Part shown: positions 1 through 64,000 of the stretch, piece after piece
Layout of the letters: each line of letters opens with the position of its first letter
Numbering within the stretch: position 1 is the stretch's first letter
Virus record (IMG/VR): IMGVR_UViG_3300047352_000567
Reading direction: 5' to 3' (one strand)
DNA: 64,000 bases
From: an uncultured virus (IMG/VR IMGVR_UViG_3300047352_000567)
Taxonomy: Duplodnaviria > Heunggongvirae > Uroviricota > Caudoviricetes
Made by a program: the position numbers and the translations under genes
The notes under the pieces: generated by a model
Seen by the model: only the letters and a program-made list of their open reading frames with translations
What the model was told of the DNA's origin: nothing
Database searches by the model: none

Positions 1-283
1 GCATTAGTAAAATATAGATTTGTTGAGCCTTCACTTAGGCTATCAGTATCTGCTGCAGCTATTCTAGCATCTGCTCTAGCATTAGTAAAATATAGATTTG
101 TTGAGCCTTCACTTAGGCTATCAGTATCTGCTGCAGCTATTCTAGCATCTGCTCTAGCATTAGTAAAATATAGATTTGTTGAGCCTTCACTTAGGCTATC
201 AGTATCTGCTGCAGCTATTCTAGCATCTGCTCTAGCATTAGTAAAATATAGATTTGTTGAGCCTTCACTTAGGCTATCAGTAT
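1..283. repeat. 78-bp perfect tandem repeat (about 3.6 copies visible), encoding the 26-aa unit [26 protein letters not shown]
   Basis: Identical units start at 1, 79, 157 and 235; array may continue beyond the window edge. Confidence 0.95.
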
Positions 284-3200
284 TAAAAGCACCTAAATTA
301 ACTGCAAAGTCTACTGTTCCATCCGAATCTTCATATGTTACTGCAATACCACTTTCAGTATTACTACTAAACATTGCTCCGACAATGTCTTGAACTCTCT
401 CTGCATTTACAGTAACGGCCCCACTTGAAACAGTAAAATCTGTGGCGTTAAAAGAGGCTATGCCTTTATTGGAAGAAGATGCATCTTCAGCAGAAATTGT
501 AATAGCATTATTACTTACTGCTGTATCAATACCTTCCCCACCCGAGAAAGTAAGAGTATCTGTCCCAATTGTAACGTCATCATTGCTTCCTGAATCAGCA
601 GCAATAGTTAAATCTCCACCACCGCCACCACCACTTACTGTAACAGTTTTTGTAGCTCCAGTTCCTGTTACTGTAACACCACTGCCTACAAAATTCAAAG
701 TTGTTGCATCCGTTGAAAGTGCAGACCCCTCATCTTGAATTGTTAACCCAGAACTACTACTTCCTCCTGGAGTAAACTCAATCCACTGAGCACTGTTTCC
801 ATCATTGTAGTATATATAAGGTGTTAAATCACTTGGATCAAACCATAGGTCTCCCGAAGCCGGACTACTGGGAGCAGTTTCACTAATACCAATATTAGTG
901 CTGCCTCCTCCTCCTCCTGGAGTAAACTCAATCCACTGAGCACTGTTTCCATCATTATAGTACAGGTATGGGCTTAAATCACTTGGATCAAACCACAAAG
1001 AGCCCGCAGAAGGACTGCTGGGAGCATTTTCACTAATACTTACTACAGGATCTCCTGCAGAGCCAGAACCCCCGGAAGAAGTAAGATCTATTTCTCCATT
1101 TGTATCATCATAAGATGCACTAATAGAAGTATGATTTGAATGAGTAAACATTGCAGCAACAGCATCTTGTACTGCTTCTGTAAGATTTATATCTGCAGAG
1201 CCATTAAAAGAGTGATTAGTACTTCCAACAGTAAAATTTCTTGGAGTTGTAAGGGTGTCTGCTGCTCCTGTAACATTACCTGTAAGGCTTCCAGTAATAT
1301 TTGTTGCTGTAAGATCCCCAGAAACAATAATACCATCAGCATCTGAAGAAATTGTTTTTGTGCCCACTGTAATCGTATTTGCAGCAAACTCACCTTCTTC
1401 AACAAATATTTTTCTGAATCTTTTTGCGGACGAACCTAAATCATAAGTATTGTGAGCACTTGGAAGAATATGAGCCGTCGCTTCTATAGCTGTAGAAGTT
1501 GCTTCTAGTTTCTTTGTAGTACCATTGTATAGTGCCGTAGTAGTGACATCAAAGTCCTGATCGCTTGAATCATAGGCTATTGTTGTTCCAAGCTGTTTAT
1601 TGCTCGGAAATAAGGTACCAATTGCATTAGTTAGATTAGGGCTTTGAGTACCATCAAAAGCATGCGCGGTATCTTTAATTGTAAAAGCAACTGCAGTTTG
1701 TAAGGCTGATGCTGTTCCTGCGTTCCCAGAAACATTACCCGTTAAACCCCCTGTTATATTACCAGTAATGTTACCTGTAACATTACCTGTAAGATTACCA
1801 ATAAAAGTACCTTGAATATTACCTGCACTCAATCTTCCGGTTGAAGGGTTGTATCTAAGCTGATTATCTGTTTCTAATCCGCGATTACCCGAATCTCCGT
1901 CAACAAAAGGAATAAATAAAGAGTTACTTTCAGTATTATTTGCAGTTACAGTTACTTTAGTAGCTACATCTGCTGTACCTTCAAGATCTGCTACAAGCTT
2001 AGATTTTGTGTAACCTGTATTTGAGCTAGGATCAGTATCAATTACATTGCTTGAAGGAGCATTTTGGGCATCTTCAAACAGTTTCCACTTTCCATCAGTG
2101 GCATCTCTAAAGAGTCCTGCGTATAAGTCTTGACTTCCAGAAGTGTCATACTTTCCATATAAACCAATATCAAGTAAGTCTGATGAGCTATTATCCCTTG
2201 CTAGCTCTATAAGAGAATCTTTTACACTTAAACTTGTGGCATCTACTGTAAAGCTGCCACCACTTACTGTTAAATCTCCAGCTACAGTAAGATTGCCAGA
2301 AACAGATGTAGTATCTGTTACACCACTTCCAAGAGTAGTATTTCCATTTATTGTTAAATTATTAAATGTTACATTGCTGGTGGTTCCTACTTCCTGCCCG
2401 ATACTAATTGCACCAGTTGAGCTATTATACGAAACACCTGTACCTTCGCCAATTGCCGCTCTGGCTCTTGCATCAGTAAAATATAGATTTGTTGAGCCTT
2501 CTGTTATTTCATCCGTATTATCTTTTGTTGCAATTTGAGCCGCCACAAAAGCCTTAACTGATTGCTGCGATGGTGCATGTGTAGCACTATCACTGAACAT
2601 ATCGTCTTCATCTTTAATTGCGTTTGCAATTCTGGCGTCTGCTCTTGCATTTGTAAAGTAAAGATTTGTCGGAGTAGTGCTCTTTTCGGGAATATTATCA
2701 ATCGTTATTTGATTTGTACCCTGACCAAAATCAAGATGAGTTGCATTTATATTGTCAGAGCCGCCACTTAGAAAATATCTATTGTCCGCAGCAGCCTGAG
2801 TTAGAAGGCCACTTACTGCAGCTCCAACATGACTATGTACCGCATCAGAAGTAGGTATTTTAGTATCGCCATCTACAATTGAACCGGCTATATCTCTTCT
2901 ACTATATGTTCCATCTCCAGCAGATACCATTATACCCGCGGATTGACCATTAAAAAAAGAATCAGGAACAAAGCCAGTTAAAGTTTTTTCTGCAACAGCA
3001 GTAACTCTACCTTTGCTATCAATCGTTATTGTACCAACAACTTTTTTCTGCCCCGCAGAGCCCGCTGCAGTATCAGAAGACCCAAAGGACGTTCCTGCTC
3101 CTCCGCCATTTGTAAATACGGTTTCTAGAGTAACGTTTCCTGTTCCACTATTAACATCAAAATCTGAACTATCAAATTTAGCGATACCTAAAGTGGTGGC

Positions 3201-6200
3201 AGAGGCTTGAACAGCTCCAGCATCTGCAGCATTCACCCACGCAGTGCCATTGTACTTTAATATTTGACCACTTGCTAAACTGGAAATAGTTACATTATTT
3301 AAACCTTCTACAGCTAAATTCGTACTAAGCCCACCACTTCCTACAGACAGTCCAGAGCCAGAAGCTAATTTAATACTTAAACTGCCTGAATCATTAATGG
3401 CTCCACTTCCTGCTTGATTGGTTTGTAGTCCATTTCCAGAAGCAATCGAAGTTACAGTACCTGCATTACTTGTAAACGAGCTATCGTTACTGAATATACT
3501 TAATCCAATTTCGTTTGCCGCTTTACGTCTTTCGCTACCTGCGTCAAGTACAATAAACTCATCTGTACCGGCCATTCCTGCTGTCATATCAGTAAGCTCT
3601 GATAAGTCTAAGCTAATGGTTGGAGTAGTTGTGGAATTAGTAATATCTAGCGCTGCACCAACACTAATATCTGTAACACCTGAGCTTGTTACATAGTTTT
3701 GTCCAGTAACAAAAGCATGAATTTGGTCTCCAGTTGCGAGATTCTGGCCTCCGTCTGCTACAGCAGCAGTACCAGTTTTGCCATCTACATACGTTTTTAC
3801 GGCTCCCTCAGTAGGGACTGTAGTATTAGAAGAATTTGCTACTGTAGTTACAAAGCTTCCAATAGAATTTGTGCCATCATTTAAGTTACCGAAATTTACA
3901 TTTCCATGAATATAAATATCTTTCCACCGGCTGCTTGTACTGCCAATATCTAAAGTATTATTTGCATTTGGATTAATTGCAGAAGATACAGTTGCTCCGC
4001 TTAAATCTAAGTCAGTATCAATATCCAGCTTTGGTACATTTAGAGTATTATCAGTAGTATCAAATCGTAAAATAGCATCAGTTAAGAGGCTCTGACTGCC
4101 GGTAGCTCCCGAACTCAAAAGCAAATAATGATTAGTATTGTCTTCTGAACCCCCAATATTTACTCCGCTTGAAGTGCTTTGAGCTATTGTTATTGTTCCA
4201 TTGCTGGCACCATTATCAGTATAAGTAACAAAACTATCTGTAAACATTGCCCCTACAATGTCTTCTATAGTTTCGGTTAGTATGCCAAGGGTTTTATTTG
4301 TACTATCTTGTGTAAGATTTGTTCCCGCTATTGCGCCTACAAAGTCAGCTACAGATTCTTTCTTTGAAGCGGAACCGTCCGCATCAATAAATACAATACT
4401 ATCTTGTGAAGGGTCTATATTTGCCGCACTAAGTCCATCTAAGTCTAAAACCAAACTTCCTGATGTAGTTATAGGACCACCCGCTAGACCAGCACCCGAT
4501 CCAACACTTGTGACTGTACCTGTTGTGGTTGAATATCCAAAACTTGTGATTTTATCATTGACTGCGGCCGCTGTCATCAATACTGAGTCTGAGTCACTGA
4601 ATGACTCTGAGCTTAACTGTATCGAACTGCCTGCAAAGTCTGAAACTGTTAAGTCGGGCAATCTAGCACTATTAAATGTACCAGCATTAATTTTACTTGC
4701 ATTTAAATTTGGTATTCTAGCACTATCAAATGTACCAGCACTAATTTTACTTGCATTTAAATTTGGTATTCTAGCACCATCAAATGTACCACTCCTAATA
4801 TCGCTTGCATCAAGAGTGTCCCATACAGGAGCTGCACCAGCCGAACCAGTGCCAGTCATTCCTAAGAATTTTTGTGTTGTTGTTGTGTTTGCTGCTACAT
4901 AAGCAGTTGTGCTCGCGGCACTTTGATAAGGTATTTGATTAGCTGTACCATCTTTTAAACTAGTTGCTGTATCGGCGTTTCCAGTTACATCACCAGTTAC
5001 ATCACCAGTTAAGTCACCTGCAAAACTGGTTGAGGAAAGTGTAGATGTAGATGGATTAAACGAAAGACTTGTTTTTGACTCAAGATTAGAATCTGTAATA
5101 TTTAATTGACGATATAATCCTTGAGAATTTGCACTGCTTGAGTGTGAAACAATAAATACACTCTGTGCAGAATCAAAAACTAAAACATTTCGAGACCCTG
5201 ACTGCACACTAGTAGAGCTTATTTGAGTTTCAGAGGTAAATGATATATCCGAGCCTGTAGCAATAGCTCTCTTAAATACATACCCTCCGCTGGACTTATC
5301 TGCTAAAAGTATTACTTCTTTTGTTGTAGGGTCATTTGCTAAAACCATATCGCTATAAAACGAGGAATTAAGAGTTACATCTGATCCATAAGTATGAGTA
5401 CTACTAGAGCTAGATACAATAACTTTTCTATACTTATTGCCATGAACTATTATACCGAGCTTATCGTCATTACTTTCCGTATACTCTACATCTCCTAAAG
5501 TACGAATGCGTCCCGCGTCTGAAAGACTACTAAAAGGTAAACCATTTATACCTGAAGCAGATAAAGTTGTTCCACTACTTGTTAAAATTCTTGTATTATG
5601 ATATCCATTACTTTGCGAAGGATTGTTAAGGCTTGCCGTTCTTTCGCCAATAGCTACAATAAACTTATTCGCAATGCCTGACCAAGATGCGTCAATGTTC
5701 ATTGCATCATTCGTAGTAATACTCGGAGTGCTAAAAGAAAAATCACTACCGCCCGGGGCCCCAGCATACCCTGAAGTTCCTGCACTTCCGGTACTTAATG
5801 TAATACTCGGAGCAGAAGTATAACCTCTACCTGTATTTGTGAGATTTATACCTTTTAGATAATACTTACCATTTCCTGCGCTTCCACCAACTTCTGTTTG
5901 TTGTGTCCAAATTAAAGTTCCTGTTGCAGTTACTCCTCCATCTAATTGTGGCGCACTAAATGTAATAGAGTATTGTGGCCTATCGGTTGAAACAACTCGT
6001 GGGGTTTTATTACCAGGATATTGGGTATCTACTACTATAGGAGGGCTATCTTGTAAAGCTCCATTTTGATAAACAGCAGCTGCAGAACTCACTCGGTTAT
6101 TAACCATCGCAAGTTCAGAGCCTAAACTAATTGAACCATTTATACTTGAAATAGTTGCGATTCTTGCAACCGCATCTCCGTTTGTATCAATATGAGTAAC

Positions 6201-9200
6201 AAGAGTTCTATTTGTAGAAGTATCAGTAGGATCTCTTGTAATACTAATAGCACCCAGTAAGGTATCAGAACTTGTACTTTCAACAGTAGTAGGCGCCCCA
6301 AAAGTTACTGTAGAACCATTAAAAGTAAGTACTCGTAGTCTATTTGCTTTATTTGAGCCACTAACTTCTGTTAAGCTCATTAAAATATTTGAAGAAGGAT
6401 TAAGATCAGCTAAAGTTATTTGTCCGTAGGAAGGCTGAGTGCTGCTGTTTGCTCTTTGTGCACAAACAATATTTGAGCCATTCCTTGTCGCAGTAACAGC
6501 ACTTCCCCATACAATAGTACCCGAAGAATAGGTGCCAATTTTATAAGTTAGTTGGCCATTAGCTTGCGCCCAAAATGCAAGATACTTATTGTAAAGCTTA
6601 GAATAGTATAAAGACGGACTATGAACAAGTACATTTTGAGACGAGCTTGTTGTAATAGCTGCTGCAGTTGAAACGCTGTCCTGATTTGGTTTTAAAAAAG
6701 GTATTTCATGAGCAGCACTTAGATTCTCAGATGGAAAAATACTTGCATTTCTTGCACGAGTAGCTGTACCTGAAAGATTTCCTGATATATTGAGCACTCC
6801 TTCAACGCTTTTTAAAGTATTAGTAGAAGGAATATAATTTAACGAAGAACTAATCTCTATAGACTGAGGAGAAGCCGTTCCATCAACAAAGGTAAGATAG
6901 TGAGTATCCGCGCTAGATTCTTGAGTGCTAATACTAATCTGATTGGCTACAGAAGAGGATCCGCTAATATTTCCTATAAACGAAGTAGCTTTAAGAGCGC
7001 CCGTACTCGGATTATATGTAAAAGGGGAGATCGGATCGGCTACAGCTTGGTCCTTTTTCAAGTCATGGTAGTTCCCTGATGTATCTCCAAATACAACTGG
7101 AAACTCAGAGTTAGTTGCACCACTTTCAGTTACATAAACTTGTGTGGCCTTTGTTGATACACCAGTTACATCACCCGTAAATGTAGCGTTTGTACCATTT
7201 GTACCCGCTTCAAGCACTTTACTAGTACCATTACTCGCGTATACATCGCCTCTTAGATCTCCAGTAAATTGACCCGCAGTTGTAAAATTGCCTGCTGTCA
7301 TTGTACCTGATACTGTAGGCGCATTTACAAGGCCTATTGTAATAGCATCGTTTGAAACTGTTGTTTCAATTTCGTTACTAGTACCTGCAAAGTTTAATGT
7401 TCCACCAGTTGTGAATGTGTCGTTTGAACCACTGTCTGCACTTAATGTGAATGAAGTGTTAATGTTTGAAACTTCAGTATCAACGTATGCTTTAATACTC
7501 TGTTGAGTAACACCAAATTGATTTGAGTTATCAGACATTGAATCATCGTCTAAGAACCCTGAAACTGCAATATTATTAGTACCCTTGAAAGAAGTGGCTG
7601 TAATATCACCTGCTTTTAATGCACTTGCTGTGCCTGTAAAGGTATTTGAACTTTCTGTAGCATCTGCTATGAAAACAAATTCACTTGCTGAATAATCATA
7701 ACCAAAGAAACCTTTCTTTGCGTTTGACCCATCATGCCAATTAAATTTTATACCTCTGTCAAAGTTGTCGGCTGAGCCAATGCCCGGATCACCTACTTCA
7801 AAAATAGGATCGTCAACTTGAACAGTTGTACTGTTAACTGTAGTAGTTGTTCCATCAACTGTTAGGTTACCATCAATTCGAATATCATTGCTGAAAATCT
7901 TATTGCCGCCAATAGTTTGAAGACCGCTTGTTCTTACAACGGTATTATCAACCTGTATATTGTCAGCATTTACAGCTATGCCACCACCGCTAGCTGCGGC
8001 TAAGTTTACAGTAAGAGTTTGGCCACTTCCTGCAGTTGTAAGACCAGTTCCACCAGCGATCGTAAAGGTCTCTGTATTTAAATCGACCCTTAAACTACTG
8101 CCGCCAGTGTCGCCAGTAAAAGCTAAATCCTGTGTTGCTACACTACTATCAACATAGGCTTTTACGGATTGTTGAGTAGGTACAAGTGTTGCAGAATCTG
8201 AAAACATATCATCTTCATCAACAAAAGCTGTGATAGTTATACTACTATCGTTAAGACTACCAAAAGTTAAGTCTGTTATAGTAGTTGCAGCAATAGTACC
8301 GCCTTCAACCTTATCACCACTAATTTGATTATCAGCAAGTGTTAAAGTACCTGCAGAGACGTTTAAAGTTTTACCAGAACCAACAGTGATATCAGAAGCA
8401 GCAATAGTTGTACCGTCAATAGTTCCACCATTAATATCTGTTGTAGTTAGTACAGAACTTCCAAGTGTTACAACACCTGTAGAGTCTGCTATAGATCCTG
8501 CAGCAGTTCCATCTTTAGCTTTTAAATTTGTAACTTCAATGTTTGTTGTGTCAAGAGTTGTAGCATTTACGTTAGTAATATTACCAGTTGTTGAAGTTAA
8601 TGTAGTAATAGTTGTAGCAGCTATTGTACCGCCTTCAACGTTATCACCACTAATTTGATTATTAGCAAGTGTTAAAGTGCCTGATGAAACGTCTAAAGTT
8701 TTACCAGCTCCTACAGTAATATCTGAAGTTGCTATAGTAGCACCATCAATAGTACCGCCATTAATGTCTGCTGTACTAAGAATAGCATCATTAAGAGTTA
8801 CTTTTCCGGTGCTGTTAGCTATAGATCCTGCAGCAGTTCCATCTTTAGCTTTTAAATTTGTAACTTCAATGTTTGTTGTGTCAAGAGTTGTAGCATTTAC
8901 GTTAGTAATATTACCAGTTGTTGAAGTTAATGTAGTAATAGTTGTAGCAGCTATTGTACCACCTTCAACTTTATCACCACTAATTTGATTGTCAGCAAGA
9001 GTAAGAGTGCCTGTAGAGACATCTAAAGTTTTACCAGAACCAACAGTGATATCAGAAGTAGCAATGGTTACACCATCAATAGTTCCACCGTTAATGTCTG
9101 CCGTATCTGCTACAAGGCTATCAATATTTGCAGTACCATCAATGAATAAGTTTCTCCACTCTTGAGTAGAGCTACCAAGATCGTACGCATCGTCAGTATT

Positions 9201-10568
9201 TGGAATAATACTCGAATTTACATCAGCACCAAATACCACATTATCAGTGTCTGCATCTCCCATGGTGATTGTACCACCATTAAAAGTTGTAGTGCCTGTA
9301 ACAGTAAGATTACCGCCAACATCAACATTTCCAGAAGTTGAAATAGCATTTACTACCAGCCTATCGTTATCTTCGCTATAGTAAATTCTGGAGTCTGCTT
9401 TTATAGTTTGACCTACTCCACTCACCGCACTTTCAATGCCTACAAGAAATAAGTTATCACCGCTCGGAGTATTTCCGTCATCGTGCTGTGTAACTGTTAC
9501 TGTAAGAGCGGCATCGGACTGTCCAATAGTCGTAGTTGAGTCAAAAGATCCCTTAAAAGTTCCTTCGAACCTACCCGTAAATTGTCCATCAAGATTGCTT
9601 GCAAAAATAGTACCCTTTCCAGGATTATATTGCAATCCAGACTCTGAAAATATTTTTGAAGTCCCGCTTGTACTATCTATAAAAGTAATGAAATGAGTAG
9701 TATCTAAACAAACAGTACCTGTTCCTGAGCCGTTTCCAGTAGCAGTAAATAGCGTTTCTAAAACAGTGCCTGTACCGTAGTTCGAGTTTCCAGTACCCCT
9801 GGCTCTAAATCTGTCTCCAACAGACGGAGGAGTGCTCAGACTTCCCGCACCCAAAGTAATCCAATTAGTAATTTCTACTACTGTGCCCGAACCAGAGCCG
9901 GCACCTGTAGCAGTAAAAGCTAAGCCAACAGTATTAGAAGCTGCCCCAATTGTGGTAAAATCAGAGCCTCCTAAAGACACAATTTTGTAAACTCTAGAGA
10001 CTGAAGTTGCACTAGCGGCCAGAGTACTTCCAAGACTTGTGATAATATATTCGCGGGTGTCAACAATCTGAGGATCAGAAGTTGCAGATATATTTACACT
10101 TTGTGCTCCAATAGAAGCAAAGTCAGTATTTCCAAGAGTCTTAATACCATAAGCAGTGCCATTAACAATTGCAGTAGCAGAAAGTCGAGCACTTTCAACC
10201 CCTAGCTCTGCCGTAGGAACACTAGTTACAGTCTGTACATTAGTTATTCTTCCCTGAGCATCTACGCTAATTACAGGAATAGAACTTGCACTACCATAGT
10301 TTCCAGAGGATACACTTGTATCATCTAAGTCTATCTTTATATTATTATTTGATACGGTGGTAGTTAGACCCGTGCCTCCCTCAAAATTAAGAGTGTCTAC
10401 ACCGAGAGTAACAGTATCATTAGAGCCAGAATCAGCAGAAAGCGTAAAATCAACGCCGCTTAGGCCTTTAATATTATGGTTCCATCGAACACCGTCAAAA
10501 GTCCAAGAAACATCCCCAGAAGTTATTACATCCCCTGTTACGGGGCTTGAAGGAAAACTTATTGCCAC
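1..10568 (-). CDS. Giant tail fibre / adhesin-like protein (>3,500 aa, 3' end outside window)
   Basis: GTG at 10568 with AGGAG RBS ([13 protein letters not shown]...). The same frame is open at every point spot-checked down to base 1 (...[11 protein letters not shown]). Absent from the ORF track, consistent with no stop inside the window. Thr/Gly/Ser-rich with internal repeats. Confidence 0.85.
763..1040. repeat. 150-bp duplicated module ([37 protein letters not shown])
   Basis: AGTAAACTCAATCCACTGAGCACTGTTTCCATCATT at 771 and 921. Confidence 0.9.
4663..4790. repeat. 54-bp tandem repeat (18 aa) in fibre gene
   Basis: CTAGCAC units at 4663, 4717 and 4771. Confidence 0.85.
8280..9100. repeat. 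330-bp (110-aa) tandem duplication, about 2.4 copies, in fibre gene
   Basis: Near-identical blocks start at 8491 and 8821 (ATAGATCCTGCAGCAGTTCC...), with a third partial copy. Confidence 0.9.
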
Positions 10569-10577
10569 TTAAAACTC

Positions 10578-10871
10578 CTAAATTTGAACCCAAAATGCTG
10601 ACGAACCGTCAGAGTAATATATAAAAGTTTTAAAGTCATCAGAGTCTCTCCACATATCCCCTATTTGTGGGCTTGAGGGAGCATTTGGGCTTTGAGTTAA
10701 GAAAACTTTTCCGCGATTAAGATGCTCAATAGACTCAGTGCCGCCAACATTCTTTTTCATGTATATAGCGCCATCCGCAGTATTCATAGCAAGTTCGCCC
10801 AGAGCTAAATCCGAGGTAGTAGGAACGTTTCCTGCCGTAGCAGAACGTTTTAATTTGATAGTTTGTGCCAT
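10578..10871 (-). CDS. Small tail-fibre-associated protein (Mtd N-terminal-like motif)
   Basis: MAQTIKLKRS...GELAMNTADG N-terminus; C-terminal PSSPQIGDMWRDSD motif shared with the fibre. Confidence 0.65.
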   Translation of the reverse strand: MAQTIKLKRSATAGNVPTTSDLALGELAMNTADGAIYMKKNVGGTESIEHLNRGKVFLTQSPNAPSSPQIGDMWRDSDDFKTFIYYSDGSSAFWVQI

Positions 10872-10915
10872 TTGGCTCTCCTAAATCTGCGTATATACGC
10901 GGGAGAAAAAGAGTT

Positions 10916-12667
10916 CTAGTATGTGCCGCCGTCTAAAGTATTAGACCATTGAGCTGCTCCGCTGCCGTTCATAGCTAGAATGTAATCGTGATTAGTTGTA
11001 CTTGCATTTCCGGATGGCTTTACAAGTCGAGTATAGCCTCCATCAGAGGCTGCTCCAATAAGTAAATCACCTATTGCTGTTGTCGTAACTCCTTTAATTC
11101 TTAAAGCATTCGGGCTGCCAGCATGTTGAATAGTTATATCATCAACATCGACATTCAAAGTATTGCCCGTTTTAGACATACTATCGCCTGCGATGATTTG
11201 CCCCGCACCCGAAAATTGCGTAAATACTAAATTAGTTGTACCAAGAGTTGCCTGGCCTGTTACATTTGTAAGAACAAAACCGTTGTCTCCATCGGAACCC
11301 TCTTCTACAAAAACAAACAGTCCGCCAGTTACTTCGGCATTTACATTTGCGTCTGAAGACCTTGTAAGGACAGCACTTACTGCAGGGTCTGCTGAACCTA
11401 CAGTTGTCACTTCATAGAGGCCATTCTCTACCTGACTCGTCTGAGACTTAACCAACACTCTATCGCTCTGCGACAATGCAATACTATCAAGACTGAGAGG
11501 CCCGGTTGATGTTGCGGTAAGAGTTCCCGCAGAGTTGTTATAAGAAGCAGTAAAATTTGACTGAGTAGCAACTCGTACAGAGTCTTTTATATCTAGTGCC
11601 TGTTTTACTGCATCAACATAAGCTTTAGTTGCGGCATCCTGAGCTTGCGTAGGATCTGTAACATTAGTAATTTTACTAGAATTTACATTAATAACTCCAG
11701 CACCATTTGGATTTAAGGAAATATCTCCATCAGTATCGGTAGAAGAAATTACATTTCCATCAATATTTATATTATCAACACTTAAGTTTTGAACTGTGCC
11801 AAGACTTACAAAGCCTCCAGAGACACTGAAATCCGCGCTGTTAAATGAAGCAACCCCTAGAGAAGCTGCTCCAGCATTTGCTCCCTGGGTGGCCGCAGTT
11901 GCACTAACAGTGAGAAGTACATCATTTCCACTAGTAGTAACTGCTGTATTAATCGGATTAGTTCCAAGAATTTTAAGCTCACCATTGAGCTGTGCAAGAT
12001 CTTGTTGCGCTGAATTATCGTCCGATATTGTAAGGACTGTTGATACTGCCTGAAACGTAAGTGTTCCAGCAGCATCAGAAACTAAAGCATGTCCTGTAGT
12101 TGTAGCGTCGGCTGTAGGAAAAGTATAGCCCGCAGATCCATTAAGACCGAGATGCAGTTGTTTATTTAATTTAATTTGCTCAGAAGAATTAGTAGTAACT
12201 AAAGTAACATAGTTATTAGCACCCTCACTGATCGTAAGGCCTGTTGCTGAGTTATCAGCAATAGAAAATTCTGTTGCTTGAGTAGAAAAATCAACAGTTC
12301 CTGCTTCGATATCAAGATTTGCAGCAGGATTTAATATAAGATTACCTGTAGAGGTATCAATCTTATTTGTAGTATTATTGATGCGTATGTTGCCCGTAAG
12401 CAGCTTATCAATTTTACTGTTTGAATCCACCAAGATTGCGCTGGATGCGGTAAGAACCCCCAGCGTGTGATCCATTAAATCTGTAAAATACTTACCACCA
12501 ATTACGTCAACAGTAGAAGTATTACCATTTCCATCTTCGGTACCGGGTCTTCCTATAAATAGTTTTTCTTCAGTTGAATGCGAATTATATGCAAGCTCCC
12601 CCGAAGCCATTGTACTAGGAGTTCCCGAACTTCCAGATCTTCTTTTAATTTGAATTGTTTGAGCCAT
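10916..12667 (-). CDS. Tail fibre / structural protein
   Basis: MAQTIQIKRR...GELAY N-terminus; KITNVTDPTQAQDAATKAYVD fibre motif; GAG RBS. Confidence 0.7.
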   Translation of the reverse strand: MAQTIQIKRRSGSSGTPSTMASGELAYNSHSTEEKLFIGRPGTEDGNGNTSTVDVIGGKYFTDLMDHTLGVLTASSAILVDSNSKIDKLLTGNIRINNTTNKIDTSTGNLILNPAANLDIEAGTVDFSTQATEFSIADNSATGLTISEGANNYVTLVTTNSSEQIKLNKQLHLGLNGSAGYTFPTADATTTGHALVSDAAGTLTFQAVSTVLTISDDNSAQQDLAQLNGELKILGTNPINTAVTTSGNDVLLTVSATAATQGANAGAASLGVASFNSADFSVSGGFVSLGTVQNLSVDNINIDGNVISSTDTDGDISLNPNGAGVINVNSSKITNVTDPTQAQDAATKAYVDAVKQALDIKDSVRVATQSNFTASYNNSAGTLTATSTGPLSLDSIALSQSDRVLVKSQTSQVENGLYEVTTVGSADPAVSAVLTRSSDANVNAEVTGGLFVFVEEGSDGDNGFVLTNVTGQATLGTTNLVFTQFSGAGQIIAGDSMSKTGNTLNVDVDDITIQHAGSPNALRIKGVTTTAIGDLLIGAASDGGYTRLVKPSGNASTTNHDYILAMNGSGAAQWSNTLDGGTY

Positions 12668-12686
12668 TTAGGAACTCCGGTTGGCC

Positions 12687-13109
12687 TTAAAAGGCTCCTG
12701 CATCTAGCGTATCAGAATCTGGTGAGATGTTACCTACTATTATAGGTACGAATTCAAAGAATCCTGTGCTAGTTTCGCGATATACTTTTAGTTGGTCGTC
12801 GTCTGTATCATACCAAAGATTTCCTTCACTAATTGTAGAGCCGGCCACAGGTGTTGGTACATTTGGTTGTGCGTAAGATGCTAAGTCTGCAAGCTGTAAA
12901 AGAGCTTGATTTACATTAGTAGCAGTAAGTTGTCCGTAGGGTGTAAAATTGATTGCACTTGCTGCTCCTCCTGACGGAAGAGCAAAATTATTTACAACAA
13001 GTTCAGTTTGATCCCCTAAAATATTGACAGTTACGGACTGAGCAGTATTTACAGTTAGCTCATTTACTGCCTCTGTTACAGTAACTCTAGTAGTATTAAC
13101 TGTACTCAT
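12687..13109 (-). CDS. Hypothetical virion protein
   Basis: Operon position; GNLWYDTDDDQLKVY fibre-type motif. Confidence 0.6.
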   Translation of the reverse strand: MSTVNTTRVTVTEAVNELTVNTAQSVTVNILGDQTELVVNNFALPSGGAASAINFTPYGQLTATNVNQALLQLADLASYAQPNVPTPVAGSTISEGNLWYDTDDDQLKVYRETSTGFFEFVPIIVGNISPDSDTLDAGAF

Positions 13110-13456
13110 TAAGTCACTCCTACTGTAATTCCTCCATTAATGTTTACAACACCTTCTATAAGACGTTTAACAATAGAGTTATCGCTTGTATGAATTTCTA
13201 AATCATAAAAATATTGTCCAGCAGTGAGGGCGCCTGAGGTTGTGGCTGGTAGCTCCATTTTTATAATGCCATTCGAGGGAGTAGGAATGGTGCAGGTAAA
13301 GACTGCAGAAGCGCTCGTGGCGCTCTTGCTGCTTTTCATTTTGGCACGGGCAGAAAAATTAGTTAAGTTTTTAACTACTCCGGCTTCCTTAACTTCCAAG
13401 TCAATCACAAAAGTCGATCCTTGGTCAATCACTAGGTCATAATTAGCTGCACTCAT
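13109..13456 (-). CDS. Baseplate/fibre adaptor-like protein (BppU-N-like)
   Basis: YDLVIDQGSTF...YFYDLEI...RLIEG pattern; own promoter upstream. Confidence 0.6.
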   Translation of the reverse strand: MSAANYDLVIDQGSTFVIDLEVKEAGVVKNLTNFSARAKMKSSKSATSASAVFTCTIPTPSNGIIKMELPATTSGALTAGQYFYDLEIHTSDNSIVKRLIEGVVNINGGITVGVT

Positions 13457-13475
13457 TCAAATTCTCCATGGTTAA

Positions 13476-13504
13476 ATTATAACAAAGGCCACCTGCGTAG
13501 TCAA
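13476..13504 (-). promoter_or_regulatory. sigma70 promoter TTGACT-17-TATAAT for the fibre operon
   Basis: ATTATA at 13476 and AGTCAA at 13499 on the + strand. Confidence 0.8.
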
Positions 13505-13522
13505 GAATTATTTTTTATATGG

Positions 13523-13924
13523 TTATGTGGGCGGAGTTGGCCAGTCTTCCTCATTAAGAAGAGGCCAGTTTGTATGTGCCGGCAAATCTCTTAGCGCCTG
13601 TCTGTAAACTCGCCACTCAGCCTTTTTGCTATCTGTAAGTGGAGCATCCGATACTTGGGTCCAGTCTGTAGCCGTTAGTTCAGAATTTCTATCCATTCTA
13701 TTTGTGGAATTAGCTTCTGCACTTGCTACTACGTCTATTTCGTCTTGTGGCTTGCTTGCCAAAGCTCCATTTTTTACCACTTGAGTCTTTATATCGGACA
13801 CGGAACCTTCAAGTACACTTTCTCCTTCCCCACACTTACTAGGTACTAAATGATCATTATCACTACTACAGTGTCCTATTCTTACAATTTCTCCTGTAGC
13901 TTCTTTATATATAATATAGTTCAT
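13523..13924 (-). CDS. Tail fibre assembly chaperone-like protein
   Basis: RNSELTATDWTQVSDAPL...WRVYRQALRDLP...WPTPP motif. Confidence 0.75.
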   Translation of the reverse strand: MNYIIYKEATGEIVRIGHCSSDNDHLVPSKCGEGESVLEGSVSDIKTQVVKNGALASKPQDEIDVVASAEANSTNRMDRNSELTATDWTQVSDAPLTDSKKAEWRVYRQALRDLPAHTNWPLLNEEDWPTPPT

Positions 13925-16900
13925 CGTTTTGTCTCCAGTATCATTACATCTCTATCTTGTAATGTTCCACCTGTTGTTCCACCGACGGTTTTTGCATAAA
14001 CATTTATCTTATTTGCTCCTGTTGTACTAGAGTTAAATTGATGAAAGATTGTTATAGGCCCAGTATGGCCCGCATTAGACGATGACTTCGCAGTATTAAG
14101 AAATTTAGTAGCCACAAGAGTGCCTCCATCACTAGGATTAACTCCCGCTGAAGTTGCTGTCACTGGGGCTGAACTACACCCCTGAGTAATTCTCACAGTG
14201 AAACCCACAGATCTACTACTAAGACTTCTAAGAAACTCAAAACTTATCCATAAGCTACAAACTCCACCAGCAGAAGTAATATCTACAGATCCAACTAGTC
14301 CGTATTGATTAAAGCTTAGAGTATTACCCGAACCCAAAAAAGAGTTATCACTTGAAGTTATTTGATTTGCTCCAATATTATCTGTAACAACTCCTCCACT
14401 TTTAATAACAAGTCGACCGGCTGAGTCTGTCTCAAAAGTAGTTGTACCTAGATTTATTCTCGCAGCATTAAGAGTTCCTGTACTAATATTTGATGCACTT
14501 AAATTTATTATACTTACATTTGCCGCATTAAGGGTTCCTGTAGTAATTTTACCACCACTAATAGAAGTTACATCATTAGCTATTGCACTTTGTACATCAG
14601 ATGCGGCAAAAGTCGTAAACCCGCTGGGATTGGTTGAAGCATATGCTGCAATATCTGTTCTAAAAGAAGCAGCATTTGTTATTTTACCTTCTATAAAAGT
14701 CTGCGTTACATCCGAAGACGAAAGCTTAGAATTTGCAGTTGCCTGAGCAGCAGCAGCATTACTATTTGCAGTATTCGCGGTTGACTGAGCCGCAGCAGCA
14801 TTACTATTTGCAGTATTTGCAGTTGACTGAGCTGCACCAGCATTACTATTTGCAGTATTTGCAGTTGACTGAGCTGCAGCAGCATTACTATTTGCAGTAT
14901 TTGCAGTTGACTGAGCCGCAGCAGCATTACTATTTGCAGTATTTGCAGTTGACTGAGCAGCAGCAGCTGCTGTATCATCTGTAGGAGTATACCCAAGAGC
15001 ACTACTAATTTGAGTACCTGTGATTGTAATATCACCATTAATACTTAGAGTACTACCATTCCATGTGAGACGCTGACCATTAGAATTACCAATACTAAAT
15101 TTATAGGCTGAACCACTATATCCTAAAAAGAACCCTACTCCATTATTAAATGCTGATTGTCCTCCTCTAACGTGTCCCCCTGTTCCTACACTTATACCTT
15201 GAAAAATATCTCCAGATGTATCAAAATTCTGAGCACGATTATTTGCAGTATTTGCAGTTGACTGAGCTGTAGCAGCATTACTATTAGCAGTATTTGCAGT
15301 TGACTGAGCTGTAGCAGCATTACTATTAGCAGTATTTGCAGTTGACTGAGCTGTAGCAGCATTACTATTTGCAGTATTTGCAGTTGACTGAGCTGTAGCA
15401 GCATTACTAGTTGCAGTATTTGCAGTTGACTGAGCTGTAGCAGCATTACTAGTTGCAGTATTTGCAGTTGACTGAGCTGCATCTGCTGCTGTATCATCTG
15501 TAGGAGTATACCCAAGAGCACTGCTAATTTGAGTACCTGTGATTGTAATATTGCCAGCAACACTTAAGCTACTACCATTCCATCTTATATGACTAGCATT
15601 TGTTCCAATATCTAGTTTTGCAGTGCCACCATCATTACCTATAAAGAATCCTGCAGTATTTTGACCAAAAGCAGTTTTACCCTGCCTAATTGCCATTCCA
15701 CTTGAGTTTCCTAAATTTATAACTCCTGTTGTTATTCTTCCGCCATCAATAGTTGTACTACCACTTGACCCTATATCAGATGCTTCTAATGGAGTTTTTG
15801 ATGTGCTGCCATCTGTAAGAGTACCCCCACTAAAGACCACAACTCCCGTAAAACTGGTTTGTTGAACAACATTTGTATAAGCAACAGTAATTGTTGAAGA
15901 ACCCGCACTGGATTCTTGGCCATAATATCGAACTGTCCAAAAAAAGTTATCCGAGGTAGCGTCTTGTGTTCGAGGACTGTTTCTCCAAACATTTGTTGTT
16001 CCAGAATCATTTATGCCAGAGCCTGTAACTACTCCTGTACTAAATGTATAGGTATTTCCGCTTGGTGCTGCTGGCGCCCCTGCTGTTGTTTTCTCATAAA
16101 ATAAATATCCTTGGATTGTCCGTAAGCCATCAGATCCAGGAGATCCATTACTTCCTGCTTTTGACTTTGAGAAAGAAAAAGTTCTTTCAAAAGTTGGACC
16201 ACCATTATTTATTATGATTGGAATTGTAAGAGTTCCCGCATCAACTGTAGAAGACATAGCAGTAATATCAATAAAAGCATCTACTGCAGGCGAGCTTCCT
16301 GTTGTAGTAGTGCTAAAAGTTAGTGCATTTGATGGAGACTGCACTATAGTCCCTAACGAATAGGTATTATCAGCCGGGCTTGCGGAAGAATCAAAGTAAT
16401 ATCGTACATCTGAGTTAAATACTCTTATACCAAAGTCTGCCCCCGCAACAGACGATACTACTCCTTCTGCATTTGCTTGAAAAACATGAGACTCGTTATC
16501 TAAAACCGCACTATAGCCGCCACGAGACTGTGTTGTTACTCCAAACAGCTCGAGATTAAATACGGTACCGCTCTTAGTCACCACACCAAAAATACAGTCT
16601 TCTCCAGTATCCGGTACGAGAGATGTAGTATGAAGACTAACACCTGATGTTGTTCTTGTAAATGGAGTAGTTGTTAGCAGTTTTGTATTACTTGTAATAC
16701 TAGATACTACTCTATACTCTGCTGCCGCTACCTCTGTTCCAGCGGAAGAGTTTGCAGAAATTTTTATTAATTGACCTACAACAAGCTCACTACTAAAACT
16801 GGTTGAAGTCCCATGTACAATATTTGAGCCAAAAGTTGTAGACACAGTTCCTGATGTAGTAGACAAACCGTTGTTAGCAGCTCCAAACTCTTTTAGATAA

Positions 16901-19900
16901 GTAAAATTAATCGTATTACCATCTATATCCTCAACCGTAGAATCTGTATGTTCTACTACTCCTTTCCAAGGATCAGAAGCTGCCGCGCTTCTATCAAAGT
17001 ATAAAAATACTTCGTCAGAGGTGCTAATCGTAGAAAATACTTGTATACGCTGTGCAGATGCTGCGCTTAAGAATGCAACTCGAGAAGAAAAGGGCGGTGT
17101 AAAAGTATAATTTCTTGCATTTATAGTAAACAAGCCTGTTGAGGTATTAAAAGTAAAGGGCGCATCTAACTTTCCCCCTCTTGCCACGCCAAGATTACTT
17201 CCCTCCGACGGAAGTTTACCTGCTATGGATGTTGAAGTAATTTCCCAAGGCGATTTTGCACCTAGTGTATTTACTGTGCGTATTTTAACAAGATAATCGC
17301 CCTCAGATACATTATTTACAGTAAAATTTGTAGAGCCTTTTTCTGCTATTGCAATTGTAGTATTTTCTCTTGCAGTTCCGGTACCTGTTAAATCATGAGC
17401 GATTTCGTATCTTTCGGTAAACCTATAGTTTACAGTACGAGTATTACCTGCAGAATCCACAATGCTTTCTACAGGAGGAGTCCAAGTAATAATTGTATCA
17501 AAAGAAATAGGCTGACCTTCTACTGAAGACGAGGCAGAAGGAACCATTTGAAGAGTTAAACCTGTAGGCGGTGGCACCGGTCTATTTGCTGCAGTATCTG
17601 GAACATATCCTGTTGTGTAAGTAGGAACAGCAGTATCTATTTCATCAAATTTTGTTTCTTCGTACTGAGTAGCAGTTAGATCATATTTACCCCCATCATC
17701 CTCTGTAATAGAAGCAATTCTAAATTTCTTAACATTATCTGCAGTTTCATCGTCAGAAATAACTGCCCAAATATAGTCTTGGAGAGGCGCTTGAGAAAAA
17801 GCACCGTTTACAGTAATCGTAGAAGCTGCAGTGCCTGTATTTGTAATATCTTTCGTTTCAATCCTACTACTTGTAGAAAACTGAACATCAATATGGTTTC
17901 CACTATTATCAAAATAATTTATAGAAGCTGCAGATGTAGGGGGGTTGTTTACAAGATCTAAAAGATTTCCGCTAGCATCACGAGCTTCTGGTAAAAAAGC
18001 ACCACGAGTATAAGTAGGCGCACTGCCTGATCCTATTGTTGCAGGAGTATCTTGTGCTAAATATACACCTCCTCCAGGGAATATTATAACTAACTTACAA
18101 TCAGTTCCAACAGTGCCGCCGGGACCAAAATCAACAGTTCTATCTAATACAATGCTATTTGTACTACTGCCAAACCCTACTCGTCCGCTCGATTCTAAGC
18201 TATAGGCTTCCTTGTCTTGTACATTGATTATGTCGCCAGGACGTAAATATGAAGCATTTATTCCTGTAGTAAAGCTAACAATTTCTGTCTCTTTTGTATC
18301 TGTAGCTATGTGCCAGTCTGCTAGCCTTCTTGCCTGACTTTCTGATGTGCAGCCAAAAGCAACAATATCCTTAGGTACTACTTTTCCTTGTTTTACAATA
18401 TTTCCTGTATCCTCTACAGAAAGAACAGTCTTTTTATAAAACTCATCAGGATTATTCCAAGTTACATTTACTTGATTTATTCGTGCTCGCTGTCCTGTAT
18501 ATGTGTAACTAAAAATGCCCTCTTCTACATTTCCTTGAGTGAACGTATAGAGAGCTTCTTTTGGAGAATCTTGAATAGGAGTAATCAATCCATCAATCCA
18601 GCCAAGCATTCCCCTAAAAGTGCTTGCCAAATCTTTCAAAACTTTATAGGATTCCTCTATCTGAGAAATATAAACATTACAGGTAAATCTAGGTTCTAGC
18701 CCTCCTTTTCCATCAGGCACTAATTCATCACAATATCTTGCAATTCTGAATAAAGCAAACTTATCTATATCAGACTCTTCTAAGAACTCGCCTAAACCAT
18801 ATTCTTTATTTATAAGTATATCATAAAAAATCCATGCAGGATTATTACAATATACTTCTCTAAAATTTACATTAGAAGGAGATAAAGTTTTGTCGCCTCT
18901 AAATGATCCTGTCCAAGAAACATAGCTTCCTGTGTCTACACCAGAGAGGTTTCGAGTATATTTAGCAACCCCTGTATTACTTTCCTCTCTCGTAATATAG
19001 TTAGTAGGAACTTTTATTTTCTTACCGTAAATGTGGTATGCTCTTTGTGGAACATTTTGAAAATCTTCCGCAGAGTAAGATACGTATGCAAGAGCAGATG
19101 TTGGATAACTAAATTTATCCTCTATTATGCAGTCAAAAGAGTCAATGACAGCATTTCCAACAAAAGACTCATCCCCGGCGTACGCAAGCTCACTCTCAGG
19201 ACTTAATCTTCTAACTTCTACAGCCCACGAGCTAAAAGGCTGAAACTGCTTTAAGTCTACCTCAAAGGTTGCTACAAAAGCAGGATTGTTTCCTTGCTTT
19301 CTAATTAGACCAGTATTGCCGCCGGTATCTATCCTTGGTCCGCGCGCAGTGTAACTATAAGAAGCTATTGCTATAGCTCTATAGTTATTTTGTGCCTTTC
19401 CACCTGCAGCAGCTTTTGTCCAGTTAGGGACATTACTTAAAAAGTTACTTCCACCATAATCTTTTCCATGAATTAAAACTGCTTTTTCAGGATCAGAGGG
19501 AGTTACTTTATACTTAACAACAACTTGAAATTCTGCATATGCAGGATTATCGTCTCCTTTTACAGAAACGTGTCTTAATCCCCCAGGAAACTTAATATTT
19601 ACTCGTACTCTATCTATTTCTTCTGCGCTATTTTGTGGGAGATTTAAAGAAGAGGAAGTAAGAGCTCCTGCAGCAGGACTCTGGCTGCCATTTGAGCCTT
19701 GCCCAGTAGTAACTCCAGAGACTAGCTTTAACTGTTGGCCCGATGGAATTATAAAATTTGCTGTCTGCGAGCCGCCTATTGATCTAGCCTCAGCATCGCC
19801 CTCTCTTGTTCCTCTTGAAAAATTAGCAGTTAAATTATCATAAGCTAAGTCAAGGCCAGTATTTTGTACATTATAAATATTGGGTACAACCACGGAAGAA

Positions 19901-20523
19901 AGACGAACGCGAGCAGAAGTTACATTTGTTTCTACAGCAGAGCTTAAGGTTGCTGTATTACCATTAGTAATAGAGCTTATTTTTTGTACTTCATCAATGC
20001 TTACTGTAGCACCAGAGTTAACCGCTGTGTATATTGGAGGAAAAATTGTAGCATTTGTACTTGAATTTACAGTTTGAACTATACCTCTGTACTCTCCTCC
20101 ACTCCTTCCCGCACCGGCTATTCTTATAGTATATTTTGCTGTTGAAGGAAGAATAGCATGATTTCCATTTGTTGGATTAAGCTCGTGCTTGGAAGCAAAA
20201 ATACCAGAAGCAGTACTTATATTACGAGTGCCTACTTTAAGCGCCTGGCTTGTTGTTGTATCACTCGGGCCTGCTCCTACTATTTGTAAATATCTGTCAC
20301 CTTGCGATAAATCAATATTTAAAAATAACCCATTTGCATTTGTAACGGATGTGCCAGAAACTGTTGCAGTTCCTGATTTAGCTGTAGCTGTAGCTTTAGT
20401 TTCATCTAGCAAGGCTACGCCATTAAAAAATATACTGGCATACCCATTTACTAGACCGCCTATTTCACCCGCAGCGACTAAATCTATGAGAGCTGCGTGT
20501 TGGTTTTCATAAATTACTGCCAT
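13921..20523 (-). CDS. Central tail tip / host-specificity protein (lambda J-like), 2200 aa
   Basis: NNPAWIFYDIL, YCDELVPDGKGGLEPRFTCN, GCTSESQARR and LRPGDII motifs; follows L, K and I. Confidence 0.9.
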   Translation of the reverse strand: MAVIYENQHAALIDLVAAGEIGGLVNGYASIFFNGVALLDETKATATAKSGTATVSGTSVTNANGLFLNIDLSQGDRYLQIVGAGPSDTTTSQALKVGTRNISTASGIFASKHELNPTNGNHAILPSTAKYTIRIAGAGRSGGEYRGIVQTVNSSTNATIFPPIYTAVNSGATVSIDEVQKISSITNGNTATLSSAVETNVTSARVRLSSVVVPNIYNVQNTGLDLAYDNLTANFSRGTREGDAEARSIGGSQTANFIIPSGQQLKLVSGVTTGQGSNGSQSPAAGALTSSSLNLPQNSAEEIDRVRVNIKFPGGLRHVSVKGDDNPAYAEFQVVVKYKVTPSDPEKAVLIHGKDYGGSNFLSNVPNWTKAAAGGKAQNNYRAIAIASYSYTARGPRIDTGGNTGLIRKQGNNPAFVATFEVDLKQFQPFSSWAVEVRRLSPESELAYAGDESFVGNAVIDSFDCIIEDKFSYPTSALAYVSYSAEDFQNVPQRAYHIYGKKIKVPTNYITREESNTGVAKYTRNLSGVDTGSYVSWTGSFRGDKTLSPSNVNFREVYCNNPAWIFYDILINKEYGLGEFLEESDIDKFALFRIARYCDELVPDGKGGLEPRFTCNVYISQIEESYKVLKDLASTFRGMLGWIDGLITPIQDSPKEALYTFTQGNVEEGIFSYTYTGQRARINQVNVTWNNPDEFYKKTVLSVEDTGNIVKQGKVVPKDIVAFGCTSESQARRLADWHIATDTKETEIVSFTTGINASYLRPGDIINVQDKEAYSLESSGRVGFGSSTNSIVLDRTVDFGPGGTVGTDCKLVIIFPGGGVYLAQDTPATIGSGSAPTYTRGAFLPEARDASGNLLDLVNNPPTSAASINYFDNSGNHIDVQFSTSSRIETKDITNTGTAASTITVNGAFSQAPLQDYIWAVISDDETADNVKKFRIASITEDDGGKYDLTATQYEETKFDEIDTAVPTYTTGYVPDTAANRPVPPPTGLTLQMVPSASSSVEGQPISFDTIITWTPPVESIVDSAGNTRTVNYRFTERYEIAHDLTGTGTARENTTIAIAEKGSTNFTVNNVSEGDYLVKIRTVNTLGAKSPWEITSTSIAGKLPSEGSNLGVARGGKLDAPFTFNTSTGLFTINARNYTFTPPFSSRVAFLSAASAQRIQVFSTISTSDEVFLYFDRSAAASDPWKGVVEHTDSTVEDIDGNTINFTYLKEFGAANNGLSTTSGTVSTTFGSNIVHGTSTSFSSELVVGQLIKISANSSAGTEVAAAEYRVVSSITSNTKLLTTTPFTRTTSGVSLHTTSLVPDTGEDCIFGVVTKSGTVFNLELFGVTTQSRGGYSAVLDNESHVFQANAEGVVSSVAGADFGIRVFNSDVRYYFDSSASPADNTYSLGTIVQSPSNALTFSTTTTGSSPAVDAFIDITAMSSTVDAGTLTIPIIINNGGPTFERTFSFSKSKAGSNGSPGSDGLRTIQGYLFYEKTTAGAPAAPSGNTYTFSTGVVTGSGINDSGTTNVWRNSPRTQDATSDNFFWTVRYYGQESSAGSSTITVAYTNVVQQTSFTGVVVFSGGTLTDGSTSKTPLEASDIGSSGSTTIDGGRITTGVINLGNSSGMAIRQGKTAFGQNTAGFFIGNDGGTAKLDIGTNASHIRWNGSSLSVAGNITITGTQISSALGYTPTDDTAADAAQSTANTATSNAATAQSTANTATSNAATAQSTANTANSNAATAQSTANTANSNAATAQSTANTANSNAATAQSTANTANNRAQNFDTSGDIFQGISVGTGGHVRGGQSAFNNGVGFFLGYSGSAYKFSIGNSNGQRLTWNGSTLSINGDITITGTQISSALGYTPTDDTAAAAAQSTANTANSNAAAAQSTANTANSNAAAAQSTANTANSNAGAAQSTANTANSNAAAAQSTANTANSNAAAAQATANSKLSSSDVTQTFIEGKITNAASFRTDIAAYASTNPSGFTTFAASDVQSAIANDVTSISGGKITTGTLNAANVSIINLSASNISTGTLNAARINLGTTTFETDSAGRLVIKSGGVVTDNIGANQITSSDNSFLGSGNTLSFNQYGLVGSVDITSAGGVCSLWISFEFLRSLSSRSVGFTVRITQGCSSAPVTATSAGVNPSDGGTLVATKFLNTAKSSSNAGHTGPITIFHQFNSSTTGANKINVYAKTVGGTTGGTLQDRDVMILETKR
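14733..15551. repeat. Two arrays of 42-bp repeats (AQSTANTANSNAAA/T) inside a 519-bp duplication in J
   Basis: Arrays at about 14733-14966 and 15240-15480; flank TGTATCATCTGTAGGAGTATACCCAAGAGC at 14971 and 15490. Confidence 0.9.
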
Positions 20524-21197
20524 ACATTATCTCCGTCATCTTCATCAAAATTAGAACCAGGATCAATTGTAGCATATGAGCCACTATTATTTACATAAGA
20601 AAAACTAATTGGAGCGCCTCCCACTATTAACTCACCATATGCTACAGGAACTGGTAGTCCTTGGGTTATATTATTTGTTGGTCCATTAAAAAGGTAAGAC
20701 TCTGCTGTGCCTTGATCTGTTTCAGGTCCAGGAGCGAGTAATTGAGAAATACCTGTAAGTGCTAAATTTGTTGCGACACCTACTAAGGCTGTTCCTAGTA
20801 CCCCTGATGTTATAGCATAAGTAGTGCTGGCTGCTCCTGTGGCTGAAGTTGCTGTCGTTGAAATTAAATTAAGGCCGCCGGGTACAATAAAAGCAACGGC
20901 AATGATAGCTATAGCTGCAAGTATTTTTGCTCCACCTGATTTTGAGCCAGAAGGAACTTCTGTTATGATAATATCTTCATCTTTTAAAGACAGCAACAGT
21001 TCATTTTCTGACTCTAAAAATTCTGATCCACGCTGTATTTCGTATCCAACATTTGCATCGCCTGCATCAACCAAATGCTGACGAAATCCAGAAGTTTGAC
21101 ATTCTATTAATTTAAATATATCACGAATGTTGTCGCAATCAGTATGCCAAACATCTCCGAACTTTGATATACTTCCATTTAAATAAACTGTTTGCAT
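20514..21197 (-). CDS. Tail assembly protein I-like
   Basis: SYLFNGPTNNITQGLPVPVAYGELIVG motif. Confidence 0.85.
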   Translation of the reverse strand: MQTVYLNGSISKFGDVWHTDCDNIRDIFKLIECQTSGFRQHLVDAGDANVGYEIQRGSEFLESENELLLSLKDEDIIITEVPSGSKSGGAKILAAIAIIAVAFIVPGGLNLISTTATSATGAASTTYAITSGVLGTALVGVATNLALTGISQLLAPGPETDQGTAESYLFNGPTNNITQGLPVPVAYGELIVGGAPISFSYVNNSGSYATIDPGSNFDEDDGDNVWQ

Positions 21198-21883
21198 CTT
21201 ACTATCCTATGAATATGTTTTCCCCACCCTGAATGGAGAGACTCCTTACAAGAGAGCCGATCAATTGCATGATGAATAAAATTATCTTCTCCTACATATA
21301 CTCCGCAGTGGTTTGGAACATGAGAAAATACTTTAAAAATAATTCCATCGCCTATCTCAGGCGTATCTACCTCTTCGAACCCAAAAGCATCAAAAAGATC
21401 GTCAAAATAATTTAACCCTTCATCCCACCAATTATCTTGAAATACAGTTTTTGGAAGAATAAGATTAAAGTTTTCTTTGTAGTAATCTCTAACTAAAGAG
21501 TAACAATCTTGTGAGCCAAACTCATAGTCTCTTCCTAATAAAGGATTATTTATTTTTGGAGGAGTGAATGTATACTTTTCCTCATCTCTTAAAGAGTATA
21601 TAGTATAAGGTATTTGTAGAAAACAGCTAGCTTTTTTATCGCCTGAACTCGGTTCACAAGAAGAATCAACATGGCTATGTATTATTGAGTGTATTGTACC
21701 TACTAGACTCGCCTCGATATACTCTTTCGGATCAATTACGAAATCTTCTTCAGGGTCATCTGCTATATTAGTACAAAACTTCCATACTAACTTTCCTTTT
21801 TTATTTATTAAAAGACCACAGCCCTCCTCTGGATAAACGCTGAGTAAGTCTTTTACTATTTCACTATCGTCGCTGTCGAACAC
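21179..21883 (-). CDS. Tail assembly protein K-like (JAB + NlpC/P60)
   Basis: YPEEGCG, HSH, DCYSLVRDYY and NHCGVY motifs; start placed at GTG 21883 behind GGAGGA. Confidence 0.85.
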   Translation of the reverse strand: MFDSDDSEIVKDLLSVYPEEGCGLLINKKGKLVWKFCTNIADDPEEDFVIDPKEYIEASLVGTIHSIIHSHVDSSCEPSSGDKKASCFLQIPYTIYSLRDEEKYTFTPPKINNPLLGRDYEFGSQDCYSLVRDYYKENFNLILPKTVFQDNWWDEGLNYFDDLFDAFGFEEVDTPEIGDGIIFKVFSHVPNHCGVYVGEDNFIHHAIDRLSCKESLHSGWGKHIHRIVRCKQFI

Positions 21884-23027
21884 CGGGAAATCCTCCAAAG
21901 GGAAGTGCAATATTAGAATTTGTTTCTACGGCTATACCCGCTGTTATAGAACTATGCTCTTTTGCATGAAATCGTAAAGAGCAAGACTTAATTTTTTTAC
22001 CACAAATATCACCTTCTGTCCAAAAAACACCCTCTTGTACAGTATCATGGCTTCCACCAACCTGAGTAAACTTTGCTACTTGCCAAAGCTTTCCAGATTT
22101 AAGAACATAACTATTACATCTAGAGTCTGTATATCCATAATATGTTGTAGATGCTGAGTAATTCTGAAATACTCGCACACGCCTCCAAAGAGAAGGAGCT
22201 GTATCGGAAGGAGTAGCAGTTGTTGCTGCTAAAGCCTGCCAATACGCTACAACAGTTTCAGCAGACTGTCCATTTTTATTTAATTGTGTTTTTGACTCAC
22301 TTGTACGATAATAATTACCTTTCGTTGCGTTCGTGGCTCCAGCAGTAAATACAGTAAAACTAATCGAAGAAGAAACTATGTATTCATCAAATTTATTCAT
22401 AAAAACATTTGATGTATCAGTTGCTATGATAGTTTCATCCCAGCTACATCCACCTATTTTATTTACTTCTGATACAGATGCAGCAGCTCCTTTATACTTA
22501 AAAGGACAAGCTCCTCCAACAATTACTCTTCTGGGAAGTGTTATTCCTGCTAAGTCAAATGGTGCTGCTAACTCAAAAGTTATGCTCGCCACTGTTTTAC
22601 TTTGTACTCTATCAATAATATATACTATTTTTGGAAACTCGACTGGAGGATTACCCGAACCAGAATCTCCTGTTCCTCCAACTAAATACTTTTCTAAAGT
22701 TGTTCTTCTAGTAAGTCTTTTTCCTATTAAATCTTGATGAGATAGGCCTCCAATTGCATCCGTAAATACTGTGCCCAAGTTACCAACGGATAAAGTAGGA
22801 CGAGAATATGAACCATCAGAACTTATATCAAATCCTTCAGCCTGCATGGGTATTGCAGTGTAGGTAACAATATTTCCTGAAGAGTCTCGAAACTCTATAT
22901 CCGTTAAATCTTCATCCACTCCTGCATAAAATCTCGCAAAAGAGCCAGAAGAATACTCTAGCTCATAAAGAAACACATAGCCAGAAGAAATTGTCTGTTT
23001 TTGTACATCTTTTACTAAATCACTCAT
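21864..23027 (-). CDS. Minor tail protein L-like
   Basis: FELAAPFDL, CPFKYKG, DICGKKIKSCSLRF and LPFGGFPG motifs. Confidence 0.9.
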   Translation of the reverse strand: MSDLVKDVQKQTISSGYVFLYELEYSSGSFARFYAGVDEDLTDIEFRDSSGNIVTYTAIPMQAEGFDISSDGSYSRPTLSVGNLGTVFTDAIGGLSHQDLIGKRLTRRTTLEKYLVGGTGDSGSGNPPVEFPKIVYIIDRVQSKTVASITFELAAPFDLAGITLPRRVIVGGACPFKYKGAAASVSEVNKIGGCSWDETIIATDTSNVFMNKFDEYIVSSSISFTVFTAGATNATKGNYYRTSESKTQLNKNGQSAETVVAYWQALAATTATPSDTAPSLWRRVRVFQNYSASTTYYGYTDSRCNSYVLKSGKLWQVAKFTQVGGSHDTVQEGVFWTEGDICGKKIKSCSLRFHAKEHSSITAGIAVETNSNIALPFGGFPGVRQRR

Positions 23028-23401
23028 GCTTCATAAATCCGTCTAAAAGTTGCTGTACAGGTATAGAAATCATCATACTCATAAGTCTGACTATAAGTAT
23101 CACAGACAACTTTTATAGTTTTTTCAGAGCTACCGCCAACATTGCTATCTGGAATCGTAAAGTTAAAGGATGTAACTCCTGCTTTATTATCCAAAAATGC
23201 AATGATATCATCTATCTCTTCTTTTGTTCTATTTCTAAAAGTCAGTTTATAGTCTTCGGCAAGGTTATTTATCCCGTTCACAGCTCTCTGCTCATAGCCA
23301 TCGCCAAAAGAAATTCTATGAACACGAGGTTTAGAGGATTTTGTAAATCCTTTATCTGGTATTCGTTGAGTATTTGTTAAGTCTGTAAATCCAAGTGCCA
23401 T
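23024..23401 (-). CDS. Minor tail protein M-like (distal tail)
   Basis: FGDGYEQRAVNGIN...ATFRRIYE. Confidence 0.85.
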   Translation of the reverse strand: MALGFTDLTNTQRIPDKGFTKSSKPRVHRISFGDGYEQRAVNGINNLAEDYKLTFRNRTKEEIDDIIAFLDNKAGVTSFNFTIPDSNVGGSSEKTIKVVCDTYSQTYEYDDFYTCTATFRRIYEA

Positions 23402-26400
23402 TATGCTGCTCCATAGGGGCTAAGAATACCTCCAGGACGTTTTTGTCTCTGTAGTTCCTCTTGTACAGCCATTGAAATAACTTTACCTAATTTAGCCCCC
23501 TGCCCCGGCTGAGCTGAGGCATCACTTTGAGCATTTCCTTGATTATCAATATTTACTGTGATGCCAATATTATTGCTCATTGCTCCTCCACGCATTTCGA
23601 CAGGAATCTTATTTCCATCCGGTAAAGGTACAACTGCTTCATTACCATGTAACATTGCGGGGTATCCTGCCTGTGGGCCTCTTGCAATTCCTCCAGTAGA
23701 ATATCCACCTGTTATTCCTCCATATCTAAAAGGTAAGAAAGATAAAATAGAAGAAAGAAAGCCACCATCCCCTCCAATACCCCCAAGCAATCCTTCGAAT
23801 AAAGCACTAAAGCCGTCTGCACCACTCATAAGAGTTTTTCCTAATTTTGTTAAAAAGCCCCCTTCCGCTTGTTTATCGAAAATTGCACCGAAGTCATCTA
23901 AGAATGGTCGAAAAATACCTATTTTCGTTGCTCCAACAACCGCCTCATCCATACCACCTGGATTATGTACGGAACCCTCATACCCGGCTCCGCCTTTACC
24001 AAATAAATAGTTCATAAAACCACCCTTTTTTGGAGTAGCAGATGTACCACTTGCCAAGGCTCCTTGAGCACCTCCTGGGCTAGCATTGCTAGTGGGCGTA
24101 CTTGTATAGGTTCCACCGCTTGACTCTATAATTGCTTTCTTGAAAAACTCTGATCCTATTTGAGAAGCATCTACTATTGCTTTATGTTGAATTTGTGCAC
24201 CCGCTTCTATACCTTCTACAACTTTCTCTTTCATCAGCTCTTCTGGCGATTTAATACCAAATAATCCAGACATTATTTTAGTTGTAAACTGTTTTGCAAG
24301 AGTATCCGCAATAGCATTTCCTATGCCCTGAGCAATTCCTAAAATAGCATCTTTTATGCTATTCTCCTGCCCTTTAATTATAGCAGCTATCTTTGATTGT
24401 AAACCAGTTTCAAGTGCTTGAGCAGCACTATCCTGAATCTGCTTCATTTCATCTTTCTGACGTCTTAATAGCTCTAACTGAGTTTCAGATCTTTGAATAG
24501 CTATATTTTGTCTTTCGAGTTCTCTTTCTTTTTCTCCATTTATTCTTTGTGCAATGTCGAAGCGTTCTTGTTCTGCGTTGTTACCTTCTTGCACCAGTGA
24601 AAGCTCTTGGTCCAGTTTAGCCGGTGTCGCGTCTATAATATTCTGCTGGGCTTGCCGGGCAAGAAGTATGTTCTTTTGCTCTTTAAGAATCGCAGCCGAT
24701 AGTTTAATTTCTTGCTGAACTAATCTTGTTTTTCCAATGCTTAATTGTTTTTCAGCATTATCAATCGCAGACGTTAGTCGCAATTCTTGTTGTTTTTGCT
24801 CATTTATTCTTGTTAGTAAACTTATTTGATCTTCTATTAATTTTTTTCTTGTTACTTCTTTCTCTAGAAGTTTTCCTGTCTCTTTATCTATCACGTCTAT
24901 TAAGCTAGCTTCTAATTTTAATCCTCTAATTGCTGAATCAAATTCGTTCTCAGGCAAAAACTTTGAAAATATCTTTGAAACTGCTTGTATGTTTTTTGTT
25001 TGCTCAACAGTAAAAGAGTTAATTGCATTATTTAAGAGTAAGAACCTTTCTCTTGCTATGTCTAATCCTTCAGGGTTTTTACCTGTTTTATTTAACTCTT
25101 CTAAGGCTGCTCTATACTGCTTAACGGCCGGTGTGGATTTTAAATACTCATTAGTGGTATTATTTAAAAAGTCTAATTGTGCTTTTAACTGAGTAGCCAA
25201 CTCTTTTGCAATGGGACTAGACTTTTCATTTTGTATAACAAAGTCAAAGTAAGTCTTATTATACTTACTTAAAATGGCTTCGCGCTCTGCTTCTTCTCTG
25301 GCTAAATCTCTCTGCGCCTTAATATTATTGTTATCAACCTTTAGTTTATTTTTAGATACTTTTATATTAAAATTTATAAGTTCGAGGCGTTTGCTCTCGC
25401 GTCGAGTTAAATTTGCAATCTGATTAGTGTACTCAGCAAGACTACCGCCCGCATCTTTAAACATATTCGCATCTACGGTGCTCTCTAGAGACTCTACAGG
25501 AATATTAGCAACTCTAGCTCCAAAAGCAGTTATAGCTTGTAAGCCTCTTTCAAGAGATGAATTTATTGCTTCTTGTCGCTCTGCAAAGGCTTCATTTTCT
25601 TTATTTATATTTTCAAGAGTTCTTAATAGTTCGTCAGCTTTTACACTTGTTTTTGTAACTTCTTCTTTTGTTCGAAAAAATGAAAAAGCTAAACTTCCAA
25701 CAAGAGCGACGGTGGATGCAATCGAAAGAAAAGAAAATAGACCAGCAATTGCAGCACCCGCCACTCTTGCGCCTACAGCAACTTTTGTAAATGCTTTTGA
25801 AGCGCTTACACCTAGACTTACAAAACGTACTTTAGTTTTATTTATGCCCGCAGCTGTGTCGGCTGCCATTTTACCAGCAACTCTTTTATTATTTACTTCC
25901 ATTTCAGTGAGAACTGAAAGTAATTCTTTTTTCCTTTTCTTATTTAATTTTGAATAAAGTCCACCTTGTTTATTTAAGCTTCTTTTTAAATTTCTTATTT
26001 GATTATTTTCTAACTGCCCTGAGTCTCGTAGCGTACTAATAAGGCTATTTTTTCTCAGTTTTGTTTCGCTTGCTATCTGAGATGCAACCGCTTTTCCTCT
26101 CTGAGAGATTGCTTTTTTTGCTTCTTTGGGGTCTAATGACTTCCTTTGTTGTACAGCAAACTCCTCTTGTTTTTGAGTCAAGGAATCATACATTTCCTCT
26201 GCCCTAAGAGTTACACTATCAAGTTTATCACCAAGATTATCTAGCTGCGGGAGAGCTGCTTTTGCTATTTGAGCAGTAAATGGAGCAAAGGCGAGTGCTA
26301 TGAGTGCAGGAAATTGCGTAAGAGTAGTAGCGATTGGTCCAGCAAGCTCGACTGCCAATCCTCTAACTTGATTTATTAAGTCATCAAAGGCTTTTCCAAG

Positions 26401-27162
26401 TTTAGCAAACTCATTAGATGCAATAAGCCCAGAATCTGCAATATTTCCAAACTTCTCATCAACCTGAGCAAGAACATCTCGAGTAACGGCTTGACTTCGC
26501 TCAAAAGCTGATAAGTCGTTCGCATTTTTTCCTAGTGCTATTGCATAGTCATTTGTCGCTTTTTCTAGTCGTAAAATAATACCTAACTCATCCAGCAGTT
26601 CAGGCTCTGCTTTTGTTACACCACGAATTAAACGATTGAAGGAGTCTGTAAGATCTCTTCCAAGAGTAACAGAAGTTATTCTTGCTGCAGCACCTAGATC
26701 AACAAGTTGTTGTGCACTTAAACCTGCTGCAGTACCAATTGCAGCAGCTTGAGATGCATCTCTGAAGTTAATTTGAGCATCAGTAGCTGCAACAATATTA
26801 TCAGTCAAAGACTTCATGGAGGTGCCAACAGTTGCAGCATAAGCAACTTGACCTTGCTGGAGCTGCCTCAGCGCGCCCGCCTCTTTTAGAAAGCCAAAAG
26901 CAGCAGTAACAGCAAAAATTTGTGCGGCAAGAGTTGCATAGGCAGGAACAAGACCTCCCGATATGCCGGAAGATAAGTTTGCAAAGTTTTTACCAGCAGA
27001 GCTTGCTGTTTGAGCCATCCCTCGTTGTGCGCGGCCTACACCTTTTGAGCCCTTCTCAGTATCAACCATAGCTTTTTTTAGCTTATTGGCGTTTACTGCA
27101 AGTCTCTCTGTTGTGCCTTTATCATCAACAATGACTTCAATAAATACTGTATTTTTTGCCAT
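23401..27162 (-). CDS. Tape measure protein
   Basis: 1253 aa, helical; KAEPELLDELGI motif; position after chaperones. Confidence 0.9.
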   Translation of the reverse strand: MAKNTVFIEVIVDDKGTTERLAVNANKLKKAMVDTEKGSKGVGRAQRGMAQTASSAGKNFANLSSGISGGLVPAYATLAAQIFAVTAAFGFLKEAGALRQLQQGQVAYAATVGTSMKSLTDNIVAATDAQINFRDASQAAAIGTAAGLSAQQLVDLGAAARITSVTLGRDLTDSFNRLIRGVTKAEPELLDELGIILRLEKATNDYAIALGKNANDLSAFERSQAVTRDVLAQVDEKFGNIADSGLIASNEFAKLGKAFDDLINQVRGLAVELAGPIATTLTQFPALIALAFAPFTAQIAKAALPQLDNLGDKLDSVTLRAEEMYDSLTQKQEEFAVQQRKSLDPKEAKKAISQRGKAVASQIASETKLRKNSLISTLRDSGQLENNQIRNLKRSLNKQGGLYSKLNKKRKKELLSVLTEMEVNNKRVAGKMAADTAAGINKTKVRFVSLGVSASKAFTKVAVGARVAGAAIAGLFSFLSIASTVALVGSLAFSFFRTKEEVTKTSVKADELLRTLENINKENEAFAERQEAINSSLERGLQAITAFGARVANIPVESLESTVDANMFKDAGGSLAEYTNQIANLTRRESKRLELINFNIKVSKNKLKVDNNNIKAQRDLAREEAEREAILSKYNKTYFDFVIQNEKSSPIAKELATQLKAQLDFLNNTTNEYLKSTPAVKQYRAALEELNKTGKNPEGLDIARERFLLLNNAINSFTVEQTKNIQAVSKIFSKFLPENEFDSAIRGLKLEASLIDVIDKETGKLLEKEVTRKKLIEDQISLLTRINEQKQQELRLTSAIDNAEKQLSIGKTRLVQQEIKLSAAILKEQKNILLARQAQQNIIDATPAKLDQELSLVQEGNNAEQERFDIAQRINGEKERELERQNIAIQRSETQLELLRRQKDEMKQIQDSAAQALETGLQSKIAAIIKGQENSIKDAILGIAQGIGNAIADTLAKQFTTKIMSGLFGIKSPEELMKEKVVEGIEAGAQIQHKAIVDASQIGSEFFKKAIIESSGGTYTSTPTSNASPGGAQGALASGTSATPKKGGFMNYLFGKGGAGYEGSVHNPGGMDEAVVGATKIGIFRPFLDDFGAIFDKQAEGGFLTKLGKTLMSGADGFSALFEGLLGGIGGDGGFLSSILSFLPFRYGGITGGYSTGGIARGPQAGYPAMLHGNEAVVPLPDGNKIPVEMRGGAMSNNIGITVNIDNQGNAQSDASAQPGQGAKLGKVISMAVQEELQRQKRPGGILSPYGAA

Positions 27163-27571
27163 TAATTTACTCTAGTGCCTGACTTTGCTCGTCTTTCGGC
27201 TTCTTTTTGCTTTCTTGACAGCTCTTCTGCTCTGTGATTCACAACCATGTTTTCATACATCTTTGCAAAATAAATCACTGTTTTTTTGTTCTCTACTTCA
27301 TACAAATCTAAGATGAAGTTTATCGGGCTCCAGTCTTTGCCTAAATACATTCCTGAAGATCCTTCCCAGCGATCTGATAATAAATCAAGCACAAAAAATG
27401 CCACTTGAACATCCTCTGGGAACGAAGAAGCCTCAAGTGGCATTTTAGTTGGATCTGGTTCTTGTCCGAGTTGTTCGCAAAGTTTTAGATACTTTGAAAC
27501 ATCAAGATTCTGAGTTGACTCTTTTACATATCGTTCAAGTAGCTTTTGAGTTGCTGCTACTTGTTCCCAGT
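27162..27571 (-). CDS. Tail assembly chaperone, -1 frameshift extension (gpGT-like C-terminal part)
   Basis: The -1 frame is open from the slippery heptamer A-AAT-TTT (27578-27572) through MPLEASSF... to the stop at 27162. Confidence 0.75.
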
Positions 27572-27979
27572 AAAATTTTCTAAGTCACCTACTGTTTCTG
27601 TTACCCACGTATCAAAAGAGGTTGCATTCTTCATAAGAAGTTCTGCATTCTCTAAAGTAAAAGGCAACTCTGAATCCGGGTCCAGCTCTCCTATATCTAC
27701 CAAAAGAAGCTCTTCTAGGTAACGATATTTAAGTCCGCTCCAACCCTTTATCACTGCTTTAGTATACTCTACAAGAAACTTATCATCATCAAGCTCTTCT
27801 TCTGCTTGATGAGTCTTTTTATTCCATTTTGTAGTAATACACTTCTTTCGTAGCTTAATTAGCTCCTCTCGTGCTAGGTAGCAGAGATCTACAGACATTC
27901 CCGTGTAGCCAGGAAAATCAATAGTAACAGTTTTACTTGGAGTCATTAAACTCGCTAAAGAAACAGGTGCATCGCTCAT
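27557..27979 (-). CDS. Tail assembly chaperone (gpG-like)
   Basis: Position between tail tube and TMP; slippery site before the stop. Confidence 0.8.
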   Translation of the reverse strand: MSDAPVSLASLMTPSKTVTIDFPGYTGMSVDLCYLAREELIKLRKKCITTKWNKKTHQAEEELDDDKFLVEYTKAVIKGWSGLKYRYLEELLLVDIGELDPDSELPFTLENAELLMKNATSFDTWVTETVGDLENFTGNK

Positions 27980-28019
27980 ATAAAATCCTTTTAAAAATAG
28001 TAGCTTTTTTGAAGATTAT

Positions 28020-28048
28020 ATTATAAGAAAAAAGAGGGGAAATGTCAA
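28020..28048 (-). promoter_or_regulatory. sigma70 promoter TTGACA-17-TATAAT
   Basis: Perfect consensus on the minus strand. Confidence 0.85.
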
Positions 28049-28072
28049 GAATTATTTTTTACATGTAGAAAG

Positions 28073-28097
28073 AAAAAAGGGGCCGAAGCCCCTTTTT
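28073..28097 (-). terminator. Intrinsic terminator after tail tube gene
   Basis: AAAAAAGGGGC-CGAA-GCCCCTTTTT. Confidence 0.85.
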
Positions 28098-28098
28098 A

Positions 28099-29256
28099 TT
28101 AGTCAGGAGTTACTCCTGTGTATTTTAGTGTCATTTCATTTGTGCTTGCAATTGTGGATGGCAATGCTTGAAAGGTTGTTTCTAGTGAAATAACATCTTC
28201 AATAGAGTGACTTGGAATCTCAAAGTGTGCTGTTGGGAAAGTCATATTTAAGGAAGGTGCTGATGCACCCCCAATCTTAAACTCTGTAGCAAAAGAGTTT
28301 ACAACTTTACTTCTAGCAGCCGTTGAGGTTAAATCATTAAAGAAGTCTGTTGATGTTCCTGTATTACTATTAGAATCCAATCCAAGATAACAACTAAAAT
28401 TACCACTAATAGATCTAGCACCAGTAACATGTCCCAAAGGCAAGTTTACAGATCCAATTGTCTCAGGAGTAAGAAACGTCATATTATTTGATACGGTTAC
28501 TGATCCTCCAATTAAAGTAAGAGTATATACACCACTTCCAGAACCCGGGAAAGTTGTAGTATCTCCTGCAGTAATTGTTAGTTGAGTAAGTCTGTTACGA
28601 ATATAATTATTCGTAGAATTAATCGCTTCAAAAACAGTTCGAGTAGGTTTAGCGTCTTCTGTTAGAGTTTTTGCAAAACCTGACCAATTAAGGGTTGCAA
28701 TTCCATCAATATCAAAATCAATGGTTACTTCATTTACAACTGCGTCTGCCATTTTATACACTACGCCATTAGCACCCCCGTCATCAAGAGAGAAAAATAT
28801 ATCTGCTGTGCCCAGAACGGACTTATTAGAGCTAGTAAATGCAATATCTAAGTCTGTAGCATCTGAAGTAAATCCCGTTAAAGCAAATGCTTGGCTTGCT
28901 GAAGGTGCAGTATAAGTTGCATCTCCAACCATCAAAGCCCAAAGTACTTCTTCTACAGCATGATGCGCCTGAGTACCATTCTTCTCGGCATTTCCTGCAG
29001 TATTTGTTCCTGCAGATTTAAAAGGACGAGCATAGGTACTAAAAGACCACTCTACTGGAGCTAGAGAGTCATTAAATACACGACGTCCGCGCTTACTGAC
29101 ACCACTTGAGTCTTCCATTTCTGCAAGAACTACTTCGGTAGAATTATTTGCTTGTGAAAAACTGAATCCATCTAGTAGAGGAATTTCCCATACTGATGAC
29201 CCAATCTTAACGTACATCTTAGTATCTCTACTAAAATATAAAGTATCAACTGCCAT
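28099..29256 (-). CDS. Major tail tube protein (T5 pb6-like)
   Basis: DGFSFSQ, FNDSLAPVEWSFSTY and IDFDIDGIATLNWSG resemble T5 pb6; synteny. Confidence 0.85.
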   Translation of the reverse strand: MAVDTLYFSRDTKMYVKIGSSVWEIPLLDGFSFSQANNSTEVVLAEMEDSSGVSKRGRRVFNDSLAPVEWSFSTYARPFKSAGTNTAGNAEKNGTQAHHAVEEVLWALMVGDATYTAPSASQAFALTGFTSDATDLDIAFTSSNKSVLGTADIFFSLDDGGANGVVYKMADAVVNEVTIDFDIDGIATLNWSGFAKTLTEDAKPTRTVFEAINSTNNYIRNRLTQLTITAGDTTTFPGSGSGVYTLTLIGGSVTVSNNMTFLTPETIGSVNLPLGHVTGARSISGNFSCYLGLDSNSNTGTSTDFFNDLTSTAARSKVVNSFATEFKIGGASAPSLNMTFPTAHFEIPSHSIEDVISLETTFQALPSTIASTNEMTLKYTGVTPD

Positions 29257-29318
29257 AGTTTATCTCCTATGTATCTTGAAAAGACTTGGACGTGAACGTT
29301 TGTTCTTGCCAGTATTTT

Positions 29319-29777
29319 CTAGTATCGAACCTCTATTAGTATTTCTCCAACACCAAGGGGTTCCAGTACTCCTTCATCAGTATCAATACTGACGACTGTT
29401 ATTTGTTGAGTAGTAAAAGCATTGTTTAGTTTATCCACATACTCTAATCGTGAGTTTTCTTCAATAACTGTTTCTACGTCTTCCATTAACCTGTTTAAAG
29501 CATCTTGGGCGTCTTCTTCATTTACATAACAACGAAGCGTTATTACTAAAAATCTATCTTTATACCCACTTGCTTGATACTGTCTGGTTTCGCTTCCAGC
29601 ATTTAAATGCACTGCAGGAAACTCATCAACTTCATCCCAGAACTTCAAAAACGGAAACACTTGATTATTTAAATCTACTAAGTATGCTCCCGCTCCGTTT
29701 ATATCTTTTAACTTTGCTGTTAGAGCCTCTACTATATTAGAGCGTCGCGAAGTATATGTTCTTTCTGTGCTGCTCAC
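29319..29777 (-). CDS. Tail terminator protein
   Basis: T5-like synteny; SIDTDEGVLEPLGVGEI motif. Confidence 0.75.
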   Translation of the reverse strand: MSSTERTYTSRRSNIVEALTAKLKDINGAGAYLVDLNNQVFPFLKFWDEVDEFPAVHLNAGSETRQYQASGYKDRFLVITLRCYVNEEDAQDALNRLMEDVETVIEENSRLEYVDKLNNAFTTQQITVVSIDTDEGVLEPLGVGEILIEVRY

Positions 29778-31111
29778 TAAAGTCTCCTAGTATATAAACG
29801 AGTTGTCACCAATTGTGCCGCTATCTCTCTTATAGATTTATCTATAAGAGATCTTGGGTCTCTTTCAGCACTACTAAATCTAGTACCGCTAGAACTTTCA
29901 AAAACTTGATAAGGATTTTTTTCGTAAGTATACCCTATACTTGCGTATCCTTGTCGAGTAGTAGATACATCTGTAACTCTTACGCTTCCAGCAAAGTTTC
30001 CTGTTCTGTTTTCAAGTCTTGGAAACTTCATATTTTTAATAACAGTTTCTGGCAGCTTTTGATTAAGTAAAGCAAATAAAGTTATACTTGATTGCTTTCT
30101 ATTTTCATTATCAGTAAATTTAACTACACCGGCTTTTATATTATCACTAAAGCCTTTTGCTTTAGATGCTTTACTTTTACGAGTTTTTGTAGCCTTAGAC
30201 TTTTTATTTTCAATTTTTTGTTTTTTAATACTGTTTTTTATTTTTCGACCTTTTATATCTGCAAAACTATTCAGTATCTCAGCTTCTCTTCGCTCTCTAC
30301 TACTCATAGAGCCTTTCAAGTTTGGTACGTCTAATTTCTCTACTATTGCTTGCAGACTTTTATTTATATCACCAGCCGCTTTTCTTTCTTCCTCTCTACC
30401 CCTCTTTTTATTAAGATAGTCACTTTCTAGTGATATATCAATATAGTCTTTTCGTTTTCCTGGCTTTTTCATAACAGAAAAGCCTATATCATGTGATAGC
30501 TCTCTTATAAAAGGAACTACAGAAGGATCTGCCTTAGATGAAAACATAAATAAAGCATTTTGAACTGCTGCTTTTCGTTGAGAAGAAACCGCCGAACCTT
30601 CAGAGTGCCCAATGTTTATAAAAGCTGCTGGATCAATTTCTTCTAACTTATTCTTTCGTGAATTGTTTAGTATTTTTATTTGCTTGTTTAAATTCTGTAC
30701 TAATCTTTTTTGGGCTCGTTGCTTTATTCTTCTAAAATACTGAAAAACTTTTCTTGTACCTTTCCCATCTTTTACACCAATCATTACTGTAAGTTTTTTA
30801 GATGTAGCTTTAAAATTTGAGGTATAGTATACCCGTCTATTACCTTCAAAGTTAGAAGGATGAAGAACTTTTTTGAAATAATCAAATATTAAGTCAACTT
30901 CATCTTCAATAATTTTTTCTATGCTGTTTGGAAGTTTCTTAAATCCTCCTCGTAATAGCATCTCTTGTTTAATTTCTTTTGTTAGAGTTCCTTTCTCTAT
31001 AGTGAGATAATGAGCTTTTGTATCAGAAACTAAACGTCTGTATGCTTCTGAGTTTTTACCCAGCTCTGCATCGAGTCTTTCTAGTAATTGTTTTAAATCT
31101 TTTTGAGCCAT
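29777..31111 (-). CDS. Neck / tail completion protein
   Basis: C-terminal LENRTGNFAGSV...RDPRSLIDKSIREIA; synteny. Confidence 0.65.
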   Translation of the reverse strand: MAQKDLKQLLERLDAELGKNSEAYRRLVSDTKAHYLTIEKGTLTKEIKQEMLLRGGFKKLPNSIEKIIEDEVDLIFDYFKKVLHPSNFEGNRRVYYTSNFKATSKKLTVMIGVKDGKGTRKVFQYFRRIKQRAQKRLVQNLNKQIKILNNSRKNKLEEIDPAAFINIGHSEGSAVSSQRKAAVQNALFMFSSKADPSVVPFIRELSHDIGFSVMKKPGKRKDYIDISLESDYLNKKRGREEERKAAGDINKSLQAIVEKLDVPNLKGSMSSRERREAEILNSFADIKGRKIKNSIKKQKIENKKSKATKTRKSKASKAKGFSDNIKAGVVKFTDNENRKQSSITLFALLNQKLPETVIKNMKFPRLENRTGNFAGSVRVTDVSTTRQGYASIGYTYEKNPYQVFESSSGTRFSSAERDPRSLIDKSIREIAAQLVTTRLYTRRL

Positions 31112-31692
31112 TAGAAGTTTTTATATAAATCAAGAACTCTTTTTATATGATCGGGAAAACTTACAGCATCAGGCAAAGATGTAGTGCCTTGATTTTGTAT
31201 AGTTGCTCCCCCCAGAGTTCTTCTTTCTTTATGCTCGCGTTTAAAGTAGTATGTTACTAAGTCATTTACAGCTAATCTTAAATCTGTAGGAGTACTTGAG
31301 TACCCTGCAGTATACGTTATCTTCACTGCAGCGACACCCCTTGGCCAGTTTTTATAACCAGATCCTGCCACATATAGTACACTGTCCGTCTTTTTATCTA
31401 AGTAATACTCTGTGGTCGGCACGGTGGTATAACTAGCTGTGACAGAATCTCGTTTTTCAACAGAAACAATAGCATTGACTGGACTTTCTGTAAGTTGTAC
31501 AAGATAAGTGCTCCAGTCAATGTTGAATTCCTCTACTTTATTTGTCGAGAAAAAATCTATTATAGAATTACCGCAGTAAGTTTTTACTAATTGACTTATA
31601 GCTGGAATTATAGATTGAAGACGCAGGTCATCTTTAGGGTTAGATAAACCTTCTGCCTCTTTATACTGCGCTAATGTAATTAAATCTGCCAT
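31111..31692 (-). CDS. Head-tail connector / head completion protein
   Basis: KITYTAGY...FPDHIKRVLDLY; directly after capsid. Confidence 0.8.
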   Translation of the reverse strand: MADLITLAQYKEAEGLSNPKDDLRLQSIIPAISQLVKTYCGNSIIDFFSTNKVEEFNIDWSTYLVQLTESPVNAIVSVEKRDSVTASYTTVPTTEYYLDKKTDSVLYVAGSGYKNWPRGVAAVKITYTAGYSSTPTDLRLAVNDLVTYYFKREHKERRTLGGATIQNQGTTSLPDAVSFPDHIKRVLDLYKNF

Positions 31693-31710
31693 AAGTAAAT
31701 TAGTAAAAAC

Positions 31711-31732
31711 TGGGGGAGGTAGGCCTCCCCCG
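31711..31732 (-). terminator. Intrinsic terminator after capsid gene
   Basis: GGGGGAGG...CCTCCCCC hairpin followed by a T-run on the minus strand. Confidence 0.7.
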
Positions 31733-31756
31733 AGTCTCTAGGATATACCTGTAGTA

Positions 31757-33760
31757 TTAAGCTACAGAGTCTATCTTAATTGAAGGTTGATCGGCTGATG
31801 CGCCTGCTACAAGCTCTTCAAAACCAAGTGATTGAGTAGCAACGATTACTCGACGCTGATTCATCACTTCGTAGTCTTGCTCAACTGATACACCACGAAG
31901 ACGTGGCATTACATAGTTACGAGCATATACTGCGAATGCTACTGGAGCGTCGGCTGCTTCTGCAGGAAACTCTTCAGATACCACTACGGGTGAACCGAAT
32001 ACTGCACCCAAGCTACCAGTTACTCGTACGGCCAAGTCGTTGCCAACTTCGTCCAGAGTCTGGAATGCTGAGTCGCTCAACAGATCATAGTACATTGCTT
32101 GGCTAACGATGTATACTACATCAGAGGGGCTCAAGCCGTACTTGCCCATTTGCTTACGAGCAGCCAATAGCTGAGCTGCTGTCATCGTAGCAAAGTTTCC
32201 AGAAGCTACGCTGGCACCATCAGCATCGTGCTTGGCGGTAGCAATTGCAGCGTGTCCGTCAAGACCGCTGATGTTAGAGCCATTACCATTAAGAATAGCA
32301 CTCTCTACTGCACGACCGTGTGCACGAGCAACACCTTCGATAAGCATAGGCATCAAGTTAATGAGTACTTGCTCGTCGACTTCGTTATCCATAAAGGTGC
32401 TTGAAATCAAGCGGTCAGCATTCAAGATAACTTGCTTAGGCTTGTAGGAGTTATCAGATGCGCCACGATTTTCCAAGTTACCAGAAGTAGCATTGGTTGC
32501 AAAAGTTGCAGGCTCAACATCTACAGAGATAGGAAGAACCGTTGCGGCACCATTAACAGGGATTTCGCGGAATAATGCCGCTACTTTCAGCTCATTTTGA
32601 ATTTCTTTCTCGATAAGAGAAGATACTTCTTGGTCGATATCAGCTGCGTTTGCTGTATAGTTAATACCAGCTTTTTCCTGAATATTACGAGCAAAATCAG
32701 TGTCCCAACCCTTACGAGTCATTACACCTAGCATGTGAGCATTCAAGAAGTCTTTGCCCCAAGCAGAGATGTCACTCTTTTCAGCACGATCAGCGAATAC
32801 ACGCTTAGACTCACGCATCTTGGTGATTTCTTCGCTCTTCTCTTCGAGCTCTTTCTTGTACTTAGCAAGAGTTTCTTGCATGTCAGCATTACGGTCATTA
32901 AGACCCTTTTGAACATCCTCAAGAAGGCGCTCAGTGCCTGATTCAATACCAGTAACTACTGCTTGCTTAACTTCTTCCTCTTGCTGAGCCTTAGCTTCTG
33001 CTTCTGCAGCAGCTTTTTCAACAGCTTCTTGTTGTGCCGCTTCTTCAGCAGCTTTAGTTTCGGCTTGCTTCATTGCAATCTTGGCAGCAGTTTCCTCTGC
33101 TACCTTCTTAGCAAATGCTTCCAAGTCGATTTCGGGAGTTTTTACCTCGTCCGACATTTTGATCTCCTTTTGAGCTTGCGCTCCGTCCAGTGTGTCACTA
33201 GCTACCGATAAATTATCATCTTTAGCCAGAGACTGACTGGCTAGATCTACACGATTGGTGAAAGTTTTCTTAAAGTCTTCATACTCTGCTTGAGAGTCAA
33301 AAGACTTCGCCAGAGAAAAAGTAGCTGCTTGATTGCAAGGAACGGATACTACCGAAACTTCAAACAACTCAGCGTCCTTTATCTTATATCCGTCAGTTTC
33401 CGATAAGTAATCAGCATCCTTGACTCGGAAACCAACAGAAAAGGCTCCAAGGACACCGTCTTTAACTAAGTCGCACACAAAATCAGGTGCGGACTTACTA
33501 ATCTTTGCCTCCAGCTCTAGGCCGTTTGGCGTAACTTTTAATCCAGTAGCCCTTCCAATGGGCTTATTATAATCATGATTAAAGAGAATAATAGGATTAG
33601 ACTCAAAATTCTTTAAGCCACCCTTCGTCCATGCATCTGGAGAAATTGTATCTCCTGCACGATCAAAGTCATTAGTGCTGGCCATTCCGCGAATCATCAC
33701 ACTTCCGTCTTCAATTTCGTGTGATTTAAACGTAGAAGTAAGATTAAATATTTTATTCAT
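31757..33760 (-). CDS. HK97-family prohead protease fused to major capsid protein
   Basis: N-terminal ILFNHDYNKPIG, FSVGF and LFEVSVVSVPCN (protease), then a coiled-coil scaffold and HK97-type capsid; internal RBS + ATG at 33157. Confidence 0.9.
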   Translation of the reverse strand: MNKIFNLTSTFKSHEIEDGSVMIRGMASTNDFDRAGDTISPDAWTKGGLKNFESNPIILFNHDYNKPIGRATGLKVTPNGLELEAKISKSAPDFVCDLVKDGVLGAFSVGFRVKDADYLSETDGYKIKDAELFEVSVVSVPCNQAATFSLAKSFDSQAEYEDFKKTFTNRVDLASQSLAKDDNLSVASDTLDGAQAQKEIKMSDEVKTPEIDLEAFAKKVAEETAAKIAMKQAETKAAEEAAQQEAVEKAAAEAEAKAQQEEEVKQAVVTGIESGTERLLEDVQKGLNDRNADMQETLAKYKKELEEKSEEITKMRESKRVFADRAEKSDISAWGKDFLNAHMLGVMTRKGWDTDFARNIQEKAGINYTANAADIDQEVSSLIEKEIQNELKVAALFREIPVNGAATVLPISVDVEPATFATNATSGNLENRGASDNSYKPKQVILNADRLISSTFMDNEVDEQVLINLMPMLIEGVARAHGRAVESAILNGNGSNISGLDGHAAIATAKHDADGASVASGNFATMTAAQLLAARKQMGKYGLSPSDVVYIVSQAMYYDLLSDSAFQTLDEVGNDLAVRVTGSLGAVFGSPVVVSEEFPAEAADAPVAFAVYARNYVMPRLRGVSVEQDYEVMNQRRVIVATQSLGFEELVAGASADQPSIKIDSVA

Positions 33761-34127
33761 CGTTTTCCTTTACTTCTGATACTTTAGCCAAAGCTGCTAA
33801 GGGATCAGGCTTGGCACAGTTGCATTCTCCAGGAGCGCAGCCACAGTTTTCACCGCAAACTTCGCATACTTCTTCGGGAGCCTCAAAAACTTCGTCAGCA
33901 TTAACTGAACCCGCTTTTTGTATCTCATCCCAAAGATCTGGAAACGTACCTTCTAATGTAGTAGTTAAACGAGACCAACTACCGAAATGATTTAAAACCA
34001 TACCTGAACCCATAGGTACTTCATTTGCGTATTCATCATATTCATGCCTAGAAAGGACTTGTCCTTTTTCAAGCATAAACATTCCTACAGCTTCAAGTAT
34101 CTTATTACGAACGCGTAGTCTAGCCAT
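33753..34127 (-). CDS. Hypothetical protein with Cys-rich C-terminus
   Basis: Start likely MARLRVR at 34127; HFGSW motif; CEVCGENCGCAPGECNC. Confidence 0.65.
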   Translation of the reverse strand: MARLRVRNKILEAVGMFMLEKGQVLSRHEYDEYANEVPMGSGMVLNHFGSWSRLTTTLEGTFPDLWDEIQKAGSVNADEVFEAPEEVCEVCGENCGCAPGECNCAKPDPLAALAKVSEVKENDE

Positions 34128-35322
34128 CTTGTTCCTCTTCTTCTGCGGGACGACCGCCTTCGTCCGGATTAGTTGCACTTCCTGCGATGTTTGCAGGTAC
34201 TCTTAAATCGTTGTAACCCTCTACAGGATCAAAACCTAAGTGCTCTCTTGCTTCATTTGGAGAAATAATTCCTCCATTTACCAATGCTGTGTAGTACTGC
34301 GACTGATCTCGCATCTCAGGTTGTAAAGCAGGTACTTCTGTTACATCCTCTTTTAACTCAAACCCAAAGTATCTTTCTAAACCAAAATGTAACTTTTTAA
34401 CTATAGGCAGTACAGTCTCTAAATAGTACATCCTCATGTTAGGTCGAATGTTTGCATTATTTCCAGAATCCAACATAATAGGAGGTATTCCAAGAGCCTT
34501 TAAAATAATTTTCTCATTTTCATGGATAGCTGCCTGAAAGTCCAGTTCTTTAAAATTAGTATTTGTAAAACTATCAATTTCTAAGCCTCCATCAAGAATT
34601 AGGGGCCGTCTTCCCCCGGCATCGGGTCTATATCGACTAGTCCAAGACTGAATCATTCTTTCTTTAATCTTTTCGCTAAGAGTATTTGGGCTTTTCAGAA
34701 CTAGCCCCGGCACAGCTCCATTCTTAAAAAAGTTATCTTGAAACTGTCGCATATTTTGCATCAAAATCATAGTTCTGAGTGCAGGTTTTAATCGTGAGAT
34801 ACCTCTATAGATTGAATAAAAAGAATTATCCTTAATATGAATTATCTCAGAAGGTTTGTAATCAACTGTTTCATTAAAAGTAAATTTATCAATATAAGAA
34901 GTTTTACTTGCATGAATGTTCATTTTATTGGCGGGAAGATGATAGAGATGAACTCCATCGTAATAAATAAAGATATTACCGTCAAGCAAATAATCTGTAA
35001 TCAGATTTCTTTTAAACGTACTAATATCTTGAAAAGGATTAGGCTCTTTGTTTAAAAGAAGATTTACTCTTGATCTTTTTACGCCTTTTACAATACTCTG
35101 CAATCCAGGTACTTGTGCTCCTATACTTGTTTTAATTTCTGCGGCATCATCTACAATAAGATTTACGCCTCTATTTACAATTTCTATATCCTCGTATGCT
35201 TTCTCATACTGAAATGTAAACTCTCTGGACGGAGTTATAGTATGGTCATAGTATTGCTGCGCAGGATTTAGTTTTTCTTCCTCTTTTGGCGCTCTTCCTA
35301 ATATGCTATCATACCATGCCAT
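34120..35322 (-). CDS. Portal protein (HK97/T5-like)
   Basis: LLNKEPNPFQ, FFKNGAVPG and ISPNEARE motifs. Confidence 0.92.
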   Translation of the reverse strand: MAWYDSILGRAPKEEEKLNPAQQYYDHTITPSREFTFQYEKAYEDIEIVNRGVNLIVDDAAEIKTSIGAQVPGLQSIVKGVKRSRVNLLLNKEPNPFQDISTFKRNLITDYLLDGNIFIYYDGVHLYHLPANKMNIHASKTSYIDKFTFNETVDYKPSEIIHIKDNSFYSIYRGISRLKPALRTMILMQNMRQFQDNFFKNGAVPGLVLKSPNTLSEKIKERMIQSWTSRYRPDAGGRRPLILDGGLEIDSFTNTNFKELDFQAAIHENEKIILKALGIPPIMLDSGNNANIRPNMRMYYLETVLPIVKKLHFGLERYFGFELKEDVTEVPALQPEMRDQSQYYTALVNGGIISPNEAREHLGFDPVEGYNDLRVPANIAGSATNPDEGGRPAEEEEQDG

Positions 35323-35671
35323 GTTTTTCTCTTTGAATCTCTACCCATCTTTCCTGCTTTTTTGCAGTGCCTAGTCCAGGATCCCTTCCATACACCTTAT
35401 GTAATTTTAAGTGGTGCTCATGGCATAACGTAACTGTATGCTCATACAGTTCAGCCCAGTGATCCTGTATGAAGTCTTCTCGAAAGGATAAAACGTTTTC
35501 GGGAAGTAACTTATTCTTTTTTACATAACTATGAACTAAAGGGCTTAATGAATAAAAATGGTGAAAATCAAGTTGCGTTTTTTCTCCGCAAATATAACAC
35601 TCAGTACCTTTTTCATATTTATTTTTTGCTTTATCTCTTATGTATTTTACGAGGTCTCTTTTTAGATCCAT
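35309..35671 (-). CDS. HNH nicking endonuclease
   Basis: CYICG...LDFHH...TVTLCHEHHLKLH; same position as in T5. Confidence 0.85.
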   Translation of the reverse strand: MDLKRDLVKYIRDKAKNKYEKGTECYICGEKTQLDFHHFYSLSPLVHSYVKKNKLLPENVLSFREDFIQDHWAELYEHTVTLCHEHHLKLHKVYGRDPGLGTAKKQERWVEIQREKHGMV

Positions 35672-35685
35672 TTACGAATACCAGA

Positions 35686-35714
35686 ATTATAGCGAACATG
35701 AGGTAACATGTCAA
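35686..35714 (-). promoter_or_regulatory. sigma70 promoter TTGACA-17-TATAAT for head genes
   Basis: Perfect consensus on the minus strand. Confidence 0.85.
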
Positions 35715-35737
35715 ACATTATTTTTGACATGGTATTT

Positions 35738-37042
35738 CTAGAAGCCGCTGTTTGATGTTTCAAACGAATACAATGCATATCGCAATGCATCCGCCATGTG
35801 TGATGCACGATTGTGCTTTGGTTTCTCTTTTAAAAGGTTAGGATTAGGATCCCACTGGTATTGATCTAAGGCCTGTAAAGTTTCTTTACAGCGCTGATCA
35901 ACTAGTAGTTTATCATTATCTATTATTCCTTCGACATGAGATATTCCGTCTAGGATAGATTTCTTGGCATTTACAGTAGTAATATCGTAGTTTTGTGCAA
36001 AATCAAATCGAGTCTGCTGAGCCGCAGAATCAATATAAATATAATCAATATCCCATTTATTTATAAGCTCTCGTATCTCAGTTGCATGCTGCTCTGTAGT
36101 GCGTTCTGCATCTAAATATTCGTCAAGAAGATAATATTTTTCTTCCTCCCACGAGTAGCCAATTACACAAAAAGCAGTAGGATCTCTATAGCCTACGTCA
36201 AGTCCAGCAAATACATCCATGTCGGAAGTATTTATTTCTTCAAAGTTTCCGACACATTGTTCAAAATCAAAGTTCCATACCTGTCCTTCAAATGTGTTAA
36301 AATCTGCTTCGTATTCTTGTCGAAACTCAGCTTCGGACATGGATTTTTTAGCTTCCTGAATATCCATTTCAGACATTCTAGGATTAGATTTATAACTCGC
36401 CTTAATAGAGACCCATTCTGAAAAATCATCTGTAAATCCCCTATCAAAAAACTCTGCAAACCAATTATTTCTTCCTCGCGGTGTAGAAATAAAGATTGCT
36501 TTTGAGTTATCCTTATCCAAAGTAGGACGAAGAGCTACATTAAAGGCATCTTTGCCATCAGCAAGGGCCGCTTCGTCAAAGATAATTAGATCGTAAGATC
36601 TACCAACGCATGAGTCAACTTGATTTACTGATCCCATGCGTATCGTAGATCCGTTTGATATTTCAATCACTTTGTCTTTTGCATTATCTCTAACTACTTC
36701 TAGATCAAAATGCTTTATCAAAGTTCTTTGCAAATCAAAAGAAATTTGTGAGAGAGCATAGTTAGGAGACATAATCAAAATATTGGACGAAGGTACAAGC
36801 GAAACGAGTTGCCCAATAATATTGGCTATATATGTTTTTCCTTGCCTTCGTGAAATTGCCGCACAGACAAATCTGTATTTTGGATTATTTATAGCATTTA
36901 TGATTGCCACTTGAGAAGGTAAGGGCGTAATTCCGAGCAAGTCCATATAAGGCTCTACTGGGAGTTTTAAGAACTTACTTTCTTGACAGTAATCTGCTAT
37001 ATACTCCGCAAATATATCTTTGCGGCTAATTTCTATTGACAT
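35738..37042 (-). CDS. terL: Terminase large subunit
   Basis: Walker A SRRQGKT, Walker B LIIFDEAA, ISTPRG, nuclease GLDVGYRD and HMADALRY. Confidence 0.95.
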   Translation of the reverse strand: MSIEISRKDIFAEYIADYCQESKFLKLPVEPYMDLLGITPLPSQVAIINAINNPKYRFVCAAISRRQGKTYIANIIGQLVSLVPSSNILIMSPNYALSQISFDLQRTLIKHFDLEVVRDNAKDKVIEISNGSTIRMGSVNQVDSCVGRSYDLIIFDEAALADGKDAFNVALRPTLDKDNSKAIFISTPRGRNNWFAEFFDRGFTDDFSEWVSIKASYKSNPRMSEMDIQEAKKSMSEAEFRQEYEADFNTFEGQVWNFDFEQCVGNFEEINTSDMDVFAGLDVGYRDPTAFCVIGYSWEEEKYYLLDEYLDAERTTEQHATEIRELINKWDIDYIYIDSAAQQTRFDFAQNYDITTVNAKKSILDGISHVEGIIDNDKLLVDQRCKETLQALDQYQWDPNPNLLKEKPKHNRASHMADALRYALYSFETSNSGF

Positions 37043-37195
37043 TTAGTCTTGTCCCATCGATCTCGTTTTACTATACTTTCTACAAAGCTGCCATTCTGAA
37101 AGACTCTCATCTTCTTTTGGCTGTCTTTGTCTAAGTGTCTTTTTATACTCTTCTAAATTTTCAATAATTTTTCTAGCTTTATTTTGCTGATCCAT
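37043..37195 (-). CDS. Hypothetical 50-aa protein
   Basis: MDQQNKARKIIENLEEY..., translated by hand; abuts neighbours. Confidence 0.5.
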   Translation of the reverse strand: MDQQNKARKIIENLEEYKKTLRQRQPKEDESLSEWQLCRKYSKTRSMGQD

Positions 37196-37518
37196 TATTT
37201 TTTCGATTGCCATGCTGATGCTCCAAAAAATGCGGCTACTAAACCCGCGATTGCTACAAAATAGACACTCGCTATATCTCCCAATATACCGGCTGCCGTA
37301 TCCAATTTAATTAAAGAACAGATTACGATTAACGACGGATATAGTAACATACCAAATAAAGCAAACCAAGCCATTGCTCGTTGTGCATCTGCTTTATCAT
37401 GAGCTAATTTTAGTTGTTGTAACTCTTTGCTTGTTTCTAGTTCTTCATCGGTAACAATACCGTCACCGTCTGTGTCGTATTCTGCATACTCAGAATTTTT
37501 TTCTAAACGCTTATTCAT
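37195..37518 (-). CDS. Small membrane protein with EF-hand-like loop
   Basis: DTDGDGIVTDEE followed by two hydrophobic helices. Confidence 0.65.
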   Translation of the reverse strand: MNKRLEKNSEYAEYDTDGDGIVTDEELETSKELQQLKLAHDKADAQRAMAWFALFGMLLYPSLIVICSLIKLDTAAGILGDIASVYFVAIAGLVAAFFGASAWQSKK

Positions 37519-37988
37519 TATCCAAATGCCTTTATAATTAAGAATACTATTCCTATAGCTACACTACCCCCTAAAACGAGAGTAGTTGCTCCTACAAGTA
37601 CTTGCTTTATAAGCCTTTCTTTTTGTTGCTGTTTTCTTTTAATCATAGCCGCATACGCTTTTCTATCCTGTTCTTGTTTTGCTATTGCTCTGTCATAATC
37701 TTCAAGCAACTTTGGGTCTGCAACAAGAAGGAGCTGCCTAAGATCATACTGATATCGTTCTTGTGACCTTCGCAGCATTTGTAGTTTTAGAATGTCATTT
37801 GTAGACAAAGCATTAAATGTGGCCGTTTTGCGATTAACTTCGAACTGATTTAGTGCTTCTCCAAAATCAGAAACTAATGCCATTGCTTGCTGCACGTGTG
37901 CTTTGCCTTCGTTTACATTTTGAATAACTGAGTTGATTTGTTGTAGTAACATTCCTGCTGCTGCAACTGACTCAATAATCATTACCAC
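37518..37988 (-). CDS. Hypothetical coiled-coil protein with C-terminal TM helix
   Basis: ORF track; coupled to neighbours. Confidence 0.6.
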   Translation of the reverse strand: MVMIIESVAAAGMLLQQINSVIQNVNEGKAHVQQAMALVSDFGEALNQFEVNRKTATFNALSTNDILKLQMLRRSQERYQYDLRQLLLVADPKLLEDYDRAIAKQEQDRKAYAAMIKRKQQQKERLIKQVLVGATTLVLGGSVAIGIVFLIIKAFG

Positions 37989-38293
37989 TTCACCTTATCG
38001 GCCCAGTATGCTGCTGATATAGGCCCTTTTGCTATGTTTTTTGCATGACGAGCTTTAAAAGATGCTCGCTTCTTTTTCATAGCCTCGCTTTCGCCAGCTT
38101 TAGGCTTTCCTGCAGTTTTTGCTCCTTGCTGTCCAAAACGAATTGTTTTAACTGTTTTTCCGACTTTCGCTACAACAATATGAGATTTCTTTGCGTGGCC
38201 CGGCGTTCTTTTTGGCTTATTAAACGCAGAAACTCCCGCTCTTTTAAGTGCGGGATGTTTTTTCTTAGCGCTTTTTCGTCTTCGTACTGCCAC
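37982..38293 (-). CDS. Highly basic protein
   Basis: Start likely GTG 38293 (MAVRRRKSAKKK...); TIRFGQQG...RASFKARH...SAAYWADKVKW. Confidence 0.75.
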   Translation of the reverse strand: MAVRRRKSAKKKHPALKRAGVSAFNKPKRTPGHAKKSHIVVAKVGKTVKTIRFGQQGAKTAGKPKAGESEAMKKKRASFKARHAKNIAKGPISAAYWADKVKW

Positions 38294-38417
38294 GTTTCTT
38301 TCCTTTGTATCCACTTGCGTAGATAGCTCGAGCCTGTTTTATGGCATCCTTTTTTCGCTTATATGTTTTACCTGAGCTCCCCCACCTGTATCCACCTTTA
38401 ACTTTTCTTACGGGCAC
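38265..38417 (-). CDS. Basic micro-protein, 50 aa (MPVRKVKGGYRWGSSGKTYKRKKDAIKQARAIYASGYKGKKRGSTKTKKR)
   Basis: GTG with AGGAG RBS; translated by hand. Confidence 0.7.
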   Translation of the reverse strand: MPVRKVKGGYRWGSSGKTYKRKKDAIKQARAIYASGYKGKKRGSTKTKKR

Positions 38418-38481
38418 GCTTTTTTCTCCTTTTCTTCGCTAACTGCTGACGAAAAGAAGCGGGTGCAGACACACCCGCCAT
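38398..38481 (-). CDS. Basic micro-protein, 27 aa (MAGVSAPASFRQQLAKKRRKKRARKKS)
   Basis: ATG overlaps the upstream stop (TAATG). Confidence 0.5.
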   Translation of the reverse strand: MAGVSAPASFRQQLAKKRRKKRARKKS

Positions 38482-38741
38482 TATTTCTTCTTCCTTCTAG
38501 CTCTCCTTTTAACAAAAGTACTTACGTTACGAGGCTTGCCTCCAGGATTGCCTGCAGCTCGCTTTCTCCGAATTGCAGATTTTCTCTGCGAAGGAGTCAT
38601 GCGAGCTGCTGTAGCTGCAGGAACACACTTAGGATACTTCTTTTTTCCAGACTTAGTACGACCACATTTCTCAAAGCCGCCGCCCTTCTTTGGTCTTGAA
38701 ATATCTACCCAATTTTCTTTGAACCATTTGGTTAAACTCAC
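38481..38741 (-). CDS. Highly basic protein (LTKWFKENWVD...CGR...YPKCVP)
   Basis: ORF track; GAGGT RBS. Confidence 0.75.
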   Translation of the reverse strand: MSLTKWFKENWVDISRPKKGGGFEKCGRTKSGKKKYPKCVPAATAARMTPSQRKSAIRRKRAAGNPGGKPRNVSTFVKRRARRKKK

Positions 38742-38759
38742 GGTTTACCTCTTACTTCC

Positions 38760-38885
38760 TCACTTTTTACGTTTACGCTTCGTGTGGGCCGAGTCTTTCA
38801 TGAGCTTACCATTAGGCATATAGTGGTACCCTTTTGGTGCTTTTTTGCGACGAGTTGTTTTCTTTCGTTTACTATGATATGCCAT
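38760..38885 (-). CDS. Basic micro-protein, 41 aa (MAYHSKRKKTTRRKKAPKGYHYMPNGKLMKDSAHTKRKRKK)
   Basis: TAATG coupling; translated by hand. Confidence 0.7.
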   Translation of the reverse strand: MAYHSKRKKTTRRKKAPKGYHYMPNGKLMKDSAHTKRKRKK

Positions 38886-39025
38886 TAGCCTCTCATTTTT
38901 TTCAAAATAGCTTTTTGTAAAGCGGGTGGAAGCTTTTTCTGCTTGGCTGTTAGACCCTTCTTCTTTCCGTTCTTTTTAGGCTTTTTCTTTCCCATGGGTT
39001 TTTTCTTTCCGGAATGTACAGGCAT
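38885..39025 (-). CDS. Basic micro-protein, 46 aa (MPVHSGKKKPMGKKKPKK...LPPALQKAILKKMRG)
   Basis: GGAG RBS; translated by hand. Confidence 0.7.
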   Translation of the reverse strand: MPVHSGKKKPMGKKKPKKNGKKKGLTAKQKKLPPALQKAILKKMRG

Positions 39026-39028
39026 TAC

Positions 39029-39205
39029 TTACTCCATGCGGTATTTACCGCCTTTGGCTTTATAAGTTCTTACAAGCCAACCATTAGCATATGCAGAAGG
39101 ATATACTGCAAATTTTCTTTTTGCTTGAGCTTTTACACGAGCATAAAGTTTTTTATTTGTAGGTACGGACTTCTTTTTGGCCGTCCTTTTTCGACGGACA
39201 GCCAC
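39029..39205 (-). CDS. Basic micro-protein, 58 aa (MAVRRKRTAKKK...YPSAYANGWLVRTYKAKGGKYRME), possibly DUF5872-like
   Basis: GTG directly after the upstream stop; translated by hand; family assignment tentative. Confidence 0.7.
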   Translation of the reverse strand: MAVRRKRTAKKKSVPTNKKLYARVKAQAKRKFAVYPSAYANGWLVRTYKAKGGKYRME

Positions 39206-39391
39206 TTACTCTTCGACCTCTTCGACCTCTTCGACCTCTTCGACCTCTTCGACCTCTTCGAATTCAGGCTCAACAGTTTCTACTGCAGTGCCCGCTGCAT
39301 GAGCCTTTGCCTCGTCTTCGGTATTAAATCTGTGAAGACCAGTTTCATCTCGTACCAACCATTCGTTTACTTTTTTAATTATCTGTGCCAC
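39206..39391 (-). CDS. Acidic small protein with (EEV)n tail
   Basis: 9-bp repeat CTCTTCGAC, about 6 copies at 39209-39261; AGGAG RBS. Confidence 0.7.
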   Translation of the reverse strand: MAQIIKKVNEWLVRDETGLHRFNTEDEAKAHAAGTAVETVEPEFEEVEEVEEVEEVEEVEE

Positions 39392-39704
39392 TTACTTCTC
39401 CTAGTTCTAAGAGCGTTCTCTCTAGCTCTTCCTGCTGATTGAGGATAGTTTTTGAATTATTTTGTAAAGTTCCGAGTTTTTCTAGTAATTGCTCTTTGTC
39501 TTCGAGCTTTCGTTCTGGACGGCGACGCTCGATTATCATAAGAGCCTCTTTCTCAGCTTGGTATACCTCTGCGCTTTCTAATTTTGAGTATATAGTATTG
39601 ACCATCAAAATAACCCCAACAATACTTAAAATAGCTACAATTATCATAACTACTAGTTTGAAGTTTTCGCCACTTACCGGGGCTCCTATCTCTTTCATAG
39701 ACAT
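39375..39704 (-). CDS. Hypothetical membrane-anchored coiled-coil protein
   Basis: N-terminal TM helix followed by coiled coil. Confidence 0.55.
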   Translation of the reverse strand: MSMKEIGAPVSGENFKLVVMIIVAILSIVGVILMVNTIYSKLESAEVYQAEKEALMIIERRRPERKLEDKEQLLEKLGTLQNNSKTILNQQEELERTLLELGEVSGTDN

Positions 39705-39888
39705 TTTTATGTGTACTCCGCTTCATATACTAGGATTTTACTCAACGGTTCCCCAAAGTTTTACTTAATATCACCTCCTTTATTTGGTGCAGTGGGGCTT
39801 ATATAAGTTGATTATTAAAAATAAAAACTGCTGTAGCAAAATAGATTAGTGCTACTATAATACCTAAAAAAGTTTTTAGTGGCATAAA

Positions 39889-40089
39889 TCATGACCAGTT
39901 GTTCATCACTATTGTAGAGATTAGGCCTAGTAAAAATACTATGGTTGTTGCACCACCTCCGATAATCACCTGAAATATTTTATCAAGGCGATCATCAATA
40001 TCGTCTAGACGATTAAACGTCGTCTTCCAACGCTCTGCACACTCTTTTTCGTGTACTAGAAATTGTGTTTTTAGTTCATCATCAGACAT
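39889..40089 (-). CDS. Small membrane protein (HEKECAERW motif)
   Basis: Coiled coil plus C-terminal TM helix; overlaps the TerS stop. Confidence 0.65.
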   Translation of the reverse strand: MSDDELKTQFLVHEKECAERWKTTFNRLDDIDDRLDKIFQVIIGGGATTIVFLLGLISTIVMNNWS

Positions 40090-40540
40090 CTTTCAACAAC
40101 TTATCCATGAGCTTACCGTAGTTGCCCTGGCCAAAGGGAAGCCCTTCATTAATCTGTACATTTGTTTGACTTTTTACGTTTGTAGCTTCTGCTTTTTGTA
40201 GCTCGGTTTGTGCTTTTATCTCGTCCATTCTCATTTTATGGGCCATTTGGAGCAAGTCAGCTAAATCTTTGTTAGAGTATACTCCACTTTCTTTAGCTTC
40301 TTCAAGTTTGCTCTCAATCATTTCGTCAAGTAAGCCTGCAATATTATTTTTATTGCGATAACCCATGTCTAAGTACACTGTGTCGATATACTTTTTTACT
40401 TCACGTTTGTTCAACAGCTCAACTACTTTGTTTTCTTGCACGCCAAGCTGCTCGACAACCGCACGGATATTTCCGAAAGTAAGGTACGAGTTTGCTACTT
40501 CGAGTCCCTCTGGAGAGATTGTGGTTAATTCTTTAGCCAT
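40082..40540 (-). CDS. terS: Terminase small subunit (T5-like)
   Basis: SPEGLEV...EVKKYID...GYRN...LDEMIESKLEE...AHKMRMDE closely recalls T5 TerS. Confidence 0.8.
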   Translation of the reverse strand: MAKELTTISPEGLEVANSYLTFGNIRAVVEQLGVQENKVVELLNKREVKKYIDTVYLDMGYRNKNNIAGLLDEMIESKLEEAKESGVYSNKDLADLLQMAHKMRMDEIKAQTELQKAEATNVKSQTNVQINEGLPFGQGNYGKLMDKLLKDV

Positions 40541-40547
40541 GTAGAGA

Positions 40548-40576
40548 ATTATATGGGAAAAGGGCTATAAAGTCAA
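40548..40576 (-). promoter_or_regulatory. sigma70 promoter TTGACT-17-TATAAT for the terS operon
   Basis: Consensus boxes; the -10 lies only 7 nt from the ATG. Confidence 0.8.
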
Positions 40577-40598
40577 GAATTATTTTTGGGTAGGTAGT

Positions 40599-40621
40599 AA
40601 AAAAGGCCCCGAAGGGCCTTT
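40599..40621 (-). terminator. Intrinsic terminator
   Basis: AAAAAGGCCC-CGAA-GGGCCTTT. Confidence 0.85.
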
Positions 40622-40627
40622 GTGAAC

Positions 40628-40894
40628 TTACGCTAGGAGTTCGTTGTCTTCAAATATGATTGGGTTGCGTAAGATTACAGGTGCTTCTTCGGGAGGAAAG
40701 TTAACACCTCTGCGCTCCCACTGCTCTTTTGTACGACACTGATATGTCATGCGGTCACTCCACTTGCTTGAGTAGAATTTTCCACAGTATTTTCCATCGG
40801 GCTGTTTTTCAAAAGTAAGTTCCATTTTTTCTGCGTTTGCGGATAGGGGTAGGGCGAGAGCGAGGGTTGCCAGGGTGGCGAGTACGAGTTTCAC
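40628..40894 (-). CDS. Small secreted protein with signal peptide
   Basis: MKLVLATLATLALALPLSANA signal peptide; two Cys; AAGGAG RBS. Confidence 0.7.
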   Translation of the reverse strand: MKLVLATLATLALALPLSANAEKMELTFEKQPDGKYCGKFYSSKWSDRMTYQCRTKEQWERRGVNFPPEEAPVILRNPIIFEDNELLA

Positions 40895-41147
40895 GAGAGT
40901 CTCCTTAATTTTGTGTCTTGAAGTTTTTCTTAACTTCGGAATATATTATACTACAAAATTATTACAAAATGATGACAATTGTTACAAAATTTCACACTTT
41001 TTATATCTGCACAAATTGTGTTCACACCCGTACAAATTGTGTAATTTGATTCTTGAAAAATACCCCAAGTTGTACGTGTGGGGGACGCCCGCGGCGCGGC
41101 GATAGGCAAGGTCTATTAACCGCCCCCCTATTGATAGGAACAAACGA

Positions 41148-41176
41148 TTGACAAGCGCGACGAGATGGCCTAGACT
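41148..41176 (+). promoter_or_regulatory. Pre-early sigma70 promoter TTGACA-17-TAGACT
   Basis: First rightward promoter of the GC-richer block. Confidence 0.7.
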
Positions 41177-41200
41177 ATATTTTTATTTGGAGGCACTACC

Positions 41201-41395
41201 ATGCTACGCACTATCGGACTCATTCTTCTTATGCTCGCCATAACGATTATGTTGGGCGCGGTTTTTTATACCGGCTGGATTTTTGTGACCGGCTCAACCT
41301 TTTGGCTGTCGCAGGTTTTGGGCACGGCGCTGATCGCCTTAACCTTTTTGTTGGCGGCGCTTTGCGGCTCGCTAGCTTACATCGGCGGTAAATGA
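41201..41395 (+). CDS. Small two-TM membrane protein
   Basis: GGAGG RBS; entirely hydrophobic. Confidence 0.7.
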   Translation: MLRTIGLILLMLAITIMLGAVFYTGWIFVTGSTFWLSQVLGTALIALTFLLAALCGSLAYIGGK

Positions 41396-41409
41396 GAATC
41401 ATTCCCATT
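41391..41409. promoter_or_regulatory. Fur-box-like 9-1-9 inverted repeat
   Basis: AATGAGAAT-C-ATTCCCATT, resembling the AATGATAATNATTATCATT consensus. Confidence 0.55.
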
Positions 41410-41497
41410 TGGAATCTCCATTATATCTCCATTATATTTTCACATAACTTTCACGCTACCAGCCTTATAATACAGGCTCACTAACTAGGAGACTACT

Positions 41498-41788
41498 ATG
41501 TCTAACTACACTCCCAAAATGGTCGCGGCTCTCGAAGCAGCGGCTCCCCTTAACCTAGAGATCGCTAAGGATCTCGCGGCTGACTTTGGCGTTAGCCATC
41601 GCTCGGTCATTTCCAAGGCCAAAAGCCTTGGCCTTGAATATGTCAAGGCATCGCCCAAGGCACGAGCTGCCAAGGGCATCACCAAGGCCGAGCTGACGGA
41701 TGCTATTCGTCAGGCGGTTGCTTTGCCTGATCGCTCTGGCGATCTTACTAAGGCCGAGCTTGATGTCGTCCTGAGCAATCTCTCTTGA
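41498..41788 (+). CDS. T5 A2-like DNA-binding protein
   Basis: NYT...RSVISK...Y...TKAEL pattern as in T5 A2; AGGAG RBS; pre-early position. Confidence 0.65.
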   Translation: MSNYTPKMVAALEAAAPLNLEIAKDLAADFGVSHRSVISKAKSLGLEYVKASPKARAAKGITKAELTDAIRQAVALPDRSGDLTKAELDVVLSNLS

Positions 41789-41991
41789 GATTGCTTCGCC
41801 TCTTAGCAGATTGGTTAGGGGCAGCGGCACTATGCTGCGCCCCTTTCATCATCGACACGACGGAAGGCAAGATTCTTGCCATCGTCGGACTCGGATTATT
41901 GACCTTGCAAGCGCTGCGCGTTTCATGCTATAATCTGGTTTTCTTAAACATAATCGGCATTGGAGGATATTGTTATGCGATTTATTTTTGA
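41785..41991 (+). CDS. Small membrane protein
   Basis: Hydrophobic; fills the gap between coupled genes. Confidence 0.5.
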   Translation: MRLLRLLADWLGAAALCCAPFIIDTTEGKILAIVGLGLLTLQALRVSCYNLVFLNIIGIGGYCYAIYF

Positions 41992-42451
41992 TCTGGACGG
42001 AACGGTTGTTGATTCGTCCCACCGACAAGGGGATGGCTCCCTTAACGATTGGCGGCGGCTTAACACCGTCGGCAACATCATGCGCGACGGATTGCTTCCG
42101 TTAGCTGGCAAGATGCAGACCGCCATCCAAGATGGCTTGGATATTTGGGTTTGTACTTCTCGCGTCATGGGTAAGGCAGATTTTGCGTTTCTCCGGCTGC
42201 AAAATCTCCTGCCCAATGGCGGGCCGGTTATTCATCGCATCGGTGAGAATGACCAGCGGCCATGCGGTGAACTCAAACTCGCCAAACTACGCGGCTATGC
42301 TGCGGGCATGGGAATCACTTGGGCGCAATTTGCTCACGATTCAATCATGTTTGACGATTCGCTGGACGTTCAAAAAACTTTGCGAGGCGCTGGCATTCGC
42401 GTTATTGATCCGGTACAATTCAACTCATACATTCAAAACAAGGTAGCCTAA
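41975..42451 (+). CDS. HAD-superfamily phosphatase (T5 Dmp-like role plausible)
   Basis: FIFDLDGT, VCTSR, K and MFDD motifs; GGAGG RBS before ATG 41975. Confidence 0.8.
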   Translation: MRFIFDLDGTVVDSSHRQGDGSLNDWRRLNTVGNIMRDGLLPLAGKMQTAIQDGLDIWVCTSRVMGKADFAFLRLQNLLPNGGPVIHRIGENDQRPCGELKLAKLRGYAAGMGITWAQFAHDSIMFDDSLDVQKTLRGAGIRVIDPVQFNSYIQNKVA

Positions 42452-42454
42452 ATT

Positions 42455-43120
42455 ATGAGAATCACACTAAAGCACTATTATCTCATCGTTGACGTTGAAA
42501 CAACGTCGGATGATCGGGTAGCAGATTTCGGCGCGGTTGTTATCGACCGCAAGGGCAACGTAGCGGCATCGTTAGGCGTTCTGATCGAGGGCATTTTTGG
42601 CTCGGCTGATTTTCATTGGGCGCTTGGCAACCCCAAGCATACCCTGCGAAAATATCAGGGCATGGTTGCGAATGGCGACCGCGCTATCGCGACTCCGGCT
42701 TATGTCAATCGTTGGCTGGCTGAGATGGCGGCAACTTTTTCGCCAATCCTGACCGCCTATAATGTCGGTTTCGATTGGGGCAAATGTCGCAACACCGGCA
42801 TTGATCTGGGAATTTTTCCTCAGCGTTTCGATTTGTTGCAAGCGGCAAAGGCCGTGATCGTATCAACCGACGAATATGCTCAGGCGTGCTATGAAAACGA
42901 TTGGTTCACCAAGGGCGGCAAGCTATCTAGCAAGGCCGATCATGTTGCGCGATTCGTTGACCCGACTCTGCCGGTTGAACCGCACACGGCTCTCGAAGAT
43001 GCTCGCGATTATGAGGGCGCGATTCTGGCGGCTATCATCGCCAACCCTACCAGCAGAGAAAAACTGTTGGCGGCTGGCATGGCTAAGAACCCATCAGCAA
43101 AATGGATGCTCGGACTATGA
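42455..43120 (+). CDS. DEDDh (DnaQ-like) 3'-5' exonuclease
   Basis: IVDVETT, AYNVGFD and HTALEDA motifs. Confidence 0.85.
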   Translation: MRITLKHYYLIVDVETTSDDRVADFGAVVIDRKGNVAASLGVLIEGIFGSADFHWALGNPKHTLRKYQGMVANGDRAIATPAYVNRWLAEMAATFSPILTAYNVGFDWGKCRNTGIDLGIFPQRFDLLQAAKAVIVSTDEYAQACYENDWFTKGGKLSSKADHVARFVDPTLPVEPHTALEDARDYEGAILAAIIANPTSREKLLAAGMAKNPSAKWMLGL

Positions 43121-43236
43121 GGAAAAAACTGCAGAAAAAGGCCGCAAGATTTTTTGTGGCCGCCTACCTGATTTATTCAGTGGCGACCGACACGCTAATC
43201 TGGGGCGGCGCGATTTACTACCTAATTTTTCTTTGA
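43117..43236 (+). CDS. 39-aa membrane micro-protein (MRKKLQKRAARFFVAAYLIYSVATDTLIWGGAIYYLIFL)
   Basis: ATGA overlap with the exonuclease stop; translated by hand. Confidence 0.6.
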   Translation: MRKKLQKKAARFFVAAYLIYSVATDTLIWGGAIYYLIFL

Positions 43237-43252
43237 TGTTCCACGTGGAACA
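43237..43252. promoter_or_regulatory. parS: parS-type centromere site
   Basis: Perfect palindrome TGTTCCACGTGGAACA, matching the bacterial parS consensus. Confidence 0.75.
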
Positions 43253-43254
43253 CT

Positions 43255-43720
43255 CCCCGCCCAGACCGCAGCCAGATCGCTTGACAACGCGATTTTGGCG
43301 CGGGGGCGCCAGTGCGAAACCGATGTGCGAAACCGAAGGTGTTCCTTGCGCCAAAATACGTGCAAAAGCGACCAATGTCAAGTCTTTTTTACGGGTGTGG
43401 ACAAAATTTTTTTTAGATTGGACAGGTCTTTCTGCGCCAGTGCAAAGTCGATTTTCGACCTTAAAATGGGCCAGGCGCCGATTATACGCGCAGTGCTACG
43501 ATTTGTCAAGTCTTTTTGCGGGGTTGCGTGCAATTTATTTTGATTGGGCAGGTCTTGCAACGGGGAGGATAATCTGGTATAATTTGCGCAAACCCCGGCG
43601 CGGGGCTGTAAATTTACGAAAATTTTGGAAGATTTGGGCAAAATAATTCTTGACAGAAAAACCCCGCGCGCGGCCCCCGGGAATAACTTTGCGATGTTTT
43701 ATGAGCAATCCCGCAAAATA
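43255..43720. repeat. ORF-free tract dense in repeats and promoters (candidate injection-stop-signal region)
   Basis: Degenerate direct repeats about 128 bp apart containing TGTCAAGTCTTTTT and GATTGG(A/G)CAGGTCTT; recurring GCGCC; GTGCGAAACCGA twice; leftward promoter 43481-43509 and rightward promoter 43555-43583. Confidence 0.6.
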
Positions 43721-43723
43721 CAT

Positions 43724-43752
43724 TTGACAGTAGAGCGCCAGGCTTGTATAAT
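43724..43752 (+). promoter_or_regulatory. Early promoter TTGACA-17-TATAAT (GCTTGTATAAT class)
   Basis: Same class at 43986-44014, 44670-44698 and 45566-45594. Confidence 0.85.
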
Positions 43753-43779
43753 AGTTGCATAGTTTAAGGAAACACATAA

Positions 43780-43980
43780 ATGGAATACAGGTACGTTAGC
43801 TTCGACATCGCAGACCAATCATTTAAGTTCTACACGAGCTTAGACTGGCACAACCTTATTGCAAATGCAAGAGAAGAGCTGTGCAAGAGCTTTGGTGAGG
43901 AGTACTGGGCCGGTGCTACACTGGAAGAGCTGCTAGACGGCATGTATGGCGATGAATTTTTTTGGCAGGAAATAACGTAA
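43780..43980 (+). CDS. Hypothetical protein
   Basis: Promoter plus AAGGA RBS. Confidence 0.65.
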   Translation: MEYRYVSFDIADQSFKFYTSLDWHNLIANAREELCKSFGEEYWAGATLEELLDGMYGDEFFWQEIT

Positions 43981-44037
43981 AATTCTTGACAAACAATGCT
44001 TAGGCTTGTATAATATACGCATACTTTAGGAGAATGG

Positions 44038-44673
44038 ATGAATAAATTACAGACTCAGCAGGCTCGGCTCAATCAAATCGTAATGCAAGAGGACTTTGGT
44101 CCAGTTGCGGTTGTGCTTGAAGGGCGTGATACTGCGGGTAAATCATCTACGATCCGAGAAGTGACCCACTACTTGCCTGTAAGCAAGTTTAGTGTCCAGC
44201 TATCGGCCAAGCCTAGTAAAGAAACTATGGACAATTGGTTAGGATACTGGAGAACTAAAATGCCATCGGGCAATCAAGTGGTGTTCTACGATCGCTCTTG
44301 GTACTCGAGAGCAATGGTACAAAAGATTAATGGCTGGTGTACGGACGAGCAGTATAAAATCTTCATGGAAACTGTGGAAGCATGGGAAATATGTCAACCT
44401 GTTCACATGATTAAGTTCTGGCTGTCCATCAGCGAAGAAGAGCAACATAACAGAATCAGTGAGAGAAAGCATTCTCCACTAAAATTCTGGAAGCTCTCAC
44501 CAAATGACGAACGTGCCCTTTCTTATTATGACGAAATGACTTTGCTTAAAGAGCGAGTTATCACGAGAGGAGACTGGCACACTATTGACTACAACAACAA
44601 AGCAGAAGGACGGCTCGCTCTTATCACAAAACTCTGCGATATTCTGGAGACCAAAAGTGAAAAAAGTTCTTGA
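44038..44673 (+). CDS. ppk2: Polyphosphate kinase 2 (compact)
   Basis: EGRDTAGKSS Walker A, DRSWY, KFWLSISEEEQ and WKLSPND motifs; own promoter. Confidence 0.92.
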   Translation: MNKLQTQQARLNQIVMQEDFGPVAVVLEGRDTAGKSSTIREVTHYLPVSKFSVQLSAKPSKETMDNWLGYWRTKMPSGNQVVFYDRSWYSRAMVQKINGWCTDEQYKIFMETVEAWEICQPVHMIKFWLSISEEEQHNRISERKHSPLKFWKLSPNDERALSYYDEMTLLKERVITRGDWHTIDYNNKAEGRLALITKLCDILETKSEKSS

Positions 44674-44734
44674 CATTCTAACCTTCGGCTTGTATAATAG
44701 ACGCATAAACAAACAAACACTCGGGAGAAAAAAT

Positions 44735-45070
44735 ATGGCAGATTCAGTTAACTACACCGCGGACATGGTTGCAAGCATGACCGAGCAGTACGAAGCTGAG
44801 CCTACAATGGCAACAGTAGAAGCACTTGCTTCTCAATTCAGCAAGCCAAAGCGCAGCATCATCTCTAAGCTGTCTAACATTGGCATCTACGTTCCTGCAA
44901 GCAAGGGCAAAACCAAAGCCGGTGCTCCTGTAGTTCGCAAAGACGAGCTGGTAGAGCAGATTCAAGATGCTCTTGGTACTGATCTCAGCCTGCCTTCTTT
45001 GGGCAAAGCTACCAAGTCGGACCTACTGACTTTGTTGGCTATCGTTGAGACCAATGCCGAGGCTAACTAA
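44735..45070 (+). CDS. A2-like DNA-binding protein paralogue
   Basis: NYT...RSIISKL...GIY...RKDELV...SLGKATK; start at ATG 44735 after promoter and GGGAG. Confidence 0.7.
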   Translation: MADSVNYTADMVASMTEQYEAEPTMATVEALASQFSKPKRSIISKLSNIGIYVPASKGKTKAGAPVVRKDELVEQIQDALGTDLSLPSLGKATKSDLLTLLAIVETNAEAN

Positions 45071-45363
45071 TTCGGTGAAGCTAAAGTAGGATTGAGTGGA
45101 CGGGGGTTCGATTCCCCCCTCCTCCACCAAGAGTACTCTGATACGTTTCGGCGTCAGTAAGTCGGGTAGATTCGCAATCTTCCGCTACAGAGTGCTCTTA
45201 ATGGGGGAGCACGGTTTCGACAAGCAATCTCAGGTTAGTGGAGAATCGGTGTGCAAGCTACCGTAAACGTAAGAACCTAAACTAAACGCAAACGATGACG
45301 TTTATTCTCTAGCTGCATAAGCTAGCGGGGAGAGCCTTTCGCCTTGTTACCCAAAGGAGAGGC
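45071..45363 (+). ncRNA. ssrA: Circularly permuted (two-piece) tmRNA
   Basis: The 3' acceptor half GGGGGTTCGATTCCCCC-CTCCTCC-ACCA (ends 45129) precedes the 5' half GGGGGAG...TTCGAC (starts 45203). G3.U Ala determinant present. Tag ANDDVYSLAA* at 45288-45320. Confidence 0.9.
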
Positions 45364-45474
45364 ACTTAGTAAGCATACTGGGAAGACCGCGACCGTCCCC
45401 TGCGTAGGGATGGATATGTCAGAAAAGATCGGGGAGAAGCAAATCGTGACCCCAGCCCAGTATGTTTTCTAAGT
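45364..45474 (+). ncRNA. Unassigned structured RNA, about 110 nt
   Basis: Long closing stem ACTTAG-TAAGCATACTGGG / CCCAGTATGTTTT-CTAAGT with internal hairpins; lies between tmRNA and tRNA. Confidence 0.55.
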
Positions 45475-45481
45475 TAATTTT

Positions 45482-45555
45482 CTAGGGGTGGCGGAGAGGC
45501 TACGCAACGGACTGCAACTCCGTGTACGTCGGTTCGATTCCGACCTCCTAGTCCA
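45482..45555 (+). tRNA. tRNA-Cys (GCA)
   Basis: Acceptor CTAGGGG/CTCCTAG, U discriminator, encoded CCA, anticodon arm ACGGA-CTGCAAC-TCCGT, T-loop TTCGATT. Confidence 0.92.
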
Positions 45556-45617
45556 CAAAAAACATTTGACATGAAATGCGTAAGCTTGTATAATATACGC
45601 ATATTCAGGGAGAAACG

Positions 45618-45812
45618 ATGACAGATTCACAATTTGAACTATTCATGATGCATAGTGGCATGATGAGCGAAGGTCTCAAGTCAGAAGAAGCACTTGCTTT
45701 TATCTTGAGAGCACGATTAGCAACACCTGCAGATATCGCTTGGTTGGTCGAGCATCGAGCGATGAGCGCATCCGCAGCAGCAGTAGCAAAGAAGGAGGCA
45801 GTAAATGGCTAG
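45618..45812 (+). CDS. Hypothetical protein
   Basis: Promoter plus GGGAG RBS. Confidence 0.65.
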   Translation: MTDSQFELFMMHSGMMSEGLKSEEALAFILRARLATPADIAWLVEHRAMSASAAAVAKKEAVNG

Positions 45813-46032
45813 AGGAAAGAAACCCGCAAAGATTGCATCTACAAAGCGAGTAAGTCGCAAGCGTATGCTCGGAGAGCAAGAAGTATTTCCTGTTCGCTGC
45901 GTAAGCCGACGAGAGGGTATGAACTATGATATCCTAGGAGGCTTTGTGCGAGAGGGTCGTGATAGTGTAAAAACGATCTATGGCAGTGATGGTAAACCAG
46001 TACCATTCGGAAAGATTGGAAAATTAGTATAA
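45805..46032 (+). CDS. Hypothetical basic protein
   Basis: AGGAGG RBS. Confidence 0.65.
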   Translation: MARGKKPAKIASTKRVSRKRMLGEQEVFPVRCVSRREGMNYDILGGFVREGRDSVKTIYGSDGKPVPFGKIGKLV

Positions 46033-46084
46033 CCTTTGCAAAAATAATTGTTGACAGAAAGGTTATTTTTTGAGATAATATTTC

Positions 46085-46540
46085 TTCAAATTTAAGGAGC
46101 AGTGTCGACCATGGGCGAACTGCAGGGTGTTTGTACGACCCCATTGTTGCTGGGCAATGCCTAAAATCCAGCCGTATGACTCCCTGGGATGAGAGAATCG
46201 TTAAAGTGTCATCCCCGTTTGGCCCATTCGATAAGTGGCTCACACATAATTGGTATTAATTCCTATGTTTGTGTGTAAATTACGCTCTGGGCATATCCCC
46301 ACAATCCAGAGTAGGGAAGCGATATGTACTGTCTGTGATTCGCTTGCGAGTGGAGGAAGTAGGAGGGGCCCCACTCATCTATTTAACTACGGAGGTCAGT
46401 AGCTAGGCCGGACATCGCGAAAGCATGAGAGCCGGATAGTCAACGGAGTCGTTGGAGAGCACTTGTAATTTGGATGCATCGCAAGCAAGCCCGCTTCGCT
46501 CATCGTGAGGTGAGATAAACGAAGAGTACTCAACTGGAGA
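46085..46540 (+). ncRNA. Large unassigned structured RNA (about 450 nt)
   Basis: Own promoter TTGACA-17-GATAAT (46051-46079) and own terminator; no + strand ORF in the track; many nested stems. Confidence 0.7.
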
Positions 46541-46578
46541 AATGCCCTAAGGTGTCCAAGCCTTGGGGCATTTTTTTA
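46540..46578 (+). terminator. Intrinsic terminator
   Basis: AAATGCCCTAAGG...CCTTGGGGCATTTTTTTT. Confidence 0.85.
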
Positions 46579-46649
46579 TACCTATTCAAAAAAATTTCTT
46601 GACTTTTTTCTTCATGTCCCTTATAATATAATAAATGAGGAGAAAGTAC

Positions 46650-46847
46650 ATGGCAGATATGATCCCCGCAGTAGGTGCTATTATACCGAGCACCACCTCT
46701 CGACAAGAAGTAGTAACCAAAGTGTATGAAGGCGACCGGCCTGGCACTACACAGGTTCACTCAACAGTCTACAATATAACTATTTACGACGTAAATGGTA
46801 AGCTGCAAACAGTTACAAACTCGCATGTAATTAACTACACAGTGTAG
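46650..46847 (+). CDS. Hypothetical protein
   Basis: Promoter 46599-46627; AGGAG RBS before ATG 46650. Confidence 0.6.
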   Translation: MADMIPAVGAIIPSTTSRQEVVTKVYEGDRPGTTQVHSTVYNITIYDVNGKLQTVTNSHVINYTV

Positions 46848-46856
46848 GAGACACAA

Positions 46857-47174
46857 ATGAGTAATGTTATTCCCTTTCCCGAACGTCCCTTAAAAGTAAA
46901 GCTCGAAGAAAGCATGGAAGAAATCCGTGAATCTCTTGGAGATATGTACGATGCTTTAGAAAAAGTTCGTAAAGGAATGGATAGTATACAAGGTCAGACA
47001 CATGAGATGGAAGACTCTTACCAAAAGCTAATGATAATGTATATCAAAGAAGTTGGTGAAGATAATGTTCCGCTTGAGTGGTTAGACTATTGCCCGTATG
47101 TTGGAATGGTTCGAGATAAAGTAACAGGAAAGATTAGTATACATCTAATTGATCCAGAAGAATTGGAGAAGTAA
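46857..47174 (+). CDS. Hypothetical protein
   Basis: AGGAG RBS; SNVIPFP motif. Confidence 0.7.
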   Translation: MSNVIPFPERPLKVKLEESMEEIRESLGDMYDALEKVRKGMDSIQGQTHEMEDSYQKLMIMYIKEVGEDNVPLEWLDYCPYVGMVRDKVTGKISIHLIDPEELEK

Positions 47175-47383
47175 TGAAAGACCAAATACTAGATGCCCTA
47201 AAAGCGAAGTACATGGGCGAAATGCAATTTCATAGGATGAATATCGACATCTATTTAGCTAACCCCGTTGGGATTGGTGAACACCCAGATATATTGGGAG
47301 CAATTGATACAGAAATCGAAAAGCTCGCAGGAGTTACAGAAAAGTTACAAACCTTAATGGCGGAGTATCCGCAGGAGGACTAG
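47174..47383 (+). CDS. Hypothetical phage protein (NPVGIGEHPDI motif)
   Basis: Coupled ORF. Confidence 0.7.
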   Translation: MKDQILDALKAKYMGEMQFHRMNIDIYLANPVGIGEHPDILGAIDTEIEKLAGVTEKLQTLMAEYPQED

Positions 47384-47694
47384 TGAATTATACTGATGAA
47401 CAGACCAAGTATATGGTCGAAGAATATACGAATAAGCCAACTCGTATCACAGTAGAAAGATTGGCAAAAGAATTGGACAAAACTCCTAAGTCCATAATCG
47501 GCAAGTTGAGTCGAGAAGGAGTGTATCGCCGTTCCGTCTACAAGACGAAGACAGGCGAAACCCCAGTAACCAAAGTTGAGCTAGTAGCAGAATTAGCAGA
47601 AGTTTTGGGTATCTCGCCCGGGGTCTTAGCGGGGTTGGAGAAAGCCCCAAAGAATGTATTAAAAGTTTTGAAAGGGGCCTCTACGGGTGAATAA
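47383..47694 (+). CDS. A2-like DNA-binding protein paralogue
   Basis: NYT...KSIIGKLSREGVY...TKVELV...GLEKAPK. Confidence 0.7.
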   Translation: MNYTDEQTKYMVEEYTNKPTRITVERLAKELDKTPKSIIGKLSREGVYRRSVYKTKTGETPVTKVELVAELAEVLGISPGVLAGLEKAPKNVLKVLKGASTGE

Positions 47695-47947
47695 ATTACC
47701 AAAGCTAGTTGAAAGCTGGGAAGACGGCAATACTCTTGTTGAAATCTACGAAGAAGTTGGTGCCCTACCACATAACTCAGCCCATGATACAGTATTCTAT
47801 AGTCTACGAATAATTTCAAAAGATTCTAGAAAATTTCCTGTAGTTACTGGCGCTATAAACGAAGCAAAGGCGATTTTACGTAGAAAAAATCATCGCAAAT
47901 TGCACAAAATTAGGACGGATTTTGACGAAAGTGGAAAAGAAGAATGA
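47687..47947 (+). CDS. Hypothetical protein
   Basis: Coupled ORF. Confidence 0.55.
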   Translation: MNKLPKLVESWEDGNTLVEIYEEVGALPHNSAHDTVFYSLRIISKDSRKFPVVTGAINEAKAILRRKNHRKLHKIRTDFDESGKEE

Positions 47948-48631
47948 GACCCGTAACAAGATATTTAATTATCACGGTCATATTGATTGTCGTAATTCTT
48001 ACTTCGGTTGAAGCGAATTAGAGTTGGTATGAAGATTGTCGGTTTAATTAAGAGCTATACTGAGAGGCACTCGCCTGGCGGCTCGCTCCTCAGTATTAAC
48101 GCTCTAATTAAAACTCCAATCTGCTGGATGAGTAAGTTAACGATTGACTTGATTGTATATCAAATAATGTATATATTTTACCACACTTTTTGGCATAAGA
48201 AAAGTATTATTTTTAAGTAGGTAAATGGTTGATAGGACTGGCCGGCAATCACATAATGTATAAAAGTTTTGTTTTTGAATAGGAGATACGTCTTGGAAGG
48301 CGAAAATACACTGCCAACTATAACTGTTGGCGATATCACAGAGAACGAGGACGGCAGTGCAAATGTAGTGCTAGACTTAGACCCAGAATCAGTAACACTG
48401 CTGATAAATGTAGGATTTAATCAATTATTAAGAGAACACTTGGAGAAAGAGACAAATGATAACAATTAGTTATACGCCTATAAAAAATGCAGAGTACACT
48501 GCAGTAGAAAAACTCACAATGAAAATAGAATCAGAGGATGCTACTAAAGACCAAGTAATGCAAGCCTTTCAGCAGTTTCTTTGTGGTGTAGGTTATGTGT
48601 TTACAGTTGAAGAATTAGCGGAGTATGAGTA

Positions 48632-48922
48632 ATGTGGAACTACCGTGTAGTGCGAACAGAAGAAGAACAGTATGATAGCTACCAGCTCTACGAAGTATAC
48701 TACGACGATGATGGAAAGATCGAAGGCATGACAGAAAATGCCATGCAGCCCTATGGAGAAAGTGTAGAAGAGTTGCAAAACGATCTCGAGTACATGATGG
48801 AAGCGCTCAAGCAACCAGTACTCGATATGAAAGAACTCGAGAAACAGTTCAAAGAAAACCCGCCCTGGGCAGAGCTTGTCGCGGGAATAGAAGCAATTCA
48901 AAACCAGAAAAGAGATTCGTAA
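48632..48922 (+). CDS. Hypothetical phage protein (WNYRVV...EVYYDDDG)
   Basis: ORF track; coupled start. Confidence 0.7.
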   Translation: MWNYRVVRTEEEQYDSYQLYEVYYDDDGKIEGMTENAMQPYGESVEELQNDLEYMMEALKQPVLDMKELEKQFKENPPWAELVAGIEAIQNQKRDS

Positions 48923-48923
48923 G

Positions 48924-49301
48924 ATGAGAAGCGAAAGCACGACATGGTGGGATAGTCTTACAGAGGAAGAAAGAGAGAAAGCATTCTATGCAGTTATTTC
49001 TCGAATGTATCAAGCAGAAGTTAAAGAGCGAGGAAGCTACCGATACGCACTGTACGATGTTTTTAGATTTGATATGTCAATGTATGCTGCTGGTATGGAC
49101 TGCGGATACATGGAACTACACAATGCTCTTTTTGACGCTGAAGAATATCGAAAGATGCGAGATATAAATCGTTTTGAAGTCGTAGATGATATGGGGAGAG
49201 CATACGTTAAGTATCTTGGCGAAGGTCAGAAAATTACATATAGCTTACAAGACTGCGATAGTACACTAAAAGTATTTATTGAGAAAGAAAAAGGGGCATA
49301 A
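48924..49301 (+). CDS. Hypothetical protein
   Basis: ORF track. Confidence 0.65.
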   Translation: MRSESTTWWDSLTEEEREKAFYAVISRMYQAEVKERGSYRYALYDVFRFDMSMYAAGMDCGYMELHNALFDAEEYRKMRDINRFEVVDDMGRAYVKYLGEGQKITYSLQDCDSTLKVFIEKEKGA

Positions 49302-49312
49302 AGCCCCTTTTT
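49288..49312. terminator. Bidirectional intrinsic terminator between convergent genes
   Basis: AAAAAGGGGC-ATAAA-GCCCCTTTTTT. Confidence 0.8.
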
Positions 49313-49335
49313 TATTTACTCTTCAAAAACCCTGT

Positions 49336-49758
49336 TTATGCTTCAATTTCTAGATCCCACTTGCAAGCATTCTTGCTGCGGTCTTTGCTCTTGTAAGACT
49401 TTGACATCTTGTAAGAATGATCCCAGTTAAGAAACCAACCTTGCCCGTTCTTTCTTGCATCATAAAAGATAGCATATGTAAAGAAGGTTGCAAATACTGC
49501 ACCTACGTGTCCAAAGATAAGAGGCATGAGCCCTGACCAGCCTGCTATCAAAGAACAAAATACTACAGTCCAAATAAGTGAAAGTACTATCATATAATAG
49601 CATTGAAGGCTTACGTCTCCAATAAATCTTAGGGGATTATACTTCAAGTTCATTATAGAATCCCAGCTATAAAAGAACCACATTAATTTATTCTTCATTC
49701 TCTTCCTTTTTTTCTTCTTGGCCACACCAGTTACATGGGTAGCCTCTTTCAGTTCCAA
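49336..49758 (-). CDS. Hypothetical membrane protein
   Basis: IMNLKYNPLRFI plus two TM helices; true start probably near 49698. Confidence 0.65.
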   Translation of the reverse strand: MELKEATHVTGVAKKKKRKRMKNKLMWFFYSWDSIMNLKYNPLRFIGDVSLQCYYMIVLSLIWTVVFCSLIAGWSGLMPLIFGHVGAVFATFFTYAIFYDARKNGQGWFLNWDHSYKMSKSYKSKDRSKNACKWDLEIEA

Positions 49759-49996
49759 TTATATCATGCTCTTCTCTACACCAATGTTCCCAGAACTCAA
49801 GTGTAGTAGGAAAGCCGTCTACAAGTCCTAAACCCATTTTAGTTTCCTTAACCAAACTTTGCACCAGAGTTAACTTTATTGTTTTTCTTTACATGAAAAG
49901 GCCACCGCTTTTCCGTAAATGCGGCAGGTAAATATAATGCTGCAACTGCTCCAAACAGAGTTAGTGCTGTAAATAAAAACAGTTCTGGATAGTTAA

Positions 49997-50389
49997 TCAT
50001 AAACAGTTCTCCAAATCTGGCTCAAAGTAATTTGGGCCTTTGAGTATTTTTCCATCCTCTCTTCGAATAGGCTTTCCATCTTCTCCGAGCTTTGACATAT
50101 TGCTTTCATGTACCTCTTTGAAGCACTCGTCTAAGTCGATACCATAAGCGTGGCCAGAGCCATATACAACATAGAGAATGTCTGTAAGTGCATCTGCAAT
50201 GCCCACCATGTCCCGTTGTTCCATAGCTTCTCCAAGCTCATCAATCTCCTCCTGTATCAGCTCTATTCTCAGCTCTCGAGTAGAAAAGTCAGGCCAGGTA
50301 GGTTCTATATGTACATCCTGGCCGAAAGCCTCCATAAAGTCGCCTACTAACTCAAAATTAGTGGCTCTTGGGTTGCTTCTTGTTTTCAT
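49997..50389 (-). CDS. MazG-like / PRA-PH-like NTP pyrophosphohydrolase
   Basis: LIQEEIDEL, IADALTDILYV, EVHESNMSKL and DGKILKGPNY motifs. Confidence 0.88.
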   Translation of the reverse strand: MKTRSNPRATNFELVGDFMEAFGQDVHIEPTWPDFSTRELRIELIQEEIDELGEAMEQRDMVGIADALTDILYVVYGSGHAYGIDLDECFKEVHESNMSKLGEDGKPIRREDGKILKGPNYFEPDLENCL

Positions 50390-50561
50390 CTCGTTGTCTC
50401 TTTTTCTCGCGTACTGCCGCAGCTTGTTTCATTCGATTCCGTTTTGCAGAAGGCTTTTCATAGTGCTCTTTTGACCGAAGGTCTATAAGTGAGTCCTTGG
50501 TTTTTCTTTTGAGTACACGCAAAGCACTTTCTACATTACCATTTCTAACTGATATTTTCAT
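50358..50561 (-). CDS. rpsU: Ribosomal protein bS21
   Basis: VRNGNVESALRVLKRK...EHYEKPSAKR. Confidence 0.88.
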   Translation of the reverse strand: MKISVRNGNVESALRVLKRKTKDSLIDLRSKEHYEKPSAKRNRMKQAAAVREKKRQRDENKKQPKSH

Positions 50562-50722
50562 TATTTACCGTAGACTATATTATCCCAATCTTGCTCACAG
50601 CTATTATAGTCTTCGTTCATTCCGAATCCGGCCGAAGCCAGTGCTTCTTCATCTGTTTCTACTAGGTATACGTCAAAGGTCGTATCTTCATCAAATAGTT
50701 CCATTTGTTCTGGGCCTATCAT
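50561..50722 (-). CDS. Acidic 53-aa protein (EALASAGFGMNEDY)
   Basis: AAGGAG RBS; translated by hand. Confidence 0.55.
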   Translation of the reverse strand: MIGPEQMELFDEDTTFDVYLVETDEEALASAGFGMNEDYNSCEQDWDNIVYGK

Positions 50723-51219
50723 TATTTTCTCTCCTTATAAAAGATATGTTCATTTATTTGAACAGTTTTTTCAAAATGTTTTGCCCACGCAGGGCTGCTA
50801 TATGTTGCATGATACCAAAGAGCTCCATCTACAATGTCCAGGAGTGGATCTGAGCTGTACACGAATAAAGCAGAGTACATACTATCATCCCAAGCTTTTT
50901 GATTTCGTATTGCGTCTGACTTCCCATCACAATACCAACTAAATTGGCAAGAGTGTAGATCAATTCCTCCGCTTGGATAATATCTAGCTTGTTTCACCAC
51001 CTCACACACAGTATTTGGAAACTTTGGTGAGTTCACGCGATTCATTGTTACCTGTCCTACAGCAACTCTACCAACCTGTGGCTGATTTCTACTCTCAAAG
51101 TAGATATTTGTTGCAAGACAGTAAATTTCTTCTCGAATATCTAATTCTTCTGCTACGACTTTTGGGGTAAACATTAAAGCTACTCCAAGTGTTGCAGCTA
51201 GGGCTTTTTGAATACCCAT
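50722..51219 (-). CDS. SleB-like cell wall hydrolase (Hydrolase_2)
   Basis: CLATNIYFESR, NRV...FPNTVCEVV, CQFSW and HIFY motifs; signal peptide. Confidence 0.9.
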   Translation of the reverse strand: MGIQKALAATLGVALMFTPKVVAEELDIREEIYCLATNIYFESRNQPQVGRVAVGQVTMNRVNSPKFPNTVCEVVKQARYYPSGGIDLHSCQFSWYCDGKSDAIRNQKAWDDSMYSALFVYSSDPLLDIVDGALWYHATYSSPAWAKHFEKTVQINEHIFYKERK

Positions 51220-51380
51220 CCTCTTTCCCTCAAGTATTTAGCTTGTTTAACACAAGAATTATAACTACGATCTGGAAATAGCTCTGCAAGTTCTTTTTCT
51301 TTACAAAAATAGTACTTCTGAGTCAGAAGGGCTCTCTCTTCATGGCTCCATGGTCGCTTCTTATAAATTCTCATTGTATT

Positions 51381-51475
51381 ATTATAATGGAATTGAGGTT
51401 TCATGTCAAGCACTATTTTTTATTTCTCTCCTAGTAAAAATAATTCTTGACATCAAAAGTCCTTGCGTGTATAAT
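51381..51475. promoter_or_regulatory. Divergent pair of consensus sigma70 promoters
   Basis: Minus strand 51381-51409 and plus strand 51447-51475, both TTGACA-17-TATAAT. Confidence 0.85.
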
Positions 51476-51755
51476 ATATAAACGTGATAGTAACAGCCTT
51501 AAGGAATTAAGTAGTGGAACCAATTAACATGTTAGAGTTACAAATACTAACAGTAATACTTTGTATGATAGGCTGTGCCTATGGCAGCTTCAAAGCAGGC
51601 CACAAGGCCGGCATTGAGCATGCCCTAGATTACTTAGAAGCTCAAGGAGTTATTGAGTTTACTGAAGATTAGGTCGGAGCACCTTTAACGCCCACAACTA
51701 AATCGGATGCCGAAAGGATCCACAGAGTGTACCGAAAGGGCACAAGGAGAAAACT

Positions 51756-52166
51756 ATGAACAATCTAGCAAGATTGAATGTGGCAGACTTCCCAAAATTC
51801 TTTTTGGGGTTTGACCGTTTTGAGAATGTAAACCCGAATATTGATGGGGCATACCCTCGATATAATATCGTAAAGACAGACGCTGGGTATCGAGTCGAGA
51901 TAGCAGTTCCAGGCTGGAACAAATCCGACATCGAAATATCACAGCATAAGGATGTCTTGACCGTGAAAGGTTTATGTAAGCTGACGGAAAAAGAAGGCGA
52001 GTCATATGTCTATAAGGGGTTGAGCGGAAAAGAGTTTGTGAGAACGTTTACGTTACACAAGCATGTGCAGCTCAAGAAAGCTTACATGAACAGGGGTCTA
52101 CTATGTATTGATCTGGATGAAGTAGTACCAGACGAAGAAAGACCCAAGATGATAAATATCGAGTAA
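51756..52166 (+). CDS. Small heat shock protein (Hsp20/IbpA-like)
   Basis: GFDRF, YPRYNI, EIAVPG, FVRTFTL and GLLCIDL motifs. Confidence 0.92.
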   Translation: MNNLARLNVADFPKFFLGFDRFENVNPNIDGAYPRYNIVKTDAGYRVEIAVPGWNKSDIEISQHKDVLTVKGLCKLTEKEGESYVYKGLSGKEFVRTFTLHKHVQLKKAYMNRGLLCIDLDEVVPDEERPKMINIE

Positions 52167-52328
52167 TAAATGTACAAAAAGGTCAGAAGTTATCTAGATA
52201 ACTGCGACGGTCTACTATGCGAAGCCATATGGTGTCAAGTCATATTCTGGGGAATGCTAGTAGCAGCCGCTTCACACTAACTAGAGGGCGGGGAAACCCG
52301 CCCATTTCTACCAAAAGAGAAGGAATTT

Positions 52329-52745
52329 ATGGAATTAAAAGACAGTAAAACAGTTCAGAATCTAAAAGATGCTTTTGCAGGCGAATCCCAAGCAAATCGC
52401 AGATATCTTTACTTTGCAGCAAAAGCTGACATTGAGGGCGAGAATGACGTGGCAGCAGTATTTCGCTCAACTGCAGAAGGTGAGACAGGCCACGCACACG
52501 GACATCTTGAGTATCTTGAAGCAGTAGGAGATCCAGCAACGGGGTTGCCTATGGGAGATACTCGTAAAAATTTAATGGCTTCTATCGAAGGTGAAACCCA
52601 TGAGTACACAGATATGTACCCAGGAATGGCAAAGACCGCGAGAGAAGAAGGGTTTGATGAAATCGCAGATTGGTTTGAGACACTTGCAAAAGCAGAGCGC
52701 TCTCATGCTAACCGATTCCAGAAGGCATTTGATGCCTTAGGTTAA
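52329..52745 (+). CDS. Rubrerythrin (short, ferritin-like di-iron)
   Basis: AFAGESQANRRYLYFA, EGETGHAHGH, EGETHEYTDMYP and AERSH motifs. Confidence 0.93.
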   Translation: MELKDSKTVQNLKDAFAGESQANRRYLYFAAKADIEGENDVAAVFRSTAEGETGHAHGHLEYLEAVGDPATGLPMGDTRKNLMASIEGETHEYTDMYPGMAKTAREEGFDEIADWFETLAKAERSHANRFQKAFDALG

Positions 52746-52751
52746 AAAGTT

Positions 52752-53162
52752 ATGGCACTATCATTTATTAAAGAGCTAGTTGGACCAGTCAGTGGTCTAG
52801 TATCAGAATTCATCGAAGACAAAGATGAAAGAAATAGATTAGCACACGAAATCGCTACTCTTGCAGAAAAACAACATCATGCTGAAGTCATGGCCCAAGT
52901 AGAAGTAAACAAAACAGAGGCAGCACATAAGTCTCTTTTTGTAGCGGGGTGGAGACCAGCTATTGGATGGATCTGCGGGCTGGGTATGCTCTCTAACTTT
53001 ATTATAGTGCCCATGACAAACTTTGTTCTAGCCCTTGCAGGCAGCCCTATTGTAGTGCCTCTTATTGACTTACAGACAATGATGCCGGTGCTTCTGGGTA
53101 TGCTAGGGCTGGGTGGCATGAGATCATTTGAGAAAGTCAAAGGAAAAGCAAGAGAGAAATAG
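52752..53162 (+). CDS. Holin (3TM / GTA-type)
   Basis: SLFVAGWRPAIGW...LLGMLGLGGMRSFEK. Confidence 0.8.
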   Translation: MALSFIKELVGPVSGLVSEFIEDKDERNRLAHEIATLAEKQHHAEVMAQVEVNKTEAAHKSLFVAGWRPAIGWICGLGMLSNFIIVPMTNFVLALAGSPIVVPLIDLQTMMPVLLGMLGLGGMRSFEKVKGKAREK

Positions 53163-53471
53163 ATGACAAAGAAGCAAAGAATAAAGAGTAAAAGGCTTGG
53201 ACCTTGTCAAGCACACGCTTATGTGCAAGACGAAGAAGAAATGAGAATGGATAGAATTGGTCAAAATGGAAATGATGGAGAACACTATATGGAGTTAGAT
53301 GCGCTTATTAAACAGCAACAAGAAGCAGAACCTTTTCTCTTTAGGCATGAAGACACTCAAGAGGATGGCCGCTGGAATTGGTACGGGGTCGAAGAAGAGG
53401 AGGATGCAACGGGCGCAGAAGACGAAGTTGATAGCATTAAAAAGCCCCGAAGAGGAAGCTATGAAATTTGA
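53163..53471 (+). CDS. Hypothetical acidic protein
   Basis: RIGQNGNDGEHY motif. Confidence 0.6.
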   Translation: MTKKQRIKSKRLGPCQAHAYVQDEEEMRMDRIGQNGNDGEHYMELDALIKQQQEAEPFLFRHEDTQEDGRWNWYGVEEEEDATGAEDEVDSIKKPRRGSYEI

Positions 53472-53913
53472 TAGATTGTACGAAAGGCTCAAGATAGACG
53501 AAGGTTGTAAGTTTGAAATCTATGACGATCATCTTGGATATAAAACTTTTGGCATTGGTCATCTTGTAAAAGAAACAGATGAAGAGCATGGCTGGCCTTG
53601 TGGTACTCCTATTAGTGAAGAGCGTGTAATGCAGTGCTTTCGGGAAGATACTCAAATTGCAATACGAGAGTGTTATGCACTCTATGGAGAGTCTTACTTT
53701 GAAGACTTTCCAGAAGAAGTTCAAGAAGTTTTAGTAAACATGATGTTTAATCTTGGTCGTCCTCGCCTATCAAAATTCAAAAATATGCGAGCAGCGTTAA
53801 ATATAGGTGATTGGAAATTAGCTGCAATAGAGGGGCGAGACTCTTTATGGTATCGCCAAGTAACTAACCGCGCCGAACGGCTAATGTCCAGGCTAGAAAA
53901 TGTTCAATCTTAA
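53461..53913 (+). CDS. Lysozyme (T4-like GH24 endolysin)
   Basis: DEG...YDDHLGYKTFGIGHL, NMMFNLG and WYRQVTNRAERL motifs; start at ATG 53461. Confidence 0.9.
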   Translation: MKFDRLYERLKIDEGCKFEIYDDHLGYKTFGIGHLVKETDEEHGWPCGTPISEERVMQCFREDTQIAIRECYALYGESYFEDFPEEVQEVLVNMMFNLGRPRLSKFKNMRAALNIGDWKLAAIEGRDSLWYRQVTNRAERLMSRLENVQS

Positions 53914-54607
53914 CTTAACAATAGTTATTCCCTCCAAAAATGAAGAGGAGTACATTGGACATCTACTAGATGATTTACAGATGCAGTTTTTAGGAGACAC
54001 ACCTATTTATATAGCGGATTGTTCTACAGACAATACTAGAGCTGTAATTGAAGAGCATAAAGGACGCCTAAATGTAAAAGTTATTGAAGGCGGGCCTGTC
54101 TCAGAGGCACGAAACAAAGGCGCAAAGCTTGCAGAAAGTAAGTACTTATTATTTATTGATGCTGATGTTCGTTTCTTTGAGCTTACTTGTATTGCACGAA
54201 CCTGCAGAATGATGGAGAAAGAAGATCTACACTTACTTGGATTAAAAGCAAAGTGTTATGACGATGATAGACTTGCCATACTCGGTTATAAAGTATTTAA
54301 CTTTATAAATAAAATTATGTCCAAAAAGATTCCTTTTGCAGTTGGTGCATATATGCTAACACGCACGGATAAGTTCAGAGAGTATGGTGGATTTCCTGAG
54401 AAATACAAAACCTCAGAAGATTTCTTTTTATCCAAGATGTATGACCCCAAACATTTCAAACTAGCAAATCACTATTTCGGACAAGACAGTCGTAGACTGA
54501 AAAAGATGGGATACTTTGGAATGGCAAAGTATTTAATTAAAAACTTTATAAATAGAGACAACACAAAGTATTGGGAGCAAATGGATGGAAGCAAGTACTG
54601 GGACTAA
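53900..54607 (+). CDS. Family 2 glycosyltransferase
   Basis: IVIPSKNEE, DCSTDNT, ARNKGA, FIDAD and SED motifs. Confidence 0.9.
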   Translation: MFNLNLTIVIPSKNEEEYIGHLLDDLQMQFLGDTPIYIADCSTDNTRAVIEEHKGRLNVKVIEGGPVSEARNKGAKLAESKYLLFIDADVRFFELTCIARTCRMMEKEDLHLLGLKAKCYDDDRLAILGYKVFNFINKIMSKKIPFAVGAYMLTRTDKFREYGGFPEKYKTSEDFFLSKMYDPKHFKLANHYFGQDSRRLKKMGYFGMAKYLIKNFINRDNTKYWEQMDGSKYWD

Positions 54608-55331
54608 GTATCGAGCAGTATTTATATCAGACTTACATTTAGGTTCAAAGCACTGTAACTCAGACGCACTGCTGGAGTTTCTTACAAATATAAATACAGA
54701 AAAACTTTTCCTAGTGGGGGATATTATTGATGGCTGGAGATTACAGAAAAAATGGTTTTGGCCAAACAAACACAATCGTATCCTACAAAAAATTTTAAAA
54801 ATATCTAAAGACATTGAGGTTGTTTACATAACAGGAAATCATGATGAGTTCTTACGGGCTCTTCCTGGAATGTCTTTTGGAAACATTTCAATAGAAAATC
54901 GAGTAAGCTATTTAGGGTTGGATGGGAAAAAATATCTTGTAACACACGGAGATATTTTTGACAATCTAATGAGAACAAAAAGCGGTCGATTTATAATGCA
55001 TCTGGGCGACTTTGCATACGATGGGCTATTATACATAAATAGATTAGTAATAGGGTTTCGTAAACTATTTAATCTGCCCCCCTGGAGTCTTGCCAAGTAT
55101 CTAAAAAGAAAAGCAAAAGCAGCTTCAAACTATATAAACCATTTTTCTCTTGAAATGTCTAAATACTGTAAGCGTAAAGGCTATGACGGGGTTATCTGCG
55201 GTCACATACATCACGCTGAAATAGTAGAATATGATGGCATAAAGTACATGAATGATGGAGATTGGTGTGAATCTTGTACAGCACTTGTAGAGACTCAGGA
55301 CGGTGATTGGAAAATTATTAACAGGCAATAA
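54585..55331 (+). CDS. PlcP-like phospholipase C (LpxH-like metallophosphoesterase)
   Basis: SDLHLG, GDIIDGW, GNHDEFL, HGD, GHIH and GDWCESCTA motifs; GNH as in PlcP rather than the GNR of E. coli-type LpxH. Confidence 0.8.
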   Translation: MEASTGTKYRAVFISDLHLGSKHCNSDALLEFLTNINTEKLFLVGDIIDGWRLQKKWFWPNKHNRILQKILKISKDIEVVYITGNHDEFLRALPGMSFGNISIENRVSYLGLDGKKYLVTHGDIFDNLMRTKSGRFIMHLGDFAYDGLLYINRLVIGFRKLFNLPPWSLAKYLKRKAKAASNYINHFSLEMSKYCKRKGYDGVICGHIHHAEIVEYDGIKYMNDGDWCESCTALVETQDGDWKIINRQ

Positions 55332-55503
55332 CTATAATGGAAAAATTTATGGAAGAGCATCCTCTTCTTTCTTTTATACTTCTACCTACTTTGGTAATCG
55401 GTCTTGCCGGTTGCTTTATGGCAGTAGCAATCTTTATGATTAGACTCGGTTTATCATAAAATATTTCTTGACAATTTTAACTTAAACGAGTATAATACTC
55501 ACT

Positions 55504-56076
55504 ATGAATATTTTTGTACTTGACGAAGACCTAGACAAATGTGCTGAAGCTCATGTAGATAAGCACATCGTAAAAATGCCACTTGAAGCAGCTCAGATGC
55601 TTTGCACAAATATGTGGATAGACAAATATTTTGGGCACATACCCGAAAAAGTATCCAAAGAACAGCTTGCAGTGTTAAGAGAGGCAAAGAAAAATGAACC
55701 AAGAGACTTCCCCTACCTTCCTACAATGCACAACCACCCTTGCACTATCTGGGCTCGTACTAGCATGGATAACCATGAGTGGCTACACTGCTATGCAGTT
55801 GCACTCGATGACGAGTACCGATACAGATATGGAAAAAGCCATAAATCAGTGCATGAGGTCATCCTTAAACTTCCAGAGCCCTTACATATACCAAGAATCG
55901 GACTTACTCCTTTTGCTCAGGCAATGCCAGAGGAGCTTAAAGGAGAAGACGCTATTGAAGCCTACAGACGATTCTACCACAAAGACAAAGCCACATTTGC
56001 TAGCTGGAAGTATCGTGAAAAACCCACCTGGTGGAACGAAGGAGAAGCAGACTACGAGGAGCGAATAACAAGATGA
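55504..56076 (+). CDS. Pyrimidine-dimer DNA glycosylase (DenV)-like protein
   Basis: MNIFVLD...DKHIVKMPLEAAQML...NHPCTIW...AQAMP; own promoter at 55468-55496. Confidence 0.7.
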   Translation: MNIFVLDEDLDKCAEAHVDKHIVKMPLEAAQMLCTNMWIDKYFGHIPEKVSKEQLAVLREAKKNEPRDFPYLPTMHNHPCTIWARTSMDNHEWLHCYAVALDDEYRYRYGKSHKSVHEVILKLPEPLHIPRIGLTPFAQAMPEELKGEDAIEAYRRFYHKDKATFASWKYREKPTWWNEGEADYEERITR

Positions 56077-56229
56077 CAGAGCAAAAAATAGTTGAAATGT
56101 GGAGAGCCTACTACGGAGAAGCAAACAAAAAGCTTTGGAGAGTAGTAGAGCTGAATAAAGAGGGAAGAATACTTTCTACGCGAATGTTCCATAAAAAGAA
56201 ACACGCAAAAGCGTGCATGGAGAGAATTT

Positions 56230-56664
56230 GTGACAGGTATTAAGTATGATAGTGCAAAGCCAAGAATGAATCTTCTTCCGCCGAAAGCTATTGTAGAAGT
56301 ATCAAAAGTGCTTACTTTTGGAGCCGAGAAGTATGATGCAGAAAACTGGCGCAAGCTAGACGATTTACAAAATAGATACACTGCCGGTGCACTTCGGCAC
56401 ATATTTGCACACATGGATGGAGAGCAGTTAGATCCAGAAACAGAGCTGTCTCATTTAGCGCATGCTCTTTGTTGTTTATTGTTTAAGTTGGAGATTGAAT
56501 TAGAAGATGCCAAGATTAAAGAAGAAAAGCCACGAGAAACTAACATCACAGAATATAGACCATGTGATAAAGCTCTTGAAGCCTACAGACAAGAAGTCGA
56601 AACCGATTACAAAAAGAGAAGCATGCAACATATTAAACATCTCGTACAATACTACAAGACTTGA
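56230..56664 (+). CDS. dATP/dGTP diphosphohydrolase domain protein (DUF5664-like)
   Basis: KYDSAKPRMNLLP...FGAEKY...NWRK...DPETELSHLAHA. Confidence 0.8.
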   Translation: MTGIKYDSAKPRMNLLPPKAIVEVSKVLTFGAEKYDAENWRKLDDLQNRYTAGALRHIFAHMDGEQLDPETELSHLAHALCCLLFKLEIELEDAKIKEEKPRETNITEYRPCDKALEAYRQEVETDYKKRSMQHIKHLVQYYKT

Positions 56665-57226
56665 TAAGATAATTGAAGACTTTCACGAGCAAAGAGAATA
56701 TCGCTCAAGACGAGTCTCACAAAATCGTGGCAGACCAGCAAGACCGGATGAGATTAAAGATATTATTTCAGAGTATCTGGCCGGAGAGAATGTAAGTAAT
56801 ATTGCGAAAGGTTTATACCGATCTGCGTCTTTTGTAAAAAACATTCTTGAGAAAGTGGGAGTTCCACAAAGACCTGTTTCAGTAGAAGATAGAAAAACAC
56901 CTATGTATTTACCGGAGCAGTGTGTTTCTGATACTTTTGAAGAAGGAGAGATTGTTTGGTCAGCATCAAATCACGCACCTGCAGTTGTCGAAAAGAAATA
57001 TACAAAGGAGTACCAAGACTCCAAGCCAGGTCTTATGACTCAGGACTATGAGAAAACTTATGGATGCTCTGTATTTTCTATTTATGTTCGGCAAAAGCCG
57101 TCTGGCGATTTGGAGGACTTTTATCACGCGACTGACATTGGTGGGTTTTACAGCTATGCTACTGCTTATGATCTAGGTAAACTTAGTCATTTAGAGCAGT
57201 ATGGAATTGATTTAACTAAATTATGA
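56507..57226 (+). CDS. T5 D2-like protein
   Basis: TKREACNIL...EYLAGENVSNIAKGLYRS...FEEGEIVW; T5 synteny. Confidence 0.75.
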   Translation: MPRLKKKSHEKLTSQNIDHVIKLLKPTDKKSKPITKREACNILNISYNTTRLDKIIEDFHEQREYRSRRVSQNRGRPARPDEIKDIISEYLAGENVSNIAKGLYRSASFVKNILEKVGVPQRPVSVEDRKTPMYLPEQCVSDTFEEGEIVWSASNHAPAVVEKKYTKEYQDSKPGLMTQDYEKTYGCSVFSIYVRQKPSGDLEDFYHATDIGGFYSYATAYDLGKLSHLEQYGIDLTKL

Positions 57227-57465
57227 GTATTCAAACAGCAACAATATTGAACACACTCTATAGTTGTAGTAAGGTGTATATGTCTTTTTACAGTTTAACT
57301 TCTGAAGGAAAAATGCATGAAGGACACTATACTCTTAAAAAGAAACTTATAGAAAGACAATCAAACGAATCAGATACTCTTGTTGTTTGGGATGTTGACA
57401 ACGACTGTTGGCAGGACATAAGAGTAAGTACAATAAACTATTGGATAGGATTGCCGGATGAGTGA
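57223..57465 (+). CDS. Hypothetical protein (WYL/SH3-like)
   Basis: VWDVDNDCWQDIRV motif. Confidence 0.55.
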   Translation: MSIQTATILNTLYSCSKVYMSFYSLTSEGKMHEGHYTLKKKLIERQSNESDTLVVWDVDNDCWQDIRVSTINYWIGLPDE

Positions 57466-57615
57466 AAAATATATAGGACGTTTTTGGTGTTACTTGCGAA
57501 GAGAGTATTACTGCTGGAGCGAGTACATTGCATTTTATAGACGGCTTGAGAAAAATAAATCTTGACATATTTGTCAAAATCGCCTATAATAGTATTCACA
57601 AAATGAAGGAAACCA

Positions 57616-58059
57616 ATGGGCGACCGATTTTATCAGCAACAACTAGAAACCCTGGGCAGTTGTCCAGGATCCAGATCAACAACAAAAAGGAAACGCAGAA
57701 TGGCGTGGGATGATGACAAAAAAGCTGCTGTTATTGCAGCATACGAAGAAGCAAACCCAACTCCCGAAACTTCAATGGAAGTTGTAAAAGAGATTGCAGA
57801 TGAGTTTGAAGAGTCTGCAAACGGTGTGCGAATGATTCTAAGCAAAGCAGGTGTGTATGTAAAAAAGACACCAGCAGCTGGAAGTGGATCGAGCCAGTCC
57901 TCCGGTGGTGGTAGTCGAGTTTCAAAAGCAGCAGCACAAGAAACTTTGATTGCAGCTCTCACAGATGCGGGCGTAGAGATCGACAATGATATAGTAGAAA
58001 AGCTGACAGGTAAAGCTGCACAGTATTTCGCCGGAGTGATTACTCAAGTAAATAGCTAG
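57616..58059 (+). CDS. T5 D3-like DNA-binding protein
   Basis: MAWDDDKK...NGVRMILSKAGVYVKK...RVSKA; second start at 57700; promoter 57562-57590. Confidence 0.75.
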   Translation: MGDRFYQQQLETLGSCPGSRSTTKRKRRMAWDDDKKAAVIAAYEEANPTPETSMEVVKEIADEFEESANGVRMILSKAGVYVKKTPAAGSGSSQSSGGGSRVSKAAAQETLIAALTDAGVEIDNDIVEKLTGKAAQYFAGVITQVNS

Positions 58060-58119
58060 GCTCTTCTCCTTTGAGTTGGGAAAGTAAAAAATATTTTGCT
58101 AACCCACCTAAGGAGCCAA

Positions 58120-58386
58120 ATGAAAAAAGAGGATTTAGCAAAGCTAGTAGTTGAGTACGGTGATGCAATCATTACCTATCGAAGCGAAAACTCCAAAAAG
58201 CTAAAGTACAATGTGTGTACGCTTGACTTTAGCACCCCCTATATCCAAACAAAGAAAAATCGGGCAAAAGAGTCTGACCGGACTCTTTTGCTCTTTTGTT
58301 GGGATACAGACTCATATAGACTACTCAAGCCAGAGCACGTTACAAGTGTAGTTCCTCTAGCTTCCATATTAAAAAATGGGAGGTAG
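58120..58386 (+). CDS. Conserved T5-like hypothetical protein
   Basis: AAGGAG RBS; synteny after D3. Confidence 0.7.
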   Translation: MKKEDLAKLVVEYGDAIITYRSENSKKLKYNVCTLDFSTPYIQTKKNRAKESDRTLLLFCWDTDSYRLLKPEHVTSVVPLASILKNGR

Positions 58387-58387
58387 C

Positions 58388-58687
58388 ATGGAGTTACATG
58401 AAGCAGCTCCTGTGTATGAAAAAATAATACACTATGATGAAGTTAAAGAGACACAGATACGTCTAACTGTAAGTTCTTTTCGTGGAATTGAATACTTGCA
58501 TGTTCGCAAGTATTACTTAGGTTTTGATGAAGAGTGGCTACCCTCCGCCGATGGAATTGCAATGGAGTTAGATTTTGATAACTCACGAGAACTTTTTTCT
58601 GGGCTAGTAGAGATACTTTCATTGGCAGAAAGTAAAGAAATACTGGAAGAGCACTTCAAAGATTTTATTGATGAAATCTATAAATAA
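58388..58687 (+). CDS. PC4/p15-like ssDNA-binding protein
   Basis: IRLTVSSFRGIEYLHVRKYY...WLPSADGI. Confidence 0.75.
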   Translation: MELHEAAPVYEKIIHYDEVKETQIRLTVSSFRGIEYLHVRKYYLGFDEEWLPSADGIAMELDFDNSRELFSGLVEILSLAESKEILEEHFKDFIDEIYK

Positions 58688-58743
58688 TTCTTGACTTTTA
58701 TAATAAAATCCTCTATAATATACTGTAAATAAATGAGGAAACT

Positions 58744-59667
58744 ATGCGCGACTTTTTAGAAAACGCTGCTAAGAAATACTACGAAGGCAACCCAGTCATC
58801 TCTGACGAAGAGTTTGATCGCCTTGCTTCTGTATATCGAACAGATAGTGTGGGCTACCAAGTAACGGACGGTATTCCTCATTATTTTCAGATGTACTCTT
58901 TACAAAAGTTTACATCTAAACCAACCTTTGACCTACTAACCTATGCCTATAGCCCCAAGCTAGACGGAGCTGCTGTCTCTCTTCTTTATGTTGGAGGAGA
59001 GCTAAAACAAGCACTTACAAGAGGCGATGGTAAAGTAGGTAAAGACGTTACAAGTAAGCTAAAGCATCTCGTTCCCAATACTATTGGACTTACTGATACT
59101 GCTTGGACACTTCAAATTACTGGAGAGGTGGTTGCTCCTGCATCTATTCCTAACTCAAGGAATTATGCTGCGGGTGCTCTTAATCTAAAAAGTGATGAAG
59201 AGTTTCAAGAAAGAGCAGTTAATTTTATTGCTTATAATACAGAGCCCGCTATTTGTGCGACCTGGACAGGTGCCATGAATAACTTATTATTCCTAGGGTT
59301 TGGCACAGTATGGAATGTTCAAGAAGGAGTATACCCAACAGACGGAGTAGTTTATCGAAAAGATAACTATAAAGAGTTTGAAAAGATGGGATACACAGCG
59401 CATCATCCTCGTGGAGCCTTTGCTCTCAAAGAACAAAAGAAAGGAGTAGTTACTCAACTACTCGGGGTAGAGTGGCAGGTTGGCAAGAGCGGGGTCGTAA
59501 GCCCTGTAGCTATTCTATCACCAATAAAAATTGGTGATGCAGTAGTTGAAAGAGCTACCCTGCATAATATCGAGTATATTCGGGGACTAAATCTTGAGGT
59601 TGGCTGCAGCGTTGAAGTAATTCGTAGTGGTGAAATTATACCACGAATTTTGCGACGTATTGATTAA
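58744..59667 (+). CDS. ligA: NAD-dependent DNA ligase, subunit A (adenylation + OB)
   Basis: MYSLQK, KLDG, TRGDG, DGVV, RATLHN and RSGEIIP motifs; promoter 58691-58719. Confidence 0.93.
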   Translation: MRDFLENAAKKYYEGNPVISDEEFDRLASVYRTDSVGYQVTDGIPHYFQMYSLQKFTSKPTFDLLTYAYSPKLDGAAVSLLYVGGELKQALTRGDGKVGKDVTSKLKHLVPNTIGLTDTAWTLQITGEVVAPASIPNSRNYAAGALNLKSDEEFQERAVNFIAYNTEPAICATWTGAMNNLLFLGFGTVWNVQEGVYPTDGVVYRKDNYKEFEKMGYTAHHPRGAFALKEQKKGVVTQLLGVEWQVGKSGVVSPVAILSPIKIGDAVVERATLHNIEYIRGLNLEVGCSVEVIRSGEIIPRILRRID

Positions 59668-59779
59668 ACCTACAATTTCATTGAAAATGTAGGATTAAAC
59701 CTACCAACCGAAAAATAGTTCTTGACACACAACCTGATTTTATATATAATATACGTTCAATTTCAAAGGAGTACTTTTA

Positions 59780-60535
59780 GTGGAGAAGATACTTGCACCC
59801 AGCACTTGCCCTAGTTGTGGTGAGTTTCTGAAGTGGGAGAATCATATCCTCTACTGCCGCAATGTCCATTGTGGTAGCCAATCACAAAAGAAAATCGAGC
59901 ACTTTGCTAAGACTTTGAAGATTAAAGGTCTAGGCCCAGCTGCCATCGAAAAACTTGAGTTGAATAATCCTGGCGATCTTTATTTTCTTACACAAGATGA
60001 TATTGGAGAATCTCTGGGGTCAAGAAAGTTAGCTGAGAAATTGTTTGCAGAAATACAAAACTCTAGAAATGCACCACTAAATATGGTATTACCAGCACTA
60101 AGTATTCGTTTGATCGGTAGGACAGCTACTGAAAAACTTTCCAAAATATGTAATGGGCTTCACGAAGTCGATGAGGAAGTTTGTAGTAAAGCAGGTCTTG
60201 GCCCGGCGGCTACTGAGAGTCTGCTTAAGTATCTTGACGGGGGACTTCCTTTTTTCCTCCCTCAGTCTATGATATTTGAGAAGCCAGTGCAAAGAGATAT
60301 TGCTGGTACGGTATGTATTACTGGTAAGCTAAAGAGTTTCAAAACGAAGGCTGAAGCTACGAAAGCATTAGAACAACACGGCTACACAGTAAAAAGTAGT
60401 GTCACAAAAGACGTAACTGTATTGGTCAATGAAAGTGGTATTGAGTCACAAAAGACAATCAAAGCCCGAAATGATGGGCTAACAATTGTGGAAAATTTAC
60501 TTGAATTTTTAGGAGAAAACTATGGCACTGCCTAA
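59780..60535 (+). CDS. NAD-dependent DNA ligase, subunit B (Zn finger, HhH, BRCT)
   Basis: CPSCG...CRNVHC, IKGLG and CITGKL...SVTK motifs; own promoter at 59722-59750. Confidence 0.9.
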   Translation: MEKILAPSTCPSCGEFLKWENHILYCRNVHCGSQSQKKIEHFAKTLKIKGLGPAAIEKLELNNPGDLYFLTQDDIGESLGSRKLAEKLFAEIQNSRNAPLNMVLPALSIRLIGRTATEKLSKICNGLHEVDEEVCSKAGLGPAATESLLKYLDGGLPFFLPQSMIFEKPVQRDIAGTVCITGKLKSFKTKAEATKALEQHGYTVKSSVTKDVTVLVNESGIESQKTIKARNDGLTIVENLLEFLGENYGTA

Positions 60536-61247
60536 GTGGACCGACGAGCGAACCGAAGAGCTCGTATCATTTGTAGGTGACGAGTCACCTATCTCTCAAG
60601 CAACTGTTGCAGAAGCAGCAGAGCAGCTTGAGACTTCAACTCGTTCTATCTCTAGCAAACTGCGAAAGATGGGATTCGAGGTAGAGCTTGCCTCTGCTTC
60701 TAGCACTCGTGCTTTTTCTGAAGCACAAGAAGCTACTCTTGCAACATTTGTGCAAGACAATAGCGGTGAGTATACTTATGCTCAAATCGCTGAAAACTTT
60801 GAGGGAGGCGCATTCGACGCCAAGCAAATCCAAGGAAAGATTCTTTCTATGGAATTGACCTCTCATGTTAAGCCTGCTCCAAAAGTAGAAGCAGTACGTA
60901 CCTACAGCGAAGACGAAGAGGTTACCTTTATCGAAATGGTCAACGATGGAGCCTATGTAGAAGCTATCGCTGAAGCTCTGGGTCGAGAAGTAAACAGTGT
61001 TCGTGGTAAAGCTCTTAGCTTGCTGCGCTCTGGTCATATTGATGCTATTCCTCGCCAAGAGCACACCAAAGGTTCTACTAAAGAAGATCCTTTAGCAGAC
61101 CTGGGTGATCTCTCTTCAATGACCGTTGAAGAGATTGCCGAAGCTATCGGCAAAACTGCGCGTGGTGTAAAAACCATGCTTACTCGTCGTGGCCTTGTTG
61201 CAGAGGACTATGACGGTGCTGCTCGAAAAGAAAAAGCAGCAGGTTAA
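60522..61247 (+). CDS. T5 D5-like DNA-binding protein
   Basis: Repeated HTH-like modules; KTARGVKTMLTRRGLVAEDYDG; synteny. Confidence 0.8.
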   Translation: MALPKWTDERTEELVSFVGDESPISQATVAEAAEQLETSTRSISSKLRKMGFEVELASASSTRAFSEAQEATLATFVQDNSGEYTYAQIAENFEGGAFDAKQIQGKILSMELTSHVKPAPKVEAVRTYSEDEEVTFIEMVNDGAYVEAIAEALGREVNSVRGKALSLLRSGHIDAIPRQEHTKGSTKEDPLADLGDLSSMTVEEIAEAIGKTARGVKTMLTRRGLVAEDYDGAARKEKAAG

Positions 61248-61297
61248 TTTTTTTGTGAGGTACGGTCTTTTGGTGACAGAAGACCTCAACCGGATGC

Positions 61298-62698
61298 TTG
61301 GACAAGGCTACTCCTTGTACCCTGCCTCATTTATCTTCGGGGGAAGTGTTGAATATTGCGAGTGCTTTAATCAAGCAGGTGTTGGCGCTGCAGGACTTTG
61401 AGACCTGGACGTCCGTTCGCAAAGACTATTTACCTAATGAATACCACACTATCTTTGATGTTGTGGATAAGCATTGTGAAAAGTTTCATTCACTTCCCAC
61501 TTTCGAGGATCTCAAGTTTGAGGTACGAGATACTGCAACAGTAGAAAAGCTCTTTGCAATAGAGAGTATAGAAGTGGAAGCTGATGCTTTCATGCTTCTA
61601 CAGTACCTTAAAAATGAGTATACGCAGAAAGAGATCTTAGACTCTCTTGAAACGTATATCGACAACTCTGTAGCTTTTGAAGATGCAGAGGAGTCAGTTG
61701 CACATTTACATCAGATTGTACTCGACGTTGAGAAAAAAGTCGATTTACAAGAACCTCAAGAAAGTATGCAGCGCATAACTTTATTTGAAGATGATACTGA
61801 GATTGGTAAATATCTGCCTCTTGGTCTAAATGCAGACTACGACCGTGAGATTCAGTTCTCTCCCAGAGACTTGGTTCTTATTGGGGGTCGTCGCGGGGCT
61901 GGTAAATCTTTAACTTGTGCAAATATTGCTCATAGTGTGTTTGAGAGTGGCAAGTCGGCTATGTATTTCACTATTGAAATGGATAGTCGATCCATTCTCC
62001 AACGCATATGTTCTATCGCTACTGGTGTACCCTTTTCACGACTTCGGACAAAGAATCTGAGCGTGACAGAGTGGCAGCTAGTAGCAGGCTGGTGGGCCAA
62101 TAGGTTTCAGCAAGGCCAAGATAAATTGATGGAGTACAACGAACACCGTGACTTTGAGAAATTTCATCATAATTTAACAACAAACTGTGAGCTTCTCCCG
62201 ACTCAACAGGTTGATGTGATTTATGATCCAGCTTTGACTCTTGCAAAAATCAAAGCAGAAATGGACAAAAAAGTGAAGTCTCTTAATGTTGCGGTTGTTC
62301 TTGTTGACTATATCAATCAGGTCAAACGCTCTGCAGTACCTTCCCGCATGGGACAATACGATTGGACTGAGCAGATAGAGGTGAGCAAAGCCCTCAAATC
62401 TATGGCGCAAGAGTACGAATGTACTGTTGTGACTCCATATCAAACTGACGCAAGCGGTGAAGCGCGTTTTGCAAAAGGTATACTTGATGCAGCGGATGCT
62501 GCTTATGCTCTTGAAACTTATGACCAAGAGGATGCAGCCATCACGTTCAACTGTACTAAAATGCGTTCTGCCGCTATGCGTTCTTTTACTTCTACTGTCG
62601 ATTGGGAAACAATGAAAATTGGTCCAGACTCTGCAATGACTCCTTCTGAACGAGAACAGTCTGAGCATAAAACTGGCGAAGACATTGACGATCTGTAA
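61298..62698 (+). CDS. Replicative DnaB-like helicase (T5 D6-like)
   Basis: GGRRGAGKS, FTIEM, VDYINQ and LDAAD motifs; true start probably about 61346. Confidence 0.9.
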   Translation: MDKATPCTLPHLSSGEVLNIASALIKQVLALQDFETWTSVRKDYLPNEYHTIFDVVDKHCEKFHSLPTFEDLKFEVRDTATVEKLFAIESIEVEADAFMLLQYLKNEYTQKEILDSLETYIDNSVAFEDAEESVAHLHQIVLDVEKKVDLQEPQESMQRITLFEDDTEIGKYLPLGLNADYDREIQFSPRDLVLIGGRRGAGKSLTCANIAHSVFESGKSAMYFTIEMDSRSILQRICSIATGVPFSRLRTKNLSVTEWQLVAGWWANRFQQGQDKLMEYNEHRDFEKFHHNLTTNCELLPTQQVDVIYDPALTLAKIKAEMDKKVKSLNVAVVLVDYINQVKRSAVPSRMGQYDWTEQIEVSKALKSMAQEYECTVVTPYQTDASGEARFAKGILDAADAAYALETYDQEDAAITFNCTKMRSAAMRSFTSTVDWETMKIGPDSAMTPSEREQSEHKTGEDIDDL

Positions 62699-62765
62699 CA
62701 AAAATATTTCTTGACATTTTTGTTGAAAGCCTGTATAATATACGTTCACATTTCGGAGAATTGTA

Positions 62766-63071
62766 TTGATTATACACGGCAGCATGAATCATACCTATTC
62801 TGGTAGACGTAAGAACAAATTGAAAACAAGGAAGAAAAAACAAGCAGAGTTTGTGCCTCTCAGTAGAGAGAAGCACTCGTTTTCGCCTGCGTGGTGGGAA
62901 GAGAAGAAAAAAGAAATGAAGTCTACTCCATTTCTTCCCTTTGAGCCAAAGCAGCTTGACGATACTTCATACAGAGAAGAAGTAAGTAAAAAGTATACTG
63001 TAAGTATTCCATACAACAAAGGTGCATACCAAGTTGTTCCAAATGACGAAATAAAAAATATTGGTAAATAA
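62766..63071 (+). CDS. Hypothetical protein (IPYNKGAYQVV)
   Basis: Promoter 62711-62739. Confidence 0.65.
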   Translation: MIIHGSMNHTYSGRRKNKLKTRKKKQAEFVPLSREKHSFSPAWWEEKKKEMKSTPFLPFEPKQLDDTSYREEVSKKYTVSIPYNKGAYQVVPNDEIKNIGK

Positions 63072-63072
63072 T

Positions 63073-63321
63073 ATGATGACACTAAACAAAACTCTGATAG
63101 TAACAATGGAGGAGTGTGGTGAGCTTACTCGTGCCTGTGCTAAAGTAGTACGTCATGGCATGGATGAGGATCGTAAGTATCGAAACAATCTCATGGAAGA
63201 GCTAGCGGATGTACAAGCAATGATACATTTAGTTGTAAGTGCTGCTAGTTTTAGTCCTGATTATATAGAAAAACTAGTTGATAAGAGACTAGAAAAAATG
63301 GTAAACCCTCACTACGAATGA
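63073..63321 (+). CDS. MazG-like small protein
   Basis: MEECGEL...EELADV. Confidence 0.7.
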   Translation: MMTLNKTLIVTMEECGELTRACAKVVRHGMDEDRKYRNNLMEELADVQAMIHLVVSAASFSPDYIEKLVDKRLEKMVNPHYE

Positions 63322-64000
63322 ACGTACAAGAACTACTAGAGCAAAAATCGGTACACTTTATACAGAAGGGAAAAGACTATGTAGTTAGATGTCTTAACCC
63401 TGAACACGAAGACCGCAATCCAAGTATGAGAATCGACCAGATTGATGGTCGGTTCAACTGCTTTTCGTGTGGATATAAGGGTAGTATTTTTGTTCATTTC
63501 GGTGAAAAAGCATCTATGATGCAAATGAAGCGAGAAGTAGTAAAAAGAAAAATACAGGAAAAGCGTGCAGAAAATATCGGACTTACTTTCCCAGCTAACT
63601 ATATGCCTTATGTTGGAAATTGGCGTAATATTTCACCCAAAACATATAAAAGGTTTGAAGCTTTCGAGCACACAGGAAGAGACTACATTAGTAGAATAAA
63701 CTTTCCTATTCGAGATATATCTGGAAAGATAGTAGCTTTTCAAGGTAGACACACTGCAGGTGGGGAGCCTAAGTATAAATTTACTCCTCCTGGTGCAAAG
63801 CTGCCGCTCTTTCCACAGGTATCTCCCAAGCTAGGAGAGATTATCCTTGTTGAAGGTATTTATGATGTAATAAATTTACATGATAAAGGTCTTAAAAATG
63901 CAATGTGCTGTTTTGGCACAAATAATATAAATGAAGATAAGCTACGTATGCTGCAAATGCAGGGAATCAGTAGAGTAGCTGTCTTTCTTGATGGAGATGA
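63318..64000 (+). CDS. DNA primase (CHC2 Zn finger + TOPRIM), truncated by window
   Basis: CLNPEHEDRNPS...CFSCG, LVEGIYD and FLDGD motifs; ATGA overlap at 63318; absent from the ORF track. Confidence 0.92.
   Translation, partial: MNVQELLEQKSVHFIQKGKDYVVRCLNPEHEDRNPSMRIDQIDGRFNCFSCGYKGSIFVHFGEKASMMQMKREVVKRKIQEKRAENIGLTFPANYMPYVGNWRNISPKTYKRFEAFEHTGRDYISRINFPIRDISGKIVAFQGRHTAGGEPKYKFTPPGAKLPLFPQVSPKLGEIILVEGIYDVINLHDKGLKNAMCCFGTNNINEDKLRMLQMQGISRVAVFLDGD

Follow-up and report, generated by a model that had tools for sequence, protein, structure and literature searches.

We report a gene for a large ornate RNA that represents a new family, carried by uncultured marine phages related to T5. Within the window (the whole stretch of 64,000 nucleotides that was analysed), the gene lies between a promoter and a terminator of its own, and comparison with its homologues predicts a conserved fold in which at least 14 helices make up three domains and which includes one pseudoknot, two GNRA-capped arms and invariant sequences in loops and junctions (Table 1). 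It displays the hallmarks of a structured non-coding RNA gene, namely compensatory base changes, strand-specific G-U pairs, dedicated transcription signals and no conserved open reading frame, and it is highly probable that this is a real gene of that kind whose family is missing from Rfam. What the RNA does can be suggested only by analogy: the best explanation overall, to which we assign a probability of roughly 0.55, is an uncatalogued multi-domain RNA gene with a role similar to that of GOLLD and ROOL.

The window is part of a tailed-phage genome and contains genes for a portal, a prohead protease-capsid fusion, a large terminase, a T5-type tail completion protein, a DnaB-like helicase and a ligase. 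Identity of the terminase to its counterparts in cultured Demerecviridae (Pectobacterium phage My1, Vibrio phage 234P1 and Serratia phages) does not exceed ~48%, and the carrier belongs to an uncultured clade of marine T5-like (Demerecviridae-related) phages. The prohead protease (S78) and major capsid domains are fused in a single 667-residue open reading frame (ORF; 31757-33760, minus strand), and two further ORFs on this strand, in the structural region, are very long: 3-10568, which exceeds 3,522 amino acids and is open at the window edge, and 13921-20523, which spans 2,200 amino acids. A 1,253-amino acid ORF (23401-27162) had no Pfam match. From ~42 kb onwards the genome carries many small plus-strand genes, several of them with near-perfect sigma-70 promoters; those of the neighbours of the RNA gene (45566-45594, with 12 of 12 consensus matches, and 46599-46627, with 11 of 12, both on the plus strand) are conserved in relatives. 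Such individual promoters are the layout of a T5-like early region, with many short independent transcription units. The neighbouring small genes belong to no known family.

The new RNA is part of a cluster of RNA genes, with a permuted tmRNA and a tRNA-Cys located 0.5-1 kb upstream. Both neighbours are also found in relatives L001-L003, L007 and L008, and the tmRNA in L010. The phage tmRNA encodes the tag peptide ANDDVYSLAA, and its counterparts in relatives score 74-79 bits with the betaproteobacterial tmRNA model, under the cut-off of 84, a resemblance that may hint at a betaproteobacteria-like host lineage. Just upstream of the cluster lies a gene for polyphosphate kinase 2 (PPK2; 44038-44673, plus strand, Pfam E-value 4e-43).

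The earlier note on this DNA had proposed a dedicated promoter and terminator around an RNA of ~450 nt ending at 46540. Both signals were found and both are conserved among the homologues with their ends present, but the RNA extends further, through the T run of the terminator to 46577, which corrects its length to ~490 nt. The promoter consists of TTGACA, a 17-nt spacer and GATAAT with an upstream TG (11 of 12 consensus matches in a promoter scan which, over 2.4 kb, returned 9 promoter-like sites vs 3.9 ± 2.2 in shuffled sequences), and transcription would start at approximately 46086, after two small ORFs. The same type of promoter precedes the RNA in all viral homologues and in 16 of 18 metagenome homologues (the other two had no match, L037 being cut at its 5' end), and every homologue with its ends present retains both this promoter type and the terminator. 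The latter is visible in the minimum free energy (MFE) fold, was not listed by the simple consensus scan, and forms a hairpin whose 11 pairs are 100% paired across 17 homologues, with 4 changed on both sides.

The next plus-strand gene (ORF 46635-46847) follows shortly after this terminator, as might be expected if the RNA were a cis-acting leader or attenuator of that gene. We consider this very unlikely, because the downstream gene has its own conserved promoter past the terminator (the 11-of-12 match given above), an RNA of 500-660 nt with three domains is far larger than known leaders, no riboswitch or T-box model matches it, and L308 and L071 retain the RNA although their flanking genes differ.

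Relatives were collected with an exact 30-mer, a neighbouring 75-amino acid protein and three degenerate patterns, which yielded 11 IMG/VR contigs, and with a metagenome scan, in which 18 of 46 loci proved to be true homologues according to nhmmer. In total, 18 distinct full-length relatives (17 plus L308) were identified on marine viral and metagenome contigs, with lengths of 498-661 nt when measured from the first base downstream of the -10 hexamer through the complete T run. The gene is present in 20 sequencing runs from 16 studies, all of them marine or seawater. The sequences fall into three groups: group A is the type found in the window (6 sequences), group B (10 sequences) possesses an additional folded 5' module of ~90 nt, and group C consists of L071, which has a differing 5' end. 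L308 and L056 contain a further module of ~70 nt inside the 5' domain (385-455 in L308), which is closed by a CUGGGU/ACCCAG helix and matches neither tRNA nor any Rfam family. A metatranscriptome contig (run X15, record 6) has ~81 extra letters between sequences that flank positions 46092-46097 of the window, which suggests that a window-type variant with an inserted 5' module exists in the wild population.

Beyond these relatives, no match was found in 50,697 phage records, either for the RNA (blastn) or for the surrounding 12 kb (megablast). A covariance model of the central domain, R1, detected the RNA in none of three cultured T5-like phages (Vibrio phage 234P1, Pectobacterium phage My1 and Serratia phage Kamaji), while two positive-control records in this search were both matched. 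A loose two-block pattern returned over 105 loci from viruses and over 119 from genome contigs; one new homologue was real after nhmmer filtering among the viral loci listed, and none was among the 119 bacterial or archaeal loci listed. So far, the RNA is specific to one clade of uncultured marine T5-like phages. No description of it was found in literature searches. Fremin & Kyrpides 2023 report 8,495 IMG/VR candidates with an average size of 67 nt (PMC10690425); the sample numbers of five homologue contigs are absent from the searched part of the supplements to that study, and a fragment of the RNA may be listed elsewhere in them.

Table 1 The RNA-gene cluster and the predicted elements of the new RNA (window coordinates).
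Feature	Position	Strand	Description
Permuted (two-piece) tmRNA	45033-45411	+	Rfam tmRNA_permuted, 103 bits
tRNA-Cys	45482-45555	+	Member of the RNA-gene cluster to which the new RNA belongs
Sigma-70 promoter	46051-46079	+	-35 at 46051-56, extended -10 at 46071-79
Whole RNA gene	46086-46577	+	~490 nt, promoter to terminator; no conserved ORF, no Rfam family
5' domain	46099-46141	+	P1 46099-102/46120-23 plus inner extension; P2 46125-28/46138-41; read from the alignment
H-type pseudoknot	46142-46172	+	S1 46142-46/46155-59; S2 46149-53 (S1 loop)/46168-72
Hairpin Pi	46186-46215	+	46186-92/46209-15; conserved 16-19 nt loop with CG(A/U)UAAA
Central domain	46221-46376	+	Five hairpins: Pj, Pe, Pf, Pg, Ph
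Pj	46221-24/46237-40	+	Near-invariant CGAUAA in loop
Pe	46241-46/46270-75 plus 46252-53/46262-63	+	
Pf	46285-90/46306-11	+	Invariant CCCCAC in loop
Pg	46317-22/46340-45	+	
Ph	46348-53/46371-76	+	Purine-rich loop
Inter-domain linker	46377-46401	+	Single-stranded; GGAG motif mostly conserved
3' domain	46402-46540	+	Pa, Pd, Pb, Pc, Pc'
Pa, variable arm	46402-05/46437-40; 46408-11/46432-35	+	GAAA-capped tip 46419-22
Pd, junction helix	46446-49/46528-31	+	Never varies, hence uninformative
Pb, variable arm	46462-65/46482-85	+	Missing from most of group B
Pc	46494-98/46520-24	+	5/5 pairs changed on both sides
Pc'	46499-504/46509-14	+	100% paired, invariant GUGA tetraloop
Intrinsic terminator	46542-46577	+	Hairpin 46542-46571, T run to 46577; MFE fold and covariation

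The case for the fold comes from the pattern of changes among the homologues. The RNA was split at conserved anchors and its pairs were counted per block. Compensatory changes among the marine virome and metagenome homologues were observed in all three blocks and affect about half of the 76 pairs counted in total, with the qualification that the homologues form a few close groups whose changes are inherited together, so that cell counts overstate the number of independent events. For all counted blocks, none of 500 shuffles reached the observed percentage of paired cells or the covariation score, and controls in which the partner strand was slid by 1-3 columns contained only 0-4 pairs changed on both sides. 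The peripheral modules are variable: these comprise the ~90-nt 5' module, the further ~70-nt module, the two arms Pa and Pb, and a whole tRNA that is present in one variant.

At the 5' end of the RNA, groups B and C have a substituted or enlarged version of the part formed by P1 and P2, and the extension of P1 shows one compensatory change (C-G to U-A in L007 and L060) that was read from the alignment and lies outside the pair counts. In the pseudoknot that follows, a comparison of the window with L003 within group A shows compensatory changes in each of the two helices, and S2 has a middle pair that occurs as five pair types in groups B and C. For these two groups (11 sequences), the 5' block including the pseudoknot comprises 16 pairs; 94.9% of its cells are paired, and changes on both sides are seen in 7 of the 16. 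Hairpin Pi, which belongs to the same block, has changes on both sides in 5 of its 7 pairs, with 98.7% of cells paired in groups B and C, and its pairing is kept in group A with a different sequence.

For the central domain, the R1 model matched all 21 loci at 110-196 bits and had a single match in the window. When 17 sequences are aligned with plain MAFFT, the proportion of paired cells is 93.5% (of 537), and 17 of 34 pairs are changed on both sides (2-4 in the slid controls). The values rise to 98.2% and 20 of 34 when 21 sequences are realigned to R1 (1-4 in the slid controls), an alignment which, being fitted to the model, leans towards structure. The individual hairpins differ in how much they vary: the four pairs of Pj occur in six sequence versions, Pf is wholly different between groups A and B and is paired in both, one pair of Pg occurs as four pair types, and Pe is almost invariant (L071 has GC/GC for GG/CC). 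Of 17 variants, 13 carry a 6-nt palindrome of A and U in the Pe loop.

The core of the 3' domain together with the terminator (46443-46577) was likewise assessed in a plain MAFFT alignment, where 98.2% of 442 cells are paired and 10 of 26 pairs are changed on both sides, vs 0-1 in the slid controls. For arms Pa and Pb, which lie outside the pair counts, compensatory changes are apparent by eye in the alignments. The tip of Pb carries palindromes that differ between variants (8 nt in the window, at 46473-46480, 10 nt in L007, another 8-mer in L008, L062 and L071, and a 6-mer in L019). It is possible that these and the Pe loop palindrome serve as contacts between copies of the RNA; they are not universal, and palindromes of such sizes are common by chance.

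Of the eight stems put forward in the earlier note, seven are borne out by covariation (GCTGG/CCAGC, GGGATGA/TCATCCC, CACACA../..TGTGTG, CTCTGG/CCAGAG, AAGCGA/TCGCTT, GAGTGG/CCACTC and CTTCG/CGAAG). The enclosing ATGGGC/GCCCAT stem has to be abandoned, as its 3' partner is lost in L007 and L060; its bases belong instead to Pj, in which GGCC pairs locally with GGCT to form four base pairs, all of which covary. Several additional long-range pairings that were considered could not be substantiated. Those of the Pj loop (UCGAU) with 46451-55 and of the 5' ACUCC (46179-83) with GGAGU (46445-49) or the linker GGAG involve partners that are invariant or change on one side, and the former is broken in L071. 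The exchange of GG/CC for GC/GC in L071, which is local, contradicts pairing of the Pe loop AUUCC with GGAGU, and a UGG..GC pairing with GCCCG around Pb fails in L008, L062 and L071.

The comparative data also assign the structure to a strand. G-U combinations occupy 59 cells vs 7 for A-C across all counted pairs, which indicates that the structure belongs to the plus-strand RNA. The folding energy of the single sequence is unremarkable (z = -2.14 for the plus and -2.53 for the minus strand) and does not discriminate between the strands, so that the case for structure rests on the comparative data. Equally good folding of both strands is what one would see if the conserved element acted at the level of DNA, for instance as a replication or packaging site with inverted repeats that mimic RNA helices. 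Such an element is extremely improbable given the excess of G-U over A-C, the promoter and terminator that bracket the region in one orientation, the presence of a pseudoknot and GNRA loops, and the recovery of the region in contigs from RNA libraries.

We then consider coding potential. On the plus strand, the region contains short ORFs of 42, 45 and 50 amino acids only, and no ORF of at least 25 amino acids on either strand keeps its position or length among 17 homologues. Plus-strand ORFs in these sequences range from 25 to 74 amino acids at inconsistent positions, the longest in L071 having 31. The most suggestive candidate for a small-protein mRNA, or for a dual-function RNA, is a 17-codon ORF (46111-46164) with an AAGGAG located 11 nt upstream of its ATG. 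A coding function is nevertheless hardly to be expected, since this ORF has 12 codons in L003, L007, L008 and L062 and is essentially missing in group B (where it is reduced to AUG-UGA), the substitutions within its 17 codons are exactly those that compensate one another in helices S1 and S2, and the other ORFs are unconserved too.

Contigs from RNA libraries cover the gene in four of four marine RNA runs (3 studies), which we take as a hint of expression, bearing in mind that cover was read from assembled contigs, which reveal neither the strand nor the ends nor the level of a transcript. A 419-nt contig of run X19 corresponds exactly to 46096-46512 and has a depth of 272.6, vs 13-67 for the flanks. 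In the other three runs the depth of the gene equals that of its flanks, and carried-over DNA may contribute. Parts of the gene are without contig cover in some of the runs. Contigs from two studies end at 46512-14, to which we attach no meaning because another contig from the same run bridges this place.

The invariance of the loops in an RNA whose stems covary, together with the strong promoter and the one RNA run with a depth far above the flanks, would also be compatible with a protein-binding decoy or sponge, in which loop motifs sequester a defence protein or a factor of the host, or bring in a protein of the phage, in the course of infection. The motif CG(A/U)UAA(A)G recurs in the neighbouring Pi and Pj loops, and there are several GGA/GGAG purine motifs. 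We judge a decoy unlikely: no partner protein is indicated, the small genes nearby offering no known family, the GGA motifs are estimated to occur near chance frequency, and the centre of the purine loop of Ph varies (AGGAGG, AGGUGG, AGGCGG, AGAGCGG), which argues against strict recognition of the Shine-Dalgarno type. For this last reason, sequestration of the anti-Shine-Dalgarno sequence by the Ph loop was also rejected.

In L003 (identical to L057), the inter-domain linker is interrupted after window position 46383 by a 75-nt insert, which scores 52.6 bits against the Rfam tRNA model and is drawn by ARAGORN as a normal cloverleaf with an 8-nt anticodon loop, while the remainder of the RNA is intact around it. 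The insert is a true tRNA, found in 1 of 18 distinct variants. It occupies 1404-1478 of L003, and ARAGORN calls it 'tRNA-?(Asn|Stop)' with anticodon gtta. Candidate identities are a tRNA-Asn that has gained an additional base, a suppressor-like tRNA or one that reads four bases. RNase P and the 3' processing machinery of the host would be expected to cut the RNA at an embedded tRNA. If the tRNA is excised in this way, the two parts of the RNA would need no covalent joining. Alternatively, the insertion could be a tolerated accident.

The proximity of a permuted tmRNA and a tRNA, and the embedded tRNA of this variant, bring to mind a new ribozyme whose conserved junctions and pseudoknot form an active site, for example for processing the two-piece tmRNA or tRNAs. 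The RNA has the size and complexity of a large ribozyme, with invariant junction nucleotides, GNRA loops and a pseudoknot. Catalysis is nonetheless improbable in light of the lack of similarity to RNase P, group I or group II introns or any Rfam small ribozyme, the missing RNase P signature, and invariant loops that show no complementarity to either the tmRNA or the tRNA-Cys nearby; moreover, processing of this kind is already performed by host enzymes.

In line with the assertion that the RNA belongs to no recognised family, no Rfam match above cut-offs was obtained for it, whether in the window or at 12 homologue loci. At gathering thresholds, a search of the whole window returned the tmRNA and tRNA-Cys only. 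With the threshold relaxed to E ≤ 10, the region 45900-46700 gave weak matches of at most 21 bits, to the terminator plus a 41-nt chance match to sR24 (16.4 bits) inside the body of the RNA, and the 12 homologue loci gave weak matches of at most 26.5 bits, all under the family cut-offs and mostly to the terminator or flanks (the other short match inside the body of the RNA, also below cut-off, was to HIV-1_SL3 in L071, with 16.7 bits). The RNase P signature GAGGAAAGTCC is absent from 46085-46577 even with up to 2 mismatches, in agreement with what had been said of it, and no RNase P model in Rfam matched the window or the homologue loci. Nor was there any Rfam match to group I or group II intron models; there is no interrupted gene with flanking exons, and the RNA is served by a promoter and a terminator of its own. 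Models for GOLLD (RF02032, gathering score 150 bits) and ROOL (RF03087, 99.1 bits) produced no match at E ≤ 10 in 45900-46700, at the 12 homologue loci or in the whole records of five relatives, the runs on these five records being without positive control in that no control genome scored over the cut-off. The proposal that the RNA might be either a relative of GOLLD and ROOL or a new class is thereby narrowed: kinship is not detectable with the models, and a new class fits. Because it shares the genomic niche and architecture of these RNAs and has no match to their models, we file it as a new family of that kind.

The analogy with GOLLD and ROOL draws on the genomic niche, the size class, the modular ornate fold and the single tRNA-bearing variant, and it leads us to a working model. 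The gene would be transcribed by the host RNA polymerase, probably early in infection, and the RNA would act in trans as a folded particle, as neither a message nor a leader, with two halves that may be able to function without a covalent link. As an analogue of GOLLD and ROOL, it might be an architectural RNA that supports or shelters part of the translation or tRNA economy of the phage. An architectural or self-assembling mode of action of this type is a tentative proposal, by analogy with those families.

GOLLD self-assembles as a closed 14-mer cage, and the ROOL cage is an octamer. The notion that the new RNA is a third, independently evolved phage lineage that assembles into a multimeric particle or shell, tied to the tRNA/tmRNA toolkit, is more speculative, and we think it rather doubtful. 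Under this scenario, the 5'/central and 3' parts would be separable and able to associate even when transcribed with an intervening tRNA, and the self-complementary loops (the Pe loop and the Pb tips) would provide the contacts between copies. If it were true, RNA-only compartments would be a general phage strategy that extends to very different hosts, including those of abundant ocean phages. Whatever its mode of action, large conserved RNAs with complex folds are rare, and those that are known (RNase P, self-splicing introns, OLE, GOLLD and ROOL) have either revealed new biochemistry or are still puzzles. At ~500 nt, and with natural minimal and expanded forms, the RNA described here offers a compact new subject for structural work and for studies of its role in the phage.

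Among known systems, bacterial RNase P RNA resembles the new RNA in its length (~400 nt), modular peripheral arms, long-range interactions and link to tRNA/tmRNA genes; it differs in that no Rfam match connects the two, the GAGGAAAGUCC signature is absent even with 2 mismatches and no P4-type pairing can be demonstrated. ROOL is closer in character. It is of a similar size class (its model has 574 positions), occurs in phages and prophages near tRNA islands, and has multiple pseudoknots and no known protein partner, whereas the new RNA has no match to its model and is found in marine T5-like phages rather than in rumen or Lactobacillales sources. A recent report calls ROOL a 'nanocage' and describes both ROOL and GOLLD as residents of phages and prophages near tRNA islands, with pseudoknotted folds that build RNA-only cages and with neither a function nor a protein partner known (10.1101/2024.12.08.627333). 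As for GOLLD, no match to its model was found, the host and type of phage differ, and the new RNA measures 498-661 nt whereas GOLLD has 'many members exceeding 800 nt' (10.1101/2024.12.08.627333). On the other hand, GOLLD is phage-encoded, lies close to tRNA genes and sometimes contains a tRNA in its inter-domain linker (10.1101/2024.12.08.627333), and the new RNA does the same: it is located in a phage genome near tRNA genes, has a large multi-domain fold with conserved and variable parts, and can accommodate a tRNA in the linker between its domains, as in L003. That an RNA with no relation to catalogued families shares the habits of GOLLD and ROOL suggests that these habits are a solution arrived at repeatedly and not an oddity confined to those two.
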